A stretch of 64,000 bases of DNA, from positions 8,424-72,423 of the forward strand of contig JBAYFP010000003.1 of NCBI GenBank assembly GCA_041667145.1, read 5' to 3'. This document shows positions 1 to 64,000 of this stretch, piece by piece. This stretch comes from Minisyncoccota bacterium. GTDB taxonomy: Bacteria; Patescibacteriota; Minisyncoccia; Phycocordibacterales; UBA9973. The position numbers and the translations under genes were made by a program. Every line of letters begins with the position of its first letter. Position 1 is the stretch's first letter. The notes under the pieces are model-generated. The model searched no databases. It saw only the letters and a list, made by a program, of their open reading frames with translations, and was not told where the DNA came from.

Positions 1-1076
1 AAGTCTAAAACTGGTTCAGTTATTATTTTATCGGATTTTTCTAAATCTACTGAAGCGAGAGCTAATTTATTTGCCGATGATGAATTATCTTTCGTTGATT
101 CTTGTATAACGGGAAGTATCGTCGTCAAACTATTTGCTTCGGGTAAACTCCCAATCACATTCGCAGATAAACCAGAAAAAACATTCCCAATTGCTAGACT
201 AGCACTTCGTATTCCACTCCCTATCGTCGCACCGACATTATACACACCATTTGCAATATATTTAGCAGTACTTTTTGTACTATTTATAACAAAATCAGCA
301 GAAGCCAAAACCGCTCCTTGCACTTTGTGAAAAGCGGTAAGTTTTTGTGGAGAAATACAAGTTTCTTGTGATGATTGTTCATCATTATTTTGAAGTTTAT
401 TTAAAGATGTTTTTATGTCAGAAATAATTCTATCTCCTTGATATTTTAAATAAACATCCGAAAAACTATGCCCATTCCCATCACTAGATTGAAGTGGTAT
501 GTGAATATTCGGCGGTAAAATTTTAATAAAACGTGCCACCATCGTCGCGATCACATTGTCTGTATCAGAAGTTAAATATTGTCCTCCTCCTGCTACACGG
601 TTCGCGGGACTTCCGACACCATAGACACCGATAGATTGGCTCGGAACTCCACCTTGTTGTGAAGCAATTTTATCGTAAAAATTATTTGCATAAAAGTTCC
701 CTTGAGAATGACCGAAAAGAAGAAGCTTTTGCGTTGTCACTTTTTGACTTGCATCATTTAGCATCTCAATAAGATCATAATCAGATTTTTCATCAAAAAG
801 CCCTTGCTGCACAGCATCAATTAAATCTTTCACACCAGAAAGATGGGTAGGATTGTAGAGATAATTTACTGTAATAGTTTCATTATTAAAATTCGGTGGT
901 AATTTATATTTTAAGGCAAATGCATTTAACTTTGCACCATTTTCGTCCGTGAATATACCATTTATAGTAGTAACCGTATAACCTTTCGAGGTGCATAATT
1001 CACTTGCCGAAACACTTTTAAAACAAATTAAAAATAGCAAAACCACAACAAGAATATAAGATATCCTTTTTTTCAT
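1..1076 (-). CDS. Secreted alpha/beta-hydrolase (class 2 lipase/esterase-like). 3' end runs off the window start.
   Basis: ATG at 1076..1074 on the minus strand. N-terminal signal peptide MKKRISYILVVVLLFLICF. Nucleophile-elbow motif LLLFGHSQGN (G-H-S-x-G), and a later VYGVGSPANRV segment resembles Bacillus LipA-type lipases. The ORF is open to position 1. Confidence 0.5.
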   Translation of the reverse strand, partial: MKKRISYILVVVLLFLICFKSVSASELCTSKGYTVTTINGIFTDENGAKLNAFALKYKLPPNFNNETITVNYLYNPTHLSGVKDLIDAVQQGLFDEKSDYDLIEMLNDASQKVTTQKLLLFGHSQGNFYANNFYDKIASQQGGVPSQSIGVYGVGSPANRVAGGGQYLTSDTDNVIATMVARFIKILPPNIHIPLQSSDGNGHSFSDVYLKYQGDRIISDIKTSLNKLQNNDEQSSQETCISPQKLTAFHKVQGAVLASADFVINSTKSTAKYIANGVYNVGATIGSGIRSASLAIGNVFSGLSANVIGSLPEANSLTTILPVIQESTKDNSSSANKLALASVDLEKSDKIITEPVLD

Positions 1077-1099
1077 ACAAATATTTAGTTAACTCTTAA

Positions 1100-1696
1100 T
1101 TAATCTGATAATAAACTAACATCAACATCACAACCTGATTGTAATTTAAAACTCCCTACATTCTTATCGAAGTTTATTTTTAAATCTTTTCTTTCTTTTG
1201 TATTGAGTTGCAAATTCTCAACAAAATTACGATATAATTCAATTTTTTGTAAGTCACCATCACCTTTTAAAACAATTCTCCCAATACAATCATAAGAACG
1301 TGATTCATTTTCTGCTACTGCTGTCGCTGTCTCTTTACTAATGTCTAATTGCCCTGTTTCAATCTGAAGTACCAACGCATACTGCAAAAGAACTGCGCGA
1401 GTTTTGGCAGAATTTGGATACTCCTTAAAAACCGCAAGCTCGACGTCATCACGAATGCCATTGTTGTTTGCATCTATCCCCTCTACAGTCTTGCCAGCTT
1501 CTTCTCCTGGGTCCGGTGGAAGATTCTTCCCTAACACATCATCCATAGTAAGTTTAGTATTATGAATTTTTTCTACTTGCGCATTTGTTTTTGCTTCACT
1601 ATTGCGATAGATCACACGTCCAATAATTAAAATTAAAAATAGTCCAAGTAAAATTAAAAAAGTAAATTTTAATATTTTCATTTTTTGCATTTCCAA
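1100..1696 (-). CDS. Hypothetical membrane-anchored protein (single N-terminal TM), co-directional with the downstream hydrolase.
   Basis: 198 aa ORF. Hydrophobic N-terminus KILKFTFLILLGLFLILIIG. No recognisable motifs. Confidence 0.4.
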   Translation of the reverse strand: MEMQKMKILKFTFLILLGLFLILIIGRVIYRNSEAKTNAQVEKIHNTKLTMDDVLGKNLPPDPGEEAGKTVEGIDANNNGIRDDVELAVFKEYPNSAKTRAVLLQYALVLQIETGQLDISKETATAVAENESRSYDCIGRIVLKGDGDLQKIELYRNFVENLQLNTKERKDLKINFDKNVGSFKLQSGCDVDVSLLSD

Positions 1697-1732
1697 ATTA
1701 TATTATTAAAATAAATTAATCAAAAGAAAAAG

Positions 1733-1802
1733 TGTGGAGAACCCTACAGACGTTGGACGTCTGGGACTTATCCACACTCCCAGACGTCCAACGTCTGGGA
1801 GA
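1733..1802. repeat. REP1 composite unit: outer stem tgtggaga/tccaca enclosing the palindrome cagacgttggacgtctg, followed by its inverted copy cagacgtccaacgtctg.
   Basis: Read directly from the sequence. About 94% identical to the unit at 2613..2682 in the same orientation. GC-rich in an AT-rich context. Confidence 0.85.
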
Positions 1803-1829
1803 AAAATTACTTGCAATTTTTTTATAATG

Positions 1830-2486
1830 TTAGACATCAATAGAAAAATCTTCTTTTAGAAAAATAGGAAATTGTTCTCTTTGTTCTCTAACTAAAGAAG
1901 CTACTTTTAAACATTCCTCTTTAAAATTTAAATTATCACCATAAAATTCAAGGAGGATAGCTGCTTCTTTTTTAGAAACTATCTTAAAATTCATTCTCTC
2001 ATATTCTTTATCACTAGATACAATCAGACAACTTTTCTCAGGTGGTATATCATGAATCATGTAATTGACATTTACATAAGGAAAAACCTTTAAAAAATAC
2101 TGTTCGTCACTTATCAAATTAGATTTAAATCTACCTTGGAATAGTGCCCCACTGCGATGATGTACTTCATTGAAGTATTTTGTATACCCACCCAACAATC
2201 TTTTTAGAAATTCAGAAATACCTCCATCTATCTCTTGTTTTAGAACAAAATGAAAATGATTTGGGTTAAAACAATAGCAAACAATAGAAACTAAAACGTT
2301 TTGCTCTCCCATACATACGATACCCGATTTATCCCTAATACTCCCTATTGGTTTAATTGTATTAAACTTCTTTACACTTAAAACAAAACGATCTATATCT
2401 TTTTTGGTTGTAAAAATGTCTCTTTTATCAACACCCCTATTAAAAATATGATAATACTGATCAGTTACGAGAGGATTTTTTCTCAT
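1830..2486 (-). CDS. IS200-like Y1 HuH transposase of the REP-associated (RAYT, COG1943-type) kind.
   Basis: 218 aa. Motifs YYHIFNRGVDKRDIF, the HuH motif NPNHFHFVL, and GYTKYFNEVHHRSGALFQGRFKS. These match the YHV-NRG...NHVHLL...Y--Y-N--H-R-GHLWQGRFKS pattern of PF01797/COG1943 proteins. Flanked on both sides by REP1 palindromes. Confidence 0.8.
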   Translation of the reverse strand: MRKNPLVTDQYYHIFNRGVDKRDIFTTKKDIDRFVLSVKKFNTIKPIGSIRDKSGIVCMGEQNVLVSIVCYCFNPNHFHFVLKQEIDGGISEFLKRLLGGYTKYFNEVHHRSGALFQGRFKSNLISDEQYFLKVFPYVNVNYMIHDIPPEKSCLIVSSDKEYERMNFKIVSKKEAAILLEFYGDNLNFKEECLKVASLVREQREQFPIFLKEDFSIDV

Positions 2487-2495
2487 AATAAATTA

Positions 2496-2527
2496 AGATT
2501 TCCAGACGTTGGACGTCTGGAAATCTT
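2496..2527. repeat. REP1 single extended palindrome agatttccagacgttggacgtctggaaatct, 10 nt upstream of the RAYT start.
   Basis: 31 nt near-perfect palindrome sharing the cagacgttggacgtctg core. Confidence 0.8.
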
Positions 2528-2612
2528 TTTAAAATATTTTAAATTAAATTATAAATGTAATTTAATTATTATCTCACAACACAAAAATTTTACCCTTCCT
2601 TCTGTGGATAAA

Positions 2613-2682
2613 CCTACAGACGTTGGACGTCTGGGACTTATCCACAACCCCAGACGTCCAACGTCTGGGAAAGAATAAAACA
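2613..2682. repeat. REP1 composite unit, second copy (direct repeat of 1733..1802).
   Basis: tgtggataaacctacagacgttggacgtctgggacttatccacaaccccagacgtccaacgtctggga. About 66 of 70 nt identical to copy 1. Confidence 0.85.
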
Positions 2683-2683
2683 A

Positions 2684-2718
2684 ACCAGCCCCAGACGTTT
2701 TACGTCTGGGGCTGGTTA
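2684..2718 (-). terminator. REP1-related 15 bp hairpin followed by a U-run on the minus strand. Likely the terminator of the surface-protein gene 2758..5046.
   Basis: aaccagccccagacg tttta cgtctggggctggtt. On the minus strand it is followed by tgttttattcttt. Confidence 0.6.
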
Positions 2719-2757
2719 AATTTACTTTTTAAAATTAAATTCTAAAAGATAAATTAT

Positions 2758-5046
2758 CTATTGAGCTTGAGAATTCATCATCTGTTTCGTCATAGGACCA
2801 ACAAGACCATCGGATACTAAACCATTAGCAGCTTGCCATTGTTTGATAACTGCGATCGTCTTTGGACCTAATTTGCCATCGAGAACCAAACCAAGATTTA
2901 GTTTAGCATTTAAGAATTTTTGTAATTCTATGACAGCAGCACCTTGACTTCCATTTTTCAAAACAGCCGTTCCAAAATTGTAAGTCGTAGGAGGTGTGAC
3001 GGTCGTCACATGATTCCCAACACAAGAAGCTCCCGTTGATGTACTGAAGCCAGTTGCTCTATTCCCACATCCTGGAATTTGAAGTGTCTCATTATTAACA
3101 CATGCTGCTCCAGTGGATGTATTAAACAAATTCCCTGCTGAACATCCTGGAGTTACAGCTGGTGGAACTACTGGAGTTGTATCTGGAGTTGTATCTGGAG
3201 TTGTATCTGGAGTTGTATCTGGAGTTGTAGTAACTGTAATAGGTTCATCTGAATCACTTGTAGTTTTACCAAGAGCAATGGTTATCATACCATCAGCTGC
3301 AGTAGTAAAGTATGTATTATTTGTATGTGTCGCAACTGGACTTGTAGAACCTGTTGAACCCCATGTACCTTTCTTTTGATAGGCTGTACCAAAATAAAGT
3401 TTATTCGCAGTATAAGTATTTGCAGTTGCTAAACTTAAAGTTCCTGCTGTTATGGTAAGGGTTCGACCTATAGCAAGACTAGTTGCTGTAGCAGCTTTTA
3501 TACCACTACCAGAAAGTCCTAGGTTACTATAAGTATTAGGAGTTCCAGCAAGAGCTGCATTTATTGTTTGCCCTGTCCCTCTGTAATTAACAGTGTTTCC
3601 TGCTGTTGAAACATTTAAGTTGGTAATTGCAGAAAGACCATCAATATTTAAAATACCAGTAGCACCGTTAACAAATCCAGTCCCTGCTCCAGATAAAGCT
3701 GTCGTAGCTGTAACCGTACCACTATTGTTTAATGTTCCAGCAATAGTAAGTAATGTTAATACTGTCAATGTACCAGAGTTAGAACATACTCCAGAAACAC
3801 TTACACTTGGAATGGCTAATGTTCCAGAGAGAGCACATGTCGCAGAAGAAAATGTGTGAACACCAGTAGTATTTGGAGTAGCAGTGAATGTACCAGTATT
3901 TGCTAAATTCCCTGCGAAAGTAATAGCAACAGCCACTGCTCCTTCAGTCCATGTACCAACATTTGATACATTTCCTGTAAAAGTTTTAAGACCTGTTGCG
4001 CTTAAAAAGTTTATTGTCGCTCCACTAGCAATTGTAGTGGTTCCTGTGACAGTTAAGACAGAATCAGCCGTAGCAAGAGTACCAGCAGCTACACTAAGGC
4101 CTCCAGCACCGATGTTTACAGTACTACCTGTTAAAGTTGTATTACTATTTAAAGTAACAAGACCTGTAAAAGTTTTAGTACCACTAGTGAATGATAATGT
4201 TCCTGTAGTAGCTACTGTAGTAGTACCAGTAACATTAAATGTATAAGTCGATGTGTCAAGGGTTCCAGTAGTTACAAGAAGATTTCCACCGATAGTAACA
4301 GTGCTACCAGTTGGAGTAACTGTATTTCCCGTACCAGCAATAGTAACATTGTTGTATGTAGTATAAGCACCCATTGCTTGTGCACCAGTTCCATTAAAAG
4401 TAATAGTACTACCAGTACCAGTAAATGTCCCACCAGCTGTAAAATCACCACCAACAGCAACAAGACTATTTGTAGCATTAAATACTGATGCTGCCCCAAG
4501 AGTCAAATTTGTACCAACATTGATATGACTAATACCCGTAGAAACTAATGAACTTTGAGCATTTGCAGCAAGAGTAATAGCAGCAGAAGTTGTTATCGTT
4601 CCAGTACTTATTGTAACTTGAGAAATTCTTGTTGCTGCCCCTCCTGTAATAGCTAAGTTTTGAGCCAATAATGTAGCATTACCAACAGCAAGAGTAGTTG
4701 TAGCAGAATCTCCTGTCGGAGTAGCAACGGTTACAGTTCCCGTGGCTGTAAGTGTAGTACTTGCTCCAGACATAGTAAGAGCTGTTGTTGAAACTCCATC
4801 GTTTATTGTAAGATTTACAATTGATGTTGCCACTGGAGTTGATGACAAAGTAACAAGGTGTCCTGAAGCAATAACTACAGAATCTCCAGTTTGAGGAGGA
4901 TTACCCCCTACCCAAGTAAGACCTGCATTCCAATCACCACCAGAAGCTGAAGTGACTGTTGCTGCTTCTGCTTTACCTGTAAACAAAGCTAAAGCAAAAA
5001 CAAACATTCCGACTGAAAGAAAAACATTTTTTAAATTAAACTTCAT
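2758..5046 (-). CDS. Large secreted Thr/Gly-rich (beta-helix-like) surface protein with a PDTT linker, Cys-motif repeats and a C-terminal PG_binding_1 peptidoglycan-binding domain.
   Basis: 762 aa. Signal peptide MKFNLKNVFLSVGMFVFALALFTGKAEA. Long T/G/S-rich repetitive region. Linker (PDTT)x4. Cys motifs P-G-C...TG..C repeated. The C-terminal segment GAAVIELQKFLN...DGKLGPKTIAVIKQWQAANGLVSDGLVGPMT matches the PG_binding_1 consensus. Confidence 0.7.
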   Translation of the reverse strand: MKFNLKNVFLSVGMFVFALALFTGKAEAATVTSASGGDWNAGLTWVGGNPPQTGDSVVIASGHLVTLSSTPVATSIVNLTINDGVSTTALTMSGASTTLTATGTVTVATPTGDSATTTLAVGNATLLAQNLAITGGAATRISQVTISTGTITTSAAITLAANAQSSLVSTGISHINVGTNLTLGAASVFNATNSLVAVGGDFTAGGTFTGTGSTITFNGTGAQAMGAYTTYNNVTIAGTGNTVTPTGSTVTIGGNLLVTTGTLDTSTYTFNVTGTTTVATTGTLSFTSGTKTFTGLVTLNSNTTLTGSTVNIGAGGLSVAAGTLATADSVLTVTGTTTIASGATINFLSATGLKTFTGNVSNVGTWTEGAVAVAITFAGNLANTGTFTATPNTTGVHTFSSATCALSGTLAIPSVSVSGVCSNSGTLTVLTLLTIAGTLNNSGTVTATTALSGAGTGFVNGATGILNIDGLSAITNLNVSTAGNTVNYRGTGQTINAALAGTPNTYSNLGLSGSGIKAATATSLAIGRTLTITAGTLSLATANTYTANKLYFGTAYQKKGTWGSTGSTSPVATHTNNTYFTTAADGMITIALGKTTSDSDEPITVTTTPDTTPDTTPDTTPDTTPVVPPAVTPGCSAGNLFNTSTGAACVNNETLQIPGCGNRATGFSTSTGASCVGNHVTTVTPPTTYNFGTAVLKNGSQGAAVIELQKFLNAKLNLGLVLDGKLGPKTIAVIKQWQAANGLVSDGLVGPMTKQMMNSQAQ
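3171..3230. repeat. 12 nt tandem repeat (ctggagttgtat) x5 encoding the (PDTT)n linker of the surface protein.
   Basis: Perfect tandem copies read directly from the sequence. Confidence 0.9.
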
Positions 5047-5224
5047 AATTTTTTTCCGTAAAAACGGATAATTAATAATAATTAATAATAATAATTTTTA
5101 AAGACAATAAACGTATCACCATCAAGACGACCTTCAATGGTAATTTATACATCTATTATAGAACTAAAACAATAAATATGATAACAAGTAAACTGTGGAT
5201 ATCTTTTTATATAAATAACCAAAC

Positions 5225-5254
5225 AAAAAACCACCCCCGTCGGGGTGGTTTTTT
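5225..5254 (-). terminator. Bidirectional intrinsic terminator hairpin ccaccccc-gtc-gggggtgg flanked by A and T runs. Terminates gene 5315..7516.
   Basis: aaaaaaccacccccgtcggggtggtttttt immediately downstream of the minus-strand gene end at 5315. Confidence 0.7.
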
Positions 5255-5314
5255 GAATACTTTTTAAGGCGTATTAACCATAACTAATCTTAAATCTTAG
5301 ATTCTAAACTCTAA

Positions 5315-7516
5315 TTAAAGAGCATAGTCACTTATTGCAGCTGCAGAAACAGGTGAGATAAAGTCAGTTAGATTAATTGTGTAGAACTTAGCAGCAGTAG
5401 CATCTGCTGGATCCCAGTTAATCGAACCAAGCTTTATTTGGTAGTAACCATCACCATCTGTACCTGTTGTATCAAGACTTAATGTAGCTGTCAAATGGAA
5501 ACGACGAGTAGCTCCTTCTTTAACCATAAAGTCGGTTGTACTATCGTCTGTTGTTGCTCCATCAGCTGTGAGAATAGATGTTGGGCCAACAGCATAGTTA
5601 GCCACTGCTTGATCTACTATAGAACCATTTTTAGCAATATAGTAAACAACACCTTGTCCTGCTCCAGTTGGCAAAGAAGCTATTGTAGTGTCAAATAATG
5701 CACTTTTATCAATATATACATCTTCACCGATAGCGGTAATATCAAAGTTGATAACCCCTGTATAAGAATCAGTCAATGTAGCAGTATCAGGAGATACCTG
5801 TCTTGTGCCAGTTGCAGATACTAAAGTAGCAACCATTCCCTTTGTATAGAATGTTTGGATATTACCAGTTGCAGAACCTGTTCTATCACCAGTAAGTACA
5901 GTATCACCACCTTCTGTTGTCTCAACAAGAACCTTTGTTACATCAGTAAGATCTGCACCCAAGAATGAGAGCTTCAAATTGTCTGCTTGGTCAAAGATAG
6001 CAGCACCTGAAGTTGTTGCAAGTGCTTTCATTGTTGCCTTAACTGTAAAGACTGTAGTCGTATCTTTCTCAAGAGTAAGACCAGAAATATCAGAGAAAAT
6101 AACTGTTCCAGCCGTTTCTTTATTAGCATAATCCCATGACGTTGAGGTTGATGGGTCTGAATCTGCTACGGCAATCGAATCTGTTCCTTTAAAGAGTTCC
6201 CAACTATTTACCATTTCAACCATACCATCAGAATCCCCGGTTGAAGTTGCAGCAAATCGAAGTTTTGTAATATCCATAGCACCACCTGTTGCCTTCAAAC
6301 TAAAGGTAAGCATTGGTACAACTGTTGTACCTGTTTCACTTAATGTGACAACTCCAGTTGTAGGATTACCTGATGCTGTAGCAAGTTTAAGTGCTAGGTC
6401 ACCTGAACTAACAACACTTGAGAAAGCAATTAATTCAGAAACAATAGTTGAATCTGTCAAAATGGCACCTGTCGCATCATTATAACGTACACTAACAGTA
6501 GCTACTGTCCAGTCTAAACCTGCACTATGTTGATCTGTTGAATCAATAGTACTATTAGCTGTTACTTCAACAACTAATGTTATTTTCTGACCAGCTTTTA
6601 CTATTACTCCTGAAAGTGGGATAGAACCACTGTATGTATTATTAGAGGTATCTCTTGTGAAGTTACTTGTAGAAAGTGATCCAACTTTAGTTGAACCCAT
6701 ATATATAGCAACATCACTCATATAACGATCTAATCGGTAAGAACCAGATCCACCATTCGCAGCATGTGTAAATTTAAGCTTTAAAGATGTAAGATTCAAA
6801 TCTGAACCATTATCAGCTTTAACCTCAAATGCGAGAACCTTTGCGGAATCACCTTCATTTACTTCCTCATCATTATAAACTGAAAGTTTTGTTAAAGCAG
6901 AAATATTTCCTGCTCCGCCAGTTACTGTTCCAGTTGTTGAATCACACTTTACGCCAGTTGTTGAACTGTATCCTACAGCTGATGTACAGCCTGCTGGATA
7001 AGTCGTAACTGTTGAACATGATAAACCTGTTGTTGTACTGTATCCTGCTGCTGATGTACAGCCTGCTGGATAATTACCAGTAACAGCACCATTACATGCC
7101 AAACCAGTTACTGAACTGAATCCTACGGTTGATGTACAACCTGGTAAGAAAGCACTAGCTGGAGCACCAGCATTGATTTGAGCGACAGCGGAAGCTCTGG
7201 ACATTGCGCCTAGAACACCGTCAGCTGCTAAACCTCTGGAACCCTGCCAAGCTTTAGCTTGAACTTCAGATAATGGTCCGAATTTTCCATCCTCAACTAA
7301 TTGAGCGGTGGTACTGTAACCATTAAGAAATCTCTGCCAAATTAATGCAGCTTGTCCTGAACTACCTGCGCGAACTGTAGCCGCATACTGAATATCAGCT
7401 GCTGTTACAATCGCTTGCTGAGCATTAGCTTTAGGTACAAGAGCGACAGCTCCTGCAACCAAAACTGCTACTAGCATAACTCCTAAAAGAAATTTTGATT
7501 TTAATAATTTACTCAT
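5315..7516 (-). CDS. Large secreted surface protein with an N-terminal PG_binding_1 domain and P-x-G-C-T-S...G-Y-S-x-T-T-G-x-x-C repeats.
   Basis: 733 aa. Signal peptide MSKLLKSKFLLGVMLVAVLVAGAVALVPKANA. QAALIWQRFLNG...DGKFGPLSEVQAKAWQGSRGLAADGVLG matches PG_binding_1. The Cys motif is repeated four times, then a long beta-rich region follows. Confidence 0.7.
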   Translation of the reverse strand: MSKLLKSKFLLGVMLVAVLVAGAVALVPKANAQQAIVTAADIQYAATVRAGSSGQAALIWQRFLNGYSTTAQLVEDGKFGPLSEVQAKAWQGSRGLAADGVLGAMSRASAVAQINAGAPASAFLPGCTSTVGFSSVTGLACNGAVTGNYPAGCTSAAGYSTTTGLSCSTVTTYPAGCTSAVGYSSTTGVKCDSTTGTVTGGAGNISALTKLSVYNDEEVNEGDSAKVLAFEVKADNGSDLNLTSLKLKFTHAANGGSGSYRLDRYMSDVAIYMGSTKVGSLSTSNFTRDTSNNTYSGSIPLSGVIVKAGQKITLVVEVTANSTIDSTDQHSAGLDWTVATVSVRYNDATGAILTDSTIVSELIAFSSVVSSGDLALKLATASGNPTTGVVTLSETGTTVVPMLTFSLKATGGAMDITKLRFAATSTGDSDGMVEMVNSWELFKGTDSIAVADSDPSTSTSWDYANKETAGTVIFSDISGLTLEKDTTTVFTVKATMKALATTSGAAIFDQADNLKLSFLGADLTDVTKVLVETTEGGDTVLTGDRTGSATGNIQTFYTKGMVATLVSATGTRQVSPDTATLTDSYTGVINFDITAIGEDVYIDKSALFDTTIASLPTGAGQGVVYYIAKNGSIVDQAVANYAVGPTSILTADGATTDDSTTDFMVKEGATRRFHLTATLSLDTTGTDGDGYYQIKLGSINWDPADATAAKFYTINLTDFISPVSAAAISDYAL

Positions 7517-8100
7517 AATTTTTTACTACGCCATTAATTAGTTTCGACAAAACTAAAAGCGTATTTTTCTATCATTATTTTTTTATTCACCTATAACTTT
7601 TAAAAATTAATAATGCGGTAAATAAATTTAATAATGAACAGATTTAAACTAAACGAAAACAAAACTATTTCAACAAATTTATTTCGTTAAAATATTCACT
7701 AAATCAGAAATATATTTCTCATTTAGTTATTTAGTTTTCAATGACCTTTCTTTTACCCATACAAATTTTTGACCTTTGATGGGCTTGCTCTCCTTCAAGA
7801 TTTTTTCGACGAAATCGTGAATGAAAACAAATAACATTTGCGAACACAGAACACACTTTACAGTGAGCAATCTGTGTACACCCAAACATTATAATATATA
7901 GCTCTAGGCTAGAGCAATAGACTATGTGGATAACCCCGAACAAAAGCCAAAGGCTTCGTACGAAGCAGGTTCCTTTTTGAGAGAAAACCTGTATAATCCA
8001 TACATCTATATTCTCATAATTTTAATCAAAAAGCAACCTAAATAGACCCTATAATTAAAGTAGACGTTTGACACTAGATAAAAGTACAAAAAATATCCAT

Positions 8101-8215
8101 AAAAATCACTAAATTAACTATCTTAAAAAGCATTGCGCAGGCGGGTAGCCGAGCATAGCAATTCGCCAACAGGCGAATATGCGTGGTTTTTAAAATAGAT
8201 AATTTAGTGATTTTT
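8101..8215. repeat. Hairpin element: about 22 nt AT-rich inverted arms (aaaaatcactaaattaactatctt / aagatagataatttagtgattttt) enclosing a GC-rich core with an internal hairpin attcgcc-aaca-ggcgaat.
   Basis: Read directly. The right arm overlaps the stop codon of gene 8204..9040. The core is followed by tggttttt on the plus strand. Confidence 0.6.
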
Positions 8216-9040
8216 CTGATTTAAAAAGTATTGACTCCAACGTTTCTCTCCAGTTTTCTTAAGGACATTGTCTTTTACCATGGAAACTAATTCACGTTGT
8301 AAAGTTTTCTCTCCGACTTCTTCATTGACACCTTGAAGTGCAACTGCTATGTCTCTTATACTCATTCCATCTGGCTTTTGTCCTAAAACTTTTATTATTG
8401 AATCCCTCCTCCCTTTCTTTATTAATCCCCTATCTTCGCTAAAGCTTCGAAGGGCAGATCCATGCTCAACTTTATTTAAAGCATTCATTAATGTACTTCC
8501 CTTTTGGACACCAATTCTAGTTGACTGTCCTTTATAAAGTGATGGGTTATGTCCTTTAGAAAAATCCTTTTCCTTATCAGACAAAGACACCTGAGGTGTC
8601 TCTAAAAATCCTTCAAGCCATAGATTGTTTCTGGAAGTAAATTCTTGAATAGATAGTTTCAACTCCTCAAACTCCTTTCTTAGGATATTGGAGTTCATTT
8701 CAGATATCATCCTAATGTCAAAAGAAATACTTAAAAAGGACAGGATTGAGACAATCTTTTCATTAAGTCCGTTAAGGTTTCCTCTCTGTCCTGAAGCTGT
8801 GTCTGATAAAATTTCTACACCCAATGTCCTTAATTTGAGACGAATGGGTTCGTCCTTTTCCATAGTGTCTGTGACCATGTAGAGAGCAGTAATAAGCTTA
8901 TTTATTTTAGTATAAGGTAAAGGGCTATACATATTGGGAGTGTCTATATCATATGAAGTCAAAGACCTTGATACAGTGTCTCTTATAGAACCTTTTGGAG
9001 AGTCTTTTAGGTTTTTATTTTCACCTAACATGCTGTCCAT
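8204..9040 (-). CDS. Hypothetical protein with a C-terminal winged-helix-like DNA-binding region.
   Basis: 278 aa. The C-terminal segment MSIRDIAVALQGVNEEVGEKTLQRELVSMVKDNVLKKTGEKRWSQY resembles the wHTH tails of Fic/DeoR-like proteins. No catalytic motif was recognised. Confidence 0.45.
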   Translation of the reverse strand: MDSMLGENKNLKDSPKGSIRDTVSRSLTSYDIDTPNMYSPLPYTKINKLITALYMVTDTMEKDEPIRLKLRTLGVEILSDTASGQRGNLNGLNEKIVSILSFLSISFDIRMISEMNSNILRKEFEELKLSIQEFTSRNNLWLEGFLETPQVSLSDKEKDFSKGHNPSLYKGQSTRIGVQKGSTLMNALNKVEHGSALRSFSEDRGLIKKGRRDSIIKVLGQKPDGMSIRDIAVALQGVNEEVGEKTLQRELVSMVKDNVLKKTGEKRWSQYFLNQKNH

Positions 9041-9080
9041 TATATATAGGACAAAAGAAAATGCAAGTCCATTTTAAAAG

Positions 9081-9230
9081 ATTTTCAGCAAGTGTAGCCT
9101 TTAAAATGCACACATAAAATAAAGCTTTATTTTTGCTCTGCTCGTCGTTCAAGAAAATAATAAATGGAATACCATTTTTATTTTCTAAACTCCTGCGCAA
9201 GGCATTTAAAATGCTACACTTGCTGAAAAT
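9081..9230. repeat. Approximately 29 nt inverted repeat (attttcagcaagtgtagcctttaaaatgc / gcatttaaaatgctacacttgctgaaaat) enclosing about 90 nt that contains two small hairpins. Candidate structured RNA or MITE-like element.
   Basis: Read directly. One or two mismatches over 29 nt. Lies in the divergent intergenic region between 9040 and ftsK. Confidence 0.5.
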
Positions 9231-9283
9231 ATCCACAATCAAAATCCCTTAAAAACATTAGCCTTGTTTTTCTTTAAAAATTT

Positions 9284-9357
9284 TTGATAAAGTATTATGT
9301 TTTTGGAGCTGGTCTGGGGCTCTGCCTCGAGGACCCGAGAAAAATATAAACTTTATC
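9284..9357. repeat. E-family element copy 1: GC-rich core gagctggtctggggctctgcctcgaggacccgag between locus-specific AT-rich inverted arms.
   Basis: The core differs by 1 nt in 35 from the copy at 42139..42173. The arms tgataaagtattatgtttttg / agaaaaatataaactttatca are imperfect inverted repeats. Confidence 0.7.
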
Positions 9358-9417
9358 AAAAATTTTTTATTATAAAGTGAATTTAACTTAAATGATAAAA
9401 AGTGATAAAATGAACAT

Positions 9418-11616
9418 ATGGCAAAAAATGACAAACAGAAAAAGCAAAAAGGTAATAATGGAAATAAAGAATTTTTTAACAAATTAAAAACTGAAACAAA
9501 GCACGGAATTTGGGCAATTCTTTTTTTTGTTTTAGCAATATTTTTTTTAATGTCAATGTTCTCTTCTGCAGGAAAAGCTGGCAATTTTGTTTATGACTTT
9601 TTAAATTATTTCCTTGGTATCGGATATATTCTTCTTCCTATCCTTTTCATACTACTTGGATCTTCTTTTCTGAAATCAGAAACTCCAAATATCGGATGGA
9701 CACGCTCCATAAGTGGAACGATGTTCCTACTCTCAAGTCTCGGCATGATAGATGTCGTTTCTTCAGAGCATGCGGGAGGATTCTTGGGAAGGATTTTATC
9801 GACTCCACTCGTCGCATTGTTCGACGTCTATGCTAGTATAATTTTCCTTGGAGCAATCTTGATCATCTCCATTCTTGTGATGTTTGATGCTAGACTCGAT
9901 CTCGGTCCATCTTTGAAAAAGATCTGGGGACTTCTCATGAAAAAAAAAGATTTGTCTCTCAATACATTAAATGAAAATGAAATAAAAGAGGTAGAAAAAT
10001 CTATGCCGGAGGAAGAGGAGGACACAAAAGAAAAAGTAAAAAAAGTTTTAGGAATAAATAAAAAAGAGGAAGAAGAGGAGGAAGAGATGCCGATTAGAAA
10101 AAGAAAAGGTGGACTCGTATCCACTTATGTCCCTCCCCCGCTCTCATTACTAGAAGAGGATCAGGGTAAACCAAATACGGGAGACATCAAAGCTAATGCG
10201 AATATCATCAAACGCACTCTCGCAAACTTTGGCATTGAAGTCGAGATGGACGAGATAACCATCGGGCCTACAGTGACACGTTACGCATTGAAACCAGCCG
10301 AGGGGGTGAAGCTCTCACGTATAGTAGGATTGCAAAATGACTTAGCACTATCTCTCGCAGCACATCCTATCCGTATCGAAGCTCCTATCCCCGGCAAGTC
10401 ACTCGTCGGTATTGAGATACCAAATAAATCGAAATCCATAGTCGGGCTAGCCACACTACTTGCAGATAGTAAGTTTCAAAATTCTTCAAAGCCTCTCACT
10501 GTGGCACTCGGTCGCGAAATTTCTGGTAAGGCACTTTTTGGAAACCTCGCAAAAATGCCACATTGCCTTGTGGCAGGTACGACTGGATCTGGAAAATCGG
10601 TGACAATACATTCTATGATCGCTTCCCTTCTCTACAGAAACGGACCAGACGATTTGAAGCTAATTTTGATAGATCCAAAACGTGTTGAGCTCACTCTTTA
10701 CAACAACATTCCTCACCTACTCACACCTGTAATAACTGAAGCTAAAAAAACAATCCTTGCCCTAAAATGGGCTGCTAGAGAAATGGATCGCCGTTATGAC
10801 ATATTAGAAGCAGAATCTGTACGAGACATTGAGTCTTATCACACCAACATATTTGGCAAAAATCCTAAAAAGACCAAAACCGACGATAATGGTGTAAAAA
10901 CTGAAGTAGATGCAGATCGTTTGCCATACATTGTCATTATAATAGACGAATTAGCAGATATTATGAGCTCTTACCCAAGAGAACTCGAATCCGCAATCGT
11001 CCGTCTCGCACAAATGTCTAGGGCTGTAGGCATACATTTGATTCTTTCTACTCAACGTCCAGAAGTGAATGTCATCACCGGGCTCATTAAGGCAAACATT
11101 CCTGCTCGTATCGCTTTAAAAGTATCTTCACAGATAGACTCACGTACAATCCTCGATGCTGGTGGAGCAGAAAAACTCTTAGGTGCTGGTGATATGCTTT
11201 ATTCCTCAGGAGAAGCTCAGCCAGAACGTTTACAAAGCGCATTCATATCGGAAACAGAAGTCAAAAAAGTTGTTAAATATTTAGTAGATGCATATAAAGA
11301 TGAAATATCCGATGAAATATCTCTAACGACAGGATCAATATCTGCTGATAAAAGCATTTTTGAAAGTACACTAGAAGATGAGGACAATGATGATGACGAT
11401 GAAATGTATGAGGAAGCTAGACTCTGTGTGATAGAGGCAGGAAAAGCATCAACTTCATATCTTCAAAGAAAATTAAAACTTGGCTATGCTCGTGCGGCTC
11501 GACTTATGGATAAACTCGAAGAGCGTGGAGTGATAAGTGCAGGTGATGGTGCCAAACCAAGAGAAGTATTAGAAAAAATTGAACATGATGAAAATGGAGA
11601 CAACCTGGTCCAGTAA
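9418..11616 (+). CDS. ftsK: DNA translocase FtsK/SpoIIIE.
   Basis: 732 aa. N-terminal TM segments. Walker A motif GTTGSGKSV. C-terminal winged-helix gamma-like domain ARLCVIEAGKASTSYLQRKLKLGYARAARLMDKLEERGVIS. Contains a poly-E low-complexity stretch. Confidence 0.9.
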   Translation: MAKNDKQKKQKGNNGNKEFFNKLKTETKHGIWAILFFVLAIFFLMSMFSSAGKAGNFVYDFLNYFLGIGYILLPILFILLGSSFLKSETPNIGWTRSISGTMFLLSSLGMIDVVSSEHAGGFLGRILSTPLVALFDVYASIIFLGAILIISILVMFDARLDLGPSLKKIWGLLMKKKDLSLNTLNENEIKEVEKSMPEEEEDTKEKVKKVLGINKKEEEEEEEMPIRKRKGGLVSTYVPPPLSLLEEDQGKPNTGDIKANANIIKRTLANFGIEVEMDEITIGPTVTRYALKPAEGVKLSRIVGLQNDLALSLAAHPIRIEAPIPGKSLVGIEIPNKSKSIVGLATLLADSKFQNSSKPLTVALGREISGKALFGNLAKMPHCLVAGTTGSGKSVTIHSMIASLLYRNGPDDLKLILIDPKRVELTLYNNIPHLLTPVITEAKKTILALKWAAREMDRRYDILEAESVRDIESYHTNIFGKNPKKTKTDDNGVKTEVDADRLPYIVIIIDELADIMSSYPRELESAIVRLAQMSRAVGIHLILSTQRPEVNVITGLIKANIPARIALKVSSQIDSRTILDAGGAEKLLGAGDMLYSSGEAQPERLQSAFISETEVKKVVKYLVDAYKDEISDEISLTTGSISADKSIFESTLEDEDNDDDDEMYEEARLCVIEAGKASTSYLQRKLKLGYARAARLMDKLEERGVISAGDGAKPREVLEKIEHDENGDNLVQ

Positions 11617-11944
11617 AAAAATATTAAAAATAGGAGCTTTATTGATTTTGTCGCTTTTTATTATTTTTTATGCTTTTTTTATATCAAGAGATTTGATTTT
11701 CGGTGTAAAAATAAAAAACGTAAATATAACAGATGGAGCTAAAATGACAAATAATGTCGTCCAAATAACAGGAAATGCTAAAAATGCTGTGAGTTTAACG
11801 TTAAATGACAGAGCCATATCAGTAGATCAACAAGGAAATTTCAACGAGACAATAGCCCTACTTTCAGGCTATAATATAGTGACCCTTTATGCTCGTGATG
11901 AGTTTGGGAATAGTGACGAAAAAGATTATAAATTAATGTATTAA
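11594..11944 (+). CDS. Hypothetical small membrane-anchored protein (start uncertain; overlaps the ftsK 3' end).
   Basis: The ORF 11579..11944 has an N-terminal TM segment IGALLILSLFIIFYAFFI followed by a beta-rich domain. No recognised motifs. Confidence 0.35.
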   Translation: METTWSSKKILKIGALLILSLFIIFYAFFISRDLIFGVKIKNVNITDGAKMTNNVVQITGNAKNAVSLTLNDRAISVDQQGNFNETIALLSGYNIVTLYARDEFGNSDEKDYKLMY

Positions 11945-11946
11945 TT

Positions 11947-12026
11947 AAATGATTCTTCTTTTTTAAAGGTCCTCGGTTCCCTGGGTCCCCTACCCCAGCC
12001 AGACCATTTAAAAAAGTAAAATCATT
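11947..12026. repeat. E-family element, diverged copy in the opposite orientation: core ggtcctcggttccctgggtcccctaccccagccagacc between arms aatgattcttcttttttaaa / tttaaaaaagtaaaatcatt.
   Basis: The core shares the ggtcctcg...ccccag.cagacc blocks with the reverse complement of the 9305..9338 core. The arms are about 18 of 20 complementary. Lies just upstream of recA. Confidence 0.55.
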
Positions 12027-12048
12027 CAATTAATAAAAAGCAAACAAT

Positions 12049-13089
12049 ATGCAAAAGAAAAAAGAGAAAAAGGAAGATAAGACAATGGGTGTATCAATGC
12101 TTGATGACACAATAAAAGCGATACAAGCAAAATTCGGAGAAGGATCTATCATGAAGCTTGGTGATTCACCAAAAGTAGATATAAATACAATACCGACGGG
12201 TTCCATCGGACTCGATATGGCACTCGGTGTCGGAGGTATACCTCGCGGAAGAATTATTGAGATATTTGGCCCCGAATCTTCTGGTAAGACTACCCTTTCC
12301 CTTCACATAGTGGCCGAAGCACAAAAGCTTGGAGGTGTCTGCGCATACATAGATGCTGAACATGCTATGGATCCAGAGTACACAAGAAAACTCGGAGTCA
12401 ACATCGATAATCTATTAATCTCTCAACCAGATACAGGTGAACAAGCACTTGAAATAGTAGAAAGTCTCGTGCGAACAGGGAAAATCGACGTCGTCGTCGT
12501 GGACTCTGTCGCTGCCCTCACCCCAAAAGATGAAATCGAGGGAGATATGGGAGCATATCATGTAGGTAAACAAGCCAGACTCATGTCCCAAGCACTTCGT
12601 AAACTCACAGCTATCGTTTCTAGAAGCAAAACCGTCGTTATTTTTATCAATCAAATAAGAATGCAAATAGGAGTGATGTTTGGCAACCCTGAAACAACTC
12701 CAGGAGGAAAAGCTCTCAAGTTCTACACTTCTGTCAGACTTGATATACGAAAAATAGCTCAAATTAAAAAAGGAGAAGATATCGTCGGAAGTCGTACACG
12801 CGTAAAAGTAGTCAAAAATAAAGTCGCTGCGCCTTTCAAACAAACAGAATTTGATATTATCTATAACGAAGGAATCTCAAAAGAAGGCGAAGTAATAGCC
12901 TTAGGAGAGAAATTTAAAATCGTAGAAAAGACTGGCAATTCATATTTTTATATGCCTGCCGGAGAAAAAGCTGAGAAAGTAAAGCTCGGTGTAGGTTATG
13001 ATTCTACACGTACGTTCTTAAAAGAAAATTACAAAATAGCAGAACAAATATTAAAAGAGATTCGTAAAAAGTTTTCAGAAGAAATCTAA
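12049..13089 (+). CDS. recA: Recombinase RecA.
   Basis: 346 aa. [25 protein letters not shown] (Walker A) and other typical RecA blocks. Confidence 0.95.
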
Positions 13090-13661
13090 ACTCTCTCTAC
13101 ATATTCTCCTGTTTCAGTATTTACACGGATAGTATCTCCCTCTTCTATAAACATCGGAGCATTTAATGTCGTGCCATTTTCTAAAGTAATCGTCTTGTTA
13201 CCACTCTTTGAGGTGTCTCCTCTTACCGCTGGAGGTGCTTCTTTTACTTTGAATTCCATTTTAATAGGTAAAGTTATTTTGATGATTTTTTCTTCATCTT
13301 CTTCATTACTCCAAACCAAAGCTATAACTATTCCATTTTCTTTAAAGAATTTACCAGCATCTCCAACAAGAGAGCTATCTAATTTAAATCTATTTTTTAA
13401 ATCATCTGGAGGACAAAACCAGTATTCTCCTTTATTATGATAAAGAAATTTTATTTCTCTTTTTTCTATATCCGCTTCATCAGCAGAATCAGAAACATGA
13501 AAGGTAGCAGCAATCGTTTTGCCTGAAATCAAGCTTTTCAACTTTACTTGGTTTTGTGGTTTTCTTTGCTGAGTTCTTGCTACATGTGAATCTATAACTT
13601 CACAAGGTTCATCACCATAGATAATAATCTTTTTTTCTCTAATTTCGTTATATTGAAGCAT
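13086..13661 (-). CDS. efp: Translation elongation factor P.
   Basis: 191 aa. EF-P-like N-terminus with three-domain architecture. The modification loop reads [10 protein letters not shown] rather than the canonical KPGKG. Confidence 0.8.
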
Positions 13662-13713
13662 GTTTTCTATACTATAGAAATAGTATTTCTAGTTAATTTT
13701 ATAATTAAACTAT

Positions 13714-13914
13714 TTATCTAGCTACAAAAGGTAGTAAACCTAAAAATCGAGCATTTTTGATAGCACTAGCTAAAGCGCGTTGATTCTTCATCGTCACACC
13801 TGTACGCTTGTGATTCATAATCTTCCCATTAGGATTTAAAAACTTTTTAAGGATATCTATGTCCTTGTAGTCTATGTATTTTATATTGTTCGCTGAAAAA
13901 TAATCTTGTTTCAT
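13714..13914 (-). CDS. rpsR: Ribosomal protein S18.
   Basis: 66 aa. [50 protein letters not shown]. Confidence 0.9.
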
Positions 13915-13926
13915 ATTTTTTTATAA

Positions 13927-14385
13927 TTAAAATGGTATATCTTCTGGATTAATGTCTTCTTCTGGATACTCTATGGTATCTATTTCTTCAGGACCTTTCG
14001 CATTTTGAGCTTTCCCTCCATCTACACTTTGTACACTAGGGCTCGAACCACCACTACTCTTTGGACCAAATTGCGTACGATCAGCTACTATTTCTGTGCG
14101 ATATTTCTTTTCTCCACTTGTTTTATCATCCCAACTCCTTGTCTGCATTCTACCTTCGACTAATATTGAACTCCCCTTTTTCATATATTGAGCGACTGTC
14201 TCTGCTTGTCGCCCAAATACTACAACATTGTGATAATCAGTAGATTCCTGACGTGCACCATTCTTATCTTTCCAGACACGATTTGTGGCAAGAGAGAAAG
14301 AACAAACTTTAATACCTGAAGGGAGAGAACGGATTTCTGGATCACGAGTAAGATTTCCTATTACAATTGCTTTATTTAAATACAT
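13927..14385 (-). CDS. ssb: Single-stranded DNA-binding protein.
   Basis: 152 aa. OB-fold N-terminus, Gly/Ser-rich linker and an acidic C-terminal tail ending in DIPF. Confidence 0.9.
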   Translation of the reverse strand: MYLNKAIVIGNLTRDPEIRSLPSGIKVCSFSLATNRVWKDKNGARQESTDYHNVVVFGRQAETVAQYMKKGSSILVEGRMQTRSWDDKTSGEKKYRTEIVADRTQFGPKSSGGSSPSVQSVDGGKAQNAKGPEEIDTIEYPEEDINPEDIPF

Positions 14386-14412
14386 AATTTTATTTTTTGT
14401 ATTAATTAATAA

Positions 14413-14901
14413 TTAAACTGCAACCATCGCATCTATCTCTTTATCTATCTCCTCTTTATCGATAGGTAGAGAAGTCTCATTTTCACCTTCTTTTTTAGGA
14501 CTTGATACTTTCTTTCTAGAATCTTTATGAATAAATCTCTTTGCGGCAATAGTATTCTCTTTGACAGTCTTCAAGATCAAAAATCTGATAAAGTTTGGAT
14601 CAAGATCCAACTTTTTCTTCAATTCTAAAACTTTCTCAGGATTCATCTCAAATTTGACCCAACCAAAATAAGCTGAATCAAATTTACTTCGAACGTTTTG
14701 AACAACCTTGGACATCGTATAAGCAAGAGAGATCATTCTTGGCATCTCGTCTGAAATGATTTCCCCACCTAAACTAACAACAAGATCCTTCAAACTACTA
14801 TATACACCTGGCATACTTTCCTCTCCTAATGTAGGTACTAAAAGATAACCAACCTCATAAACACGAGAATTTATCTCTACATCTTCATTATTATTTTCCA
14901 T
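14413..14901 (-). CDS. rpsF: Ribosomal protein S6 with a C-terminal extension.
   Basis: 162 aa. YEVGYLLVP...RMISLAYTM resembles S6. Gene order rpsF-ssb-rpsR is conserved. Confidence 0.8.
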   Translation of the reverse strand: MENNNEDVEINSRVYEVGYLLVPTLGEESMPGVYSSLKDLVVSLGGEIISDEMPRMISLAYTMSKVVQNVRSKFDSAYFGWVKFEMNPEKVLELKKKLDLDPNFIRFLILKTVKENTIAAKRFIHKDSRKKVSSPKKEGENETSLPIDKEEIDKEIDAMVAV

Positions 14902-14933
14902 TTAGCTATAAATTTTAAATTATTTTTAATAAA

Positions 14934-15007
14934 TCTCACTTCGGACCTTCACCCCGCCATCGGCGAGGGTTTGTGTTCCGACTATAAGGCCGGAACAAAT
15001 GAGACTC
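14934..15007. repeat. Intergenic GC-rich palindromic element (imperfect inverted ends tctcacttcggacc / ggccggaacaaatgagactc around a GC-rich centre).
   Basis: Read directly. Located between rpsF and tatD. Confidence 0.5.
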
Positions 15008-15029
15008 AAATATACTAGCAATATTAAAC

Positions 15030-15965
15030 CTAAATGTCAAAAAGCTTTCTAGCATTATTTACGATCGTTTTTGCCACTTCTTCTAGAGAAAGACCCTTTA
15101 TCTCCGCAATTCTTTTAACTATCTCTTTAACATAAACAGGCTCATTACGTTTTCCACGATAAGGAATCGGTGCCATATATGGTGAATCTGTATCAGCCAA
15201 TATCATTTCTAGGGAAATATTTTTTATTATTCCCTCATAATCACAATTCCTTCCATTTTTTCTTTTTGGATAAGTGATGGCACCAGTAAAAGAAATCATA
15301 AAACCAAAGGATATAAAATCTTTCGCATTTTCTAAACTGCCTTCAAAAAAATGTATAACACCTTTAACTTTTGCATGTTTCTTTAAAATTTTTAATAAAT
15401 CATCATATGCATTTCTTTTTTCATCTTCATAATTATTCCTAACATGAATCATCAAAGGCTTACCTACCTCATTTGCCAACTTGATTTGTTCAATTAGAGC
15501 TTTCTCTTGCTTTTCTATCGAATTTTCGTCCAAATGAAAATAATCAAGGCCACACTCACCTATAGCTACGACTTTCGGATCTTTCGCAAGTTCTAAATAA
15601 ATTTTTTTATCAAAAATCTCTCCACGGGAAGTAAACCCGGTAGTGAATGTTGGCGATGCACTTTTAGTGCGTGGCGAAGCCACATCGCCAACATCTACTA
15701 ACCGGGTAAATTCTTTTTCTATTACACCCAATTCTTCATCATCATGAAAAGATTTATCTGTATGTATAGGATGTAATCCAATAATTGCAAAAACACCTTC
15801 ATCGTATCTATGAGCCAACTTGATCGCTTCACGCGAAGTATCAATCTGCGTTCCTACATTAAAAAACCAAGTATCATTATCTAACGCTCTACGAACGACG
15901 GCATCATGGTCTTCTTCAAAAACCTTAAAATTAACATGAGCATGTATATCTATATATTTTGGCAT
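15030..15965 (-). CDS. tatD: TatD-family metal-dependent hydrolase with an in-frame insertion.
   Basis: 311 aa. IDIHAHVNF...GLHPIH motifs. About 25 aa longer than is typical, because of the inserted segment VGDVASPRTKSASPTFTTGFTSRG. Confidence 0.8.
   Translation of the reverse strand: MPKYIDIHAHVNFKVFEEDHDAVVRRALDNDTWFFNVGTQIDTSREAIKLAHRYDEGVFAIIGLHPIHTDKSFHDDEELGVIEKEFTRLVDVGDVASPRTKSASPTFTTGFTSRGEIFDKKIYLELAKDPKVVAIGECGLDYFHLDENSIEKQEKALIEQIKLANEVGKPLMIHVRNNYEDEKRNAYDDLLKILKKHAKVKGVIHFFEGSLENAKDFISFGFMISFTGAITYPKRKNGRNCDYEGIIKNISLEMILADTDSPYMAPIPYRGKRNEPVYVKEIVKRIAEIKGLSLEEVAKTIVNNARKLFDI
15634..15708. repeat. In-frame palindromic insertion within tatD (cccggtagtgaatgttggcgatg ... catcgccaacatctactaaccggg, with nested hairpins gcact-ttt-agtgc and gtggc-gaa-gccac).
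   Basis: A 75 nt near-perfect palindrome lying entirely inside the coding sequence. Its translation is the extra peptide noted for tatD. Confidence 0.7.
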
Positions 15966-15974
15966 GTTATTTAT

Positions 15975-16583
15975 TTACTGAATGGAATTCATTATCGCTC
16001 TTCTGAACCTTTCAAGGTCTATCTCATTTGAAACAAGCTTTTGTCTTAACATTCTGCTAATCTCTATCTGTAAACCTTTACCGCTATTCCCTTTATTACA
16101 TATATTTTCTATACTAACACCCTTGAGAGTCGAATCAGCATCAGCAATTTCTACAGGGAAATCTACATTTAATAATTGCTGTTTTACCTTTAAAATGAGT
16201 TCCTTATCCAATCCCCCTAAGGTGATCTTCTCAACATCATTTCCCTTCATTCCATGAATAGTAATAACTCTATCAACACTTTTAGCTAATTCTAAAGCTT
16301 GTGGTTCATCAAATGAATTACTACTTATATGCATAAGAAAATTATTAGAACCTTTTTTACCTACGAAAGAATAAAAAGAATATTCATTACCAGCTAAATA
16401 ATGTACAATCTCTGTCGTGCCCGGCTCGATCTTTCCTCCATGAGGAGCAAAGAAAGCAATCTGTGAATCACGTTTTTCTATTTGAATATCAAAATCTTCA
16501 CCTTGGATTTCTGACTTTACCAAGTCTGCGAAAGAATTATAGGACATTCTTTCATTTTCTTTGTTTGGAAATTCTTCAACCAT
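15975..16583 (-). CDS. Poly-gamma-glutamate hydrolase-like zinc peptidase (PF05908-like).
   Basis: 202 aa. FFAPHGGKIEPGTTEIV and ITIHGMKG resemble the H-G-G-x-I-E-x-G-T...HG metal-binding pattern of PghP/YjqB-type proteins. Confidence 0.5.
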   Translation of the reverse strand: MVEEFPNKENERMSYNSFADLVKSEIQGEDFDIQIEKRDSQIAFFAPHGGKIEPGTTEIVHYLAGNEYSFYSFVGKKGSNNFLMHISSNSFDEPQALELAKSVDRVITIHGMKGNDVEKITLGGLDKELILKVKQQLLNVDFPVEIADADSTLKGVSIENICNKGNSGKGLQIEISRMLRQKLVSNEIDLERFRRAIMNSIQ

Positions 16584-16601
16584 AATAAATTAGTTAATAT
16601 T

Positions 16602-18086
16602 TTATTCCCTCCTCAAAAACAACGGCTTCTCTGGCTTTTTGTTTTCCCTGATCAACTCCTGAATTTTTTGTGATGTCTCTGGGAGAGCTGGTTCTATAGC
16701 CAATGCTGCCTTATATAAATGTAGTAATAAATAATGTACATCTTTTTCTGCCTCTTCTTTATTTATTTTAATTTTTTTAAATGGCTCATTTTTTTGGATA
16801 TACTCATCTAAGCTACCTAAACAACTCCAAATCCAATTTATAAATTTATGAATATCATAATTTTCAAGATCCTCCCTTTTTTCTTCAAAATATTTGATAT
16901 TTAACTCATCTTTATTTAATTTCACTCCATAGTTTACTGCCATAGTCATTATTCTCGAAACTAAATTGCCTAACCCGTTTGCAAGCCCTGAATTATAAGC
17001 ATCTTTAAATCTCTCTATAGTAAATGGGCTATCTTCAAAGCTACTTATTTCTCTCAAAAGAAAATATCGCAAAGCATCAATCCCATATTCATTCACAATA
17101 TCTCTCGGATCAACTCCATTACCTAATGATTTAGACATTCTGACTCCACCCTCGCCCGTGATAAAACCATCCACAATTACTTGATGAGAATTTGGTAATC
17201 CCGCAGCCATAAGCATAGCTTGCCACATAGCCCCCTGAAAACGAGTATTATCTTTGCCACAGTATTGTGTAGGAGTACCATCTACCCAGAATTTTTCGAA
17301 TTGTTCTTTATTTTCGGGCCAACCAAGTGTAGAGATATAATTTACTAATGCATCAAACCAAACATACATGACTTGGTCAGAATCACCTGGTACTTCTATC
17401 CCCCAAGGCATTTTTGATTTTAATCTTGAAATAGAAAAATCTTGTGAACCATTCTTAACAAAAGTTTTTATTTCATTAAAACGGAAATCTGGTATTATAA
17501 AATTTGGATTTTTTTCATAAAAATGGAGAAGTTTATCAGCAAATGCACTATATTTGAAAAAATAATTCTCTTCGTTGATTATAGAAACTTTTACGCCTCT
17601 ATGTTCTTTGCATTCATCATTTTCTAATTCAGAATCGGTCTTTTCACTTTCACACCCGATACAATATTTTGATTCATAATTTTTTTTATATATAAAACCA
17701 TTTTTCGCGACAAGTTCCCAAAAATATTGCGCAGATTCAACATGATGTTTGTCTGTAGTGCGAACGAAGTGTATATCTTCTGTAACTCCAAACATTTTTA
17801 TCTGATCCCTAAATGTCTCAAAAGCTTCATTCACAAAACTTTGAACTTCTTTTCCTTTTTCTTTTGCCTTTTCATAAATTTTCATTCCATGCTCGTCAGT
17901 ACCAGTATTAAAATATACATCAAATTGAGCAAGCTTTTTATAACGAGCGATCGTATCTGCCCTGACAAGCTCAAGTGCATGCCCCATGTGAAGAGGTGCA
18001 TTCACATAAGGTAGTGTCGTTGTTAAATAAAAACTATTTTTTTTCATTTTTTTCTCTAGCAAAAGTTTTATGTTTTTCAAGGTCAC
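16602..18086 (-). CDS. metG: Methionyl-tRNA synthetase (short form).
   Basis: 494 aa. HIGH motif present as HMGH. KMSKS motif present as RMSKSLGN. Zinc-knuckle Cys cluster CIGCESE...DECKEH. Confidence 0.9.
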   Translation of the reverse strand: MTLKNIKLLLEKKMKKNSFYLTTTLPYVNAPLHMGHALELVRADTIARYKKLAQFDVYFNTGTDEHGMKIYEKAKEKGKEVQSFVNEAFETFRDQIKMFGVTEDIHFVRTTDKHHVESAQYFWELVAKNGFIYKKNYESKYCIGCESEKTDSELENDECKEHRGVKVSIINEENYFFKYSAFADKLLHFYEKNPNFIIPDFRFNEIKTFVKNGSQDFSISRLKSKMPWGIEVPGDSDQVMYVWFDALVNYISTLGWPENKEQFEKFWVDGTPTQYCGKDNTRFQGAMWQAMLMAAGLPNSHQVIVDGFITGEGGVRMSKSLGNGVDPRDIVNEYGIDALRYFLLREISSFEDSPFTIERFKDAYNSGLANGLGNLVSRIMTMAVNYGVKLNKDELNIKYFEEKREDLENYDIHKFINWIWSCLGSLDEYIQKNEPFKKIKINKEEAEKDVHYLLLHLYKAALAIEPALPETSQKIQELIRENKKPEKPLFLRRE

Positions 18087-19152
18087 TTAATAATTCCATC
18101 AAAAAGACAGACACAGGAATGGCTAAAACTAAACCCCAAAAACTACCTAATTCAAAACCGACGACTGCAGCAATGATCACCACAAGTGGAGAAAGACCAA
18201 CTACGCTCTTTATAATAAGAGGAGAAAATAGAAAAACTTCAAATTGATGAAGGATGGTATAAGCTCCAGCAACCATAAGTGCACTTCCTATTCCTCCCGA
18301 AAGAAAAGAAAAGGAAACAGCAGGAATAAGTGCAACCAAAATACCGTAAGGAACAAGCTCCATTATTCCAGCGATAATAGCCAAAAGAAGAGCATATTGA
18401 ATACCCATAATAGACAACATAAGGTAAGTCAGAATGGTTATGAGTACACCAAGAAGCATCTGCCCCTTCATCCATAATGCTATCTTCCTTCGAGAACGCT
18501 CCCATAAATCTACTGCATATTCCTCATACTCTATAGGTAAAATAATTCTCAAAAAATTCTCTATACCTTTCTCTTGGATCGAAAGATAAAAAGAAATTAA
18601 AACAATAAGCACAACGTTAAAAATACTTCCGAAAGCGACAGAAAGTACTTGGAAGAATCCACCAGAAAGATTGGTGATAAATGCTCTTGAAGTATCAAGC
18701 AATGTGGTAAGAGACAAACTATGAGAAAGATTGCTAACGATATCTTTGGCTCCAGCAAATGCGTCATTCTTGAAATAATTTATTATAGAAGAATCTGGAG
18801 CATAGGCAGACAAAAAAACAGAAAAGTTATAAATTTCAGTTATTAAGAGTGGAACGAAAAGATAAAATAAAAATGCTAAGAAAAGAATCGCCGAAGCATA
18901 CATTATAACTACTGCTAAAATACGATTGACTTTTATCTTTCTAAAATGTGGAACTCCTGACTCTACAAAAGAAGCTATAATAATAGCTGTCAAAAGAACA
19001 AGGAATAAATCCCTCAAGAACCAAATCAAGAAAAATGCAAGCGCAACTAAAAAGAAACGAATTATCGTCCCAGTATTTATTGAAATAGAAGTAATATTAT
19101 TCTTCTCAAACATATCATTATAGTACCATAAAATATTAAATTTTAAAAACAC
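18034..19152 (-). CDS. AI-2E family (UPF0118/PF01594) transporter/permease.
   Basis: 372 aa polytopic membrane protein with typical AI-2E blocks LLLAIIAGIMELVPYG and LAIPVSVFL. Overlaps the metG start by about 50 nt. Confidence 0.65.
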   Translation of the reverse strand: MFLKFNILWYYNDMFEKNNITSISINTGTIIRFFLVALAFFLIWFLRDLFLVLLTAIIIASFVESGVPHFRKIKVNRILAVVIMYASAILFLAFLFYLFVPLLITEIYNFSVFLSAYAPDSSIINYFKNDAFAGAKDIVSNLSHSLSLTTLLDTSRAFITNLSGGFFQVLSVAFGSIFNVVLIVLISFYLSIQEKGIENFLRIILPIEYEEYAVDLWERSRRKIALWMKGQMLLGVLITILTYLMLSIMGIQYALLLAIIAGIMELVPYGILVALIPAVSFSFLSGGIGSALMVAGAYTILHQFEVFLFSPLIIKSVVGLSPLVVIIAAVVGFELGSFWGLVLAIPVSVFLMELLSDLEKHKTFAREKNEKK

Positions 19153-20421
19153 CTAAAATTTCAATACCTTAGAAAATTTTGTTTTATCTTTAAATGGCCC
19201 AATAAGAGCTAAGTTGAGTTTATCATCTTTAAATATATTTTTAGCTAAAATCTGTATTTCTAACGCTGTAACTTTCCTAATCTCGTCTGATTTTTGTTCT
19301 ATCTCCTTTATTTCACGCTTTAAAAGTTCTTGCATCCCATAAAAGCTAGCAATATCATCACTGGACTCTAAAGAGAGCTTCATATTACCTATCAAAAATT
19401 CTTTTACTTTATTTAATTCTTCTTTAGAAATTTTTTGTTCCTTTAATTTTTTACACTCCTCTAAAACTGCTTCTATGACCTCATAAATCCTCTTATTATC
19501 CACCCCCGCCGAAACTTGGAAAAAACCATGATCTGTATAAGCATCGTTATATGCACGTACATAATATCCGACACCCATTTCTTCGCGTAATTTCTGGAAA
19601 AGTCTTGAACTCATTCCTCCACCTAGGACTCCCGCCAATACGGAAAGTACTGCATTTTTCTTATAAAATAAATCATAACTTCGTAAACCTAAAACAAAGT
19701 GTGTCTGATCTGTTTTTTTAAATTTTACCAAAATTCCTGGCTTTGTCTGAGTTTCTTTTACTTTTAATTTTAAAGATTTTTTACCATGTGAAATTTTACC
19801 AAAAATTTTTGTCACTTCTTTCGATACCTCACGCTCATTCACCTTCCCTGCCACTACTATAGTCGTCGCCTCCGGTAAATAATGCGCTTTTTTATAATTT
19901 ATAAAATCACTACGCTTCATATTTAAAATATTTTTTTTATCTCCTGCTATGTTCCACCCTGCTGGTTGGTCACCATACAAAAGCTCCATTATCAAATCTT
20001 GAACATGCCTATTTGGCATATCTTCATACATATTTATCTCTTCGACAATGACACCCTTTTCTTTCTGCATTTCTACTTCTGGGAAAGTTGAATTCAAATA
20101 AATATCTGAGACAACATCAAAAATTTGTCTGAAATGCCTAGCATCTGATTTAGCATAATATCCTGTATATTCCTGCGCTGTGAAAGCATTATATTGGGAA
20201 CCTAAAGCATCTAATTCCTTTGAAATATCTATGGCCTTAGGTCTTTTGATAGTCCCTTTGAAACACATATGTTCTAAAAAGTGTGAAATGCCATTAATTT
20301 CTTTCCTTTCGTATTTAGACCCTGCTTCTACCAATACCAAAACAGTCACCGTCGGGTTATCTTTCATTGGAACAGTAATCACTCGCAAACCATTATGTAG
20401 AATTTTCTTAGAAAACTTCAT
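19153..20421 (-). CDS. M16-family zinc peptidase (pitrilysin/insulinase-like).
   Basis: 422 aa. Inverted zinc motif HFLEHMCFKGT (HxxEH). Confidence 0.85.
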   Translation of the reverse strand: MKFSKKILHNGLRVITVPMKDNPTVTVLVLVEAGSKYERKEINGISHFLEHMCFKGTIKRPKAIDISKELDALGSQYNAFTAQEYTGYYAKSDARHFRQIFDVVSDIYLNSTFPEVEMQKEKGVIVEEINMYEDMPNRHVQDLIMELLYGDQPAGWNIAGDKKNILNMKRSDFINYKKAHYLPEATTIVVAGKVNEREVSKEVTKIFGKISHGKKSLKLKVKETQTKPGILVKFKKTDQTHFVLGLRSYDLFYKKNAVLSVLAGVLGGGMSSRLFQKLREEMGVGYYVRAYNDAYTDHGFFQVSAGVDNKRIYEVIEAVLEECKKLKEQKISKEELNKVKEFLIGNMKLSLESSDDIASFYGMQELLKREIKEIEQKSDEIRKVTALEIQILAKNIFKDDKLNLALIGPFKDKTKFSKVLKF

Positions 20422-20432
20422 TTAAATTTTAA

Positions 20433-21647
20433 TTATATTTTATCCTCTATATATTTTTTTAATCCAGAAACTTTTACCCTCTCCTGCTCTCCTCCATCCC
20501 TATCTCTCACAGTCACTGCATCATCAGTCAATGTATCAAAATCCACCACTATACAGAATGGTGTTCCTATCTCATCTTGTCTTCTATATCGTTTACCTAT
20601 GTTGCCATTATCATCCCACATCACTCTACCAAATTCTGCTTTAAGCGGTGCAAAAACTTTTGTATTTGCATATTCTACGAGTTCCGGTTTATTTTTAAGT
20701 AGAGGAGATACAGCACAAATAACTGGCGCTATACTAGGCTTAAACTTTAAATATGATCTTACTTCTCCATCTTTTTCTTCCTCCATATATGCTGAGACAA
20801 GTAAAGACAAAAGAGCTCGATCGACTCCTATCGATGGTTCTATGACATGTGGTGTCATTTTTTCTGCAAGATCTTCATCTATATATTCTAGTTTATGATT
20901 TTTTAAATCAAAATCTGTTCTATAAGCTAAACCAAGAAGTTCTTTTTTACCAAAAGGAAAATCAAATTCAAAATCAATCGTTCTCTCTGAATAATGAGCC
21001 CTATCTTGACCTCCCACTTCAAGTTCATGGACTTTCGTCATATCGACTCCAATCTCTTCAAGCCAATCGATCATCTCCCCTCTCCAATATTCAAAATACT
21101 TTTCCCAATCAGTCGAACGAACAAAATACTCTATCTCCATTTGTTCAAATTCACGAACTCGAAAAATGAAATCTCTCGGCGCTATCTCATTTCTAAATGC
21201 TTTGCCTATTTGTGCCATTCCAAAAGGAAGTTTTGGATGAAAAGCATCTACTGTATTTTTAAAATTAACAAACATTCCTTGAGCTGTCTCTGGTCGAAGA
21301 TATGAAACAGCCGCTTCTTCTCCTGCTCCCACCTGTGTCTTAAACATCACATTAAATTGTTTACCGTCCTCCGTCGGATCTGAAAAACCTGCCACGTGCC
21401 CAGAAGCTTCCCATGCTTTTGCATTCATCAAAATAGCCGCATCGAGCCCATACATATCTCGCCTACTATCTACAAATTTCTTCCACCAACTCTGCTTGAT
21501 ATTATTTTTTAAAGCTACTCCAAAATGACCATAGTCAAACGTCCCAGCTAGGCCTCCATATATCTCCGAGCCTTGAAATATAAAACCTCGTCTCTTGCAA
21601 AGTGAAACTATCTTTTCCATTAAATCATTATCTTTTTTTTCTTGCAT
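20433..21647 (-). CDS. glyQS: Glycyl-tRNA synthetase, alpha2 dimeric type (compact).
   Basis: 404 aa. N-terminus MEKIVSLCKRRGFIFQGSEIYGGLAGTFDYGHFGVALKNNIKQSWW matches glyQS-type GlyRS. Confidence 0.85.
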   Translation of the reverse strand: MQEKKDNDLMEKIVSLCKRRGFIFQGSEIYGGLAGTFDYGHFGVALKNNIKQSWWKKFVDSRRDMYGLDAAILMNAKAWEASGHVAGFSDPTEDGKQFNVMFKTQVGAGEEAAVSYLRPETAQGMFVNFKNTVDAFHPKLPFGMAQIGKAFRNEIAPRDFIFRVREFEQMEIEYFVRSTDWEKYFEYWRGEMIDWLEEIGVDMTKVHELEVGGQDRAHYSERTIDFEFDFPFGKKELLGLAYRTDFDLKNHKLEYIDEDLAEKMTPHVIEPSIGVDRALLSLLVSAYMEEEKDGEVRSYLKFKPSIAPVICAVSPLLKNKPELVEYANTKVFAPLKAEFGRVMWDDNGNIGKRYRRQDEIGTPFCIVVDFDTLTDDAVTVRDRDGGEQERVKVSGLKKYIEDKI

Positions 21648-21670
21648 TTTTTTATCTTTATTTTATTAAA

Positions 21671-23602
21671 CTATTCAACTACCCTACTACCATTAAATGT
21701 AAAACCTGGATCATTCAAAAGGCGAGTACTCAATGATGCTTTATTGACTCTCACATCTACATTAGCAAAATCATCATGCCCGGTCAAAGTCGTATCATTA
21801 ATGATTGTCGGCTCTGTACCAACTTGAGAAAGTGAAGGCGTCAATTCTACTTGGAAAGAAATCTCTCTCCCCTCTTCAGTAATACCTGTACCCTTTGGTA
21901 TCCCTCCAACATTCCAAACTATTTCTTTTGTAGAAGCATTATAGGTCAAATCTTCAGTAGCAGGAATAAAAGGCCCAACAAATCTTACCCATGGTGGAAG
22001 AGTCGAGCGTACCTGCGTATTAGAAATATTATTTGCCGTATTAGAAAGAGACCAAACTACCGTATAAGTCGTTTTTTGTTCTACCTTAGGAGGAATCGGC
22101 CCACTATTTGTAAAAGCTCCAGAATAAAAAAGTGCCTTACTAGAAAGACCAACATCAGAAATAATTCTTATCACCTTCGATTCAGTACTACTCAAATCAG
22201 TAGTGACACCAGCACTCTGTGATTGCTCTCCTGTCACAGAGACATCTATATTTATGGTCGGTGAAGAAACGATACCACTCGAAGCCGAAAAGAGCGAGAG
22301 AGGAGAGAAGGAAAAAGAAACTGCCCCAGAATCTCCTGGATCTACTGAAGTAAATTTACTTTGTGAATTCTTATCCCAAACTATTACATCCTGTGTCGAA
22401 TCATAAAAACCCTGCCCCACTGATATAGTTTTACGATTTATTGAATTACCAGAAATTTTTGCACGAATAGATAAATTATTTATCTTTGTTTCTAGGTTAT
22501 TTGTCCATTGTATTTGTCCTTGAATAGAAGTCTTAGTATCTATGGCATATTCTCTCTGATATACACCATTTATAAGTAGCCTTGCATCAATCGAAGACTT
22601 TTTTACTAAAACGATGTGTTCTAGAGAATTAAAAACAACAGCGATTAAGGATTTATCTGTCGGCGACTGCGAACCACTCCAGACACGAAATACTTTTTCC
22701 TCTCCATCAAATACGTCAACCATTTTGCCTAAAATAGAGATACTGCGTTCTGCCCCTGGAGACAAATCTCCCAAGTTCCAAATATTATTACCCAAGGATG
22801 GCGAGGGTGTTGATTTCACAAATTGGAAACCAATGGGGTAATCAACCTTGAGAAGCATCTTTGAAACCGATTTCGTCGCGTTAAGTGTCGCTTTCACATT
22901 GAGAGTGATGTCTTGATTAGAACTCACTTCCGTAGGTGCATCAACAGAAAGATTGATAGGTGTAGAACTTATAGAAATATCAAATAATTTATCTTTCACA
23001 AAAATAGCATTTGAACCTTCAACTCTATACTCAATAGAAACTTTTATCTGGCGAGTACTTCCCTGTTCTCCAAACAGTATAAATTTCACATTCTCATTTT
23101 TTATTCCCCCAGCTGGAATCGTCCCTAACGATATACGCAAGTGCTCATTGTCTTGTGACAAACTAGCCTGTGAACTTTTCGGATATTCCACCAAAAGGTC
23201 GACAAGTTGTAATGGAGAGCTATTTCTATTTACCACTTCTAACAAAAGAGGATATTCTTCTCCCCCAGCGGTGAAAGCATTACTCAATATAGAAATATCA
23301 ATATTGTCATTGGAAACGCTATTACTATTACCAAAAAACATATAAGCTGCATAGCCAATAGATAATACAAAAAAGATTATCGAAAATATAAAGAATTTTT
23401 TAAACATAGATGTCTTCATAAAAAACTTCTCTCTCAAATCAGACCTGACTTCTTCTTTCTTCTGCCAAGAATCCATCACCTCTCTTTTTTGGAAATGCGG
23501 AAAACTATCACGATGCTCTATTTTTACTTGATAGTCTTTACTAAAAAGCTTACTTTTTAATTCTTCTATCTTATTTAATTTATCTCCATCTTGAAGCGAC
23601 AT
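21671..23602 (-). CDS. Hypothetical large membrane-anchored extracytoplasmic protein.
   Basis: 643 aa. One TM segment near residue 80 (FFIFSIIFFVLSIGYAAYMFF), followed by a beta-rich domain. No recognised motif. Confidence 0.45.
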   Translation of the reverse strand: MSLQDGDKLNKIEELKSKLFSKDYQVKIEHRDSFPHFQKREVMDSWQKKEEVRSDLREKFFMKTSMFKKFFIFSIIFFVLSIGYAAYMFFGNSNSVSNDNIDISILSNAFTAGGEEYPLLLEVVNRNSSPLQLVDLLVEYPKSSQASLSQDNEHLRISLGTIPAGGIKNENVKFILFGEQGSTRQIKVSIEYRVEGSNAIFVKDKLFDISISSTPINLSVDAPTEVSSNQDITLNVKATLNATKSVSKMLLKVDYPIGFQFVKSTPSPSLGNNIWNLGDLSPGAERSISILGKMVDVFDGEEKVFRVWSGSQSPTDKSLIAVVFNSLEHIVLVKKSSIDARLLINGVYQREYAIDTKTSIQGQIQWTNNLETKINNLSIRAKISGNSINRKTISVGQGFYDSTQDVIVWDKNSQSKFTSVDPGDSGAVSFSFSPLSLFSASSGIVSSPTINIDVSVTGEQSQSAGVTTDLSSTESKVIRIISDVGLSSKALFYSGAFTNSGPIPPKVEQKTTYTVVWSLSNTANNISNTQVRSTLPPWVRFVGPFIPATEDLTYNASTKEIVWNVGGIPKGTGITEEGREISFQVELTPSLSQVGTEPTIINDTTLTGHDDFANVDVRVNKASLSTRLLNDPGFTFNGSRVVE

Positions 23603-23657
23603 TTATTAATTATACCACCCCGAACAAGATTTAGAAATCTCTTAAGGGACAGGTATT

Positions 23658-24236
23658 CTACAAGTGTGTCTCTTTAAGAGCTTTATTTATTTGATATAAT
23701 ATTTTAGTTCTATTTTCTGATGCTTTAAATACTAAATCTTCCTCAAATGGTGACCTAATAAAATCTTTCAAAACCTCATTTCCTCCTATATATCCTAGAT
23801 TATTTAAAATACGTAAAACGATAATAACCTCAATATTTCGCAATTCATCTTTAGTTTCAGATTTTTCTAAAATAAATAATCCATTCAATAAATCATTAAA
23901 TAAAACTTCGTTTGGGTCTTCTCCGGCAAGTAAACGTTTCAAAAGTTTAGAAATATTTACAAAAACTTTAAAAACTTCTGGGTTAGATAAATTCTCCAGT
24001 TTATTTGTTTTAGCTACATTTGTAATTCGCCAAAAATCTTTCCCTTTTACTAAATCAATCTTGAGATATGCAAAGTCTTGCAAAACGAAACGCAACTTCG
24101 AGGATATTTTTCTCACACCCTGCGCGCTTGCATATATCATTCCTAAGTCACGGGTAAAAATGGAGTAATACTTCCCCGTCTCTCCAAAGTGCCCACTTCC
24201 TAATATTATTCCTTCTGTGTGGTGTATATGATGCAT
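23658..24236 (-). CDS. recO: DNA repair protein RecO (short form).
   Basis: 192 aa. N-terminal OB-like EGIILGSGHFGETGKYYSIFTRDLGMIYASAQGVRK matches the RecO N-terminus. Linkage to glyQS is conserved in many bacteria. Confidence 0.6.
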   Translation of the reverse strand: MHHIHHTEGIILGSGHFGETGKYYSIFTRDLGMIYASAQGVRKISSKLRFVLQDFAYLKIDLVKGKDFWRITNVAKTNKLENLSNPEVFKVFVNISKLLKRLLAGEDPNEVLFNDLLNGLFILEKSETKDELRNIEVIIVLRILNNLGYIGGNEVLKDFIRSPFEEDLVFKASENRTKILYQINKALKETHL

Positions 24237-24874
24237 TAGAATTCTTCTTCTTTATTTTCTTCAAAATTTTTAAAAATTATATTATGTTCTTTTAAAACCA
24301 AAGATGGCATCTCATGATTAGCTCCAAAAGAAATAAGCATCCCATCATGAATTGGAAAACAAATTTTAGGTTTTACATCTAGGGCATAGCTGATTGAATC
24401 TTTTACATTCGCCCATGGACCAGCCACAGGTAAAGCCAAAATTTCAACAGGTTTATTTGGATTATAAAAAGCATCTCCTGGATAAAATAATCTTTTACCT
24501 ATAAAATATGCAGTATTTTGTACTATAAAAATGTCCCCAAAAATTTCTTCATGTTTACAATCATGTGCTTCTATCTCTACACCAAAAAAATCTTTCGGAT
24601 CTTTATACTTTAAGATTTCATACTTAATACCAACTCCATCCAACAACTTTCCGACCCCTTCATTTGTAATTATTTTAATATTGGGATTATTTTTTATAAT
24701 TTCCTTTAAAGACTCAATATGTATGTGATCCCTGTGTTCATGAGTGATAATTATTAAATCAATATTAAATTCCTTCTCCTGCTCTCCAACAGTCCAAGAA
24801 CCTGGATCAGTCATAATCCTTTTTCCATTTTCCTCTATAACTAAACAACAATGTCCAAGTTTTTTGATTTTCAC
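24236..24874 (-). CDS. MBL-fold metallo-hydrolase.
   Basis: 212 aa. HEHRDHIH (HxHxDH) motif. Confidence 0.75.
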   Translation of the reverse strand: MKIKKLGHCCLVIEENGKRIMTDPGSWTVGEQEKEFNIDLIIITHEHRDHIHIESLKEIIKNNPNIKIITNEGVGKLLDGVGIKYEILKYKDPKDFFGVEIEAHDCKHEEIFGDIFIVQNTAYFIGKRLFYPGDAFYNPNKPVEILALPVAGPWANVKDSISYALDVKPKICFPIHDGMLISFGANHEMPSLVLKEHNIIFKNFEENKEEEF

Positions 24875-24881
24875 AAAATTT

Positions 24882-25292
24882 TTAACCTCTCGTTTTATTA
24901 AAAATTTCTATACCATCTAAAATCCACTCAGCACGTAAATTTGTAAATTTCTTTAATTCGTCCAAGGAAAACCAACCGGCATTCATTATCTCATCTGCAG
25001 GTATTTTTAATTCTCCACCTATAATTTCGGCATAAAATAAATGTGCTACCGGTCTGGTAATATCTTTATGAAATATTCCAATCTCTTTAATAAGAGAAAC
25101 ATCAAAACCGGATTCTTCTTTCGCTTCCTTAACTGCCGTCTGTTCTATATTGTCTCCTTTGTCAACCTTCCCCGCTGGCCAATTCCAAAGACCTTTTTTG
25201 GGACCCCTACCCTCTTGGACAAGTAAAAATTTGTTATCTTTAAATAATAAAACCCCAGCAACAACTTCAATTTTTTCAGTTTCTTTTTCCAT
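24882..25292 (-). CDS. NUDIX hydrolase.
   Basis: 136 aa. Nudix box GKVDKGDNIEQTAVKEAKEESG. Confidence 0.8.
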   Translation of the reverse strand: MEKETEKIEVVAGVLLFKDNKFLLVQEGRGPKKGLWNWPAGKVDKGDNIEQTAVKEAKEESGFDVSLIKEIGIFHKDITRPVAHLFYAEIIGGELKIPADEIMNAGWFSLDELKKFTNLRAEWILDGIEIFNKTRG

Positions 25293-25312
25293 CTCTAAAT
25301 TATACTACATTT

Positions 25313-28300
25313 TTACTTTTCAATCTTTACTTTAAACAGCAAAGTGTCAATTTTAATCTCCTCCCCATTATTTTCCTCAAATTTTATCTTTGAAGCTAGG
25401 ATTATTTTCAACAAATCTTCTTCAAATTTTTGAATTAATTTTTTACCCTCGTCATTGGTCTCAACAGTGAGAGAAATAACATCACTAGGAGTGAGCCCCA
25501 TCTTCTTGCGCATGTCTTGTATTGCTCGCACAAATTCTCGATAATCTCCTTCTTGTTTTAACTCTCCTGTGATATTCATATCAAGCAATACTTCAACTTC
25601 AAGATTCTTATTTTCTTTTACTTCTTTCACATTAAGCTCATCCTTAATTAATTCAATATATTCACCACCTAAATTACAATCCTTCACTTCAAGTGAAGCT
25701 AAAGGCTGGCGAACTTTTAATCCTGCCTTTTGTCGAGCCTCGAGGCCTAAAGTCACGATCTTTCTGACAGTTTCCATATGTTCCAGTACCCCCTCCTTCT
25801 TCCTCCCCCTATATAGGGGGAGGCTAGGTAGGGGTATAAATCCAAATATCTTTGAAACCTTTACCTCTGGCCACTCTGTTAAATGCACACTTTCTTCATC
25901 TTCTTCGCTCCTTAATTTCAACCAAATATCTTCCGCAGTAAATGGTACAAACGGCGCCATTATTTTTGTAAGAGTTTTTAATACAAAATACAAAGTTATC
26001 TTTGCTTTTTCAGCATCACCAATCTCCAAATCTATAGCTCCTTTTATTCTTTCCCTTGAACGACGTAAGTACCAAGTAGAGAGGTCACCAATAAAATCAC
26101 GAATAGCCCTAGTTGGTTCAAGTAATTTATAGTCATCAAGGTGTTTAGTAACAAGATCTATCAACTCATCCAATTTAGCTAAAATCCATTGATCTAAAAT
26201 ATCATCTGATTTTCTAGGTCCTAAAATTTCTAAATGAGGATCTCTATATAACTCATAAAATGCTAAAACATTATACAATAATCCAAAAACCTGACGATGA
26301 AGTTCGAGTACTGTTTTTTCATCAAAATTCTTTGATTCACCCGGCTGATTTACAGAATACATCCAAAGACGCAATGTATCTGCCCCATATTTATCCATTG
26401 CTTCCCATGGGTCAACAATATTACCAAGAGACTTCGACATCTTCTTACCTTTTGCATCAAGTAAATGTCCTAAACAAATAACATTCTTAAAAGCTTTACC
26501 ACGACCCATCAATACACCAATAGCATGTAAAGTATAAAACCATCCACGAGTCTGATCTATGGCTTCAGAAATAAAATCAGCAGGATATCCAGGACCATCA
26601 ACCCATTCTTTATTTTCAAAAGGATAATGATCTTGTGAAAAAGGCATAGTTCCAGAATCTAGCCAAACATCCATAACTTCTTTTGTGCGTATTAAATTTC
26701 CACCACATTTACAAACAAGTTCTACTTCATCGATAAAAGGCCTATGTAAATCAAGTTCATAATTTTCATTATGAGGAAGCGGGACAAAATCAAAATTTTT
26801 AATTTGTGCGTTAGCCAAATCACTATCTTTATCGCATAATGTTTCTTCTTTATTTAAACCTTTCACCATTGAAAATAGCGCCCAAGCAGTATCTTCATGT
26901 GTCACAATCAAAATATTTTTATTTTCATATTTTTGATCCACTTCATAAATAAATTTACCTACCCTTTTTTTTACATCAAGTAAAGCCTCTCCTTTTGGAC
27001 AAGCTCCGTCATATCTTTCTAATTTGTGCTCTATAAAATAATCATCAATGTCTTTCATCGAACTAGAAGCAAAAATACCATCATTTATTTCCACTAATCG
27101 TGAATCATTTTTTATATCTTTTACTTGGAAATTTATTCCTTCAGCAACAATCTTCGCTGTTTCTTGTGTACGTAAAAAAGGTGAAGCAAAAATCAAATCA
27201 ATTTTCTTATCTATTAAAAGTTTGACAGCTTCTTTAACCTGTTTATTACCTTTTTCAGTAAGATGATGAGTATTATTTGGGTTACTTGAAACTACATTAA
27301 GAGCATTATTTTCGGCCTCTCCGTGCCTCATCACGAAATATTTATTGCCAGATTTTTTTGTCTTTTCTTTTATTTCTTCTACACCCCCAATCACATCAAT
27401 CTTTTTACATGAATCACAAATCCAAACTGGAAGCGGGGTCCCCCAATAACGTTCACGAGATATAGCCCAATCTTTTATATCTTTAAGCCATTCACCAAAA
27501 CGCCCATCACGTATATGTGAAGGTTCCCAATTTATATCTTTATTTTCCTCAATCATTTTGTTCTTAATTTTCGGATCAGACATTCTGATATACCAAGAAT
27601 CACGGGCATAATAAATAAGTGCAGTATGGCAACGCCAACAGTGAGGATAAGAGTGCTCATATTTTTCTTTTTTTAACAAAAGATTTTTATGGGCAAGATC
27701 TTTTATAATATCAACAGCGACTTCTTCATCTCTAACAAATCTATCTTCTAAAAATTCAGTTCCCTTTAAAAATTTACCATCAAGACCAACAAGGTGATGT
27801 TTTGGTAGCCCAATTTCATTGCCTAATACAAAGTCATCCTGACCATACATCACTGCGGTGTGCACTACACCTGTTCCATCTTCAGTTGTCACAAAATCTG
27901 CGTTGTAAACTTTATAAGCCTTTTCTAATTTTGGTTTTTCACTTTCAGAAATTGTATTTTGCAAAAATGGATAAAGTGATTCATATTGTAAACCAATTAA
28001 ATCTTTACCTTTTATTTCATCATGAATAATCTCAATATTCTGACCTTCAAAAACATTTTTTATTCTATCTTTTGCAAGAATGTAAAGTCCAGAAACACCA
28101 ACGACTCTTAATGCCACATAAGAAATATCTTTCCCCACGGCTAAAGCGACATTCCCTGGAAGTGTCCACGGTGTTGTGGTCCAAGCCAAGATATAAGCAC
28201 TCTCTTTTATTATCATACCCTTCCCAAAAGATTGACCGGGCTTGAGGTGAAATTTTACTGTTACTGACAAATCTTTTACATTTTCATACCCTTGGGCTAA

Positions 28301-28879
28301 TTCATGAGAAGACAAACCTGTACCACATCTAGGACACCATGGTACAACTTTATAATCCTTGTAGAGTAAATTTTGCTCATTAACTTTCTTCAAAATACTC
28401 CATACAGACTCCATGTAAGTATTATGATATGTGACATATGCATTTTCTTGATCAACAAAGTAGCCCATTCTCTCAGTAAATTTACTCCAATCATCCGTAT
28501 ACTGCCAGACACTTTCTTTACACTGTTGGTTGAATTTTACAATTCCATATTTTTCAATTGCAATTTTTGAATCTAAATTTAATTTTTTTTCTACTTGAAG
28601 TTCTACTGGTAATCCATGAGTATCCCACCCACCTTTACGACGCACATGAAAACCCTGCATAGTCTTATATCTAGGAATAGCATCTTTAAATGCCCTAGCC
28701 TCTAAGTGATGAATACCTGGTTTGCCATTAGCAGTAGGAGGTCCTTCGTAAAAAATAAATTCTTTCTTCCCTTCTGTTTGAGTTAGAGATTTTTGAAAAG
28801 TTTTATTTTCTTTCCAAAACTCTAAAATACGCTCTTCTCTAAGTGCTGTTTCTGATTTTACGTTTTTTTCTTTTTCCAT
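25313..28879 (-). CDS. ileS: Isoleucyl-tRNA synthetase carrying an internal histidine-phosphatase (PGAM-like) domain.
   Basis: HIGH motif present as PGIHHLE. KMSKS motif present as KMSKSLGN. The likely start is the ATG at 28879, because the T-box terminator U-run lies between 28879 and the TTG at 28912 used by the ORF track. About 190 aa containing FVMRHGE, SPFLRTQETA and ILIVTHED are inserted between WICDSC and DLHRPFIDE. Confidence 0.9.
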   Translation of the reverse strand: MEKEKNVKSETALREERILEFWKENKTFQKSLTQTEGKKEFIFYEGPPTANGKPGIHHLEARAFKDAIPRYKTMQGFHVRRKGGWDTHGLPVELQVEKKLNLDSKIAIEKYGIVKFNQQCKESVWQYTDDWSKFTERMGYFVDQENAYVTYHNTYMESVWSILKKVNEQNLLYKDYKVVPWCPRCGTGLSSHELAQGYENVKDLSVTVKFHLKPGQSFGKGMIIKESAYILAWTTTPWTLPGNVALAVGKDISYVALRVVGVSGLYILAKDRIKNVFEGQNIEIIHDEIKGKDLIGLQYESLYPFLQNTISESEKPKLEKAYKVYNADFVTTEDGTGVVHTAVMYGQDDFVLGNEIGLPKHHLVGLDGKFLKGTEFLEDRFVRDEEVAVDIIKDLAHKNLLLKKEKYEHSYPHCWRCHTALIYYARDSWYIRMSDPKIKNKMIEENKDINWEPSHIRDGRFGEWLKDIKDWAISRERYWGTPLPVWICDSCKKIDVIGGVEEIKEKTKKSGNKYFVMRHGEAENNALNVVSSNPNNTHHLTEKGNKQVKEAVKLLIDKKIDLIFASPFLRTQETAKIVAEGINFQVKDIKNDSRLVEINDGIFASSSMKDIDDYFIEHKLERYDGACPKGEALLDVKKRVGKFIYEVDQKYENKNILIVTHEDTAWALFSMVKGLNKEETLCDKDSDLANAQIKNFDFVPLPHNENYELDLHRPFIDEVELVCKCGGNLIRTKEVMDVWLDSGTMPFSQDHYPFENKEWVDGPGYPADFISEAIDQTRGWFYTLHAIGVLMGRGKAFKNVICLGHLLDAKGKKMSKSLGNIVDPWEAMDKYGADTLRLWMYSVNQPGESKNFDEKTVLELHRQVFGLLYNVLAFYELYRDPHLEILGPRKSDDILDQWILAKLDELIDLVTKHLDDYKLLEPTRAIRDFIGDLSTWYLRRSRERIKGAIDLEIGDAEKAKITLYFVLKTLTKIMAPFVPFTAEDIWLKLRSEEDEESVHLTEWPEVKVSKIFGFIPLPSLPLYRGRKKEGVLEHMETVRKIVTLGLEARQKAGLKVRQPLASLEVKDCNLGGEYIELIKDELNVKEVKENKNLEVEVLLDMNITGELKQEGDYREFVRAIQDMRKKMGLTPSDVISLTVETNDEGKKLIQKFEEDLLKIILASKIKFEENNGEEIKIDTLLFKVKIEK
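25789..25843. repeat. P-family nested GC-rich palindrome inserted in-frame in ileS (ccccctccttcttcctccccctatatagggggaggctaggtaggggtataaatcc).
   Basis: Inner palindrome cctccccct-atat-agggggagg and outer palindrome cccctcc...ggtagggg. Translates on the minus strand as GFIPLPSLPLYRGRKKEG. About 85% identical to 39592..39645. Confidence 0.8.
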
Positions 28880-29075
28880 ATATAAATTAAAAAACTCGTC
28901 CACGTACAACAATTAATAATTGCTATACAAGGACGAGTTTCTTCTCGTGGTACCACCTTGGTTACTTCTCATTACCGCTATAACGGGCTTACCCGTCGGG
29001 TTCTACTTAATTTCCTCCCGAAGCTCAGAGGTGATAACCTCCTCAATGCCTATAAATAAAGTATAGCATAAAATT
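28880..29075 (-). promoter_or_regulatory. T-box riboswitch leader upstream of ileS (putative Ile specifier; terminator/antiterminator).
   Basis: The minus strand reads AACCAAGGTGGTACCACGAG, which matches the T-box consensus AGGGUGGNACCGCG at 12 of 14 positions. A downstream helix CTCGTCC...GGACGAG plus UUUUUU ends 12 nt before the ATG. An upstream hairpin GAGG-AGGTTATCA-CCTC contains AUC. Confidence 0.65.
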
Positions 29076-29084
29076 TAAATTTTT

Positions 29085-30833
29085 CTACACCACCTCTTGC
29101 TGATAACATTTCTCACAATAGATCAAAAAGTTCTCTGATAGATCAAAAACAGTCTCCATATCTTTTTTACATTTTCCACATACTGCTCTATATTTCTTAC
29201 CTTCTTTAACGAAAGAAAGTCTATTTTCTATTCGTAATAACGGATGTGTATCTGGAAGAGGTAAATTCATTCTTCGATAAAACTCAAGCTCAGAACTAGC
29301 TACTCTAAAGGGCCTCCCACTTTTCACGCAAAGTATCGCTTTATTTAAAATATCATCTGGTATTTCTTGAATAGTTTTAGGTAAATCAGAGTATTTTACA
29401 ACCTCAATATTACCGACATTTGTTTCTGGCTCTTTCGCAATATAACCACCAAGCTTCAATATCTCTTCATCACTAAGTGGAAAAGAAATCTGGGCTAAAG
29501 AAAAATTATAGGCTTGGGCTGAAAATTCTAAGCCCAATCCATCTCCATATTCTCCCCTATTAAGCATGTCAGTTTTTATCTCATCAACTATTCTAAAATA
29601 TTCCTCTTCAGAATATTGTTTATTTAAAACACAATAAGATTTATTCTGAAGTCCAAAACACATGAAACAATTATTTAAGTTTTTTGAATTAAAAATAAAT
29701 TCACAATCTGTACAAAATTTTGATGACACAGAAAATTTCACCCTACTAGACTGTGAACCGACATTAATATTCATATAAACCTGACTTGAATTACCGCCAG
29801 AGAAAAGAAAGTCCATAGAATCTTTATGAGACATGGCTCCGTCTCCATGTCTAACGTTTTCAGAATTATTCGCATCTATCACATCATACAAATTTCTCGA
29901 ATTCTTTATATTCACACCAAAAACATTACTAGAAGCGACATTTCTAGATCCGTTTATTGGGAGTCTTTTAACTAACTCCCAAAATTTTTCTTGGTAACTT
30001 AATATTTTATCTAAAGTAAGTGGGTAAACTGTATTTAAAAAATTTTCATATTCATCTTTAGAGTATTGTTCATTAAAAACACAATACTTAGCATTACGTA
30101 AATTCACACAGCCAAAACAATTCATACAATTCCGACAATCAAATAATAACATGCTATCTGCGCAACTATTTGAGAAATAAATAAAAGAAGATTTATATAG
30201 ATGATCTGAAAATAAAGCCTCGTAAACAAATTCTGAATCAGTGACTACTTTAGAATCCATTATGTTTCTACTCTTCATTAACATATTTGAATACCATGCA
30301 TCTTCGACATCATAACAAGCCATAACATAATACCCATTCTTTAAATTACGTCCTCCATTTGAATAATCACTATTTACAGAAGATGGATCACGATTTAAAA
30401 AAGACGGCATTGGAAATTTCTTGCGAATTGAAGACAAAACCCTCATCGGGTCGTCGCCTTCTTTATACTTAATTCCAAAAGAAAAAGGATCAAACTCTTC
30501 ACCAATAAAATATTGATAATCGTACACAGGGAATGGACACTCTTCCGGGAATATAGATATCATCATTTCACTATGTCCAGGTGCATCACATTCACGTTTA
30601 AAAAGGCGAGAAAAATTCATGTGTACAAGACGTCGCATTCTTCTACATGTAGGACAAAAATTCGGTGGCGGAACATTAAACATTTTTAAAAATTTAATAT
30701 CTCCTTCTTCAATTTCAAAATCCCCTTCACAATAGGGATGTAAGCCTGACCATTTACATGTTCGCCCATGAGGAATCAGAGAGTCTATTATTTCTTTTAT
30801 TGCACTATCAAATTTTGGCGTTTTATTTGTCAT
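29085..30833 (-). CDS. Hypothetical Cys-rich protein with tandem C-x2-C...N-C-x2-C-F-G-C...Y-C-V-x-N-x-Q-Y-S-x-[DE]-E-Y modules and terminal zinc-ribbon-like CxxC pairs.
   Basis: 582 aa. Two homologous about 60 aa modules (LLFDCRNCMNCFGCVNLRNAKYCVFNEQYSKDEY and FIFNSKNLNNCFMCFGLQNKSYCVLNKQYSEEEY). N-terminal CKWSGLHPYC...CPTC and C-terminal CGKCKK...CEKC. Lies in the argS-ileS operon. Confidence 0.5.
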   Translation of the reverse strand: MTNKTPKFDSAIKEIIDSLIPHGRTCKWSGLHPYCEGDFEIEEGDIKFLKMFNVPPPNFCPTCRRMRRLVHMNFSRLFKRECDAPGHSEMMISIFPEECPFPVYDYQYFIGEEFDPFSFGIKYKEGDDPMRVLSSIRKKFPMPSFLNRDPSSVNSDYSNGGRNLKNGYYVMACYDVEDAWYSNMLMKSRNIMDSKVVTDSEFVYEALFSDHLYKSSFIYFSNSCADSMLLFDCRNCMNCFGCVNLRNAKYCVFNEQYSKDEYENFLNTVYPLTLDKILSYQEKFWELVKRLPINGSRNVASSNVFGVNIKNSRNLYDVIDANNSENVRHGDGAMSHKDSMDFLFSGGNSSQVYMNINVGSQSSRVKFSVSSKFCTDCEFIFNSKNLNNCFMCFGLQNKSYCVLNKQYSEEEYFRIVDEIKTDMLNRGEYGDGLGLEFSAQAYNFSLAQISFPLSDEEILKLGGYIAKEPETNVGNIEVVKYSDLPKTIQEIPDDILNKAILCVKSGRPFRVASSELEFYRRMNLPLPDTHPLLRIENRLSFVKEGKKYRAVCGKCKKDMETVFDLSENFLIYCEKCYQQEVV

Positions 30834-30842
30834 TTTTTATTC

Positions 30843-32603
30843 TTACATCCTTTCTGGAGCTTTGATACCGAGAAGATACAAACCGTTTTTCATAACGAGA
30901 GAAAAGGCTAAGGTTAAAGCCACTCGATAGGATGATTCTTCATCATTTTTATCGATTATTTTTGTATTTCCATAATAAGTATTGAAAGCACGAGCAATTT
31001 CAATCAAATAATTTGCAATATGATGTGGTTCAAATTCCTTTGTGCTTCGTTCTACAATTTCAGGGAATCTATATAAAAGTTTTTCTACTTCGGATATACA
31101 AAGGTCGAACCTTAAAAACCCCGGCAAAATATTTTCTGCCTTTGCTTTTTCTAAAATAGAATTTGCTCGAGCATATGAATATTGTAAATATGGGCCAGAA
31201 TCCCCCTCAAAAGAAATAGACTTCTCAAAATCATAAACAATATCTCCTCCAATGTTTTGTTTCAAGATAGAATATTTAAGCGCGCTTACCCCCACATCTT
31301 TACTTATTTGTTTTTTCTCTTCTTCAGTAAAATCCCTATCTTTTATCTTCTCTGAAATTTCTGCACAAGATTCTCGAATTAATGATTCTCCAGTTATTAC
31401 ATTTCCTTTTCTAGAAGACATCTTCCCTGTCGAAAGGCGCATCATGCCATGAATAATATGCTTCATTTTATGAGCTATCTCAGGATTCATTATTTCAAGC
31501 GCTTTACTGACTACTTTCATATACTCTTCTTGTTCATGCGCAGTCACTACTACAGATAGATCTAAGTTTTTTTCCTTTTCAAATTTCATCTCCGTAAGTC
31601 CAAGCTCTTTCGTCTCATAAGTAGGCAATCCTTGAGAATTCACAAAAACTCGGGTATGAAGTTTTGGGTCATATTTTTCACCATGAAAAACTATTGCTCC
31701 ATCACTTTTTTCAAAAATTTTATTTTCTGAAACTATTTTTAGCCCAATAGGAGCCACGACACTTTCAAAGAAATAATAATTAAAGCTTGTGCCTAGTGTC
31801 TTATAGATCTCTTCAAACGCTTCGAGTGTAATTATTTTCCCCCAATCATAAATTTCATTTATTTTTTTATCACTCTTATCATAAACTTTTCTATTTATTT
31901 CATCAATTTCTTTTTTTGCCTGCTCATCAGCCTCATAGACATCATTTCCTTTTACATAAAGCTCTCCGATATATTGCGCTTTTTCTGTCACAGATTTATT
32001 TTCATCTGGCATTCCAAACTTCAAAAGTCCATAAATTGCTTTTGCCACATGTGGGCCCACATCACCTTGATAATTTGCACGAATCGTTTTAGCCCCAGAA
32101 AACTCTACGATACGAGAGATAGATTCACCTATAGCGTTACTCATCAAATGACCGATATGAAAAGGTTTAAAAGGGTTCGGTTGTGTATATTCCACCATTA
32201 ATTTTTTTCCTTCAAAAATATTGTTGTGTCCAAAATTTTTATTCTCTAAAACTTCTTTCACACTATCTACAAAAAAAGTCTTATTTAAATAAAAATTTAT
32301 AAAGCCAGCACCGGCAACCTGAATTTCGGAAATTAGACCCCCTCCAACCTCCCCCTTCGCAGGGGGAGAGCTTAAATCCCTTAATTCTTTGACTATCTTA
32401 TTTGCTAATTCTTTTGGGTTCGTTTTTAATTCCTTCGCTAAAGTCATAGCAACATTTGTAGAATAATCTCCCATCTTCAAATCTGCTGGATGCTCTAAAG
32501 AAATATCTTCAATTTCTATATTGAGATTTTTAAGAGCATTTTTTATTAAATTTTTTAAATTATGTTGCATTTTTTTATGTAATGTTCTGGTAAAGAATTT
32601 CAA
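30843..32603 (-). CDS. argS: Arginyl-tRNA synthetase.
   Basis: 586 aa. HIGH motif present as HIGH. DALR anticodon-binding C-terminus. Typical N-terminal Arg_tRNA_synt_N segment. Confidence 0.9.
   Translation of the reverse strand: MKFFTRTLHKKMQHNLKNLIKNALKNLNIEIEDISLEHPADLKMGDYSTNVAMTLAKELKTNPKELANKIVKELRDLSSPPAKGEVGGGLISEIQVAGAGFINFYLNKTFFVDSVKEVLENKNFGHNNIFEGKKLMVEYTQPNPFKPFHIGHLMSNAIGESISRIVEFSGAKTIRANYQGDVGPHVAKAIYGLLKFGMPDENKSVTEKAQYIGELYVKGNDVYEADEQAKKEIDEINRKVYDKSDKKINEIYDWGKIITLEAFEEIYKTLGTSFNYYFFESVVAPIGLKIVSENKIFEKSDGAIVFHGEKYDPKLHTRVFVNSQGLPTYETKELGLTEMKFEKEKNLDLSVVVTAHEQEEYMKVVSKALEIMNPEIAHKMKHIIHGMMRLSTGKMSSRKGNVITGESLIRESCAEISEKIKDRDFTEEEKKQISKDVGVSALKYSILKQNIGGDIVYDFEKSISFEGDSGPYLQYSYARANSILEKAKAENILPGFLRFDLCISEVEKLLYRFPEIVERSTKEFEPHHIANYLIEIARAFNTYYGNTKIIDKNDEESSYRVALTLAFSLVMKNGLYLLGIKAPERM
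32337..32380. repeat. P-family palindrome inserted in-frame in argS (ccccctccaacctcccccttcgcagggggagagcttaaatccc).
   Basis: Same 5' half and inner palindrome cctccccct-tcgc-agggggag as the ileS and rnhA copies. Translates as SSPPAKGEVGGG. Confidence 0.75.
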
Positions 32604-32670
32604 GAGTCGTGGGTCCCCTGCCCTTATGACTCCGAGGGCGAAGGCTCAGAAATTTTTTATCAGAACATTA
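32580..32670. repeat. E-family-like hairpin element: arms taatgttctggtaaagaatttc / gaaattttttatcagaacatta around GC-rich core aagagtcgtgggtcccctgcccttatgactccgagggcgaaggctcag.
   Basis: About 20 of 22 nt of the arms are complementary. The core shares tgggtcccctRccc with 11947..12026. Lies between the dut stop and the argS start. Confidence 0.55.
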
Positions 32671-32678
32671 TATATCAT

Positions 32679-33128
32679 TTATTTATGTCCTGTACTTCCT
32701 TCACGTCCATCACCACGGATAGTCTCTGAAAGTTCTCCTACTTCAAGAATATCACAATGTTCAAATTTTTGTATTAGCATTTGCGCAATTTTATGGCCTT
32801 TTTCTAGCACCACCTTTTTATCCCCAGTATTTAATAAATTCATTATTATCTCACCTCTATAACTAGAGTCTATGACCCCACCCATGATTTTAAGACCCAA
32901 ATTGAAGGAAATCCCTGATTTGTCCCAAATTAATCCTACATAGCCTTCCGGTATCTCTACAGCTATTCCAGTAGGCACACGTTCTTGTTTACCAGGTAAA
33001 AATACGACATCCTGCAAAGCATAAAAATCCATCCCTGCATCCCCTGGATGTCCATGTGTCGGTATTTTTGCATCCTTATTTAACTTTTTAACTTTGAATT
33101 GCATATTTATTTGATTTAACAAAATCAC
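32679..33128 (-). CDS. dut: dUTP diphosphatase (start possibly at the internal Met at 33104).
   Basis: GDAGMDF, GVIDSSYRGE and RG..GEGSTG motifs. Confidence 0.9.
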   Translation of the reverse strand: MILLNQINMQFKVKKLNKDAKIPTHGHPGDAGMDFYALQDVVFLPGKQERVPTGIAVEIPEGYVGLIWDKSGISFNLGLKIMGGVIDSSYRGEIIMNLLNTGDKKVVLEKGHKIAQMLIQKFEHCDILEVGELSETIRGDGREGSTGHK

Positions 33129-33818
33129 CTACTTGGTTAAAACCTTTTTAACTTCTTCATAAACTTTATTATGAATATTTTCACGTGTATCTAAAACACC
33201 ATTTTTTAAGCAATCTATTTTTACCCAATTTTTCTGTGTCTTCGCAAGCCATAAAGCACTTTTTATAGAATTCTTTTTAAAATTAAGATCCACTTCATGA
33301 ACATCTTTTTTATTCCCTGCATAAGCTCTAACTGCCTTTTTATTTCTCTCTTTTATTAATCTCTCGACTATATTGAGAGGTAAAGAAAGATAAACAGTAA
33401 TATCAGGTCTTGGAATTTTAAAAACTTTATACTCCATCTCATCTAACCATCTTAAAAAATCAGTTCTTTTTTTAACACTTTTAATCTTTCCTCCTTGGTG
33501 TATCTGATTTGCGCTTACATATCTATCAAGAATAACAATATACCCTTCATTTAAAAACCTCTTTATTTGTTCTGAAGATTCCCATCTATCAGCAGCATAA
33601 AGCACAGAAACGATCTTTGGGTGAACTTTCACAAAATTGTAATATTGCTCGGTCAGGCAGTGTCCAATAAAACCACCGAAAAAATTATTGTAATGTGGAA
33701 AATGTATAGTTTTAATTTTAAAACCTAATTTTTTTAATCTTTTAGCTAAAAGATTTATTTGAGTAGTTTTCCCACTACCATCCGTCGCGTCTATAACTAT
33801 AAGTTTACCTTTTGCCAT
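33129..33818 (-). CDS. tmk: Thymidylate kinase.
   Basis: 229 aa. P-loop IVIDATDGSGKTTQ. DRY motif DRYVSAN. Confidence 0.85.
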   Translation of the reverse strand: MAKGKLIVIDATDGSGKTTQINLLAKRLKKLGFKIKTIHFPHYNNFFGGFIGHCLTEQYYNFVKVHPKIVSVLYAADRWESSEQIKRFLNEGYIVILDRYVSANQIHQGGKIKSVKKRTDFLRWLDEMEYKVFKIPRPDITVYLSLPLNIVERLIKERNKKAVRAYAGNKKDVHEVDLNFKKNSIKSALWLAKTQKNWVKIDCLKNGVLDTRENIHNKVYEEVKKVLTK

Positions 33819-33857
33819 ATAGAAAATATAGCAGAAAAAAGATCAAAATGAAAATTA

Positions 33858-34664
33858 TTATGAATCAAATTCTTTTTTTCTGTATAAATTTGCAATATCT
33901 TCCTCTGTGCCATTTTTAAGTGTTATAGAAATCCATAAATCATAAGGTAAGTAACCAGTTTTCTTATTAATTGAATTAGCTGTACATTCTTTTACTAATT
34001 TCACTATTTTATGAATATCAATGAACTCTGGTACTTTAAATAATTGGTTCACTTCTATAAAAAGTTTTTTGCTTTCTGGAAATTTTTTCTCAAATTTTGA
34101 AAAATACTTCATATAGTGATCAGTTGGAAGTGAAATAGTTCCATATTTATTTACAACATTCCTTGTCCAAAGTTGGTGCCCAGCAAAAATTTCATGGAGT
34201 GCTTCACAAAAACCATCATATTTATCTGCCCAGTCTACCACCATAGATTCAAGAGAATTTTTATTCACTGCTTCATCAAGTAATATTTTATAAACATAAC
34301 CATCTACATTAGAAGGAAATCTTTTTACTAACTCTTTAACTGCTTCTTTCTCTAGGTCATCTAATTTATGAATTTGTTCTTCTGTCATTGTATCTTTATT
34401 CCCTGCTTGAATATCTCCTATAATCATTTCCGCATCATCATGGACCAAAGCTGAAATATAAGCTTTTTTTTCATCAAACTTATCTCCAAATACTTTTTTC
34501 ACCAGAGGAGAAATTTCTTTTACAATCCATGCTACTCTTCTTGAATGAATCCATAAATCAGTCCTATACCACATTACATCATATAAACTATATCTAGTTA
34601 TATTTCGTAAATTATCTTCACGACCAATAAATTTATCTAAATCATTAATAATAATTTCACTCAT
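33858..34664 (-). CDS. HD-domain phosphohydrolase (YfbR-like 5'-deoxynucleotidase-like).
   Basis: 268 aa. HSRRVAWIV...LVHDDAEMIIGD (H...HD...D). Confidence 0.6.
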   Translation of the reverse strand: MSEIIINDLDKFIGREDNLRNITRYSLYDVMWYRTDLWIHSRRVAWIVKEISPLVKKVFGDKFDEKKAYISALVHDDAEMIIGDIQAGNKDTMTEEQIHKLDDLEKEAVKELVKRFPSNVDGYVYKILLDEAVNKNSLESMVVDWADKYDGFCEALHEIFAGHQLWTRNVVNKYGTISLPTDHYMKYFSKFEKKFPESKKLFIEVNQLFKVPEFIDIHKIVKLVKECTANSINKKTGYLPYDLWISITLKNGTEEDIANLYRKKEFDS

Positions 34665-34667
34665 AAT

Positions 34668-35132
34668 TTATTTTTCTCCTAACTCATTTAAGACTTCAGT
34701 TGCATAAAATAAAATATTTGGGCGTAAGTTCATGGTTTTTAATTCTTCTTTAGTCACCCAACGAGTTTCTGCACGTTCATGCTCATTTTTTGATCCAGAA
34801 ATAATGTTTGATTGAGATGTAGCAAAATATATAAGTACCACGTGTTGATGGGTATCATTTACATGGTGAGTAGCGAGATAACGAGGAGCTATGAGATGTT
34901 CATAATCAAATTCATTCTCAATTGCGGGTTTAGAACCAACTATTTTTATATCAAGCCCAACTTCTTCTTTCACTTCTCTCACCGCCGCTTGCAATGGATT
35001 CTCATCAAGCTCGATGTGCCCACCGACAGAAAGCCAAAGATTATGCTTTTCATGAAAACGAAGAAGCACTTTATCTTTATGGACAATAAATACTTCTACA
35101 CAATAATCAATTTTCTCGTGAATATGTGGCAT
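34668..35132 (-). CDS. NUDIX hydrolase.
   Basis: 154 aa. Nudix box GGHIELDENPLQAAVREVKEEVG. Confidence 0.75.
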   Translation of the reverse strand: MPHIHEKIDYCVEVFIVHKDKVLLRFHEKHNLWLSVGGHIELDENPLQAAVREVKEEVGLDIKIVGSKPAIENEFDYEHLIAPRYLATHHVNDTHQHVVLIYFATSQSNIISGSKNEHERAETRWVTKEELKTMNLRPNILFYATEVLNELGEK

Positions 35133-36308
35133 TTAATTCTTTTTTAGAATTTTATGAATTTTCCTAGCTATCAAAATCATATCCTTTTCTTTTTTGCCAC
35201 GAGTAGTCTCCGCGCAAGTACCCAGGCGAATACCAGATGGATCCATCACACTGCGTGTATCTCCAGGAATAGTATTCATATTTACAATAATATTCTCTTT
35301 TTCTAACCTTTCCCCTGCTTCTTTCCCAGAAATACCAACACCATTCATCCACGTATCCATAAGAATCAAATGAGAATCCGTGCCGCCAGAAATAATATGC
35401 CAGCCGAGTTTTTGTAATTCATTAGCTAAAGTTTTTGCATTTTTTACAACTTGTTTTGCATATTTTTTGAAGCTTGGAGTCATTGCTTCTTTTAAAGCAA
35501 TAGCTACAGCAGCAATATTATTTTCGTGTGGTCCACCAAAAAGTCCAGGAATAACCATCTTATCTAATTTTTTATCAAAACCTCTTTCATCTTTTTTTAC
35601 AAATAAGATAGCTTGTCTGGGGCCACGAAGGCTCTTGTGTGTCGTCGTCATGACGCTATCTGCATAAGGAAAAGGCGAAGGATAAACTCCTCCTGCAATG
35701 AGTCCAGCAAAGTGAGACATATCTACATGTAAAATCGCTCCACATGCATCAGCAATCTCTCTAAATTTTTTAAAATCAACAAATCTAGGATAAGCAGTAA
35801 AGCCTGCAACAATAATATCCGGTTTTTCGGCTATTGCTATTTCTTTTAATTTTTTGTAATCAATAACTTCACTCTTTGCATCAAGTTCAAATTGAAGTGG
35901 CTTCCAGAGTTTACCTGTCATTGAAAGAGGATGACCATGAGTCAAATGTCCACCAGAAGTTAATTTCATCCCCATAATTTTTCCACCTAATGGGACTAGA
36001 GCAGAATACAAAGCAAAGTTTGCTGGAGAACCCGAAAGAAGCTGCACATTCACATGCCATTCTTCAGGTTTTAATTTAAAAAGTTTTAAGGCACGCTCTT
36101 TACAAAGATTTTCTACTTTATCAATAACAGTATTTCCACCATAATATCGTTTTCCAGGATATCCCTCAGCATACTTATTTGTAAGTTTTGAACCTAATGC
36201 TTTTAAAATATCATTCGAAACATAATTTTCTGAAGCTATTAAATTAATAACGCTTTTTTGTCTTTTTTCCTCTTCTTTTATTAATCTTTCTACTTGTTTA
36301 TCTTGCAT
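35133..36308 (-). CDS. glyA: Serine hydroxymethyltransferase.
   Basis: 391 aa. LIASENYVS and TTTHKSLRGPR (PLP lysine). Confidence 0.9.
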   Translation of the reverse strand: MQDKQVERLIKEEEKRQKSVINLIASENYVSNDILKALGSKLTNKYAEGYPGKRYYGGNTVIDKVENLCKERALKLFKLKPEEWHVNVQLLSGSPANFALYSALVPLGGKIMGMKLTSGGHLTHGHPLSMTGKLWKPLQFELDAKSEVIDYKKLKEIAIAEKPDIIVAGFTAYPRFVDFKKFREIADACGAILHVDMSHFAGLIAGGVYPSPFPYADSVMTTTHKSLRGPRQAILFVKKDERGFDKKLDKMVIPGLFGGPHENNIAAVAIALKEAMTPSFKKYAKQVVKNAKTLANELQKLGWHIISGGTDSHLILMDTWMNGVGISGKEAGERLEKENIIVNMNTIPGDTRSVMDPSGIRLGTCAETTRGKKEKDMILIARKIHKILKKN

Positions 36309-37156
36309 GTTTTTATTGTATCACATCTCATAATTATTGTGCCTAGCTGGTCAGTTCTCAAAGTTTTTATATTAAATGAAGATAAAATATCTAATATTTC
36401 CTTATGTGGATGACCATACTTATTATCTTTACCATCTGAGATAAATGCATACTCCGGAGAAACAGCCTTCAAAAACTCTGTAGATGTAGAAGTCCGCGAA
36501 CCGTGATGTCCTACCTTCAGAATAGTACTTTGCAATTTTTCTTTTGAATTTTCTTGAAGAATTATTTTTTCTGTTTTTATCGTTGCGTCTCCTGTAAGTA
36601 CTATCGAAGTCTCGCCATAAGAAAGTCGCGCTACAGTAGATCCTTCGTTCGTCGCCCAAGAAGAAACGTCTCTATCTGGGAATAAAATATTTACCACTAC
36701 TCCACCACCAATATCGAGCTTCATCCCCCTTTTTACTAAGATGTCAGGGATATTATTTTTCTTAATCTCATCTTTCAAATTTTGATATGTTTTAGAATCA
36801 GTCAATGTACCTGACTCAAACATTTTACCTACCTTATAAATTTTTAAAACATCTAAAAACCCAGCGATATGGTCTGCATCTGGATTGGTAATAATGAATG
36901 CATCTATTGTTCTATCAAAAGGAGACATCACTTTAGAAAGTTGACTTAAAATCTTTTTCGGTGGTCCACCATCCACTAATATTTGTATACCTGTCGGAGA
37001 CTCAATAAATAAAGCATCACCTTGACCGACATCTAACATTGCAAAAGTAAAACCTCTATGAGAACTCTGCCAATCAAAATAAAAAATAAAAATATTCGTC
37101 ATCAAAAGCAAACAAACAAGAATAAACAACCAGTATTTTTTGCAATTCTCAAACAT
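36290..37156 (-). CDS. comEC: ComEC-type metallo-beta-lactamase domain protein (C-terminal part of a split ComEC).
   Basis: 288 aa. N-terminal TM segment. MLDVGQGDALFIESPTGIQILVDGG and NPDADHIAGF match the ComEC lactamase-B domain. Confidence 0.7.
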   Translation of the reverse strand: MFENCKKYWLFILVCLLLMTNIFIFYFDWQSSHRGFTFAMLDVGQGDALFIESPTGIQILVDGGPPKKILSQLSKVMSPFDRTIDAFIITNPDADHIAGFLDVLKIYKVGKMFESGTLTDSKTYQNLKDEIKKNNIPDILVKRGMKLDIGGGVVVNILFPDRDVSSWATNEGSTVARLSYGETSIVLTGDATIKTEKIILQENSKEKLQSTILKVGHHGSRTSTSTEFLKAVSPEYAFISDGKDNKYGHPHKEILDILSSFNIKTLRTDQLGTIIMRCDTIKTCKINK

Positions 37157-37222
37157 ATTTTAATATTAACATGGAGAAATAAACATCTTCATATTAATTT
37201 CATTAAAATTGTGTCATAATTC

Positions 37223-37822
37223 ATGTATATGAAAACATTCACACAAAAAAGTTTTAATATAGATGAACTAAAAGGTATATCAACTAAAAATATAGAAGAA
37301 CATTTGAAACTTTATGCAGGATATGTAAATCAAACAAATCTTGTACTTGAAAAAATAAATGAACTATCTGAAAATGCTGAAACAAATATGGGTATTTTAA
37401 GTGGACTACAAAGAAGGTTTAGTTTTGAATATAATGGCATGCGAAACCATGAAATCTATTTTGAATCGCTTTCAGGTAAAGCAAATACCCTAGAAGGGGG
37501 CAGTAAATTAAGAGAAGCCATAACAGCAGAATGGGGTTCGTTTGAAAAATGGCTCGCATTGTTTAAAGCTATCGCCACGACGAGAGGTGTCGGCTGGGCA
37601 ATACTTTATTTTGATAAAAAAGAGAATAGATTATTAAATGCTTGGGTTGATGAACAACATTTAGGTCAGCTCCAAGACTGTACACCTATCATAGCTCTCG
37701 ACATGTGGGAACATGCTTATCTCTTTGACTATATACCAGCAGATAAGAAAAAATATATTGAAGCTTTTTTTGAAAATATTAACTGGGAAGTAATTGAAGA
37801 AAATTTTAAAAAGGCTCAATAA
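37223..37822 (+). CDS. sodA: Fe/Mn superoxide dismutase.
   Basis: 199 aa. DMWEHAY signature and N-terminal metal-ligand His residues. Confidence 0.9.
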   Translation: MYMKTFTQKSFNIDELKGISTKNIEEHLKLYAGYVNQTNLVLEKINELSENAETNMGILSGLQRRFSFEYNGMRNHEIYFESLSGKANTLEGGSKLREAITAEWGSFEKWLALFKAIATTRGVGWAILYFDKKENRLLNAWVDEQHLGQLQDCTPIIALDMWEHAYLFDYIPADKKKYIEAFFENINWEVIEENFKKAQ

Positions 37823-39302
37823 AGAAACCTTTAATGCTTTTCCAAAAAAGAAAATAAATAAAATACATATAAATTAGTATTGTTAAAATAAGTGGAAAGT
37901 TGGGTATGGTTAACGAGGCAAAAGAGATATTTGCAAAGAAACTTATAATAGAAAGCTCATAATGAAGAAAGAGATATGAAATATACCCAAAAGGAACAGA
38001 AAGCATATACCAAATAATCCCCGTAAAACCAGTTAAAAATCCCAAAATCATAGTAAAAGGAATAAAAGGCAAAATTAAAATATTTGCAGGCAATGCTACA
38101 AGAGAAAGATTCCCCATCTTATATAAAATAAATGGCAAAACAAATATATAACAAGCACATGTCACTGACACAATATCTCGTAACCCAAAACGAGAAGTGG
38201 CCCACAAAAAATATTTCTCAATCCTAGGTGTATAAAATATCACAGCTACAGTCGCTATAAAAGAAAGCTGAAAAGAGACGTCATAACGAAGAATAAAAGG
38301 ATTTATTAAAATCATAGACACGCCAGCGAGCATGAGCGCCCGAGAGACATCATAATTTCTCCCTATAAGACGAGCTGTGAGTGCAAGAGTCGCCATTATC
38401 CCCGCTCGCACAGCGGTAGAAGAACCACCGGTCATTATTATAAAAAGTAAAATGGAAAATATTCCAGCTCCTATCCCAATATTTTTAGGAAAGGAAGAAA
38501 AAAGTTTCATTATCCATTCAGCTACAATCGTCACATTATATCCAGAAAGCGCGACGATGTGTATCGTACCAGTATCTACAAAACTCTTTCTTAGAGAAGC
38601 ATCAAAGGCAGATTTCTCTCCTAGAATAAGACCACTCATGAGTAGCGACTCTGGTTCCCTAATTACCAAATTCATCTTTTCTAAAAATTTTTCTTTAATA
38701 TAAAAAAGTGAACTTTTTACTAAATTCCCATTCCCGCTAGAGAGAACCTCAATCTTAGGATATGTCATCACATAAAATACTCCATCTTTTCTTAGATAAT
38801 TCACATAATCAAATTCTTTTCCTTGATCAGTAACAAAATTCTCCGGTTTCTTCAAAATTCCTTCAAAATTTATTTCATCACCATATTTAAATTCCTGATC
38901 TAAATTGGTAGATATCAGTATTTGCGTTTTATCTTTACCACCTAAAACTTTAACAATTAATTTTTGATTATTTACTCCGATACTTGGTTCATCTACTACA
39001 ATTCCAGAAAGTTTTATTTTATTAGATTCCCAGCCTAAAGCTGGTCCGTCTTGGGCGAAAAAAATATTATCTAGAGAAACATCAACTATACTAAATCTAA
39101 AAATACCTAGAGAAAACAATAATACAAAAATGGAAACTAAAATACCAAATTTATTTTTAGATATAAATACAAAAAATACTAATAAAGCAAAAGAAACTAT
39201 TCCTATAAAGACAACTGAAAATAAGTTCACAAAAACAAAAGAGCGCAATAGCACTCCTAAAACAAAACCAAAACAAGATACATAAAAAATTTTACCTTGC
39301 AT
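37806..39302 (-). CDS. comEC: ComEC/Rec2 N-terminal OB (DUF4131) plus membrane competence domain (N-terminal part of a split ComEC).
   Basis: 498 aa polytopic protein. FVDTGTIHIVALSGYNV competence-domain signature. Confidence 0.75.
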   Translation of the reverse strand: MQGKIFYVSCFGFVLGVLLRSFVFVNLFSVVFIGIVSFALLVFFVFISKNKFGILVSIFVLLFSLGIFRFSIVDVSLDNIFFAQDGPALGWESNKIKLSGIVVDEPSIGVNNQKLIVKVLGGKDKTQILISTNLDQEFKYGDEINFEGILKKPENFVTDQGKEFDYVNYLRKDGVFYVMTYPKIEVLSSGNGNLVKSSLFYIKEKFLEKMNLVIREPESLLMSGLILGEKSAFDASLRKSFVDTGTIHIVALSGYNVTIVAEWIMKLFSSFPKNIGIGAGIFSILLFIIMTGGSSTAVRAGIMATLALTARLIGRNYDVSRALMLAGVSMILINPFILRYDVSFQLSFIATVAVIFYTPRIEKYFLWATSRFGLRDIVSVTCACYIFVLPFILYKMGNLSLVALPANILILPFIPFTMILGFLTGFTGIIWYMLSVPFGYISYLFLHYELSIISFFANISFASLTIPNFPLILTILIYMYFIYFLFWKSIKGFFIEPF

Positions 39303-39322
39303 CTAAAAATTTAAATAAAAAA

Positions 39323-39832
39323 TTATTTTCCGTTTTTAAGTCTTATTTCATTACCATCTGCAAAATTTGTAGCTATTTCATCTGCGCGTTCATTCCATTT
39401 ATTACCATTGTGTCCTTCTACATAAATCCATTTAATCTTAAATAATTTAGTAAGTTCATAAAGTTCTTCCCATAGTTCTTTGTTTAAAACAGGTTTTTTG
39501 GCAGCATTTCTCCAGTTATTTTTCTGCCAATTAAAAATCCATTCTGTAATTCCCAAAATAACGTATTTTGAATCAGAAAAAACCTCAAATACCCCCTCCT
39601 TACTCCTCCCCCTACCGTAGGGGGAGGCTGGGTGGGGGTAAATACCACTATTTTTCATATACTTGAGAGCCTCTATAGGTGCAGTGAGTTCCATTTGATT
39701 ATTTGTAGCATGTTTAGAAGCCCCACCAATTTCAAAAACTTTTTTACCGTCAATTATGATGGCTCCCCATCCGGCTGGCCCTGGGTTCCCCCTCGCCGCC
39801 CCATCTGTATAAATTATTATTTTTGATTTCAT
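39323..39832 (-). CDS. rnhA: Ribonuclease HI with an in-frame insertion.
   Basis: 169 aa. IYTDGAARGNPGPAGWGA, NQMELTA and EGHNGNKWNERADE. Extra segment GIYPHPASPYGRGRSKEG encoded by a P-family palindrome. Confidence 0.85.
   Translation of the reverse strand: MKSKIIIYTDGAARGNPGPAGWGAIIIDGKKVFEIGGASKHATNNQMELTAPIEALKYMKNSGIYPHPASPYGRGRSKEGVFEVFSDSKYVILGITEWIFNWQKNNWRNAAKKPVLNKELWEELYELTKLFKIKWIYVEGHNGNKWNERADEIATNFADGNEIRLKNGK
39592..39645. repeat. P-family nested palindrome inserted in-frame in rnhA (ccccctccttactcctccccctaccgtagggggaggctgggtgggggtaaatacc).
   Basis: About 85% identical to the ileS copy. Same orientation and same reading frame relative to the host gene. Confidence 0.8.
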
Positions 39833-39866
39833 ATTTAAATTATACCAAAATATTTAACTATAAACC

Positions 39867-39906
39867 AATGTCAAAACTCTTAGCGATAGCAGAGACTTTT
39901 GACATT
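39867..39906 (+). promoter_or_regulatory. Palindromic operator-like site aatgtcaaaactct-N10-agagacttttgacatt upstream of the wHTH/Cas2-like gene.
   Basis: 14 bp inverted repeat with 13 of 14 complementary, located 20 to 60 nt upstream of the ATG at 39927. Confidence 0.5.
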
Positions 39907-39926
39907 AATTAATATATAATAATATT

Positions 39927-40409
39927 ATGACATTAGTTTACGAAATGCTTAAAGCAATAAGTGAAACTTCCCTCTCCTATAAAGGAACCCAAGTAAACAT
40001 TTTTGGGATACCAAAATTAAAAAATAGATCTTACAAATCTATCCGTTCTATGGTGTCTTATGTGAAAAAGAATAATTTAATAGTACAAAATGATAAAGGT
40101 TGGCATCTTTCCCCCGCTGGGAAAAAGTATATGAAAAGAAAAGAAGTTTCATTGAAACAGTTTGAAAATGAGTTCACAAAAGAAGCACCTAAAAATTTAA
40201 TAGTCATGTTTGATATTTCAGAAAAACAAAAAGCGGAACGAGAATGGTTTCGCTGGCATCTAAAAAAGTTTAACTATGAAATGATTCAGAGAAGTGTCTG
40301 GGTCGGACCATCACCTCTACCGAAGGAATTTATGAACTATATAGAAAAAATAAAATTAAAAGATTCTATAAAAACCTTTAAACTTGCTAAGTCATATAAA
40401 ATTTCTTAA
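39927..40409 (+). CDS. Orphan protein with an N-terminal wHTH-like region and a C-terminal Cas2-like (VapD/Cas2 fold) domain.
   Basis: 160 aa. The C-terminal NLIVMFDISEKQKAEREWFRWHLKKFNYEMIQRSVWV aligns with the Cas2 pattern hhhhYDIS...RRK...L..YG.RVQ.SVF. The N-terminal 85 aa have a helix-turn-wing-like composition. No cas genes or CRISPR array are nearby. Confidence 0.45.
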   Translation: MTLVYEMLKAISETSLSYKGTQVNIFGIPKLKNRSYKSIRSMVSYVKKNNLIVQNDKGWHLSPAGKKYMKRKEVSLKQFENEFTKEAPKNLIVMFDISEKQKAEREWFRWHLKKFNYEMIQRSVWVGPSPLPKEFMNYIEKIKLKDSIKTFKLAKSYKIS

Positions 40410-40415
40410 CAAATT

Positions 40416-42080
40416 TTAAAATATATCCTCTACTCTTAAACGTAATTCTTCTCTCCCTCTAAATCTAGATAAATCAAAGGTGGCTAAAAGATTTATTTTT
40501 TTATCGACAACCAAAGGTACGTCAAAAGAATCGCTGTTTGAAAAAAAGGATACACCTTTTATTTTATTTTTATTCTGTTCATTACTCTTGTCAGAAAAAG
40601 TAATCTCTAAATGTTCTCCTGAACCATTTTTCCCAAATTTCTTAATATTTTCTATTTTTACATTTTCAAAAAGAAAAATCGGCTTAGGGTTCCCAAGACC
40701 GAAAGGAGCGAGCTTCTCTATTTCTCGCCAATTTTTCATATTTACAATACTCAAATCTGATTTAACATCATAAATTATTTCATTTTCTATTTTATCTCGC
40801 TTCACCTTGTGAAAAGAAACAGAGAGAGCTTCTTCTAAAAAATGAACCTTATCTCCAGAAACTGTAAAACCTCCAGCAAACTCATGCCCACCAAATTCTG
40901 TGAAAAATTCACTGGTCTCGGTCATCAATTCTACAAGAGAAACTGATCCATCAGAACGACATGAACCTTTGATTAAATCATTCTCATCTTTTCCCCAAAC
41001 AAAAACAGGTCTTTTGTGTTCTTCGACTATCTTGCCGGCTACTATTCCCAAGACTCCTACACGCCACAATGGATTACCGATGACTATCACTTCTCGCATC
41101 TCTCTTTTTTCAAATTTTTTATTTACTTCACGCATGATACTTGTAACCATAGTTTTCCTATCGTCATTTATTTTTGATAAATGATTTGCAATAGTTCCAG
41201 CTTCTATCTCGTCCGATGTAGAGAGAAGTTCATATGCTCTCCTTGGATCATCCATTCGTGAAGCAGCATTTAATCTAGGTGCAATCATAAAGCCAACATC
41301 ATCTTCAGTCAGATATTTTTGATCAATATTCATTTTTGCGAGAAGTTTCTGTAAACCAGGGCGTGGAGATTTTCTCAAAACTTTCATACCAAAATATGCA
41401 ATAGCTCTATTCTCACCCAAAAGAGGCACAAGGTCAGAAAGAGTAGCGAGCCCTGCCATATCTAACAACCACTTTTCGTAACCTTCTTTTATCTTATAAA
41501 ACTCACCATATTTTTTTATAAAACCTTGTACAAATTTAAAAACTACGCCTGCTCCACACAACATTTTATCTGGGTACTTATCTACTTTTGGATTTAAAAT
41601 AGCAAAAGCTTTTGGCAAAACAGCATGGGGTAAATGGTGATCAGTAACAATAACATCCATACCTCCTACTTCTGCTTGAGCTATTTCAGATACTGCTGTA
41701 ATGCCTAAATCAACAGTAATCAAAAGCTTCACTCCTTTTGAGACAAATTGTTCTATGGCAGAAAGATTGAGGCCATAACCCTCAGAATTTCTCCCTGGAA
41801 TATAAACTTCATATTCTTTAAAACCTATTTTTTTAAACAAATCTTCTAAAATAACAGCTCCGGGAATACCATCACAATCATAATCAGCATAGATAACAAT
41901 CTTTTCTTTAGCTTCTATCGTCTCAAAAAGCTTCACACATGCCTTTTCCATGTCTTTCATTTCAAATGGATCATGTAGATCTCGTTCATAATCTGGGTTT
42001 AAAAAAATCTCTGCTTCTTTTTCAGTTTTTATCCCTCTCTTTTCCAAAATTGCTCTCAGTAATTCATGATATCTTTGCAT
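40416..42080 (-). CDS. recJ: Single-stranded-DNA-specific exonuclease RecJ.
   Basis: 554 aa. DHH motifs YADYDCDG and VTDHHLP, plus a DHHA1 region. Confidence 0.85.
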   Translation of the reverse strand: MQRYHELLRAILEKRGIKTEKEAEIFLNPDYERDLHDPFEMKDMEKACVKLFETIEAKEKIVIYADYDCDGIPGAVILEDLFKKIGFKEYEVYIPGRNSEGYGLNLSAIEQFVSKGVKLLITVDLGITAVSEIAQAEVGGMDVIVTDHHLPHAVLPKAFAILNPKVDKYPDKMLCGAGVVFKFVQGFIKKYGEFYKIKEGYEKWLLDMAGLATLSDLVPLLGENRAIAYFGMKVLRKSPRPGLQKLLAKMNIDQKYLTEDDVGFMIAPRLNAASRMDDPRRAYELLSTSDEIEAGTIANHLSKINDDRKTMVTSIMREVNKKFEKREMREVIVIGNPLWRVGVLGIVAGKIVEEHKRPVFVWGKDENDLIKGSCRSDGSVSLVELMTETSEFFTEFGGHEFAGGFTVSGDKVHFLEEALSVSFHKVKRDKIENEIIYDVKSDLSIVNMKNWREIEKLAPFGLGNPKPIFLFENVKIENIKKFGKNGSGEHLEITFSDKSNEQNKNKIKGVSFFSNSDSFDVPLVVDKKINLLATFDLSRFRGREELRLRVEDIF

Positions 42081-42115
42081 AAGTTGAATTTTAACATAAA
42101 TAACATATAATAAAT

Positions 42116-42196
42116 AAAGTTAAGCAAATTAAAGTTTTCGAGCTGGTCTGGGGCTCTGCCTTGAGGACCCGAGAAAACTTTAATTTGCTTAACTTT
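42116..42196. repeat. E-family element copy 2: a perfect 23 bp AT-rich inverted repeat (aaagttaagcaaattaaagtttt / aaaactttaatttgcttaacttt) enclosing the core cgagctggtctggggctctgccttgaggacccgag.
   Basis: The core is 34 of 35 nt identical to 9305..9338. The arms are unrelated to the arms at the other loci. The element ends 3 nt before the hit start codon. Confidence 0.75.
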
Positions 42197-42198
42197 AT

Positions 42199-42591
42199 AT
42201 GCAAAACTGCATTTTTTGTAAAATAATAAAAGGAGAAATACCATGCGACAAAATATATGAAGATGAGAAATACTTATCTTTTTTGGATATTGAACCCGTA
42301 TCAGCAGGGCATATTTTAGTAATACCTAAAGAACATATCGTCTGGATGCAAGAAGTAGATGATGAAACGATATCAGGAATTTTTAAATTATGTAAAAAAT
42401 TAATGCTCGCAATTAAAAAAGGCGTCGACTGTGATTATGTACAGCTCGCTATCAGTGGTAAAGATATTCCTCATTTCCATATACACCTCATCCCACGCTA
42501 TTTCAACGACGGCCTTAGTGAATGGCCAACTATAGAATATAAAGACGGGGAATCGAAAGAAATAATAAACAAAATTATTTCAGCGCTTTAA
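42199..42591 (+). CDS. HIT-family (histidine triad) hydrolase.
   Basis: 130 aa. HFHIHLIP (HxHxHxx). Confidence 0.85.
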   Translation: MQNCIFCKIIKGEIPCDKIYEDEKYLSFLDIEPVSAGHILVIPKEHIVWMQEVDDETISGIFKLCKKLMLAIKKGVDCDYVQLAISGKDIPHFHIHLIPRYFNDGLSEWPTIEYKDGESKEIINKIISAL

Positions 42592-43711
42592 TAGCTGGCA
42601 AGGTACCATTCGCAAGAAAGTCTAGCGCCGCCCCACCCCCAGTAGAGACAAAAGTAAACTTGTCCCCTAATTTTAATTTAGAAATAACTTCTCCTGTATC
42701 TCCCCCACCTACGATAGAGATAGCTTTCGTTTCAGTAATAGCTTGAATAATTTCCTCTGTAGCTTTATCGAAACCACTACTTGATTTTCCAAGCGGTCCA
42801 TTCCATAAAATCATCTTGGATTTTTTAATCTTCTTCTCTAAATTCTTTATTGTCTCTGGACCTATGTCTACTATTTCCTCTTGCTCTCCAACTTTATCAA
42901 ATGAAATTACAGACTCTTTCACATTCGCAAGAACGAGAAGATCGCTTGGTAAAATTATTTTTGGATTTTTGACGATAGAAGGTAAACCATATTTTTTATT
43001 TTCAACCAAAGAGGTACCAACTTCATATCCCTTTTCTTTAAGAATTTGACTAACGAGAGCTCCTCCGATAAATAGATCATCTACTGTCTTCAAAAAACGT
43101 TTTATAATAGGGAGTTTTGTCTCAAATTTTGCTCCACCTAAAATTAAAAGAAATGGATGTTTGGCTTTTTTTAATACAAGCGATAAATATTTAACTTCTT
43201 TGAGAAATTGAAACCCTGCGTAGCTTGGTAAGTATTTAGGTACACCAACTATCGAAGCATGTTCTCTATGTGCATCTGGAAAAGCATCAATAACATAGAT
43301 ATCTCCAAGTTTAGCTAATTTTTTGGCGAAACTCGGATCATTTTTTTCTTCTCCTGGTTCAAAACGTAGATTCTCAACTAAAAGAACCTCTCCCTTTTTT
43401 AAAGATCTAGCCATATTTTCTGTCTCAACACCAATACAACTATCAGCAAATTTAATTTTTCTTTTTAATAACTCTTCTAAAACAGGAACCAACGGTTTTT
43501 CTGTAAAATTCATATCCCTTTTCCCTCCGGGCCTACCTTGATGAGTTAAAATGACAAGTGGACCTTTTTTTATTAGAAACTTAATAGTAGGCAACAATAC
43601 TTCAATTCTTTTTGAATCAATGACTTTCCCATCCTTTATAGGCACATCGAAACCAGCACGTAAAAGTATCACTTTATCTTTAAAACTTTTTATTTGTTTG
43701 ATGCTTCGCAT
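42575..43711 (-). CDS. pgk: Phosphoglycerate kinase.
   Basis: 378 aa. LLRAGFDVP and GGGAALDFL motifs. Confidence 0.9.
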   Translation of the reverse strand: MRSIKQIKSFKDKVILLRAGFDVPIKDGKVIDSKRIEVLLPTIKFLIKKGPLVILTHQGRPGGKRDMNFTEKPLVPVLEELLKRKIKFADSCIGVETENMARSLKKGEVLLVENLRFEPGEEKNDPSFAKKLAKLGDIYVIDAFPDAHREHASIVGVPKYLPSYAGFQFLKEVKYLSLVLKKAKHPFLLILGGAKFETKLPIIKRFLKTVDDLFIGGALVSQILKEKGYEVGTSLVENKKYGLPSIVKNPKIILPSDLLVLANVKESVISFDKVGEQEEIVDIGPETIKNLEKKIKKSKMILWNGPLGKSSSGFDKATEEIIQAITETKAISIVGGGDTGEVISKLKLGDKFTFVSTGGGAALDFLANGTLPAIKALK

Positions 43712-44451
43712 AACTTTACAATTTTAGAAAATTTTTCTCCATCTAAATTAGCCCTACCAACCAAAAAACCATCTGCGTTACCATCCTTAATAAAATCTAT
43801 AGTATTTTTCTCATCAACTGACCCACCATAAATTATTTTAATATCTGATGCTTCCTTTACACCAAATTTATCACTCAAAATTTTCTTAATAAAAATATTC
43901 ATCTCAAGGAATTCTAATGGGCTAGCTGGGTGAGCTCCATTACCTATAGCCCAGATGGGCTCGTAAGCAATGATAACTTTTGAAATAGAATTTTTTGAGA
44001 CTCCATTTAAGCATTCTTCTATTTGTGTTTTTATGAAATTTAAATACTCGTGATTTTCGTCCCGAATACTCTCCCCTACGCAAAGTATAGGAGAAAGGCC
44101 TGCCTTAAGTGATGCTTTTATCTTTTTATTTATATCAACATTACTTTCTCCCATTGCACGTCGCTCTGAATGACCAACTATCACATAGCGCACTCCAAGA
44201 TTATAAATCATATCTCCAGACACCTCCCCTGTATATGCTCCACTATCCTCCCAAAAAAGATCTTGCGCACCTAAAGATATTTTTCTTGTCTCTTTTTTTA
44301 ATTTTTCTAAATATATGAAAGGCGGACAGATTATAATTTCTGTCTTTTTGACACCTAATATGGATTTCGCTACATTACTAAGTAATTTTTCCGCTTCTTT
44401 TAGAGACTCAGGATTCATCTTCCAATTTCCTATAACTATCTTTTTAGACAT
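43690..44451 (-). CDS. tpiA: Triosephosphate isomerase.
   Basis: 253 aa. IGNWKMN, GHSERR and AYEPIWAIGNG. Confidence 0.9.
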   Translation of the reverse strand: MSKKIVIGNWKMNPESLKEAEKLLSNVAKSILGVKKTEIIICPPFIYLEKLKKETRKISLGAQDLFWEDSGAYTGEVSGDMIYNLGVRYVIVGHSERRAMGESNVDINKKIKASLKAGLSPILCVGESIRDENHEYLNFIKTQIEECLNGVSKNSISKVIIAYEPIWAIGNGAHPASPLEFLEMNIFIKKILSDKFGVKEASDIKIIYGGSVDEKNTIDFIKDGNADGFLVGRANLDGEKFSKIVKLCEASNK

Positions 44452-44477
44452 AAAAATATTGTATCACATTATTACTC

Positions 44478-46280
44478 TCATTGTGTTTCTCCCCAACCTT
44501 GCACATTCCATGCCCCTGATGGACCACCTACAAAATTTTGATTAATCAATCCACTATCATAAATAAGATCAGAATCATTACCTAGATCTATGCCATACCC
44601 AGTAAGTTGTCTTGCTTTAGCTTTACTTCGTACATCGATTATCCCATTTGCAGCATATAAAATGACAGCTTCTACCTTACTACTCAATGTAATAGCATCA
44701 TCACCATTACAGCTCGGATCAAAAGGACAATTACTAGTAGTTAAAGCTAGAACGTAACTTTTAGAATTTCCAGAAGTAAATTCTGCATCATTACTAATAG
44801 TAATATTACCATCGACGATTATAGCCACACTTGCACCTCCATATGAATCTGATGGTTTTACTATAGCCCTATGATCCACACGAAGGTTCCCAGTAATCCA
44901 AAGTGTGCCAGTAAGCGTAAGAATATCTTTATCATCTAAATGAAAATTGCCATTAATTTTTTTAGGACCTAGAGTTACTCCATGACCACCAGGTATATAA
45001 TCACCATTTATAATTCCACCCGCCAAAGCATCATCCTTCCAATCTTGTATATTTTGGTCTGAGATAGGCATAGCGATAGAAACTGGATCAGCTAAAGATG
45101 TATTACAAGCTCCATTATTAGTTCCAGTATTATTACTTCCAATTTGGCAATAATTCGTTCCAACAATAGAAGAATTTTTTACTGTATGAGCATAAGCATT
45201 CCCAGTGCTATTTTGTCCAATATCAATATTATCAATCGAACCAACTAACCCTTGTAAATAAATCCTAAAAAACAAATCTGCATTTGATGGAGAAACTTCA
45301 CTCCAACCATGATCATGATGATGGTGGTCATGAGAATAACTTCCAATCAGAGCAAAACCATCCGTATAAGAAGTATTGGCACCTATAGTGTAATAATTAT
45401 TATGATCATTATTACTTTCAATAACCAACCAATAACTCTGACCACTAATAAGATTCGGAATGGAGTCAAATGTCACTGTCACCCAACCATACGAAGTAGA
45501 AACCAGAGAAGCAGACAATGTCCCGCGTGCTAAATAGTCTCTCACATCATCTGGCTCACTACTCATATCGTGGGCAATATAAACTGTCGCGTTAGATGGA
45601 TGTCCCACCTTTTTTATATAAATTTCTGCTTTATTTAGAGGTCCAGTGTTATCAACAATAAAACTTTGGGCAATATCTGCGCTAGAATCATGTTGACCAA
45701 AAGATAAATTATATGCTGGGGTGCCAGAACCATTTTCTTGATCAGCCTCCAATGCTGAGCTATTAGCTGATGTGACACTACCTGTGACATCAGCATTACC
45801 CGTCCCAATTACAGGACCATTAGAATAAATACTGCCATCTATAAATGATTTATCTCCCATACGAAAACCCCATTCACCAGCTTGGATACCATAACTAAAA
45901 GAAAGCCCATCGCCAATACTTAAAGACAAGGCATTTTTTCTCTGATAACTCAAAACATCTCCCATAGAAATGATATTCTTTAAACCAAAACTAGTATCTG
46001 TAATATTTGTAACCACAGAATTTCCATTAAGATTTAATGTCTCACTACTAGATATCGCCATATTCTTTCTTATACGATATATCGCATCTTCGCTTCCTGA
46101 TTCAGATAAAAAATATGACTTCTTTGAATTCAAACTCATATTGGCATCTTTAAATTCACTTACTGTCGGTGAAACAAGACCTGAAATTATTGCCAGAGAA
46201 ATAAAAAGAAAAAAAACAATAGATACAAGCATCGCTGCTCCGGATTGATTATTTATTTTTCTTTTCTTTTCTTTTTGCAT
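44478..46280 (-). CDS. Large PilX-like minor pilin / candidate pilus tip-associated protein.
   Basis: 600 aa. The N-terminus QSGAAMLVSIVFFLFISLAIISGL resembles the PilX N-terminal domain. His-rich patch HDHHHHDHGW. It is the last gene of the pilus operon. Confidence 0.5.
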   Translation of the reverse strand: MQKEKKRKINNQSGAAMLVSIVFFLFISLAIISGLVSPTVSEFKDANMSLNSKKSYFLSESGSEDAIYRIRKNMAISSSETLNLNGNSVVTNITDTSFGLKNIISMGDVLSYQRKNALSLSIGDGLSFSYGIQAGEWGFRMGDKSFIDGSIYSNGPVIGTGNADVTGSVTSANSSALEADQENGSGTPAYNLSFGQHDSSADIAQSFIVDNTGPLNKAEIYIKKVGHPSNATVYIAHDMSSEPDDVRDYLARGTLSASLVSTSYGWVTVTFDSIPNLISGQSYWLVIESNNDHNNYYTIGANTSYTDGFALIGSYSHDHHHHDHGWSEVSPSNADLFFRIYLQGLVGSIDNIDIGQNSTGNAYAHTVKNSSIVGTNYCQIGSNNTGTNNGACNTSLADPVSIAMPISDQNIQDWKDDALAGGIINGDYIPGGHGVTLGPKKINGNFHLDDKDILTLTGTLWITGNLRVDHRAIVKPSDSYGGASVAIIVDGNITISNDAEFTSGNSKSYVLALTTSNCPFDPSCNGDDAITLSSKVEAVILYAANGIIDVRSKAKARQLTGYGIDLGNDSDLIYDSGLINQNFVGGPSGAWNVQGWGETQ

Positions 46281-46321
46281 TTTTTCTTTTTAACTTTCTA
46301 CTTTATAAACTTTATAACTAC

Positions 46322-46825
46322 TCAATAATTTCCACGAAGTACAACCGTATCATAAAAATCTTCCGTACGACTTTGTGAATCACGATTGGACTTAACAGTT
46401 AAAAATACTTTTACAGCTTTACCTTTTGTTGTATCTATTTGGGTAAAAATAATATCTGTCACGATTATATTGGATGTGTTTAAATTTGCTGTAAATATAT
46501 TATTTTCCAAAAATCTAATATCTGAACCAGAAAGCGAAAATTCTACTGTCTTTTCGTCCCCCGTACTATCTTTTGTATCAAGTGTTAAATCATTTGTATT
46601 TATAAAATTTATATCGGATGCTTGTCTTATTTCTCGAGAAATTCTTTCCATTACATTTCCACCCTGCATTAGATCCGCTTGAATCACCGTTTCTTTATAA
46701 GCTTTTGTCATAGTGATCAATGAATCAATCACTGCAATAGAAATAATAGCAAAAAGGGCAATATAAAAAAGTGTTTCTAGTAATGCATAACCTTTATTCG
46801 TTTTTTTTATACTGAAAATTTTCAT
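46322..46825 (-). CDS. Prepilin-type pseudopilin / minor pilin.
   Basis: 167 aa. KGYALLETLFYIALFAIISIAV is a class III signal-peptide-like N-terminus. Confidence 0.55.
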   Translation of the reverse strand: MKIFSIKKTNKGYALLETLFYIALFAIISIAVIDSLITMTKAYKETVIQADLMQGGNVMERISREIRQASDINFINTNDLTLDTKDSTGDEKTVEFSLSGSDIRFLENNIFTANLNTSNIIVTDIIFTQIDTTKGKAVKVFLTVKSNRDSQSRTEDFYDTVVLRGNY

Positions 46826-47292
46826 GAAAAAATATCTGTTATATAAAATTGCAATGTCTTTACTACTGTCGCGCCTCCCTCAGGCCAAGATACTGTCACT
46901 GTAACTAATTTTGTTCCTGAATCAGGAGTGCCACCAAGACTGACGATTTTCGAAGTATCGTCTCTATTAACATTCGTTATGTTAACCGTACGTGTAAAAA
47001 TCCCAATTGTGGAAGAAGTAGACGATAAAGTCCAAATTTTATTAACACTATCAAAAGTCGGATAGTAAGTGCCATTAGAAATATTACTCCAAGCATTATC
47101 ACGAACGACTCGAACGACTTCAGCTCCTTCTTCTAATAAAAAAGATGTCTGATAAATGTGTAAAGACTGACGAGAGATAGAAATAGCTTTTTGTGTGACA
47201 AACATCGCAGCCAGCATAGAAACGACAATAATAGAAATACCTACTAATATTTCAACAGTCATAAAACCTCCATTTTTTCTAAAATTTGTCAT
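46822..47292 (-). CDS. Prepilin-type pseudopilin / minor pilin.
   Basis: 156 aa. GGFMTVEILVGISIIVVSMLAA N-terminus. Confidence 0.55.
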   Translation of the reverse strand: MTNFRKNGGFMTVEILVGISIIVVSMLAAMFVTQKAISISRQSLHIYQTSFLLEEGAEVVRVVRDNAWSNISNGTYYPTFDSVNKIWTLSSTSSTIGIFTRTVNITNVNRDDTSKIVSLGGTPDSGTKLVTVTVSWPEGGATVVKTLQFYITDIFS

Positions 47293-47295
47293 TTT

Positions 47296-47769
47296 TTAAT
47301 TTACACTAACTGTCCCCGTTGGAGAAATCGTTATAATTTTAGAGTAAGAAGACGTAGATATTGTAACTGTATTTACGCCAGAATTACTCGGTGTCCCCGA
47401 GGGACGATTAAAATAAATATCTCCAGATGTCCCACTTACACCATTGATTGTAACATTTGAAATAACGGCAGGTGAAGTTATATTTGTTGTTTTATTATCA
47501 ACTGCATTAGACGAAAAAACTTTACCCTTAAAAAGAATCATTTTATCAGATTGAAAATGTACACCATACTCTGAAGAATTTACCGAAGCCAAGCTTTGAG
47601 CTTGCGCAGTATGAAGTACAGAAGTGATATCACCTACTGTATTTTTAAGTATTTGATTTTCTTTCATTTTTGAAAATTGTGGTAATACAACCGCAACTAA
47701 AATACCAATAATAGCGACAACCATCAGCATTTCAATCATCGTTATTCCTTTTTTATAAAAATTTTGCAT
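47296..47769 (-). CDS. Type IV pilin (candidate major pilin).
   Basis: 157 aa. KKGITMIEMLMVVAIIGILVAVVLP resembles the G/FTLIEL prepilin methylation motif. Confidence 0.65.
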   Translation of the reverse strand: MQNFYKKGITMIEMLMVVAIIGILVAVVLPQFSKMKENQILKNTVGDITSVLHTAQAQSLASVNSSEYGVHFQSDKMILFKGKVFSSNAVDNKTTNITSPAVISNVTINGVSGTSGDIYFNRPSGTPSNSGVNTVTISTSSYSKIITISPTGTVSVN

Positions 47770-49004
47770 TATTTTATATTATCCATTACTGAATACAAAG
47801 GTGAAATCATAGAAATAGCAAAAAATCCGACAGCAGCACCGATAAATACCATGAGCACCGGCTCAATAATCGTGGAAAGGTTTTTTGTTTTATTTTCTAT
47901 TTCTTCTTCATAAAAAAGAGCTACTTGAAGCAACATATCAGATAGTTTCCCCGTCTCCTCTCCGACCTCTATCATCTCCGACATCATTATCGGGTAAAGA
48001 TATGGATTTTCTGAAAAAGCTTTAGAAAAAAGCGCACCTTTTTGTATATCTTCCTTAGCCTGCATCAAAACTTTTTTATAATAAATATTCTGCACGACAT
48101 CTCCTGTTATCTCTATCGCTCGAATTATGGAAACTCCTGACAATAATAAAGAAGACATGGTGCGTGTAGTGCGAGCAGTGTTTAATTCTTTAGATAATTT
48201 ACCAATAATCGGCAACCTTATAACTATAAAATCAATATACTTCTTCATAAAAGGAGCCCGAAATAAATAAATAAAACCGACAACAAACCCTATTATCAAG
48301 CCAAAAGACAAAATCAAATATTGGGAAAAGAAAGTACCCAAAGCAATTATGAATTCTGTCGAGGCTGGAAGTTTCGTCCCGAGTTCTTTAAAAGTCCCTG
48401 CAAGCGTCGGCACGACAAATGCAAACATCAAAATACCTATTATGACCATGGCGCAAAGTATCACTCCTGGATACATGAGTGCCCCTTTTACTTTTTTAGT
48501 TATTGAATGAGCTTTTTCTAAATTCATACCGACTTCAGACAATGCACCAGCAAAATTGCCTGATTCCTCACCTGCTTTTGTCATCGATATAAAAAGATTA
48601 GAAAAAGTTTTTGGGAATTTTGCTAAACCTGAAGAAAGTGTTCCACCCGTATCTATCTCGTTGCTCAATGATGTTAAAATATTACTAAATGCAGGATTTT
48701 TGGTTTGTTTTTTAAGAACTGATAATGCTCTTGAAAGAGAAAGCCCCGCTCGAAGCATTCCGCCTAAATTTTTAGTAAAAAGAATTTGTTCTTCAATTTT
48801 TACTTTCGAAAAAATACGAGCAAAAATCAATGAAAAATCAAGCGAAGTAATTTTTTTCTCTTTTATGGATCTAGGAATGTTTCCCTTGGATCTTAATTCA
48901 CGAGAAAGTGAAAAACGATCGACTGCCTCCATCGTGCCTTCAAAAATTTCTCCCGTCTTCAATTTTGCCTTATAAGAGAAGAGCATATTATTCTGATACA
49001 ACAC
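47769..49004 (-). CDS. pilC: Type IV pilus / T2SS platform protein PilC (GspF family).
   Basis: 411 aa. Duplicated T2SSF domains with three TM segments. Confidence 0.85.
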   Translation of the reverse strand: MLYQNNMLFSYKAKLKTGEIFEGTMEAVDRFSLSRELRSKGNIPRSIKEKKITSLDFSLIFARIFSKVKIEEQILFTKNLGGMLRAGLSLSRALSVLKKQTKNPAFSNILTSLSNEIDTGGTLSSGLAKFPKTFSNLFISMTKAGEESGNFAGALSEVGMNLEKAHSITKKVKGALMYPGVILCAMVIIGILMFAFVVPTLAGTFKELGTKLPASTEFIIALGTFFSQYLILSFGLIIGFVVGFIYLFRAPFMKKYIDFIVIRLPIIGKLSKELNTARTTRTMSSLLLSGVSIIRAIEITGDVVQNIYYKKVLMQAKEDIQKGALFSKAFSENPYLYPIMMSEMIEVGEETGKLSDMLLQVALFYEEEIENKTKNLSTIIEPVLMVFIGAAVGFFAISMISPLYSVMDNIK

Positions 49005-50763
49005 GAAATACTTCTTCCAAACTCGTATTCCCTAAAACTGCTTGAAAAACACCATCCTCGAGAATCGTCATCATCCCCTCCTTTTTCGCTTGCACCTCTA
49101 TTTCATCTTGAGAACTTCCACGAATAATCATTTCTTTTATAGAAGCCGTCACTTTTAACACTTCATGTATTCCAATACGACTTGCATACCCATCTACTGA
49201 TTCAGCATTCTTCACTGGTTTATAAAATGGAACTGTCGCCCACGTATCTTTTGGTCCTATGACTTTTTCATTTTTTAATAATAAAAGCATACGATCGAGA
49301 TCAATGAGTTTCGCTAAATTTTTCAACTCATCTGTTGATAAAAAATATTTCTCTTTATTCGATACAAGCTTTCGCACTAATCTCTGCGCAATGATAGTTT
49401 TTACTGTCGAAATTATCAAAAATGGCAACACTCCCATATCTATCAATCTTGGGATAGCCCCTGAAGCGGAATTGGTATGTATCGTAGACAATACAAGATG
49501 TCCTGTAAGAGAAGCATTCACTGCGAGCCCTGCTGTCTCTCCATCACGGATCTCTCCGACCATGATGATATCGGGGTCTTGACGCAAAAGAGAACGAAGT
49601 CCATTTGCAAAGGTAAGTCCGATTTCTGGTTTTACTTGAGTTTGGTTCACACGTGGCATTTGATACTCTATCGGATCTTCTACTGTAGAAATATTTACTT
49701 CTGGTCTATTTAGAATTTCAAGAAGAGTATAAAGCGTCGTCGTCTTTCCGCTTCCTGTAGGCCCTGTGGCGAGCACCATACCTATCCTTTGTTTCATAGA
49801 ATCATGAATGCGTTCGAGTCCTTCGCCATGGAAACCAAGTGTCTCGAGAGAATATCCATGCGCCCCTTCTTTTAAGATTCTTATTACTGTCTTTTCACCA
49901 TAAAAAGTCGGAAGAGTAGAAACACGGAAGGAAACCCTTTCTCCATTTTGTTCGATTTTAAATCTGCCGTCTTGAGGCAATCTTTTTTCATCCAATTTTA
50001 AATTCGCCAGCACTTTTATACGAGTTGTTATACCCGGGCCCGCTCCTCTCTCTAGTATCATGGCATCATGTAAAATACCATCGATCCTGTATCTGACAGT
50101 CAATTCATTTTCTCCTGGTTCAATATGAATATCGGAAGCATTTTGCAAGATGGCATGAAAGATTAAAGAGTCTACAATTTTTACCACTGGTAAATCTTCA
50201 GCCAATTCTTTTAGTTCTTCGCCAGTTTTTTCTAAATTTTCTTCACTCTCACCAATCGGAACAGATTTCTTTAAATCATCTTTCAATGAGACAGCTTCCT
50301 TTTGAATAAAATTACTAAAATCAGCTTGCAAACTTTTTCTGTATTGTACAAGAGCTGATTTTATTGAGACACTGTCTGTAAGTCTAGAAAGAATTTTTTC
50401 TCCTGCACGTTTTTTAATAAAATCGATCATCGGAAGATCATCGACATCGAGCATCGCTATTTCAAGCCCTGTATCACTTTTTTTATAAGCAATAATATTA
50501 TGATTTCTAGCTATCGGTTCAGGAATGAGAGAGAGCACAGAAAGATCAATCTTTTTATTAACTAAACTGACAAAAGGTATTCCTAAAACAAATGCTTCCA
50601 TCCTTTTCAAATCAGTTTCAGATATTTTCCCATTTGATAATAAAATATCACCAAGTTTTTGTTTTTTTGTTTCTGCTTCTTTTACTAAACCATCGATATC
50701 AGAACGCGAAACAAGTCCAGATTCTAAAATAACTTTTTTAAATTGCTCCTCATCGATTACCAT
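48988..50763 (-). CDS. pilB: Type IV pilus assembly ATPase PilB (GspE family).
   Basis: 591 aa. Walker A VLATGPTGSGKTTTLYTLL. Asp and His boxes. N-terminal T2SSE_N domain. Confidence 0.9.
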   Translation of the reverse strand: MVIDEEQFKKVILESGLVSRSDIDGLVKEAETKKQKLGDILLSNGKISETDLKRMEAFVLGIPFVSLVNKKIDLSVLSLIPEPIARNHNIIAYKKSDTGLEIAMLDVDDLPMIDFIKKRAGEKILSRLTDSVSIKSALVQYRKSLQADFSNFIQKEAVSLKDDLKKSVPIGESEENLEKTGEELKELAEDLPVVKIVDSLIFHAILQNASDIHIEPGENELTVRYRIDGILHDAMILERGAGPGITTRIKVLANLKLDEKRLPQDGRFKIEQNGERVSFRVSTLPTFYGEKTVIRILKEGAHGYSLETLGFHGEGLERIHDSMKQRIGMVLATGPTGSGKTTTLYTLLEILNRPEVNISTVEDPIEYQMPRVNQTQVKPEIGLTFANGLRSLLRQDPDIIMVGEIRDGETAGLAVNASLTGHLVLSTIHTNSASGAIPRLIDMGVLPFLIISTVKTIIAQRLVRKLVSNKEKYFLSTDELKNLAKLIDLDRMLLLLKNEKVIGPKDTWATVPFYKPVKNAESVDGYASRIGIHEVLKVTASIKEMIIRGSSQDEIEVQAKKEGMMTILEDGVFQAVLGNTSLEEVFRVVSE

Positions 50764-50777
50764 AACTCCATTATATC

Positions 50778-50805
50778 AAAAAATCCCCCACATGGGGGAT
50801 TTTTT
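50778..50805. terminator. Bidirectional hairpin aaaaaatccccca-cat-gggggatttttt.
   Basis: Perfect 11 bp stem flanked by A and T runs, between pilB and the upstream 840 aa gene. Confidence 0.55.
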
Positions 50806-50824
50806 GATAAATAAATTTTTATTT

Positions 50825-53347
50825 TTACCACTCTAAAAGAACATACCCAGATTTACCATTAGCACCAGTTCCAGCATGAATACCACCAGAAGCACCGACA
50901 CCAAAACCACTACCATTAGTACCAGAGAAAAAAGTCAAACCACCTTTACCAACAACTTCACCTGTAGAACTTGTGCCAGAAATTCCATCTGTACCAGATT
51001 CACCGTCAATTCCATCAACACCAGAAGTGACAGAACCACCAGAACCACCAGAACCAGGAGCAGGGGGATTATTGCCACCTGTCCCCCCAGCCGTACCACC
51101 AGAACCACCTAAGGCAAATACACTCGTTGAAGAATTAGTTACATACACTCCAGCCTTCACTCCAGAATAACCATTCCTTGTAGCAAGACCACCAGAACCA
51201 CCACCACCACTATATATTTGAATCCAATCACCTTCCGTCACAGTAATTTCTCTCTTAAAAATAAATCCACCACCACCACCACCACCACCGGGACCACCGT
51301 TAAATGAACCACTACCAGCATAACCACCACCACCACCACCACCACCACCGGCGACTGCAGTAACCCAAATTTTTGTTACACCGTTGGGTACAATCCATTT
51401 AATGGGCACAGCATAATCTAAAGAACCTTTATAATACAATCTCCCACTTGGTGTCGCTGCTGTCTTTTGTATTGTATCATCAGGAAACTTAAAACCAGAA
51501 AAAGATTTAACATTACCAGTAGCGTCTATTATCATCCTAAGAGAATTAGACATGTTCCCTCCTGTATAAAATCTTATATCACCTTCAGGAGTTAAACTAC
51601 TATTATTATATGCAACAATATTTAATCCCCCTGCGCCACTTGCGTCAAGTAATGCCCCATTTGGAATAGCTATATCACCATTACTGCCAGAAACAAATCC
51701 AGAAGAAAATACATCTAACTGTACAGTAGCTTTATCTGATTCACTTATAATTTGGTTCATAACATTGGGTCCTGTATTTTTGTTTCGAACCGATAATCCA
51801 CCTGTCGTATTTATTTTACCGTTTACTTCCAACTTAGCATTTGGTGCTGTTGTTCCTGTTCCAATCCCAACATTTCCCCCATTAAACAATATATCACCTA
51901 CGTTTGGTATATTATTTTTCGCATTAACATTAACAATTCCAATAACTGTCCCATCAGAACCTGTACAATTGCCAACACTATTATTCGTACATATAGCGCC
52001 ATAAGAATAAATACTATCATTAGCGGCTATACTTTGCGCTCCTAATGCATAATAAGCATTATTTGCCCCAGTTCCACTTCCAGAAGAACCACCAGCAACA
52101 AATAATTTGCTTAGTGGAGCCGTTGTCCCAATTCCAACATTACCTGAACCTTTTATAACTAAAGCGTCACTCGTTATACCACTTGCAAAATTATTAGATG
52201 TTCCAAAATGTAATTCAGAGCCACTTGCTGTCGGCAACATTGCTATTTTTGCTATTGGTGTAGAATTTAATGAATATCTAAATGAAATAGTTGAATAATT
52301 ATTAATAGTACCTCCAGAAATTTTTAATATTCCAGAATTCACAGTATTACCTAAAAACGAGGTCTCTCCGCTCGTATCAGTAAGCTCTAATTTCGCAGTT
52401 GGATTAGTATTTCCTATCCCCACATCCCCACCAGCATTGTAATAAATATTCGTCCCATTCGTCGTCCATTGACTAGCTACTACTGCACTTGGCGTGACCC
52501 ACGTCGGCACACCAGCACCATTTGATTGCAATACCTGACCTGCAGTACCAGCCAAACCACCTGGCATAAGTGCACCAGAGAATTTAATATTTCCAACAAC
52601 ATCTAATTTTTCTGCAGGCTCTATTGTCCCAATACCAAAATTCGCACCATTATTAATATAACTTTTTATACCTACCCCTCCTAAAAAATTATTATTAGGA
52701 CCTGTAGTGTTACCTGTACCAAAAATCGCCAAGCCCAACCCGGACTTTCGGATATACATATTCTGCCCAACAGTATCAGAAAAAACTAAATTAGGAGACA
52801 AAACACTAGAAGCTGTATTGTTCTTTAAAATAAAGGCAGCTGTATAATCACTACTTATAGATTTAATAGTACCTAAAGCATCCACATTTCCATTGACATA
52901 CAATTTTGCTGTACCTGCATCATTTGCACCAATAGCCACACCGCCATTATTTGCAGTATATCCCCCAGGATAAATTGCTAAGTCTCCATTCCAAGCACCC
53001 ATATCAACAATTCCAGGAGTATCTCCTGTTCTTTCTAGTCGCAACTGTACACCCAAGTTTTCAGCCGATACATGTAATTTTGCTGCGGGGATTGTTGCTG
53101 TTACTTCACCAGTTCCAATACCAACCTTCCCGTCAAAAACCGCAGTTGTAAAAGATTTAAAACCATTGACAGCAAAAGCACCATCTTTTTGTTGGGGAAC
53201 AGTACCTGCATTTATTGGAGGATTAATATCACCTCCAGTTGGAGATGTGAGTGGAGCACTGTAACCTGCAGCAAAAATTTGTATTGATAAAGCAAACAAT
53301 GCCAACACTAGAACTGATTTTAAAATTACTTTTATTTTTTGACTCAT
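50825..53347 (-). CDS. Large secreted protein with tail-fibre-like G-x-V-G-I-G-T-x-x-P-x-A-K-L-x-V repeats and a Gly-rich C-terminal domain.
   Basis: 840 aa. Signal peptide. At least five copies of G[ND][VF]GIGT..P.AKL[EHD][VL]. C-terminal poly-Gly blocks (GGGGGGGGYAGSGSFNGGPGGGGGGGG) ending in YVLLEW. Lies immediately upstream of pilB in the same orientation. Confidence 0.5.
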   Translation of the reverse strand: MSQKIKVILKSVLVLALFALSIQIFAAGYSAPLTSPTGGDINPPINAGTVPQQKDGAFAVNGFKSFTTAVFDGKVGIGTGEVTATIPAAKLHVSAENLGVQLRLERTGDTPGIVDMGAWNGDLAIYPGGYTANNGGVAIGANDAGTAKLYVNGNVDALGTIKSISSDYTAAFILKNNTASSVLSPNLVFSDTVGQNMYIRKSGLGLAIFGTGNTTGPNNNFLGGVGIKSYINNGANFGIGTIEPAEKLDVVGNIKFSGALMPGGLAGTAGQVLQSNGAGVPTWVTPSAVVASQWTTNGTNIYYNAGGDVGIGNTNPTAKLELTDTSGETSFLGNTVNSGILKISGGTINNYSTISFRYSLNSTPIAKIAMLPTASGSELHFGTSNNFASGITSDALVIKGSGNVGIGTTAPLSKLFVAGGSSGSGTGANNAYYALGAQSIAANDSIYSYGAICTNNSVGNCTGSDGTVIGIVNVNAKNNIPNVGDILFNGGNVGIGTGTTAPNAKLEVNGKINTTGGLSVRNKNTGPNVMNQIISESDKATVQLDVFSSGFVSGSNGDIAIPNGALLDASGAGGLNIVAYNNSSLTPEGDIRFYTGGNMSNSLRMIIDATGNVKSFSGFKFPDDTIQKTAATPSGRLYYKGSLDYAVPIKWIVPNGVTKIWVTAVAGGGGGGGGGYAGSGSFNGGPGGGGGGGGFIFKREITVTEGDWIQIYSGGGGSGGLATRNGYSGVKAGVYVTNSSTSVFALGGSGGTAGGTGGNNPPAPGSGGSGGSVTSGVDGIDGESGTDGISGTSSTGEVVGKGGLTFFSGTNGSGFGVGASGGIHAGTGANGKSGYVLLEW

Positions 53348-53393
53348 AATTTTTAATTAATTAATAAATTTATCTAATAATTATACTACTTTT

Positions 53394-54347
53394 TTAATGT
53401 TCTATATATGTTGGAATTTTAGTATCAACAGGGTCTGGTATTGGGATAATACACTCTTCCGGTTTTGGATCAGCATCACAATATTCTGGTGGTTTTCGCA
53501 AGAGGAAAACTGGATCTGCATTAATAATTTTACTATTTAAATTATCAAAACAATGTAAATCGTATTTTACTGGACTCTCGCTAACAGGGACAATAACTAT
53601 TTTAGAAGAGGAACTACCCAACGCAGGAGCATCCTCTACATCTCCATCCCAAGAAATATCACTAGAAGTATTTGAAGCTTTACAATCAGTCAATTTACTA
53701 CTTGTCATTGAACTCCAACTAAGTTTATTTTTATATAAAGGAGGGTAAGAGTAAGTAACTGGTGCTGAATTAAAATTAATCATTGAGGTACCAGCAATTT
53801 TCATCACAACTTTACTAAAATCAATCCATCCGACAATATCAGGACCACCCCAAGCATAGCTATCCGCTGTTTGATTTAATTTAACTCCATAATTTGCTCC
53901 ACTTAAACTAACCCACCCATCCCATCCACCAGTAGCAGTCGTTGGCAATAAAGCACCAGAACATCCAGATGCAAATACTGAACAAAATCTTGCCCAACCG
54001 ACGAGATTATTACCCTCTTTTCGTGCAGAACATATACCTGAAGGACAACCAGTGAGTTCATTACTATTGAAACTCAACCAGCCATAATTAGAAGACCACG
54101 CATAACCAGAAACATCCCCAGATAGATCAATATTTACACCATAATCTGCAATACCACAATTCCCAGTAGAAACACAATTATTAAAAGAAAGCCAACCCAT
54201 ACCACCCCCCTCACTATCAGCTGACCACCCATATCCTGAAACATTTTGTAAAACACTTGAATCTACTGGATGGTTAAAACCAAAATAAACAGAAAAAATC
54301 AAAATCGTAACACTCACTATAAGAAAATTTTTAAAATTATTTTTCAT
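53394..54347 (-). CDS. Secreted repeat protein (G-Y-x-W-S...G-W-L-S-F-N repeats).
   Basis: 317 aa. Signal peptide. Repeated GYGWSADSEGGGMGWLSFNN, GYAWSSNYGWLSFNS, GWARF and GWIDF. Cys pairs. Confidence 0.4.
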   Translation of the reverse strand: MKNNFKNFLIVSVTILIFSVYFGFNHPVDSSVLQNVSGYGWSADSEGGGMGWLSFNNCVSTGNCGIADYGVNIDLSGDVSGYAWSSNYGWLSFNSNELTGCPSGICSARKEGNNLVGWARFCSVFASGCSGALLPTTATGGWDGWVSLSGANYGVKLNQTADSYAWGGPDIVGWIDFSKVVMKIAGTSMINFNSAPVTYSYPPLYKNKLSWSSMTSSKLTDCKASNTSSDISWDGDVEDAPALGSSSSKIVIVPVSESPVKYDLHCFDNLNSKIINADPVFLLRKPPEYCDADPKPEECIIPIPDPVDTKIPTYIEH

Positions 54348-54353
54348 AAACTT

Positions 54354-54782
54354 CTATGGTTTAAAATTATTTAATGAATTTAATATATCATTTTGATTTA
54401 TGTCTGGTGCTTTAAAAGAATTTAAGTCGTTCATTACTTCTGCTTCAGTTTTTGGCTTAGTTTGAGTTTTTGATTTTACACCAACATTCGAAGAGTTATC
54501 GTCTACTGTACCGGTAGTTGTAGAAAGAACAGTCGGAGCCTTAAATGAATTTAGTTCTTTTGTTACTTCCGTTTCAGTTTTCACATTGGCTGGATCTAAC
54601 TTAAAACTATTAAGTTCAGTCATCACTGCTTCTTGGCGCAACTGCTCAGCAGTTTTTTGCTCAGCTGTCCTCTCTTCCGTATTCTTCGTAAGATTTTGAT
54701 TTTCAATATATAAGTAAACACCGACAGCACAGGAGATAACTACCAAAAACAAAACTAGTAAAATAATATTTTTCCTAGACAT
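54354..54782 (-). CDS. Small membrane-anchored protein with four [ED]LNSFKAP repeats.
   Basis: 142 aa. N-terminal TM segment. ELNSFKLDP, ELNSFKAPT, DLNSFKAPD and LNNFKP. Confidence 0.35.
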   Translation of the reverse strand: MSRKNIILLVLFLVVISCAVGVYLYIENQNLTKNTEERTAEQKTAEQLRQEAVMTELNSFKLDPANVKTETEVTKELNSFKAPTVLSTTTGTVDDNSSNVGVKSKTQTKPKTEAEVMNDLNSFKAPDINQNDILNSLNNFKP

Positions 54783-54849
54783 ATCATTTATTATACAACA
54801 TTAAAATATATAAAGGAAAGAAATAGAAGATGTGGATAAGTAAAAAGTA

Positions 54850-54878
54850 TTGCAAAAAAAGACAATAAGTGCTATATT
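54850..54878 (+). promoter_or_regulatory. Sigma70-like promoter (TTGCAA-17 nt-TATATT) upstream of nusA.
   Basis: Near-consensus -35 and -10 hexamers with a 17 nt spacer. Confidence 0.5.
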
Positions 54879-54888
54879 GTCAATATAT

Positions 54889-54916
54889 GAGTCCTGTCGC
54901 AACAGGGCTTTTTTAT
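54889..54916 (+). terminator. Leader hairpin (gtcctg-tcgcaa-cagggc) followed by a U-run, about 10 nt downstream of the predicted promoter. Candidate nusA leader attenuator.
   Basis: 6 bp stem followed by ttttttatt. Confidence 0.4.
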
Positions 54917-54950
54917 TAAAATAATGAGCAAAGCGAATATATTTTAAAAA

Positions 54951-55010
54951 CCCTGTTAAATAGCTTTTGTTTAACAAAAGCTAAAATTTAAAAAATTTTA
55001 TTTAACAGGG
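54951..55010 (+). promoter_or_regulatory. Nested hairpin in the nusA leader (ccctgttaaata ... tatttaacaggg enclosing agcttttgtt-taa-caaaagct).
   Basis: 12 bp outer stem and 9 bp inner stem, read directly from the sequence. Confidence 0.4.
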
Positions 55011-55052
55011 TAAAGATTTTTATACTCACTATATGTTCGTTAAAAATCATTT

Positions 55053-56213
55053 ATGTTAGACATAAAAACATTCAAATCGGCTTTAGAGCAACTTGAAGAA
55101 GAGAAGAAAATTCCAAAAGAAAAAATATTAGACGCCATAGAGCAGGCCATGGCTGCTGCCTATAAAAAAGATTACGGCAAAAAAGGACAAATCATCCGAG
55201 CTAAATTTGATTTGGAAACTGGTAAAACAGATTTTTTTCAAATAAAAATAGTAGTCGATGACACTATTGCAAAAGTAGTTGATGAAAAAGAGGATGACAA
55301 GGAATATTCAGTAAAAGATGAAGCCGATGAACGTGTACGTTTCAATGGAGAACATCATATAATGCTCGAAGATGCGAAAAAAATAAAAAAGAATGTAGAA
55401 CTCAATGATGAAGTTGTCTTCCCTCTCGAGTCAAAAGAAGACTATGGACGTATCGCAGCTCAGACGGCCAAACAAGTCATCATTCAAAGAATTCGTGAAG
55501 CAGAAAGGACATCTATCATAGATGAATATGGCACAAAAGAAGGAGAAATAGTTACAGGTATCGTTCAAAAAATAGAAAGAGGCAATGTATATGTAGACTT
55601 CAATCGCGCAACGGGAATATTACCAGCTGAAGAACAAATCCCTGGAGAATTTTTCCAGAGAGGTCAACGTGTACGGGCTTATTTATATTCAGTAGAAGAT
55701 ACTCAAAGAGGCATCAATCTTCGCCTTTCTCGCAGTCATCCTAAGTTTATCGAAAAACTTTTTGCTATTGAAGCTCCAGAAATAGAAAATGGAACAGTAG
55801 AAATAAAATCTATCGCGAGAGAGGCTGGTGCCCGTTCAAAAATAGCAGTACATTCAAATGATGAACACATTGACCCTGTCGGTTCATGCGTCGGACAGAA
55901 AGGAACTCGTGTAAATACTATTACTCAAGAGCTTCTAGGAGAAAAAATAGACATCATCCCTTGGTCTGAAGACCCAAAAGAATTTGTCTCAAATTCTATC
56001 TCACCAGCCAAAGTGCTTTCAATAGAAATAGATGAAAAGGAACATAAAGCTGTAATAGAAGTCGCAGATGATCAACTTTCTCTAGCTATCGGAAAAGGTG
56101 GACAAAATGTACGTCTCGCAGCTAAGCTCACTGGGTGGAGAATAGATATCAAAGGCAATGGCAAAGAAGTCGCCACTACTGACGGAGAAAAAGTAGAAGT
56201 CAAAGAGGACTAA
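55053..56213 (+). CDS. nusA: Transcription termination/antitermination factor NusA.
   Basis: 386 aa. N-terminal domain, S1 domain (GEIVTGIVQKIERGNVYVDF) and two KH domains. Confidence 0.9.
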   Translation: MLDIKTFKSALEQLEEEKKIPKEKILDAIEQAMAAAYKKDYGKKGQIIRAKFDLETGKTDFFQIKIVVDDTIAKVVDEKEDDKEYSVKDEADERVRFNGEHHIMLEDAKKIKKNVELNDEVVFPLESKEDYGRIAAQTAKQVIIQRIREAERTSIIDEYGTKEGEIVTGIVQKIERGNVYVDFNRATGILPAEEQIPGEFFQRGQRVRAYLYSVEDTQRGINLRLSRSHPKFIEKLFAIEAPEIENGTVEIKSIAREAGARSKIAVHSNDEHIDPVGSCVGQKGTRVNTITQELLGEKIDIIPWSEDPKEFVSNSISPAKVLSIEIDEKEHKAVIEVADDQLSLAIGKGGQNVRLAAKLTGWRIDIKGNGKEVATTDGEKVEVKED

Positions 56214-56260
56214 AAACTGCAAAAATCGTTTTTATGAATTTTTTTGCATAAAAACAAAAA

Positions 56261-56355
56261 GGAGATACTTTTAAAGGGGTTTCGAGCGCGACGGCGCGAG
56301 AATTTCAGGATTTTTTAAGCTTCAAAAAATCCGTACCGGCTAAAAGTATCTCTTT
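56261..56355. other. Structured element between convergent nusA and hppA: inverted repeat gagatactttta / taaaagtatctc enclosing a GC-rich segment and the hairpin ggatttttt-aagcttc-aaaaaatcc.
   Basis: Read directly. Plausibly a bidirectional terminator complex or small RNA. Confidence 0.4.
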
Positions 56356-56368
56356 TTGTTTTTTTAAA

Positions 56369-58399
56369 CTACATGAACAAAGCTACTAGTGCGAGAGAAA
56401 GAGTTCCTAGCAATTTTACCAACACGTGTAGAGAAGGACCAGATGTATCTTTGAATGGATCACCGACAGTATCTCCTGTGACAGCTGCTTTATGAGCTTC
56501 ACTACCCTTTCCGCCTAGATTCCCCATTTCAATATATTTTTTAGCATTGTCCCAAGCTCCACCAGCATTGTTCATAAGAGTAGCAAGGAGAATACCAGCG
56601 ATAGTACCTACCATGATGAGTCCCGCCTCTGCTTCTGCTTTCATAAATACTCCGACGAGTATAGGCACAGCAACAGCGAGTACTCCTGGTAAAATCATTT
56701 CTCTTAAGGCTGCTTTAGTGGTGATATCTACGCATGCTGCGTAATCAGGTTTACTCGTTCCTGCCATTATTCCTGAATCAGCTTTAAATTGACGTCGAAC
56801 TTCTTCAACAATTTTTCCTGCTGCTTTTCCTACGGCCATCATTGTAAGACCAGAGAAAAAGAAAACTAACATTGCTCCTATCAATGCAGCAACGAAAACT
56901 TCTACTTTTGCTAAGTCTACAGTAGCAATTCCTGCCTCTTGTAAAAATGCTGAGAAAAGTAAAAAGGCTGCAAGTGCTGCACTACCCATGGCATATCCTT
57001 TAGTCAAAGCCTTTGTAGTATTTCCTGCAGAATCAAGTTTGTCTGTCCTTTGTCTTACTGCTTCTGACGCACCAGACATTTCAACTATTCCACCTGCATT
57101 ATCTGTGATTGGTCCAAATGTATCCATGGCAAGAACATATGCAGCAGTAGCTAACATTCCCATAGTAGCGACAGCTGTACCATAAAGTCCTCCTGAAGCA
57201 AAACCTGTCATCGCTCCTAATTTAAATGAACAGAGAAGGGCTGCAGAAATAGTGACGACAGTTGCTGCTGTACATTCAAAGCCTACAGAAAGTCCTGCGA
57301 TAATATTCGTAGCATGCCCAGTCTTAGAAGCGTTTGCAATGGACTGCACAGGTCTGTATTTGTGTTCTGTATAATATTGAGTGATAAATACAAAGGCAAT
57401 ACTTGCGACGATACCTACCAACCCTGCGTAAAAGAATAATACATTACCTAACATATCCATCGTGACGAAATAGAAAGCGACAGTAGCCAAAGCACAAGTG
57501 ACAAAATATCCTTTATTTAAAGCTTTCAATGGCTCATCTTCCTCTTTTGCCTTAGCAAACATTACTCCGATAATAGCCGCAAGTAATCCAAAACCTCTGA
57601 TAACTAATGGGAAAATAATACCGTTAATTCCAAAATGAGGGAAAAGAGCAACACCTAAAATCATTGCTCCGATATTTTCTGCTGCAGTTGATTCAAAAAG
57701 ATCTGCTCCACGGCCTGCGCAATCTCCGACATTGTCTCCGACTAAGTCAGCAATAACGGCTGGATTTCTTGCATCGTCTTCAGGAATTCCTGCTTCAACT
57801 TTACCGACTAAATCTGCTCCGACATCTGCTGCCTTTGTGTAAATTCCTCCTCCGAGCTGAGCAAAAAGTGCCACCAAGCTAGCTCCAAAACCGAAACCGA
57901 CGAGTAAGGCTGGAATTTGTATTGCTGTATATCCCAATAATCCATAAATATAATAAAGTCCTGTGATACCTATCAAACTCAAAGCAACTATAGTAATTCC
58001 AGAAACTGCTCCGGCTCTTAAAGCAATAGTCAATGCTTTACTCAAGCTCGTTTGTGCCGCAGAAGCCGTTCTGATGTTTGACCTGACAGAGATCCACATA
58101 CCGACAAGACCAGAAAGTCCTGAGAGGGCAGCACCTAAAAGAAAAGCGAGTCCGACTTGAAGACCTGCCTCAGGTTTTCCATTTAAAGCATAAACTCCGT
58201 AAAGTAATAATGCTAAACAAACAGCCATAATGCCAATGGTCTTATATTGTCTTTTTAAAAACGCATTTGCACCCTTTTTGATAGCTTCATAAATTTCCTG
58301 CATTTTTAATGTACCCATATCTTGTTTTTTAATCCAATAAACGAGATATCCGGCAAAAAGTAAAGCAAGAAGAGATATAATAAATGAAGTTAATAACAT
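56369..58399 (-). CDS. hppA: Membrane-bound proton/sodium-translocating pyrophosphatase.
   Basis: 676 aa. Signature GGIYTKAADVGADLVGKVE. 15 to 16 TM segments. Confidence 0.95.
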   Translation of the reverse strand: MLLTSFIISLLALLFAGYLVYWIKKQDMGTLKMQEIYEAIKKGANAFLKRQYKTIGIMAVCLALLLYGVYALNGKPEAGLQVGLAFLLGAALSGLSGLVGMWISVRSNIRTASAAQTSLSKALTIALRAGAVSGITIVALSLIGITGLYYIYGLLGYTAIQIPALLVGFGFGASLVALFAQLGGGIYTKAADVGADLVGKVEAGIPEDDARNPAVIADLVGDNVGDCAGRGADLFESTAAENIGAMILGVALFPHFGINGIIFPLVIRGFGLLAAIIGVMFAKAKEEDEPLKALNKGYFVTCALATVAFYFVTMDMLGNVLFFYAGLVGIVASIAFVFITQYYTEHKYRPVQSIANASKTGHATNIIAGLSVGFECTAATVVTISAALLCSFKLGAMTGFASGGLYGTAVATMGMLATAAYVLAMDTFGPITDNAGGIVEMSGASEAVRQRTDKLDSAGNTTKALTKGYAMGSAALAAFLLFSAFLQEAGIATVDLAKVEVFVAALIGAMLVFFFSGLTMMAVGKAAGKIVEEVRRQFKADSGIMAGTSKPDYAACVDITTKAALREMILPGVLAVAVPILVGVFMKAEAEAGLIMVGTIAGILLATLMNNAGGAWDNAKKYIEMGNLGGKGSEAHKAAVTGDTVGDPFKDTSGPSLHVLVKLLGTLSLALVALFM

Positions 58400-58620
58400 A
58401 AATTTTTAATAAATTAACCCGACGCTAAAAAGCGGGGTAAGCTAATAATAAATAATAAAAAAAATTATAGATCTTCGACTTTCTATAATTAATTAACCAG
58501 AAATAACTATAACTGAATATCTGCCAAAAAGCAAACAAAAATAGGTTGATTTTCATTAATTTGGTATAATAGAGTTAGGTCAAATTATTAGTTAATAAAA
58601 AAATTAAAATATAAAAAATT

Positions 58621-59319
58621 ATGAAAAAATACATAAACCTGTTTATTATAAGCGCATTAGTATTCTCGCTCTTTGGCCCCCTTAAGATGGTCCAAGCAGT
58701 TGAAGATTCAAATGAGGCAGATAAGAATCTAGGGCAAGAAGTAAAAACTTTAGAACAAGACTTTAAAGAGAAAAAGGATGAGGTCAAAAATGAATTAAAA
58801 GATAAAATAGAAAAAATAAGAGAAGATGCAAATACTTTGAGAGAGGAGGCAAAAAGTAAAATGGAGGTATTAAAAGAAAATTTGAAAAAACAAAAAGATC
58901 AAGTTAAAGCAAAGGTCGCAGAACTCCGAATCACCGGCCGCGAAAAAGCTTTAGAAAGATTTGATAACAAAATAAAAGAGTTAGAAGATTTAAAACAAAA
59001 AGTTGGTAATCAAATCATTAAATTAAAAGCAAAAGGAATAGATACAACTGGAGCAGAAAGTTTAGTTACCATTATTGAAGCAAAATTAGCTACAATAAAA
59101 GCAAAAATAGCAGAAGCTAATACATTGTTGGCGCAATCCACAAACCAACTTTCAGCAGAAAATAAGGCTAAATTACAAACTCTCACTAAAGATACACAAA
59201 CCCTAATCCAAGAAGTACACAAAGCTTTAAACGATGCAGTCAAATCATTAAAGGATGCAGTAAAAGCAAAAAATGCTACCACTGAAAAAGCTTCCACAGA
59301 GACAGAGAATAATCAATAA
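58621..59319 (+). CDS. Secreted K/E-rich coiled-coil protein.
   Basis: 232 aa. Signal peptide MKKYINLFIISALVFSLFGPLKMVQA. Heptad-like K/E/L-rich sequence throughout. Confidence 0.5.
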   Translation: MKKYINLFIISALVFSLFGPLKMVQAVEDSNEADKNLGQEVKTLEQDFKEKKDEVKNELKDKIEKIREDANTLREEAKSKMEVLKENLKKQKDQVKAKVAELRITGREKALERFDNKIKELEDLKQKVGNQIIKLKAKGIDTTGAESLVTIIEAKLATIKAKIAEANTLLAQSTNQLSAENKAKLQTLTKDTQTLIQEVHKALNDAVKSLKDAVKAKNATTEKASTETENNQ

Positions 59320-59345
59320 ATTATAAATTTAAATAAAATAATCTT

Positions 59346-59579
59346 ATGGAAACAGAAAAAAAATCAAATGGAGCATTACTTGGATCAATAGTCATCATCG
59401 TCCTCCTTATCATTGGTGGTATATACATCTGGCAATCTAAAGTACAGAAAGCTTTGGAGCAAAAGAAAACGGAAGCTGGAATGGTGACGCCTGAAGACGC
59501 AAATGCATTAGATGCACTTGACCAAGACATAAATGCAACAGATCCTAATGTAGGAGTAGATGCAAGTACTATAAATTAA
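59346..59579 (+). CDS. Small single-TM protein.
   Basis: 77 aa. TM segment GALLGSIVIIVLLIIGGIYIW. Confidence 0.35.
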   Translation: METEKKSNGALLGSIVIIVLLIIGGIYIWQSKVQKALEQKKTEAGMVTPEDANALDALDQDINATDPNVGVDASTIN

Positions 59580-59586
59580 AAATAAT

Positions 59587-59687
59587 AAAAATGTAAAGAA
59601 ACACTTTTTCATGGCTCGCACTCGAACCTGAATATGGTTTACGAATGTAATATTGCGTATGCCAAAAAAAGTGTTTCTTTACATTTT
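59587..59687. repeat. Hairpin element with a perfect 22 bp AT-rich inverted repeat (aaaatgtaaagaaacacttttt / aaaaagtgtttctttacatttt) around a 57 nt GC-richer core.
   Basis: Read directly. Same architecture as the E-family elements. Located downstream of 59346..59579 and upstream of tig. Confidence 0.6.
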
Positions 59688-59768
59688 TTACGGAAGTTAT
59701 TAAAAAGCATCTGCTTCGTGTTTTTTTATTATCTTTGCATTTTTTTTAAAAAAATATAGTATATTTAT

Positions 59769-60857
59769 ATGTCTAAAATAAACGTAAAAAAATTACCAAA
59801 AAGTGAAGTAGAAATCGAAGGAGAGATAGAAGCTGATGTTTTTGAGGCCTATTTCAGTAAGGCTGTAAAAAAAATAGGAGAAAACTTGGAAATGGATGGT
59901 TTCCGAAAAGGAAAAGTCCCTGAAAATATTTTACTTTCTAAGATACCCGAAGCACAAATATTAGGAGAAATGGCAGAGCTTGCACTCAGTGAACATTACC
60001 CACAAATTTTAAAAGATGAAAAGATTGATGCCATCAGCCAACCAGAAATTTCTATCACCAAACTCGCTCGTAAAAATCCTCTAGGATTTAAAATAAAAAC
60101 AGCAACGATGCCTGAGATGGATCTTCCTGATTATAAACAAATCGCTAAAAAAGTTGTTTCAGAAATAAAAGACGAAGAAAAAAACGTAGAACCCACCGAG
60201 AAAGAAGTAGAAGACACTATCATGGACATCAGAAAATCACGTGCTCCTAAAATACATATGGCAAATGAAGCTGAACACATACACAAGGAAGGTGAAAAAC
60301 ATGAGCACGAAGAAAAAAAAGAGATAAAAGAAGAAGAACTACCACCATTTAATGATGAATTCGTACAAGCATTAGGACCCTTCAAAAATATAGAGGATTT
60401 TAAAGAAAAATTAAAACAAAATATAAAATTAGAAAAAGAAAATCAGTTAAAAGAAAAAACCCGACTAAAAATCGTAGAAAAAATAATCGACGACTTGAAA
60501 GTTGAAATGCCAGAAATCCTAATAGAAGTAGAATTAAACAAAATTTTATATAGAATGGAATCTGACATCACTCAAATGGGTCTAAAATTCGAGGACTATT
60601 TGAAACATTTAAGCAAGACAGTTGAGGATTTGAGAAAAGAATTCAGAGTCGATGCAGAAAAGAAAGCAAAACTTGGTTTAATCTTAAATAAAATAGCTGA
60701 ATTAGAAAAAATTACTGCCGACCCTGAACAAGTAGCCAATGAAGTAGCAAAAATACTCGAACATTACAAAGATACTGATGCTGAACGCGCCACAATACAC
60801 GCTGAAAATGTTTTAACTAATGAAAAGGTGTTTCAGTTTTTGGAAGAACAGAAATAG
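59769..60857 (+). CDS. tig: Trigger factor (short form).
   Basis: 362 aa. N-terminal ribosome-binding signature DGFRKGKVP. Conserved tig-clpP neighbourhood. Confidence 0.85.
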   Translation: MSKINVKKLPKSEVEIEGEIEADVFEAYFSKAVKKIGENLEMDGFRKGKVPENILLSKIPEAQILGEMAELALSEHYPQILKDEKIDAISQPEISITKLARKNPLGFKIKTATMPEMDLPDYKQIAKKVVSEIKDEEKNVEPTEKEVEDTIMDIRKSRAPKIHMANEAEHIHKEGEKHEHEEKKEIKEEELPPFNDEFVQALGPFKNIEDFKEKLKQNIKLEKENQLKEKTRLKIVEKIIDDLKVEMPEILIEVELNKILYRMESDITQMGLKFEDYLKHLSKTVEDLRKEFRVDAEKKAKLGLILNKIAELEKITADPEQVANEVAKILEHYKDTDAERATIHAENVLTNEKVFQFLEEQK

Positions 60858-60862
60858 AATTT

Positions 60863-61126
60863 CTATTCTCCTTTTAATCCTTTACTAAAGGTATCAGGTT
60901 GCTTCCAGCCTCTATGACTAAAATCAAATATTTTATCGACTTCTTCCTTCGACAAACCTTTCTCTTTTGCTATTCTTATGATATCAGAACAAGTACTAAC
61001 ATGTGGTGCTTCTTTAGAATCAAAAAGAAGATCAAAAATCTTTTTAAATTCTTTAATAGTTTCCTCTCTCTCCTCAGACATGATCTTATTAGGTATGTTT
61101 TCCATAGTAATATATCTTAACGCCAT
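60863..61126 (-). CDS. Hypothetical small protein.
   Basis: 87 aa ORF between tig and the RAYT unit. No motifs. Confidence 0.3.
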   Translation of the reverse strand: MALRYITMENIPNKIMSEEREETIKEFKKIFDLLFDSKEAPHVSTCSDIIRIAKEKGLSKEEVDKIFDFSHRGWKQPDTFSKGLKGE

Positions 61127-61210
61127 TAGCGAAATTATTTTATAATACCTTAATACTACCCCCCCCCGACATATTTTGTCAAATATTTGTATTAATCCAG
61201 CCCACTACTT

Positions 61211-61914
61211 AAACACTTGGACATCGGATGTCCAAGTGTTTAATTTTCTAATTCTTTTAACATTTCTTTTCTTAATTCCATATCTTCCAACGATGAAGAG
61301 ACAAAGTCCTCGTACTCTTTTTTATTTCTAAACTGTTCTAGCACAATATTTGTATTACAAAATTTATTATTTAACGTTTCATCTAAAAATTCATTCAAAC
61401 TTGATTTACTCAACTTAGACATCGGATGTCCAAGTTTGTTATTTCCATTAATATAAGCGCTAAGGTGAAGCAAATATTCATTTGAATCAATATGTTTTGA
61501 TTTAAATTTACCTTGGAAAAGAACACCGCTACGTTTATGCCTATTATTAAAATATTTTGTATACCCATTCCCCAACCTCTGCATAAATTTCTCAACCCCT
61601 TTCTCTTGAAGAGGAGTAATTAAAAAATGAAAGTGATTAGGGTTCATACAATAAGCAATAAATTGTACAAGCGGTTTCTTTTTTTTATTAGCTTCGCCAA
61701 ACTTTTTCTTAAAAGAAAATTCATAAACACTACCGATTGGCTCTGTTTGATTAAAATCAAATATACTTTCACAAAAACGAAATAAATCCTTTTCATCAAC
61801 AAAAATATTCCTCTTATCTGTTCCACGATTATAAATATGATAATACTCATTAATTGCAAAAGAATGTTTTCTCATACTCAAACTATATCACTTGGACATC
61901 GGATGTCCAAGTGG
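61211..61914 (-). mobile_element. REP-RAYT-REP unit B, inserted between tig and clpP. Its cognate palindrome family REP2 (ttggacatcggatgtccaa) is distinct from REP1.
   Basis: Palindromes at 61211..61241 (overlapping the stop codon), 61412..61436 (inside the coding sequence) and 61889..61914 (8 nt upstream of the start and 37 nt upstream of clpP). Confidence 0.7.
61240..61881 (-). CDS. IS200-like Y1 HuH transposase of the RAYT type, paralog of 1830..2486.
   Basis: 213 aa. [15 protein letters not shown], the HuH motif NPNHFHFLI, and [23 protein letters not shown]. About 40% identical to RAYT A across the conserved blocks. Confidence 0.8.
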
Positions 61915-61950
61915 CTTGATTCACTCATAAAACAGGTATATTATAGACAC

Positions 61951-62550
61951 ATGTTAATACCAACAGTAATAGAAAAATCACAATTTGGAGAAAGAGCTTA
62001 TGATATATACTCCCGTCTTTTAAGAGAGAGAATAGTTTTCTTGGCTGGCCCTATCGATGACAACGTCGCAAATATCGTCATTGCACAGCTTTTATTTTTA
62101 GAATCAGAAGATTCAAAAAAAGATATCTCACTCTATATCAACTCCCCTGGCGGATCTGTGACTTCAACTTTAGCAATAGTAGACACCATGAACCATGTTC
62201 GCCCAGATATTTCTACTTTTTGTGTGGGAATAGCGGCATCCGGTGCAGCTATTATACTTTCTGCAGGTAAAAAAGGTAAAAGATTTATTTTGCCAAATGC
62301 AGAAATAATGATTCATCAGCCACTCGGTGGTGTAGAGGGACAAGCTACAGATATCGCTATCACTGCTAAACACATTTTGAAAACGAGAGACAATTTAAAT
62401 AAAATTTTAGCCAAAAATACAGGCAAACCTCTAACTCAAATAGAAAAAGATGTGGAAAGAGATTTCTTCATGGATGCAGAAGAGGCCAAGAAATATGGCA
62501 TTATCGATGAAATAGTCACCAAATCAAAAGCCCCTACTCCAAAATCATAA
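61951..62550 (+). CDS. clpP: ATP-dependent Clp protease proteolytic subunit.
   Basis: [29 protein letters not shown] plus catalytic Ser (GIAASGAA), His and Asp context. The start is taken at the ATG at 61951, because the upstream extension in the ORF track covers a REP2 palindrome. Confidence 0.9.
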
Positions 62551-62798
62551 GTTTCTCAAAAAACACAAAAACTGACTAATTATCAACATATAGACAAAAT
62601 ATGTTTAATTTGTTATATTACATATGTTGAATTTTACAAATTTATTTTCACTTAGTTTATAAGAATATCCTATATATGTTGTTGAGAGATAAAATTTTAG
62701 AGAAAAATTCCCCATGTTTTAAAGGAATCAATCATATCTTTTGCCTAAGAGCAAAACTGCAGATATAGTGGCTTGTTTTTATAAGCTGAAATAAGCTT

Positions 62799-64000
62799 AT
62801 GAGCACATTAATAATAATTCTAATCGGAGTCGGTGTACTCCTTTTGGGTGTAGGAATCGGATATTATCTCCGAGTTATCGTCGCGTTAGGAAAAAGAAAA
62901 TCTATAGAAATTGACATCAAACAAATGATGGTCGGTGCCAAAGAAGAGGCACAAAAAATAACAGATGAAGCCAAAAATAAAGTAGAAAAGAGGCTTACAG
63001 AGTTAAAGGAAGAAGAAAAGAAGAGAGAGCAAGAATATAAAGAGACAGAAAAAAGACTTATCAAAAAAGATGAGTTTTTAGACATTCGACAAGTCGAAAT
63101 AAATAAAGAAGCTGAAAATATCAAATTAAAAGTAGAAGAAGTAAAAAAAATTCAAGAAAAAATATCAGGAATCGAAACAGAAAAAAGAGCCGAACTTGAA
63201 AAAGTATCAAAACTCACAGAAGAAGAAGCAAAAGAAGTATTGATGAGAGATATCGAGAAAAAATATGAAGAAGATATCTTAATCAGAATCCAAAAACTTG
63301 AAAATAGTAATGAAGAAAAGTTGGACAGAAGAGCAAAAGATATCTTGGCTACATCCATCCAACGTCTTGCTTCAAGTACTGCCTCTGAATTGATGACGAC
63401 TATCGTCAGTATCCCAAATAACGAAATAAAAGGTAAAGTTATCGGAAAAGAAGGCCGAAATATAAGAGCTTTTGAGAGGGCTTCAGGAGTAGAGCTCATT
63501 GTGGATGATACTCCAGGATCTATCATCATTTCATCTTTCGACCCTATCAGACGACAAGTAGCTCGTTTAGCTCTTGAAAATTTAATCTTAGATGGACGCA
63601 TCCAGCCAGCCAAAATTGAAGAACTAGTAGAAAAAGCTAAAGAGGATATAAATAAAATCATAAAAGAAAAAGGTGAACAAGCAGTGTATGAATGTGGAAT
63701 ATTTAATTTTGATCCACGCATTGTCGCTATCATAGGACGATTATATTTCCGTACAAGTTATGGGCAAAATGTTCTTCAACATTCTATAGAGATGGCACAT
63801 ATCGCTGGAATGATTGCTGAAGAACTCGGAGCAGATGTAGCCATCGCTAAAGCAGGTGCATTAGTACATGATATAGGAAAAGCACTCGATCATGAAGTAC
63901 AAGGTACTCATATAGAGATAGGTATGAGAATATTACAGAAATTCGGTGCGGACGAGCGTATTATAACTGCGATGAAGTCACATCATGAAGATCATCCTTA
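62799..64000 (+). CDS. rny: Ribonuclease Y, 3' truncated at the window end.
   Basis: N-terminal TM segment, K/E-rich coiled coil, KH domain (GKVIGKEGRNIRAFE) and HD domain (HSIEMAHIAGMIAEELG...LVHDIGKA). The ORF is open to position 64000. Confidence 0.85.
   Translation, partial: MSTLIIILIGVGVLLLGVGIGYYLRVIVALGKRKSIEIDIKQMMVGAKEEAQKITDEAKNKVEKRLTELKEEEKKREQEYKETEKRLIKKDEFLDIRQVEINKEAENIKLKVEEVKKIQEKISGIETEKRAELEKVSKLTEEEAKEVLMRDIEKKYEEDILIRIQKLENSNEEKLDRRAKDILATSIQRLASSTASELMTTIVSIPNNEIKGKVIGKEGRNIRAFERASGVELIVDDTPGSIIISSFDPIRRQVARLALENLILDGRIQPAKIEELVEKAKEDINKIIKEKGEQAVYECGIFNFDPRIVAIIGRLYFRTSYGQNVLQHSIEMAHIAGMIAEELGADVAIAKAGALVHDIGKALDHEVQGTHIEIGMRILQKFGADERIITAMKSHHEDHP

Follow-up and report, generated by a model that had tools for sequence, protein, structure and literature searches.

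Intragenic REPs and RPEs, palindromic repeats that reside inside protein-coding genes, have already been described. The RPEs of Rickettsia are ~105–146 bp in length (Ogata et al. 2000; PMC3184786). Intragenic REPs, some of which lie wholly within ORFs and add residues to the encoded proteins, have been found in tRNA synthetase genes, truB and DNA repair genes, and intragenic RPEs were also discussed in the same study (Di Nocera et al. 2013; PMC3733652). REPs are defined by a tag, a conserved tetranucleotide (GTAG or CGTC) that closes the palindrome on one side (PMC3733652). Bacterial MITEs, which are usually 100–400 bp in length, possess terminal inverted repeats and generate target-site duplications (PMC3184786), and fusions of MITEs to coding sequences have been reported in Coxiella burnetii (PMC5896051) and for Nezha and other cyanobacterial MITEs (PMC3184786).

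In this study, we analysed a 64-kb stretch of DNA (the window) from a Candidatus Paceibacterota MAG, which represents an ultra-small bacterium of a low-GC lineage in Patescibacteria (CPR, Candidate Phyla Radiation), and characterized the GC-rich palindromes, named here P elements, that it contains. No description of such elements in CPR was found in the literature searched, and the P element adds an example from this group to the intragenic palindromic repeats already described. It resembles the RPEs in being a palindromic repeat that lies in frame within the housekeeping genes of a bacterium with a small genome, is predicted to be translated as an extra peptide, is absent from orthologues, occurs also in intergenic regions and encodes no transposase within itself. 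The first-pass annotation had proposed such RPE-like behaviour in a different low-GC lineage, and our results agree with this proposal, including the presence of the element at other sites in relatives. However, the P element was found in Patescibacteria, its length of 51 nt (~35 nt in the type B form described below) falls short of the RPE size range, and its sequence, built on G5/C5 runs, probably also sets it apart from RPEs as they have been described.

The P element also resembles REPs, as it is a short GC-rich imperfect palindrome present in the same classes of host genes. The GTAG/CGTC end tag is not consistent in P copies: most copies from Paceibacteria open the inner 3' arm (GTAGGGGGAGG) with GTAG, others have ATAG, TAAG, AAAG or CGGG at this place, and the motif is internal rather than terminal. 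Relative to the 20–40 bp of REPs, the inner hairpin of the P element is 20–23 nt and the whole unit 51 nt, and the type A unit in CPR is itself a nested palindrome. Classical REPs occur in large numbers, mostly in extragenic DNA downstream of genes, whereas the P copies in the window are all genic and of low density (three per 64 kb).

Copies of the P element in the window

The core sequence CCCCCT-N4/5-AGGGGG matches the window at three sites, each within a minus-strand gene (Table 1). A search with a relaxed spacer (CCCCCT-N2-10-AGGGGG) also yielded three matches in the window but none across 100 shuffles. With three matches where none was expected, the P repeat is not a product of chance. 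The nested hairpins are stable (z = -3.4 to -4.8 for the ileS and rnhA copies). The three GC-rich palindromes reported in the first-pass annotation were thus confirmed in the sequence, as was the location of each copy wholly inside a minus-strand ORF for IleRS, ArgRS or RNase HI, and the peptides quoted for them (GFIPLPSLPLYRGRKKEG, SSPPAKGEVGGG and GIYPHPASPYGRGRSKEG) likewise proved correct. Identity between the ileS and rnhA copies, earlier put at ~85%, is ~86% over the 51-nt core. No fourth copy, intact or degenerate, was found in the window by a covariance-model search with filters off, in line with the earlier observation that the window has no intergenic copy.

Table 1. Coordinates of P elements and their host genes in the window
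Feature	Position	Strand	Remarks
Type A P element in ileS, 50-nt nested palindrome	25787..25836	-	Model R1 70.8 bits, E = 3e-12, minus strand
ileS (isoleucyl-tRNA synthetase), host gene	25313..28912	-	Also has inserted His_Phos_1 domain
Type B P-like element in argS	32337..32371	-	Only inner hairpin matches R1, 16 bits, E = 0.33
argS (arginyl-tRNA synthetase), host gene	30843..32603	-	Element in N-terminal Arg_tRNA_synt_N domain
Type A P element in rnhA, 51 nt = 17 codons	39590..39640	-	Model R1 75.4 bits
rnhA (RNase HI), host gene	39323..39832	-	Element in loop between helix A and strand 4

The type A unit (50–51 nt) is a nested palindrome with the 51-nt layout TACCCCYACCCAR-CCTCCCCCT-loop-AGGGGGAGG-AGYAAGGAGGGGGTA. 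On the coding strand, the ileS copy reads TACCCCTACCTAGCCTCCCCCTATATAGGGGGAGGAAGAAGGAGGGGGTA, with the translation (I)PLPSLPLYRGRKKEGV, and the rnhA copy reads TACCCCCACCCAGCCTCCCCCTACGGTAGGGGGAGGAGTAAGGAGGGGGTA, with the translation YPHPASPYGRGRSKEGV; the true start of ileS is probably an ATG located 11 codons downstream of the listed TTG. The argS copy (GCTCTCCCCCTGCGAAGGGGGAGGTTGGAGGGGGT on the coding strand, with the translation SSPPAKGEVGGG) consists of a hairpin and a G-rich tail without the 5' outer arm. The grouping of all three copies into one family therefore holds for the ileS and rnhA copies, which score 71–75 bits with the R1 covariance model, but not for the argS copy, which scores only 16 bits. 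As judged from its sequence, the argS copy is a member of a related hairpin-plus-G-tail subfamily (type B, ~35 nt) that is distinct from type A, and almost identical type B copies are present at three other loci (L184, L238 and L233).

Reading frames and insertion sites

The first-pass annotation placed all three copies in the same reading frame, which did not bear out. The codon phases of the 5' arm (CCCCCT) are 2, 0 and 1 in ileS, argS and rnhA, respectively, and those of the 3' arm (AGGGGGAG) are 0, 1 and 0. A 1-nt difference in loop length limits the frame common to the ileS and rnhA copies to the 3' half, and the argS copy is read in another frame over its whole length. The canonical 51-nt unit corresponds to 17 codons and is stop-free in four of the six frames, the scarcity of stop codons being due to its high GC content. 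Thus, the unit is intrinsically frame-tolerant, and different frames are in actual use. Copies that arrived in a bad frame have acquired small indels that compensate for it; the ileS copy has a loop shorter by 1 nt, which eliminates a stop and brings reading back into the RGR..EGV frame.

Selection for coding sites or a frame-aware insertion mechanism had also been suggested. However, ~92% of the window is coding, and three random landings would all be genic with P ~0.78; therefore, three genic copies do not require a frame-aware mechanism. In a genome of this coding density, most landings would hit genes. Moreover, intergenic copies were identified in other CPR contigs (three copies in L013, and others in L225, L173, L239 and L244:1295).

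Alignment with solved structures revealed that the inserts correspond to a 16-residue gap in IleRS (PDB 8c8u), an 8-residue gap in ArgRS (PDB 2zue) and a gap relative to E. coli and other RNase HI structures, and that in all three proteins the gaps against solved chains fall between secondary-structure elements. In the AlphaFold2 model of the RNase H, residues 63–80 form a low-confidence coil (pLDDT ~47–63) preceded by a helix (44–62) and followed by a strand (81–86), and the protein core is intact alongside the coil. The inserts thus occupy surface or loop positions compatible with the fold, as indicated by alignment for IleRS and ArgRS and also by the AlphaFold2 model for RNase H, and we regard the elements as adding harmless surface loops to their host proteins. 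The view that these positions are not normally extended is correct in comparison with solved structures, but within Paceibacteria these loops are hot spots in which inserts of various kinds are found; for example, two proteins (P0215 and P0203) contain independent P-like inserts in the same IleRS loop.

From their intact frames, genic copies are predicted to form part of the translated host protein. Yeast mitochondrial GC clusters and 'byp' elements, which are short GC-rich palindromic mobile elements inside protein genes of an AT-rich compact genome, provide a parallel, and in the case of byp elements the ribosome skips the insert by bypassing instead of translating it. However, those elements belong to organelle genomes, and the intact frames of many independent P copies argue for ordinary translation.

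Comparison with orthologues indicated that the element has been gained repeatedly. Among RNase H orthologues at 70–80% identity, the peptide is present in some and absent from others, some orthologues carry it at a second site (the beta2-beta3 hairpin), and at least two distinct insertion points exist inside one RNase H loop. The ArgRS insert is missing from three syntenic relatives, and the IleRS insert, which the closest IleRS homologues lack, is found only in this lineage. Syntenic relatives hold the same 51-nt element elsewhere, namely in RecJ and in the second RNase H loop; RecJ carries it in L242, L244, L154 and L260, whereas the same site is empty in the window and L243. Further genic hosts include the CCA-adding enzyme, MnmA, AlaRS and TruB, and the density of copies in relatives is ~1 per 10–20 kb. 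As judged from the nearest orthologues and solved structures, which lack them, all three window copies are insertions, and the sequence comparisons also show copies gained at different sites in related genomes.

The alternative that nothing was inserted, and that ancestral or convergent Pro/Gly/Arg-rich protein loops resemble each other in DNA through amino-acid conservation, could draw on the variable length of these loops in this lineage. This explanation is hardly tenable and is already contradicted by the frame analysis and the intergenic copies: the three window copies have similar DNA but different frames and different peptides, the same 51-nt sequence occurs in unrelated proteins and intergenic DNA, its nucleotide identity is far above that of the conserved enzyme core, and the segments are missing from solved structures and the nearest orthologues. 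The hairpin-plus-tail core is not specific to this lineage, because it recurs in contigs of 35–70% GC.

Junctions, conservation and orientation

Independent insertions are recurrently flanked by TTA on one side and CTG on the other (P ~2e-7, calculated post hoc; CTG accounts for 1% of trinucleotides). Hairpin elements of the IS200/IS605 type (PATE-like) would be expected to insert without duplication beside a short specific target and in a strand-specific orientation. The flanks of the P element occur in both orientations (TTA..CTG and CAG..TAA) independently of its internal asymmetry, which is not predicted by a simple IS608-like, strand-specific model. No direct repeat beyond the palindromic TA was seen flanking the copies compared. 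From these sequence comparisons, we infer precisely where the junctions lie and that the target was not duplicated.

Like MITEs, P elements are non-autonomous inverted-repeat elements able to add residues to proteins, and nearly all Paceibacteria type A copies start with TA and finish with TA, with the entire unit, as is common among MITEs, forming a single long inverted repeat. These features would be expected of a classical MITE with CCCC...GGGG terminal inverted repeats that is moved by an IS630/Tc1-mariner-type DDE transposase with duplication of a TA target. However, the TA is part of an extended palindrome (TAC...GTA), other CPR lineages (L153, L173, L013 and L239) have AA, TT or GA in its place, the unit is only 51 nt in length with no duplication evident, and none of the loci examined showed a parent insertion sequence with such ends. 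In addition, a host-derived TA would make the canonical net gain 49 nt and shift the frame, whereas most genic copies are in frame with a TA-to-TA length of exactly 51 nt, and a gain of 51 nt would keep the frame. As evidence against such a gain, three of the ~8 independent genic copies measure 49, 50 or 55 nt from TA to TA, which are not multiples of three, and extra indels must therefore be assumed for them. A TA duplication is difficult to reconcile with the in-frame copies, and we consider a MITE origin very improbable.

Across diverged genomes, the identity of the element is 93.7%, compared with 75.7% for the rnhA core and 55.5% for third codon positions of the host gene, and this conservation covers all three codon positions. 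The palindrome is maintained: pairing in the inner helix stands at 95.8%, changes from T:A to C:G and from T:A to G:C are compensated, and a T.G pair in the outer stem wobbles on the sense strand only (14 of 24 copies). In all seven independent genic insertions, the coding strand corresponds to the internal 'sense' orientation, the one containing UAAGGAGG; relative to GC skew, the bias is only ~7 to 2–3. Because nearly all genes are on the leading strand, this orientation bias is confounded with replication direction.

These features could be explained if the element were, now or always, a functional cis-acting element under host selection, either an mRNA hairpin that pauses ribosomes by sequestering the perfect Shine-Dalgarno-like UAAGGAGG against a CCUCC-rich arm or a DNA hairpin or G-rich motif to which a host factor binds. 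The contrast between 94% identity in the element and 56% at host-gene third positions, the conservation of every codon position, the compensatory stem changes, the sense-strand wobble, the uniform orientation and the presence of the same core in contigs of very different GC content would all be consistent with such a function. However, presence or absence varies among close orthologues, many of which manage without the element, insertion points vary within one loop, and copies reside in unrelated genes and between genes. High identity is equally well accounted for if the element spread recently or if its copies evolve in concert from a master copy that is conserved, and the orientation bias is confounded as described above. 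Host selection is therefore an unlikely explanation of the element.

Mobilization and significance

The window encodes two Y1_Tnp/RAYT-like transposase genes flanked by hairpin doublets, an arrangement reminiscent of REP/RAYT systems; however, these hairpins are unrelated to the P type. No RAYT gene or other transposase flanked by P-type hairpins, as in a 'REPtron', was found in the window and the loci examined, and no homologue of the two RAYT-like genes was found near P copies in ~260 loci. In the loci examined, the ORFs between paired copies are ordinary genes, with no RAYT-like ORF, and no parent insertion sequence with the ends of the element was detected. The type B motif forms inverted -/+ doublets 50–100 nt apart in high-GC contigs, similar to REPINs; the window contains no such doublets.

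Taken together, the three sequences are likely to be copies of a small, non-autonomous, selfish REP/RPE-like palindromic repeat that is widespread in Patescibacteria (CPR). Insertion would add 51 nt without target-site duplication, preferably between TTA and CTG, and a single-stranded hairpin intermediate would be recognized in trans by a sequence-specific enzyme. As a guess, the mobilizer would most likely be a RAYT/IS200-type tyrosine transposase of the Y1 (HUH) class. The ~94% identity across genomes may be kept by continued recognition, repeated re-invasion or gene conversion. Landings would then be filtered by selection; genic copies persist where the extra 8–17 residues land in a variable surface loop.

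A more elaborate reading is that the P element belongs to a pan-bacterial G5-hairpin superfamily (core CCTCCCCCT-loop-AGGGGGAGG-N-GGAGGGGG) and, rather than being a passenger in decay, is actively maintained in CPR essential genes as a mobile SD/anti-SD hairpin that modulates host-gene translation, spread by a putative transposition system without target duplication that prefers TTA^CTG. Given the 94% identity, the compensated stems and the perfect Shine-Dalgarno-like UAAGGAGG that is always on the mRNA strand, either RNA-level selection or a trans-acting partner that is conserved would fit; nevertheless, we regard this reading as doubtful.

As a selfish repeat, the P element extends the concept of 'selfish DNA in protein-coding genes' from the RPEs of Rickettsia and the intragenic REPs of Proteobacteria to CPR. 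In CPR genomes that are ~92% coding, a stop-poor palindrome of 17 codons represents a neat route for the persistence of a repeat. For annotation, the element explains why low-complexity loops of the YPYPASPYSRGRSKEGV-like, PLxKGE-like and similar kinds recur in housekeeping proteins of CPR, and these loops can be flagged as insertion polymorphisms and would be useful in strain typing. The very high conservation of the element and the common TTA and CTG flanks also offer a concrete starting point in the search for the enzyme responsible for its mobility.

The palindrome in the window and its two forms

The pattern CCCCCT-N2-10-AGGGGG has exactly three matches in the 64-kb window, against none in 100 dinucleotide-preserving shuffles. 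The first-pass annotation had located the palindromes in ileS, argS and rnhA correctly, and the insert peptides that it quoted are right for all three copies. The GC content of the window is 31-41%, and a 'Candidatus Paceibacterota' MAG (Patescibacteria/CPR) encodes a protein with 100% identity to the window RNase H. The element recurs across many ENA, JGI and NCBI assemblies that are independent of one another, so an assembly artefact is rejected.

The ileS and rnhA copies align with ~86% identity across the 51-nt nested palindrome, and RNA of either strand of both copies folds well above shuffles (z = -3.4 to -4.8). A covariance model built from eleven CPR copies (R1) yielded only two full-length matches in the window, in rnhA (75.4 bits) and ileS (70.8 bits), both with their sense on the minus strand, and an R1 search with filters off detected no degenerate further copies there. 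The argS copy is without the 5' outer arm and consists of a hairpin and a G-rich tail, CTCCCCCT-GCGA-AGGGGGAG-GTTGGAGGGGGT; nearly identical forms are found in other loci fetched for comparison, such as L184 and L238. We refer to the nested 51-nt form as type A and to the hairpin with a tail as type B. Because the argS copy is of type B and matches R1 by its inner hairpin alone (16 bits, E = 0.33), the three copies do not form the single family that had been proposed. Rfam contains no family for the motif across 18 loci and gave no match anywhere in the window, positions 1-64000 of which hold no tRNA or other Rfam family at the gathering threshold.

Coordinates of the host ORFs, junction features and transposase-like genes (window positions unless a locus is named)
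Feature	Position	Strand	Remark
IleRS host ORF	25313-28912	-	encloses one P copy
ArgRS host ORF	30843-32603	-	encloses one P copy
RNase HI host ORF	39323-39832	-	encloses one P copy
Flanks of type A copies	25784-25786 and 25837-25839; L074:156-210; L130:2206-2262; L242:10193-10249		
Peptides spanning element/host junctions if tryptic-digested			SKEGVFEVFSDSK, KEGVLEHMETVR (predicted)
Y1_Tnp / REP-associated-tyrosine-transposase-like gene, paralogue 1	1830-2486	-	repeats at 1733-1805, 2603-2675
Y1_Tnp / REP-associated-tyrosine-transposase-like gene, paralogue 2	61240-61881	-	repeats at 61207-61238, 61405-61436, 61882-61913

Reading frames and host loops

The P element is a repeated, mobile palindrome that has been gained and lost, tolerates different frames and, judged by intact frames, is read through as protein loops. 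Its canonical unit of 51 nt corresponds to 17 codons and is stop-free in four of the six frames, two of the three in each orientation. Different frames are really used, as seen in the peptides derived from the copies in rnhA (YPYPASPYSRGRSKEGV), the CCA-adding enzyme (TPTQPPPTVGGGARRG), RecJ (SPYVGGEREGV) and ileS (PLPSLPLYRGRKKEGV). The notion that all three window copies share one reading frame is contradicted by the codon phases on the coding strand, which for ileS, argS and rnhA are 2, 0 and 1 at the start of the 5' arm (CCCCCT) and 0, 1 and 0 at the start of the 3' arm (AGGGGGAG). With a loop that is 1 nt shorter in ileS, this copy and the rnhA copy come into a common frame only once the loop is reached. 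The 5' half of the ileS copy is read in a frame for which the canonical sequence has a stop (..LQ*GEE*), and in the shortened and altered loop this stop is gone and reading returns to the RGR..EGV frame. The argS copy is read in another frame throughout, and its peptide, SSPPAKGEVGGG, is therefore unlike the others. The TA-to-TA length of most genic copies is divisible by three, usually 51 nt and occasionally 48, 54 or 57 nt; for three genic copies it is 49, 50 or 55 nt, which requires compensation by indels nearby.

Comparison of host proteins separates insertion from ancestry. Among 37 Paceibacteria RNase H orthologues (66-83% identity), YPYPASPYSRGRSKEGV-like peptides occupy the loop after helix A in some and are missing from many; a second site, in the beta2-beta3 hairpin, holds the same peptide in five. 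In the DNA, no fewer than two distinct insertion points can be told apart within the loop between helix A and strand 4 (..GGT TTA/TAC.. and ..AAA AAG/TAC..; slashes mark junctions) in addition to the second site. The ArgRS insert is missing in three syntenic relatives (L242, L243 and L244). Among 120 homologues, the IleRS insert is confined to the window lineage, the nearest of them reading KPFKFLSF--GKSKIIENME at this site, and the same loop holds independent P-like inserts in the homologous proteins P0215 (..SLPLTKGEEKEGVL..) and P0203 (..LNKGEVPKAEGVL..). In recJ, the element is present in L242, L244, L154 and L260, and the site is empty in the window and L243. All three window inserts are gaps relative to solved structures, and in an AlphaFold2 prediction for the window RNase H the core is modelled with confidence and residues 63-80 as a low-confidence coil between the helix at 44-62 and the strand at 81-86. 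Ancestral loops, the rival reading of these peptides, are contradicted by the frame differences, the presence of the element at unrelated sites and its conservation above that of the host genes.

The helix A / strand 4 loop of RNase H also contains unrelated short inserts in other lineages. Such inserts are seen in the rnhA of a relative (L243:10001-10483) and in the RNase H homologues P0004, P0119, P0081, P0089 and P0092; among them are a different palindrome, TGCGTTAGG-CAAGA-CCTAGCGCA, encoding TCVRQDLAQT, and the peptides TCPPKRRE and NYELGITNYK. This suggests that protein loops of CPR bacteria may have been colonised by several small repeat families. As a separate observation, residues 526-690 of the window IleRS form a complete histidine-phosphatase domain (His_Phos_1, PF00300) lodged between the two halves of the catalytic domain; the syntenic relative L243 shares this layout, as do many IleRS homologues from Paceibacteria.

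Junctions, conservation and orientation

Independent insertions have common flanks, 5'-TTA/TACCCC...GGGGGTA/CTG-3' or the reverse complement (CAG/element/TAA). Both flanks, in one or the other orientation, are found at ileS, MnmA, rnhA site 2 and the CCA-adding enzyme, and rnhA site 1 has the ../CTG flank. CTG makes up 1.0% of all trinucleotides here and 1.9% of the leucine codons; on this basis, its presence in five of eight events has a P of ~2e-7 in a post hoc test. The orientation of the flanks is independent of the internal asymmetry of the element. These flanks can be read in two ways: as a TTA^CTG target preference without target duplication, in which case the gain of 51 nt would keep the frame, or as a 3-nt extension of the palindrome kept on one side only. 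If the terminal TA were instead a target duplication, as in IS630/Tc1-like insertion, a canonical insertion would add 49 nt and shift the frame; this mechanism is therefore ranked low.

In seven RNase H-loop copies, the element is 93.7% identical, compared with 75.7% for the rnhA cores and 55.5% for their third codon positions. The inner helix is 95.8% paired across 24 copies, with compensated stem changes in L242 (T:A to C:G) and at site 1 of L258 (T:A to G:C), although the shuffle control for pairing overstates significance, the 24 copies being related to each other. At one position of the outer stem, 14 of the 24 copies have T.G, a wobble possible on the sense strand only. The pairing pattern is supportive of the view that the element may be more than a relic.

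The element is internally asymmetric (5' arm TACCCCYACCCAR, 3' arm AGYAAGGAGGGGGTA, the latter containing UAAGGAGG), and the asymmetry is co-directional with the host gene in seven of seven independent genic insertions; since the G-rich leading strand holds nearly all genes here, this bias is confounded with the direction of replication. GC skew on the plus strand is negative across nearly the whole window (1-64000), and the minus strand carries ~84% of coding bases. The window thus seems to be part of a single replichore in which genes run in the direction of replication. As ~92% of the window is coding, three random landings would all be genic with a probability of ~0.78. The location of three copies in minus-strand genes is thus no evidence for a special mechanism, and frame-aware or coding-directed insertion is rejected on this coding density and the differing frames. 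The first-pass annotation had recognised a real feature and was right in outline; it erred on the frame and the single family, and its idea of frame-aware insertion was unsupported.

Distribution, candidate mobiliser and known repeats

Type A copies are found in other CPR genes, namely those for the CCA-adding enzyme (L130), MnmA and AlaRS (L074) and TruB (L153). A Saccharibacteria contig (L013) has three copies in two intergenic spacers, and further intergenic type A copies lie in L225, L173, L239 and L244 (position 1295), so the family extends beyond coding DNA. Outside CPR, a pattern of 26 bases (core and tail) scanned over a metagenome collection was found at no fewer than 120 loci, on contigs of 35-70% GC; in a genome collection, the inner palindrome alone was too unspecific a pattern, and the matches listed were mostly from high-GC Proteobacteria. 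Twelve loci with the pattern are on viral contigs, mostly of type B, and are not informative on a vector. At the peptide level, a word-index search with a 60-aa concatenate of the three insert peptides returned no candidates, and a 30-aa window-encoded query had no match in a representative library.

Type B copies in high-GC contigs form inverted doublets 50-100 nt apart, a layout like that of REPINs. On contigs of 50-70% GC among loci L122-L241 (e.g. L185, L197, L145, L228 and L004), CCTCCCCCTTCAAGGGGGAGGTYRGGAGGGGGATGGGGT is found repeatedly between very different flanking sequences, commonly as tandem copies or as inverted doublets with a spacing of 50-100 nt, and matches no Rfam family. 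Judged from sequence, it looks like a widespread REPIN-type repeat with a core common to the CPR element.

Insertion of the P element without duplication would proceed through a single-stranded hairpin intermediate, which would be recognised by a sequence-specific enzyme, most plausibly a RAYT/IS200-type transposase of the Y1 (HUH) class; the identity of the mobiliser is a guess and a doubtful one. The first RAYT-like gene of the window is bordered by CTCCCAGACGTCCAACGTCTGGGAG hairpin doublets and the second by CACTTGGACATCGGATGTCCAAGTG, flanks such as those of REPtrons. These hairpins bear no relation to the P family, and no copies of them are scattered over the rest of the window. No transposase was found near P copies when the two window RAYT-like proteins were compared by phmmer with all ORFs of the fetched loci, or when ORFs lying between two copies of a pair were inspected in L013, L031 and L137. 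Another repeat of the window, intergenic and 56 nt long (9294-9349 and 42128-42183, 88% identical), contains GAGCTGGTCTGGGGCTCTGCCTYGAGGACCCGAGAAAA and has no Rfam match; its second copy sits in a 52-nt inverted repeat upstream of recJ.

Di Nocera et al. 2013 (PMC3733652) described REPs lying wholly inside ORFs in several species, among whose host genes are truB and those for tRNA synthetases and DNA repair, and regarded the Rickettsia palindromic elements RPE-4 and RPE-6 as equivalent to REPs. In-frame fusions of repeats with coding sequences have also been reviewed (Delihas 2011, PMC3184786). The behaviour of the P element is therefore of a known kind. By size and host it falls outside the RPE families; its standing among the REPs is less clear-cut, as its end tag is inconsistent and no cognate RAYT was found in the fetched loci. 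The searchable literature yielded no description of such elements in CPR bacteria, and what is new here is the lineage and the sequence family, together with the design of the unit as 17 codons, how strongly it is conserved and the common flanks. The further interest of the element lies in whether its strong conservation and sense-strand asymmetry reflect a function or a conserved trans-acting partner.

Follow-up and report, generated by a model that had tools for sequence, protein, structure and literature searches.

What is a complete phosphatase doing inside an isoleucyl-tRNA synthetase (IleRS)? The question is raised by one gene within a stretch of 64,000 nucleotides of a Minisyncoccota contig, in the following called the window. 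The original prediction held that an IleRS of about 1190 residues carries a full histidine phosphatase domain within its catalytic body, and the identity and size of the host are borne out. The gene is one uninterrupted open reading frame which encodes 1199 residues from a TTG at 28912 or 1188 residues from an ATG at 28879. The ATG is likely the true start, with homologues aligning from residue 2-8 or thereabouts of the ATG-start protein; residue numbers given here follow the 1199-residue frame. Against the TIGR00392 ileS equivalog the protein reaches 856.9 bits (cut-off 621.4), and Pfam assigns it the domains tRNA-synt_1, Anticodon_1 and DUF5915 (residues 1080-1199). The last of these (ARD2/ARD3) gives it the C-terminal organisation of a type-2 enzyme. 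This is in line with an AF2 model of the full-length protein (pLDDT 89.5, pTM 0.81), for which the best fold matches are the IleRS2 structures 8C8U and 1ILE (TM 0.80-0.86). Judged by these features, the gene is one fully functional-looking type-2 IleRS. A second ileS was not seen within the window, and an exact-sequence look-up of the protein returned no match.

The motifs of the host enzyme are collected in Table 1 together with those of the insertion. The class I signature has the form G-I-H-H (GXHH) and not HXGH; across 65 full-length orthologues its third position is G in 42 and H in 23. In IleRS2, GXHH is the variant of mupirocin hyper-resistance and is functional (10.1101/2023.01.31.526100). 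The editing site is intact: W233, T234, T235, T236, P237 and T239 are invariant in 24 full-length insert-bearing IleRSs, and so are G335, G337, H340, A342, G346 and D349. The CP3 subdomain of T. thermophilus IleRS carries a zinc motif (PMC7191050). Both of its cysteine pairs are present in the window protein and are kept in about half of the insert-bearing orthologues (WICDSC pair 34/65, CKCGG pair 33-34/65).

Table 1. Features of the ileS gene, its inserted domain and the neighbouring genes (positions in the window; Tth, T. thermophilus numbering).
Feature	Position	Strand	Basis
argS, upstream member of the argS-(phosphatase)-ileS-recO cluster	30843..32603	(-)	Pfam Arg_tRNA_synt_N, tRNA-synt_1d, DALR_1
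ileS, type-2 IleRS with internal phosphatase domain	25313..28912	(-)	single ORF, stop codon 25313-25315
Class I signature, G-I-H-H (GXHH)	28706..28717	(-)	translation
WTTTPW, threonine-rich motif of the CP1 editing domain	28166..28183	(-)	editing site intact
WICDSC, CP3 zinc knuckle (first CxxC), directly upstream of the insert	27407..27424	(-)	corresponds to Tth C461/C464
Insertion of 200 residues (520-719), phosphatase domain plus linkers	26756..27355	(-)	alignment break
Pfam His_Phos_1 (PF00300), residues 526-690	26843..27337	(-)	E=8.2e-27, 94.6 bits, cut-off 21.7
RHG motif, Arg529 and predicted nucleophile His530	27320..27328	(-)	motif, conservation
Arg581 of SPFLR, predicted second phosphate-pocket arginine	27170..27172	(-)	motif, conservation
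Glu608 in RLVEINDG, predicted general acid/base	27089..27091	(-)	motif, conservation
His672 of IVTHED, predicted second catalytic histidine	26897..26899	(-)	motif, conservation
C-terminal linker P-L-P-H-N-x-x-Y-E, from phosphatase to IleRS motif DLHRPFID	26756..26782	(-)	conservation
CKCGG, CP3 zinc knuckle (second Cys pair), on the downstream side of the insert	26699..26713	(-)	corresponds to Tth C502/C504
KMSKS catalytic loop motif	26429..26443	(-)	both lysines kept in 65/65 orthologues
recO-like gene, downstream member of the same cluster	23658..24236	(-)	Pfam RecO_N, RecO_C

Aligned to 1ILE, the protein shows a break between Tth residues 482 and 488; aligned to PmIleRS2, it shows one between 474 and 480. 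The break against 1ILE lies in the zinc-binding subdomain CP3, and thus within the catalytic body as foreseen. The insert takes the place of a loop of about five residues in the zinc knuckle, and insert-less relatives have no more than a short loop at this place. From the second Cys of WICDSC to the D of DLHRPFIDE we count 218 residues in the window IleRS, compared with about 24 in the T. thermophilus enzyme and about 21 in insert-less Patescibacteria IleRSs. The original prediction had given about 230 against 30 to 40, which is correct in substance and slightly high in both numbers. It had further placed the domain at 26843..27349; this interval corresponds to residues 522-690 and does cover the phosphatase, whereas the full insertion extends a little further at both ends.

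The segment scores as a full histidine phosphatase, and its match to His_Phos_1 becomes E=3.7e-28 (99 bits) when the insert is searched alone. All four sequence blocks on which the prediction was based, FVMRHGE, SPFLRTQETA, GEALLD and ILIVTHED, are present in the translation, and the hallmark set of branch 1 is complete with R529, H530, R581, E608 and H672. In the AF2 models, that of the insert with its flanks (pLDDT 88.5) and that of the full-length protein, the values range from 81 to 98 across the insert and the linkers are ordered. Foldseek matches the insert to PspA (4IJ6) and PhoE (1EBB) with a TM of 0.80 and an rmsd of 2.3-2.4 A over about 190 columns, which indicates the alpha/beta fold of the dPGM/PhoE type. 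By sequence, too, the nearest solved relatives are PhoE (profile E=1e-29), PspA (3e-27) and CobC. The return to the synthetase is made by a linker conserved among the orthologues (P 61/65, P 62/65, H 64/65, N 60/65, Y 57/65, E 58/65) and absent from insert-less IleRSs as well as from free-standing phosphatases. The insert is a complete PhoE/PspA-like branch-1 histidine phosphatase, and in the models it forms an autonomous, firmly attached lobe.

None of the named subfamilies accommodates this domain. Identity with dPGM is rejected by NF038349 dPGM_arch (76-79 bits, 225 needed) and TIGR01258 pgm_1 (35.6 versus 81.7), and most solved dPGMs align to the N-terminal half of the profile only. The insert likewise stays below the curated cut-offs for PspA (62-66 versus 350 bits), the alpha-ribazole phosphatase CobC (68-72 versus 162.9) and SixA (40-44.5 versus 74.5). 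The host was also compared with NF040702 ileS_w_GNAT, which it fails with 313 versus 1999 bits; no acetyltransferase is matched in the window protein by Pfam.

How widespread is this architecture? The search for further loci was seeded with a subset of five sequences, since the insert alignment of 18 sequences was too divergent for this purpose. In species-representative genomes, the search yielded at least 528 matching stretches that code for a relative. The best 80 of these are all embedded in an IleRS with the same architecture and an identity of 41-66%, and almost all are labelled Patescibacteria, which bears out the guess of that group. The E-values and the recurrence in at least 80 independent genomes exclude chance. 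The scope of the original prediction, which dealt with a single protein, was thus too small, and we are looking at a conserved architecture of hundreds of species and not at a one-off. The annotation of the carriers is inconsistent; they are found as IleRS, as "histidine phosphatase family protein" or as "class I tRNA ligase family protein".

Many matches of about 750 residues, which begin some 75 residues before the domain, could be mistaken for a split ileS gene. Their first residue is a conserved, internal Met in the motif W[YF]I.MS.LR, and they were rejected as gene-caller artefacts on truncated genes. Three apparent free-standing phosphatases (P0063, P0067 and P0103) were discarded as fragments of insert-bearing ileS genes.

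The catalytic set R-H-R-E-H is invariant in all 65 full-length orthologues at the above level of overall identity. In a broader set of 189 embedded copies, the R and H of RHG are kept in 188, the Arg of SPFLR in 189 and the second His in 186, while the position of Glu608 holds E in 184 and D in 3. The mean pairwise identity of the insert (0.44) lies between that of the catalytic domains of the host (0.50-0.59) and that of its C-terminal domain (0.375). The length from anchor to anchor around the insert is fixed at 212-234 residues. A Mantel comparison gave r=0.45, a value that 0 of 999 permutations reach. The insert is under purifying selection, apparently for catalysis.

The surroundings of ileS are conserved as well. 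Of the 80 insert-bearing loci, 47 have argS upstream on the same strand and 59 have recO downstream. All seven free-standing relatives tested belong to the same phosphatase clade and are located directly upstream of an insert-less ileS, with a gap of 1-14 nt or an overlap of 4 nt. Their context includes argS upstream in six of the seven cases, and one phosphatase-ileS pair occurs without argS nearby. No locus examined carries both the inserted and the free-standing form, and the window holds neither tRNA genes nor Rfam families as a hint of a tRNA-linked role. The Parcubacteria-type Patescibacteria seem to keep the phosphatase either inside ileS or as a gene that abuts it. The phylogenies of host and insert, available as neighbour-joining (NJ) trees only, are incongruent, and the inserted or adjacent state has probably changed more than once, with the pairing kept throughout. 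An NJ tree of 295 phosphatase domains does not cleanly separate inserted from free-standing copies and was left out of claims about the direction of events.

Some IleRSs hold extra phosphatase copies in two further loops, so that insertions occur at three different IleRS sites in total. The form with two occupied sites is present in six assemblies. In the multi-copy proteins the catalytic residues are intact in every copy (21/21). In one relative (P0186) the IleRS contains a GNAT domain in addition to the phosphatase insert. Other hosts are known from single cases: a ValRS with four phosphatase copies, an ArgRS-phosphatase fusion and a TsaC-phosphatase fusion, each representing one 50%-identity cluster on short contigs. 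Altogether, 142 of 145 longer, multidomain carriers of the domain show flanks of IleRS or of another class Ia synthetase.

From these observations we consider it probable that the domain is a catalytically competent phosphatase and a dedicated partner of adenylate-forming tRNA enzymes, chiefly of IleRS, kept inside or abutting ileS. We infer that the domain works as an enzyme and does so for the benefit of the synthetase. By homology, the reaction would run via a phospho-histidine intermediate, with His530 as the nucleophile, Arg529, Arg581 and His672 holding the phosphoryl group and Glu608 protonating the leaving group. As to the substrate, our leading guess, offered tentatively, is pyrophosphate (PPi), or else AMP or some other nucleotide, set free at the synthetic site; its local hydrolysis would pull or protect the aminoacylation reaction. 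The guess of a small molecule is drawn from what IleRS, ValRS, ArgRS and TsaC have in common, namely that, by established enzymology, they consume ATP and release PPi. It is also consistent with the closest folds of the insert, all of which are small-molecule phosphatases. The branch-1 members Det1 and YOR283w take the gamma-phosphate off ATP and the terminal phosphate off DNA (PMC2737285). A phosphorylated or pyrophosphorylated tRNA 3' end comes next as a candidate and appears rather doubtful. We know of no branch-1 histidine phosphatase whose physiological role is that of a pyrophosphatase or an AMP nucleotidase coupled to an aminoacyl-tRNA synthetase (aaRS), and our literature search gave no usable statement on CPR genomes lacking inorganic pyrophosphatase. 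Against a partnership in general it must be kept in mind that a tight gene order may last in streamlined genomes without functional coupling.

This last point leads to the alternative that survives best, although we still hold it to be unlikely: a housekeeping phosphatase unrelated to charging, e.g., for phosphoserine or sugar phosphates, would by chance have lain in the translation-gene cluster and been fused into ileS during streamlining of the genome, the two activities being uncoupled. The nearest characterized relatives, PhoE, PspA, CobC and GpgP, are metabolic small-molecule phosphatases, the order argS-ileS-recO is strongly syntenic in these small genomes whatever the function, and the existence of free-standing forms means that covalent attachment is not required. 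However, a fusion of neighbours would be terminal, whereas the domain is found within internal surface loops, those of IleRS at three sites and also those of a ValRS. Where the insert is missing, its gene abuts ileS in every case tested, even without argS. The pairing persists although its state has probably switched more than once, and the multidomain carriers are almost without exception class Ia synthetases.

If the phosphatase does work for the synthetase, it might act on the tRNA instead of a small molecule. It would then clear the CCA end of a 3'- or 2'-phosphate or a pyrophosphate, groups that nucleases leave behind or toxSAS-type toxins attach, and restore a chargeable end at the synthetase. 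There is a precedent, in that aminoacylation is blocked when toxSAS toxins pyrophosphorylate the CCA end of tRNA, and dedicated hydrolases undo this (10.1101/2021.04.30.441581). The removal of a terminal phosphate from nucleic acid is within the reach of branch-1 enzymes (PMC2737285), and binding of tRNA 3' ends is common to the partners IleRS, ValRS and ArgRS; the fusion partner TsaC, however, does not handle this end. The free-standing forms lean to the basic side (median pI 8.9), which would suit such a role, whereas the inserted forms are mildly acidic (6.3). The closest structural matches belong to small-molecule enzymes that have a cap subdomain, PADLOC reports no defence-system or antitoxin profile match for the phosphatase, and it is hard to see why tRNA-Ile above all should need repair. 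Taken together, we regard this kind of tRNA 3'-end conditioning as quite improbable.

The fold might also have been recruited as a non-catalytic module, i.e., as a structural, tRNA-binding or metabolite-sensing (allosteric) element. Insertions in aaRSs often bind RNA, as does the INS subdomain of IleRS2, which contacts the D-loop (10.64898/2026.02.03.703510). The rigid connection of the insert in the AF2 model would fit such a role. Pseudoenzymes normally lose their catalytic residues, whereas here all five are retained in the orthologues and in the multi-copy proteins at 40-60% divergence, next to zinc ligands that are decaying, which makes a non-catalytic role very unlikely.

An artefact or a selfish element (an assembly chimera, frameshift-joined genes, an intein or a mobile insertion) has a negligible probability: the source is uncultured, assemblies of metagenomes can be chimeric and a few relatives show frame breaks (L008, L046, L051, L065), but the recurrence of the same in-frame architecture in 80/80 independent loci and hundreds of protein clusters refutes this reading. 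No frameshift or erroneous gene fusion was found in the single open reading frame, and the base composition shows no discontinuity across the insert. The check for intein hallmarks was negative. Pfam detects no Hint, intein or endonuclease domain in the window IleRS, and the ends are not intein-like: the first insert residues are K/S/G/N, and the conserved H-N is followed by E, D, K, A or R and in no case by C, S or T.

From a biological point of view, a phosphatase accompanies IleRS across a large radiation of uncultured bacteria with reduced genomes. The aaRSs belong to the best-studied enzymes. It is rare for a new catalytic domain to be nested in their core, and in the past such domains have stood for new functions, with CP1 editing as the classic case. 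The nested or abutting pairing, together with the extra copies and the cases of ValRS, ArgRS and TsaC, suggests a functional requirement that links phosphate hydrolysis to charging. It is conceivable, though we would not expect it, that tRNA charging by IleRS, and sometimes by ValRS or ArgRS, depends on a dedicated phosphatase step across many Patescibacteria. Such a step might take PPi or AMP away at the active site or clear a blocking phosphate from the tRNA 3' end. If true, this dependence would add a hitherto unrecognised catalytic component to the aminoacylation machinery, a component that comes either as a separate gene next to that of the synthetase or as a domain within it. The finding bears on the physiology of translation in the cultivation-resistant Patescibacteria and on the inconsistent labelling of these genes in annotation. 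For protein engineering, CP3 and two other loops of IleRS are seen to tolerate the insertion of whole domains.

Several known systems resemble parts of this arrangement. Small alarmone hydrolases restore the competence for aminoacylation by removing phosphates from tRNA 3' ends and served as the model for the conditioning alternative; they have an unrelated HD/RSH fold, are not attached to synthetases and show no detected homology to the insert. By way of analogy, the CCA-adding enzyme of E. coli acts on the tRNA 3' end and has an HD-domain phosphatase/phosphodiesterase in the same polypeptide, but its HD domain is a metal-dependent fold, fused terminally and to another host enzyme. The IleRSs of the ileS_w_GNAT family provide a precedent for an extra enzymatic domain, there an N-acetyltransferase and hence a different accessory chemistry, which the window protein lacks. 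The broad-specificity phosphatase PhoE/YhfR (1EBB, 1H2E) and the phosphoserine phosphatase PspA (4IJ5/4IJ6) share with the insert the fold and the five catalytic residues, and they are of similar size with a small cap. They are free-standing metabolic enzymes without a link to tRNA synthetases, whereas the insert is nested in one and fails the curated cut-offs of every named phosphatase subfamily. Neither of two large surveys of IleRS mentions an insert of this kind, and our literature search found no description of a phosphatase-bearing IleRS, in agreement with the original view that this is not a recognised feature of the enzyme. The closest counterpart of the whole protein is IleRS2 itself, as represented by T. 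thermophilus (1ILE) and Priestia megaterium (8C8U/8C8V). The homology spans the full length (E=2e-231 to 1ILE) and includes the class I core, CP1 editing, KMSKS, anticodon binding and the type-2 C-terminal domain (DUF5915); yet where known IleRS2 enzymes have about five residues between Tth 482 and 488 in CP3, the window IleRS carries an enzyme domain of 200 residues.

An internal histidine-phosphatase domain in the isoleucyl-tRNA synthetase (IleRS) of the window, as put forward in the original prediction, was confirmed by profile searches. According to Pfam, the ileS product comprises tRNA-synt_1 in two pieces, His_Phos_1, Anticodon_1 and DUF5915, and it scores 856.9 bits against the NCBIfam ileS equivalog (cut-off 621.4). 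The His_Phos_1 match covers residues 526-690 (E=8.2e-27, 94.6 bits, cut-off 21.7). The segment originally proposed, 26843..27349, corresponds to residues 522-690, and all four motifs quoted for it translate as given. The insert is indeed large; the estimate of about 230 residues in place of the usual 30-40 is right in substance and a little high on either figure, the spacing from the cysteine pair to DLH being 218 residues in the window protein versus about 21 in insert-less IleRSs of Patescibacteria. Residue numbers refer to the 1199-aa frame unless the 1188-aa protein is named. The latter results from an alternative start, ATG 28879, and homologues begin to align at about residue 2-8 of it. 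Base composition shows no break across the insert, and neither tRNA genes nor Rfam families (gathering threshold) were found in the window (1..64000).

Features of the ileS region, and relatives (P, proteins from database searches) with further attachments of the phosphatase domain
Feature	Position	Strand	Remark
ileS with phosphatase insert	25313..28912	-	single uninterrupted ORF, 1199 aa from TTG
Phosphatase insert, ~200 residues	26756..27355	-	alignment breaks versus 1ILE and P. megaterium IleRS2
CP3 zinc-knuckle cysteines flanking the insert	27407..27424 and 26699..26713	-	
IleRS signature motif G-I-H-H (GXHH), not HXGH	28706..28717	-	translation
Low-confidence segment, part of KVSKIFGFIPLPSLPLYRGRKKEG	~25814..25855, residues 1008-1021 of the 1188-aa protein	-	pLDDT <50
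Cysteine-rich 582-aa ORF, many CxxC pairs	29085..30833	-	between argS and ileS
NUDIX hydrolase gene	24882..25292	-	20 nt downstream of ileS
P0162			IleRS, second copy in variable loop between HYPFxN and PADFI
P0204, P0217, P0251			IleRS, two copies: CP3, and start of the anticodon-binding domain
P0157, 1161 aa, contigs <=3.9 kb			ValRS with four copies; valS models 381-411 bits, ileS 199
P0230, 689 aa			complete ArgRS with C-terminal phosphatase
P0062, 387 aa	locus L091, 977..2140		TsaC/Sua5 (t6A pathway) with C-terminal phosphatase
P0186, 1066 aa, 11-kb JGI contig	residues 676-860; 935-1063		IleRS with phosphatase insert; GNAT acetyltransferase
P0186	residues 340-461		in-frame IS200-like Y1 transposase domain inside the editing-domain region

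The point of insertion is well defined. In the alignment to the T. thermophilus (Tth) enzyme 1ILE, query residues 14-509 match Tth 13-482 and 709-1006 match Tth 488-789, while the alignment to the type-2 enzyme (IleRS2) of P. megaterium breaks between residues 474 and 480; about 200 residues thus stand for a loop of about five. In Tth, the second zinc knuckle has its cysteine pairs, C461/C464 and C502/C504, on either side of this loop. Chung et al. 2020 (PMC7191050) name the element the CP3 subdomain, the connection between CP2 and the second Rossmann-fold half; under a two-CP nomenclature the region is counted as CP2 (Brkic et al., 10.1101/2023.01.31.526100). CP3 of TtIleRS binds zinc, and its topology already varies between the enzymes of Ca, Tt and Sa (PMC7191050), which marks CP3 as a plastic peripheral element. 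Only about 34 of the 65 IleRSs with the insert retain all four CP3 cysteines (33-34 per cysteine), so that zinc binding at CP3 is dispensable, either once the phosphatase is present or regardless of it.

A profile built from 18 inserts has its best solved matches in PhoE/YhfR (1EBB, 1H2E; E=1e-29), a broad-specificity phosphatase, the phosphoserine phosphatase PspA (4IJ5), and CobC. For most true mutases the alignment is confined to the N-terminal half. Membership in the dPGM, PspA, CobC or SixA families was considered and rejected, as every curated cut-off was missed. Modelled by AF2 together with its flanks (pLDDT 88.5, pTM 0.85), the insert superimposes on PspA and PhoE with TM 0.80 and an rmsd of 2.3-2.4 A over about 190 columns. 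In the full-length model (pLDDT 89.5, pTM 0.81), the insert reaches 81-95 and both linkers about 90, and the best matching folds are IleRS2 structures (8C8U, TM 0.80; 1ILE, TM 0.86). The phosphatase is thus predicted to form a separate, well-ordered lobe, attached to an IleRS2 that is normal in other respects. The low-confidence segment is the sole internal stretch of its kind in this model and corresponds to about 16 residues that are extra compared with P. megaterium IleRS2 and lie between the anticodon-binding and C-terminal domains.

The architecture is widespread. Searching with the insert and its flanks retrieved hundreds of tRNA-synt_1 + His_Phos_1 proteins of 31-56% identity, labelled Nomura-, Nealson-, Magasanik- and Colwellbacteria, Paceibacterota and similar. 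When a single genome per GTDB species was scanned, at least 528 stretches proved to encode a relative. Among the best 80 of these, almost all are labelled Patescibacteria or unclassified bacterium (one, L028, Spirochaetia), and the complete genome RAAC4_OD1_1 is included. The window protein aligns through the insert in all of the best 80 (41-66% identity), within a single reading frame wherever the contig permits; four loci have frame breaks. This recurrence in frame rules out an artefact. An intein was likewise dismissed, since Hint and endonuclease domains are absent and the boundary residues are not intein-like. Many database entries of about 700-760 aa (P0125, P0139, P0155, P0224, P0235 and others; loci L010, L012, L013, L072) start at a conserved internal Met of W[YF]I.MS.LR, which we read as gene-caller artefacts on truncated genes; several contigs stop near one shared point in ileS.

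The pairing also exists as two genes. The closest free-standing relatives measure about 186-197 aa and share about 40-45% identity with the insert. All seven looked up (P0098, P0070, P0086, P0088, P0091, P0117, P0109) lie directly upstream of an insert-less ileS (931-981 aa), with a gap of 1-14 nt or a 4-nt overlap. The order argS-phosphatase-ileS-recO holds in six; in the seventh, a Staskawiczbacteria MAG, the phosphatase abuts ileS with no argS nearby. The window has the same cluster: tmk, dut, argS, the 582-aa ORF, insert-bearing ileS, NUDIX, MBL-fold, recO, a DUF11-like gene, a class II aaRS and peptidase M16. Of the best 80 loci, all of which bear the insert, 47 have argS upstream and 59 have recO downstream, and argS frequently abuts ileS directly. 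No second phosphatase ORF was found within about 6 kb in 91 loci scanned, so the two forms look mutually exclusive within the cluster. Inserted domains have a median pI of 6.3 and net charge of -2 (n=183), complete free-standing ones 8.9 and +3 (n=69; Mann-Whitney p ~1e-6, the samples not being phylogenetically independent). This difference, which cuts both ways, would fit a free protein having to dock on RNA or on an acidic partner.

Two neighbours deserve mention. The 582-aa ORF, which has no Pfam or PADLOC match, fills the argS-ileS slot that the free-standing phosphatase takes in other lineages; homologues of about 31% identity occur in this cluster at other loci (upstream of argS in L095/L096; L068). 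NUDIX genes recur at the cluster edge in insert-less lineages (L084, L085, L087, L089, L090), and that of the window weakly matches the PADLOC candidate model PDC-S07 (E=1e-13).

In an NJ tree computed from the hosts alone (779 columns, 82 sequences), the seven insert-less IleRSs fall at three or more positions among insert-bearing ones, and a clean split of both types occurs in 0 of 100 bootstraps. The free-standing phosphatases resemble one another (0.45) more than the inserts (0.37), even where the partner IleRS is nearest to insert-bearing hosts; the L082 host, for instance, is 64% identical to those of L038 and L049. Scattered hosts and cohesive phosphatases together suggest either several changes between the inserted and the adjacent state or a swapping of ileS between lineages, with the pairing kept.

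The phosphatase domain is under purifying selection. The phosphatase R and H (RHG), R (SPxxR), acid E and second H, i.e., Arg529, His530, Arg581, Glu608 and His672, are invariant in 65 of 65 full-length orthologues, as are the KMSKS lysines; the motifs of the editing site do not vary among 24 full-length proteins. Synthetase and phosphatase thus both look functional. Each of the five catalytic residues is retained by 184-189 of the 189 embedded copies. Selection on the phosphatase appears to concern its chemistry and not just its fold. Mean pairwise identity is 0.44 in the insert core, 0.50-0.59 in the catalytic and editing domains of the host and 0.375 in the C-terminal domain; anchor-to-anchor length is held within 212-234. 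Distances between inserts track those between hosts (Mantel r=0.45, reached by 0 of 999 permutations). The host relatives nearest to the window fall into two sets. For L050, L059 and L020, identity to the window is 0.74 over the host and no more than 0.42 over the insert; for L003 and L002 the values are 0.72-0.73 and 0.59, which suggests an insert evolving unevenly or exchanged between lineages. The third position of the signature motif is H in 23 and G in 42 of 65 insert-bearing orthologues; the swap from HXGH to GXHH underlies mupirocin hyper-resistance of IleRS2 (Brkic et al., 10.1101/2023.01.31.526100).

With the insert alone as query, an exhaustive search yielded 7254 matches at E<=1e-3, of which 747 reach E<=1e-10 and 30 reach E<=1e-30. 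Among 145 carriers with a length of 260 aa or more, the domain is flanked by IleRS or class Ia sequence in 142, and some hold extra copies. The ValRS P0157 has one copy downstream of its SPQWFI motif and the remaining ones beyond the position that matches the CP3 site; all three near-complete copies have the full catalytic set. The P0217 form occurs in six assemblies, contigs of 0.44 and 1.06 Mb included. Assembly repeats are ruled out, as the copies are highly divergent from each other, and all 21 copies in multi-copy proteins keep the five catalytic residues. The ArgRS and TsaC fusions carry a member of the same phosphatase clade, and that of the TsaC fusion is closest to IleRS inserts. The ValRS, ArgRS, TsaC and GNAT cases represent one cluster each, on short contigs.

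The domain would act as a phosphohydrolase via phospho-His530, and its activity may serve the synthetase. IleRS, ValRS, ArgRS and TsaC all consume ATP and release PPi, while AMP and tRNA are common to only some of them. Branch-1 members can hydrolyse the ATP gamma-phosphate and terminal DNA phosphates (PMC2737285), and the nearest folds to the insert are small-molecule enzymes. Ranking substrate models on these grounds, we tentatively place first the local hydrolysis of PPi or of AMP/nucleotide by-products, a possible role and not a probable one. An unrelated housekeeping phosphatase carried by synteny, third in this ranking, is unlikely. The model listed second, in which a blocking phosphate or pyrophosphate is stripped from the tRNA 3' end, would follow the analogy with hydrolases reversing toxSAS modification (10.1101/2021.04.30.441581) and strikes us as quite doubtful. 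The invariance of the catalytic residues makes a non-catalytic role unlikely.

A targeted literature search found no description of a nested IleRS phosphatase, and recent IleRS surveys, one with 96,219 domain-annotated sequences, mention neither the insert nor Patescibacteria. Public databases file such proteins under inconsistent generic names. Scale, nested position, the two-gene alternative and the multi-copy variants make this a strong lead. Synthetases with accessory domains are already known, and the NCBIfam model 'ileS_w_GNAT' provides a precedent, an IleRS whose accessory domain is a GNAT instead of a phosphatase.

Follow-up and report, generated by a model that had tools for sequence, protein, structure and literature searches.

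The 64-kb stretch of DNA analysed here (hereafter the window) carries a gene for a short protein in which a Cas2-like domain follows a predicted DNA-binding domain, and a long palindrome lies just ahead of this gene. The locus raises the question of what a protein of this kind does at such a site, and whether the palindrome is its operator.

A two-domain protein related to PaaX

The gene (39927..40409, + strand), identified from the ORF list and profile matches, starts with ATG and encodes a product of 160 aa. Its parts, all on the + strand, are an N-terminal winged helix (wHTH; aa 1-62, 39927..40112), a basic linker helix plus linker (aa 63-88, GKKYMKRKEVSLKQF, 40113..40190), and a Cas2-like (PaaX_M) domain with a beta-alpha-beta-beta-alpha-beta order of elements (aa 89-153, 40191..40385). 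Over aa 92-153, the Pfam family PF20803 (PaaX central Cas2-like domain, PaaX_M) matches with 46.3 bits (cut-off 24; E 4.6e-12), whereas Pfam Cas2 reaches 27.4 bits (cut-off 23.8) on the same stretch and NCBIfam cas2 (TIGR01573) 26.9 bits (cut-off 24.5). The Cas2 models of PADLOC match the protein with E 1.9e-8. The PaaX equivalog TIGR02277 (PaaX family, COG3327) aligns collinearly, aa 38-145 with model positions 36-143 of 279, at 15.2 bits against a cut-off of 264.55. For the N-terminal domain, weak HMM matches were obtained to HTH_45, CggR_N, the S19e wHTH and, over aa 32-81, the CRISPR-associated winged-helix model WH_III-A of PADLOC. In Pfam, the protein has no match at E<=10 to PF07848, the PaaX N-terminal winged helix, and none to the PaaX_C effector domain (PF08223); the chain stops 7 aa past the Cas2-like domain. 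PHROGs gave nothing significant.

An AlphaFold2 model of moderate confidence (pLDDT 72) places the wHTH in a helix (3-13), a hairpin, a second helix (36-48) and a wing (52-61), followed by a long helix (63-78) and the beta-alpha-beta-beta-alpha-beta domain (90-152). The predicted recognition helix is aa 36-48, R40 included. Since searching the PDB by sequence, with either the protein or the family profile, returned S19e wHTH matches and neither PaaX nor Cas2, a fold comparison was needed, and in it the best structural matches of the protein are PaaX and Cas2. The top PDB sequence match of the winged helix itself (aa 17-71; 39927-40139 of the window) is the wHTH of ribosomal protein S19e (profile E 9.5e-4).

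Invariant features within the family include the Cas2 hallmarks F-D-I and Q-x-S-V-W as well as D96, R105, W107, R109, Q121, S123 and W125 of the Cas2-like domain; D96, which occupies the Cas2 catalytic position at the end of strand 1, is present in 30/30 sequences, and the distant relatives listed keep the FDIPE motif in nearly all cases. The protein is a genuine, though remote, homolog of Cas2. The initial annotation had quoted the C-terminal sequence of the ORF correctly, and its proposal of a Cas2-like pattern there is borne out by the profile searches (PF20803, Cas2, TIGR01573) and by the fold, while the winged helix it saw at the N-terminus is supported by the AlphaFold2 topology together with the weak HMM matches. 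From the three identities it offered, a PaaX-like regulator fits best, given PF20803, the collinear equivalog, the wide-set half-sites and the overlap of these with the gene's own promoter (see below).

PaaX is the phenylacetyl-CoA-responsive repressor of paa operons (E. coli W, PDB 8A39; PF07848 + PF20803 + PF08223). Unlike PaaX, which has approximately 305-315 aa, the protein described here has approximately 160, contains no PaaX_C effector domain, scores far below the equivalog cut-off, and has no paa genes nearby. On its domain make-up, the product would on balance be a truncated PaaX-type factor, consisting of a winged helix, a basic linker helix and a Cas2-like dimerisation domain, without an effector-binding domain. 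In size and layout the family also resembles the Lrp/AsnC (feast/famine) regulators, which have approximately 160 aa, combine an HTH with a beta-alpha-beta-beta-alpha-beta oligomerisation domain, and are autoregulating.

A 40-bp palindrome over the promoter of the gene

The palindromic element upstream of the gene, a putative operator by its conserved architecture in homologs, spans 40 bp (39867..39906, centre 39886/39887). Its sequence, AATGTCAAAACTCTTAGCGA|TAGCAGAGACTTTTGACATT, is a near-palindrome in which 16 of 20 positions pair. The 14-bp inverted repeat noted initially is real: the arms AATGTCAAAACTCT (39867-39880) and AGACTTTTGACATT (39893-39906) are complementary at 13 of 14 positions and separated by 12 nt. 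The 64 kb contain the pattern TGTCAAAA-N-TTTTGACA a single time, and none of 100 shuffles contains it; TGTCAA-N20-28-TTGACA likewise has one occurrence in 64 kb; an origin by chance is excluded by the conservation of the element in homologous loci. The left outer specificity box, GTCAAA (39870..39875; positions 12-17 from the centre, part of TGTCAA), is 6/6 complementary to the right one, TTTGAC (39898..39903; part of TTGACA, 39899-39904), so that the site can be written as TGTCAA-N24-TTGACA. Closer to the centre, the right inner box GCAGA (39889..39893; positions 3-7, 1-2 bits) represents the core that is conserved across the family, and the left inner box (39880-39884) is degenerate, reading TTAGC. 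The remainder of the 64-kb window contains no other copy of the palindrome, and there is none downstream of the gene. A third half-site, TGACAT at 39929, lies over the start codon (39925-39940), where ATGACATTAGTTTA pairs with TAAACCAATGTCA (88%); it lacks conservation among homologs, and chance is the probable explanation.

A TATAAT -10 box (39915..39920, + strand) ends 6 nt before the ATG of the regulator gene. On the other strand, the divergent RNase H gene rnhA (39323..39832, - strand; ORF list and Pfam), which is followed by comEC, has an extended -10 element, TGGTATAAT (39839..39847, - strand), 6 nt before its ATG at 39832. The palindrome occupies -60..-21 relative to the regulator ATG and -35..-74 relative to that of rnhA, i.e., it is located upstream of both divergent -10 boxes and is transcribed from neither promoter. 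We considered TTGACA as the -35 hexamer of the regulator gene and rejected it, as it sits at -28..-23 given the conserved TATAAT-N6-ATG geometry; in orthologs with the palindrome centred at -47, the outer box does coincide with -35.

The same promoter geometry recurs in the family. In 60/72 loci, a -10 hexamer (at least 5/6 match) ends 6-8 nt before the ATG and downstream of the palindrome, about half of these hexamers having a TG extension, and an SD-like motif precedes only 1/72 of the genes. With the -10 adjoining the ATG and SD-like motifs rare, the mRNAs of the family are probably leaderless, and those of the regulator gene and of rnhA in the window, neither of which has a Shine-Dalgarno motif, look probably leaderless as well. 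Other ORFs of related loci (L001-L080), whose starts were called crudely, have an SD-like motif in 28/580 cases and a -10-like hexamer 4-11 nt before the start in 198/580, which suggests that leaderless translation may be widespread in these Paceibacteria.

The anatomy of the site and its position lead us to infer that a PaaX-type dimer lacking an effector domain represses its own promoter through the palindrome, and we rate this mechanism as somewhat better than even. The dimer would bind the 40-bp element (39867-39906), each subunit using its recognition helix (aa 36-48, R40) to read one of the outer boxes, TGTCAA or TTGACA, which lie approximately 29-30 bp apart. For the conserved inner GCAGA boxes, which are spaced by 10 bp along one face of the DNA, the reader would be a conserved region of the protein, perhaps the basic helix 63-78. 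Since the site covers -60..-21 of what is predicted to be a leaderless promoter, binding should exclude RNA polymerase and give negative autoregulation. The proposal that the repeat belongs to an autoregulated gene is thus consistent with the overlap between the palindrome and the gene's own promoter. There is a parallel in E. coli PaaX, which represses its own promoter by steric hindrance and has TGATTC-N27-GAATCA as operator (PMC9493321): the site predicted here likewise consists of inverted hexamers approximately 24-27 bp apart that overlap the promoter of the regulator. It differs from the PaaX operator in its conserved inner core. A further contrast with PaaX lies in the multiple paralogs per genome, each with an operator class to itself.

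The site also adjoins the -35 region of the promoter that serves the divergent rnhA-comEC; rnhA is a possible second target, and rnhA-comEC may be under its control too. In the orthologous loci L004-L017, a variable gene is found between rnhA and the regulator gene, divergent from the latter and packed against rnhA; it encodes a NUDIX, DUF218, transglutaminase-like or nucleoside deoxyribosyltransferase-like protein. If the operator does control the divergent operon, these variable genes would be co-regulated. We discarded an integron-like cassette model for the variable genes beside the regulator gene, there being no palindrome between rnhA and the variable genes.

A large patescibacterial family with paralog-specific palindromes

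The protein had been called an orphan; instead, it belongs to a large family that often has 2-3 diverged paralogs in one genome. A word-indexed search yielded 1396 relatives, nearly all of approximately 160 aa, from Patescibacteria, Paceibacterota or Nomurabacteria. An exhaustive profile search at E<=1e-10 produced 960 clusters (50% identity), to which the two-domain form is common; the best 150 of these 960 clusters are all short proteins (71-337 aa). Relatives are encoded at 259 loci in species-representative genomes, and of the 68 assemblies behind the best 80 of these loci, 11 contain 2-3 paralogs. No relatives were found in viral contigs. On another contig, two paralogs are within 6 kb of each other. 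We noted two paralogs side by side and convergent in L080 (6001-7100), and two 5 kb apart in L086 (9710-16016), with gyrB and pheST between them and the second having AACGG|CCGTT as inner core.

Paralog groups hold conserved syntenic sites among housekeeping genes. The window gene belongs to the rnhA/recJ group (approximately 19 loci), and other groups are found at TsaD-class I tRNA synthetase/GDH, at UvrD-nuclease/PheST and at recO. In the window, recJ is convergent with the regulator gene, its stop codon ending 6 nt past that of the regulator; other neighbours are comEC, sodA, a HIT gene, pgk, tpi and type II secretion/pilus genes. Within 10 kb on either side of the gene, Pfam annotation revealed only housekeeping genes and no paa genes.

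The palindrome is a character of the family, being present 34-54 nt before the ATG in 72/81 homologous loci. Its general form is a core, CTGC-N4-GCAG, flanked by paralog-specific 6-bp outer boxes approximately 29 bp apart. Positions 3-7 from the centre (GCAGA) are conserved across the family, while positions 8-11 are unconstrained and paired in approximately 50% of cases. Positions 12-17 differ from locus to locus (0.2-0.9 bits), but here the two arms remain complementary at 84-99%, compared to 34-63% expected. Mismatches between arms are mostly non-wobble. The four boxes are centred at about -14.5, -5, +5 and +14.5 bp, i.e., in four successive major grooves on one DNA face. This pattern is consistent with a symmetric protein dimer and inconsistent with an uninterrupted RNA stem.

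The class of the outer boxes follows the predicted recognition helix: TG boxes occur with R40, and TA boxes with S/N40. Within a closely related subgroup, the boxes TGACAC, TGCTAC, TGGTAC, GAAACA and AATACA differ along with residues 36, 40, 41 and 44, which share one face of the predicted helix. Mutual information between protein columns and box positions proved to be dominated by phylogeny and was uninformative, and we therefore used a contrast between same-box and different-box pairs; in this contrast, which is itself confounded by phylogeny, residue 40 is the column that best discriminates box class. For the inner box there is a weak lead in residue 75, which may track it: S75T is found only in two proteins that have G at inner-box position 5, the systematic test is noisy, and L055 is a counter-example.

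In the library searched, we found no paper naming PaaX together with Cas2 or with Patescibacteria, nor one on PF20803-only proteins. On present evidence, this is an apparently undescribed, large family of minimal PaaX-type, Cas2-fold, predicted DNA-binding proteins with paralog-specific 40-bp palindromes.

Palindromes downstream of the gene and elsewhere

Two observations sit uneasily with a simple autorepressor. Such a protein needs neither a palindrome after its stop codon nor copies inside coding genes. The Cas2-like domain of the family, including the Asp, is moreover conserved far beyond the needs of a dimerisation scaffold. A second copy after the stop codon, which PaaX does not have, is nonetheless found in 70/81 loci. 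Its centre is typically 19-30 nt past the stop codon, which means that the element begins at the stop codon, and it fills the gap between convergent genes. In 65/81 loci, both copies bracket the gene (approximately 480 bp). The outer boxes of the upstream and downstream copies agree at 5.2/6 positions, compared to 2.5/6 between loci. Distant relatives (approximately 33% identity) are bracketed too, with other inner cores; the two copies of one such relative are identical 34-mers. The palindrome had been described as the gene's own operator; it is more than that, belonging to a class of elements found throughout the family, which in most cases stand on both sides of the gene and occur elsewhere as well.

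When metagenome contigs were scanned for the core motif, 120 matches were obtained, 16 of which are true palindromes, and 10-11 of these have no family gene nearby. Around family genes, dispersed copies number approximately 10 in 838 kb. One orphan copy directly precedes the start codon of the gene 3' of a T4SS coupling-protein-like gene, and others are located upstream of a Met aminopeptidase gene and after relA/spoT. Extra copies have the same box class as the paralog next to them; the copy in L026 has that of the other paralog in the same assembly. Some same-locus copies, in L048 and L058, are near-identical even at the unconstrained positions. Target-site duplications were not seen.

Several copies are in frame within genes. 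On two independent metagenome contigs (L127, about 685-725; L210, about 4045-4085), a palindrome is inside a reverse transcriptase ORF (Pfam RVT_1), at the same position directly before the GLPLGNLTSQ motif. Others are inside enolase (L208, 970-1010), an RsmI-like gene identified by reading its sequence (L176, 2172-2212), ArgRS (L059, 8157-8197, with decayed versions in L043 and L062) and TsaD (L026, 5476-5516). In TsaD, the copy forms a 12-aa loop insertion where 7/9 other orthologs have three residues, and the translated N-S-A-I-A-E-N recurs in the TsaD and RsmI-like insertions. In enolase, the RsmI-like gene, ArgRS and TsaD, all of them conserved enzymes, the 40-nt palindromes are translated in frame as insertions in surface loops. 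Such palindromes inside genes are reminiscent of Rickettsia palindromic elements, more so than of REPIN-RAYT systems.

An arrangement akin to that of REPINs and RAYTs would explain both the bracketing copies and those in frame inside genes. Under it, the 40-bp palindromes would be insertional (mobile), with the wHTH/Cas2-like protein as their cognate, vertically inherited partner, which we regard as possible and rather doubtful. It is similarly a minority view that the winged helix would recognise the palindromes and the Cas2-like, possibly nuclease, domain would help to copy, insert or maintain them; and it is a tentative suggestion, to which we would give about one chance in several, that the flanking copies would then bring about autoregulation only as a side effect. 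The locus-specific box class of the two bracketing palindromes speaks for such an arrangement, as do the bracketing of distant relatives, the 2-3 diverged paralogs per genome with a palindrome class each, the share of true palindromes away from family genes in an unbiased scan, the copies inside TsaD, ArgRS, enolase, the RsmI-like gene and the two reverse transcriptases, the near-identical same-locus copies, and the invariance of the Cas2 signature residues, D96 included. RAYTs, which are short genes flanked by REPINs, associated with them in a class-specific manner and present as single diverged copies, show the same hallmarks (PMC3337134). In the family described here, the short gene is likewise flanked by cognate palindromes, one class per paralog (the window gene having the upstream copy only), the paralogs are single-copy, diverged and at conserved chromosomal positions, and extra copies are scattered in the genome. 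However, the protein does not belong to the HUH/Y1 enzymes: profile and fold comparisons showed neither HUH and catalytic Tyr motifs nor the Y1 transposase fold, the best structural matches being PaaX and Cas2. We know of no precedent for a Cas2 fold mobilising DNA. Copy numbers also appear low, with 0 dispersed copies in the rest of the window and approximately 10 in 838 kb, and the lack of target-site duplications and of relatives in viral contigs likewise counts against mobility, which is conjecture here.

Possible hairpins at the RNA level

Could the palindromes act in RNA instead? They would then be hairpins (terminators or stabilisers) bound or cleaved by a Cas2/VapD-like RNase domain, which we consider improbable; that this would result in post-transcriptional control, or in a toxin-like activity restrained by the DNA-binding domain, seems to us an outside chance. 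In its favour, the space between convergent genes is filled by the downstream copy, which begins at the stop codon; the element has short runs of A and T on its flanks; PDB entry titles describe Cas2 and VapD as ribonucleases; the Asp at the catalytic position is conserved; and the N-terminal domain resembles the RNA-binding wHTH of S19e (E 9.5e-4). By contrast, a stem would be interrupted at positions 8-11, which are paired in only about half of the cases, arm mismatches are mostly non-wobble, and the window element, upstream of both -10 boxes, is untranscribed. An Rfam search with four loci gave no match. The genome of the window moreover possesses conventional, GC-rich bidirectional terminators of another type (about 5237 and 50791), which weakens the explanation as generic terminators. 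These two classical intrinsic terminators (about 5217-5260 and about 50770-50812) have GC-rich stems with A6/T6 flanks, AAAAAACCACCCC...GGGGTGGTTTTTT and AAAAAATCCCCCA..TGGGGGATTTTTT. A toxin-antitoxin reading is unsupported, since no antitoxin-like partner gene adjoins the regulator gene; the combination of a VapD fold and an adjoining antitoxin gene that would mark a VapD toxin or a type II toxin-antitoxin system was not found.

The Cas2 label

That the gene is a true Cas2, i.e., an orphan or degenerate CRISPR adaptation gene, is highly implausible: the Cas2 models do score just above their cut-offs and an identical protein bears the name at NCBI, but a wHTH is fused to the domain, the PaaX_M score is well above that of Cas2, approximately 1000 clusters share the same two-domain form, and neither the window nor the annotated related loci contain a cas gene or array. 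What the protein has in common with Cas2 (PF09827/TIGR01573) is the ferredoxin-like fold, with scores just above threshold, F/Y-D-I at the end of strand 1 and the Q-x-S-V-W/F motif; it differs in the fused DNA-binding domain and in having no Cas1 partner, array or CRISPR context in the family sample. In a PADLOC scan of the 54 window ORFs, the regulator protein alone matched a Cas model (Cas2). CRISPR-like repeat spacing was not detected in the window, nor was cas1 or any other cas gene, so the PADLOC, repeat-spacing and Pfam searches all agree with the initial annotation on this point. Whether homologs neighbour cas1 had been proposed as a check; among related loci with Pfam-annotated neighbours, we found no cas1, other cas gene or array, and the frequent neighbour clusters are housekeeping. 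NCBI and JGI label the identical protein P0001 and several relatives as 'CRISPR-associated endonuclease Cas2'; further relatives carry the names PaaX or hypothetical. Given the fused wHTH, the higher score of PaaX_M and the lack of CRISPR context, the Cas2 label of P0001 is a misannotation.

Among the 54 window ORFs, PADLOC also matched SspH (E 2.6e-57), mad8 (two ORFs, 4.4e-38), LmuA, RT-associated MBL, QatD and Avs1a, which are probably generic ATPase/helicase/nuclease/MBL domains in housekeeping genes. The window has a perfect 12-nt tandem repeat (CTGGAGTTGTAT x4.9; 3171-3229) and a 27-copy CCA repeat (51267-51349), each inside a long ORF.

Implications

The family presents the PaaX architecture in a minimal two-domain form, and its description puts right an annotation as Cas2 that recurs in databases. 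If the palindromes were mobile and dependent on the protein, they would constitute a new kind of domesticated element/partner system; if true, this would be the first CRISPR-independent DNA-handling role of the Cas2 fold, on palindromes the size of CRISPR repeats, and would bear on the origin of the adaptation module. Most Patescibacteria, which are ultra-small bacteria, have not been cultured, and to our knowledge next to nothing has been learned about how they regulate their genes. The family provides dozens of putative natural protein-operator pairs in which a variable recognition helix faces a variable 6-bp box, making a DNA-recognition code and the regulons in these organisms testable from sequence and by simple in vitro assays.
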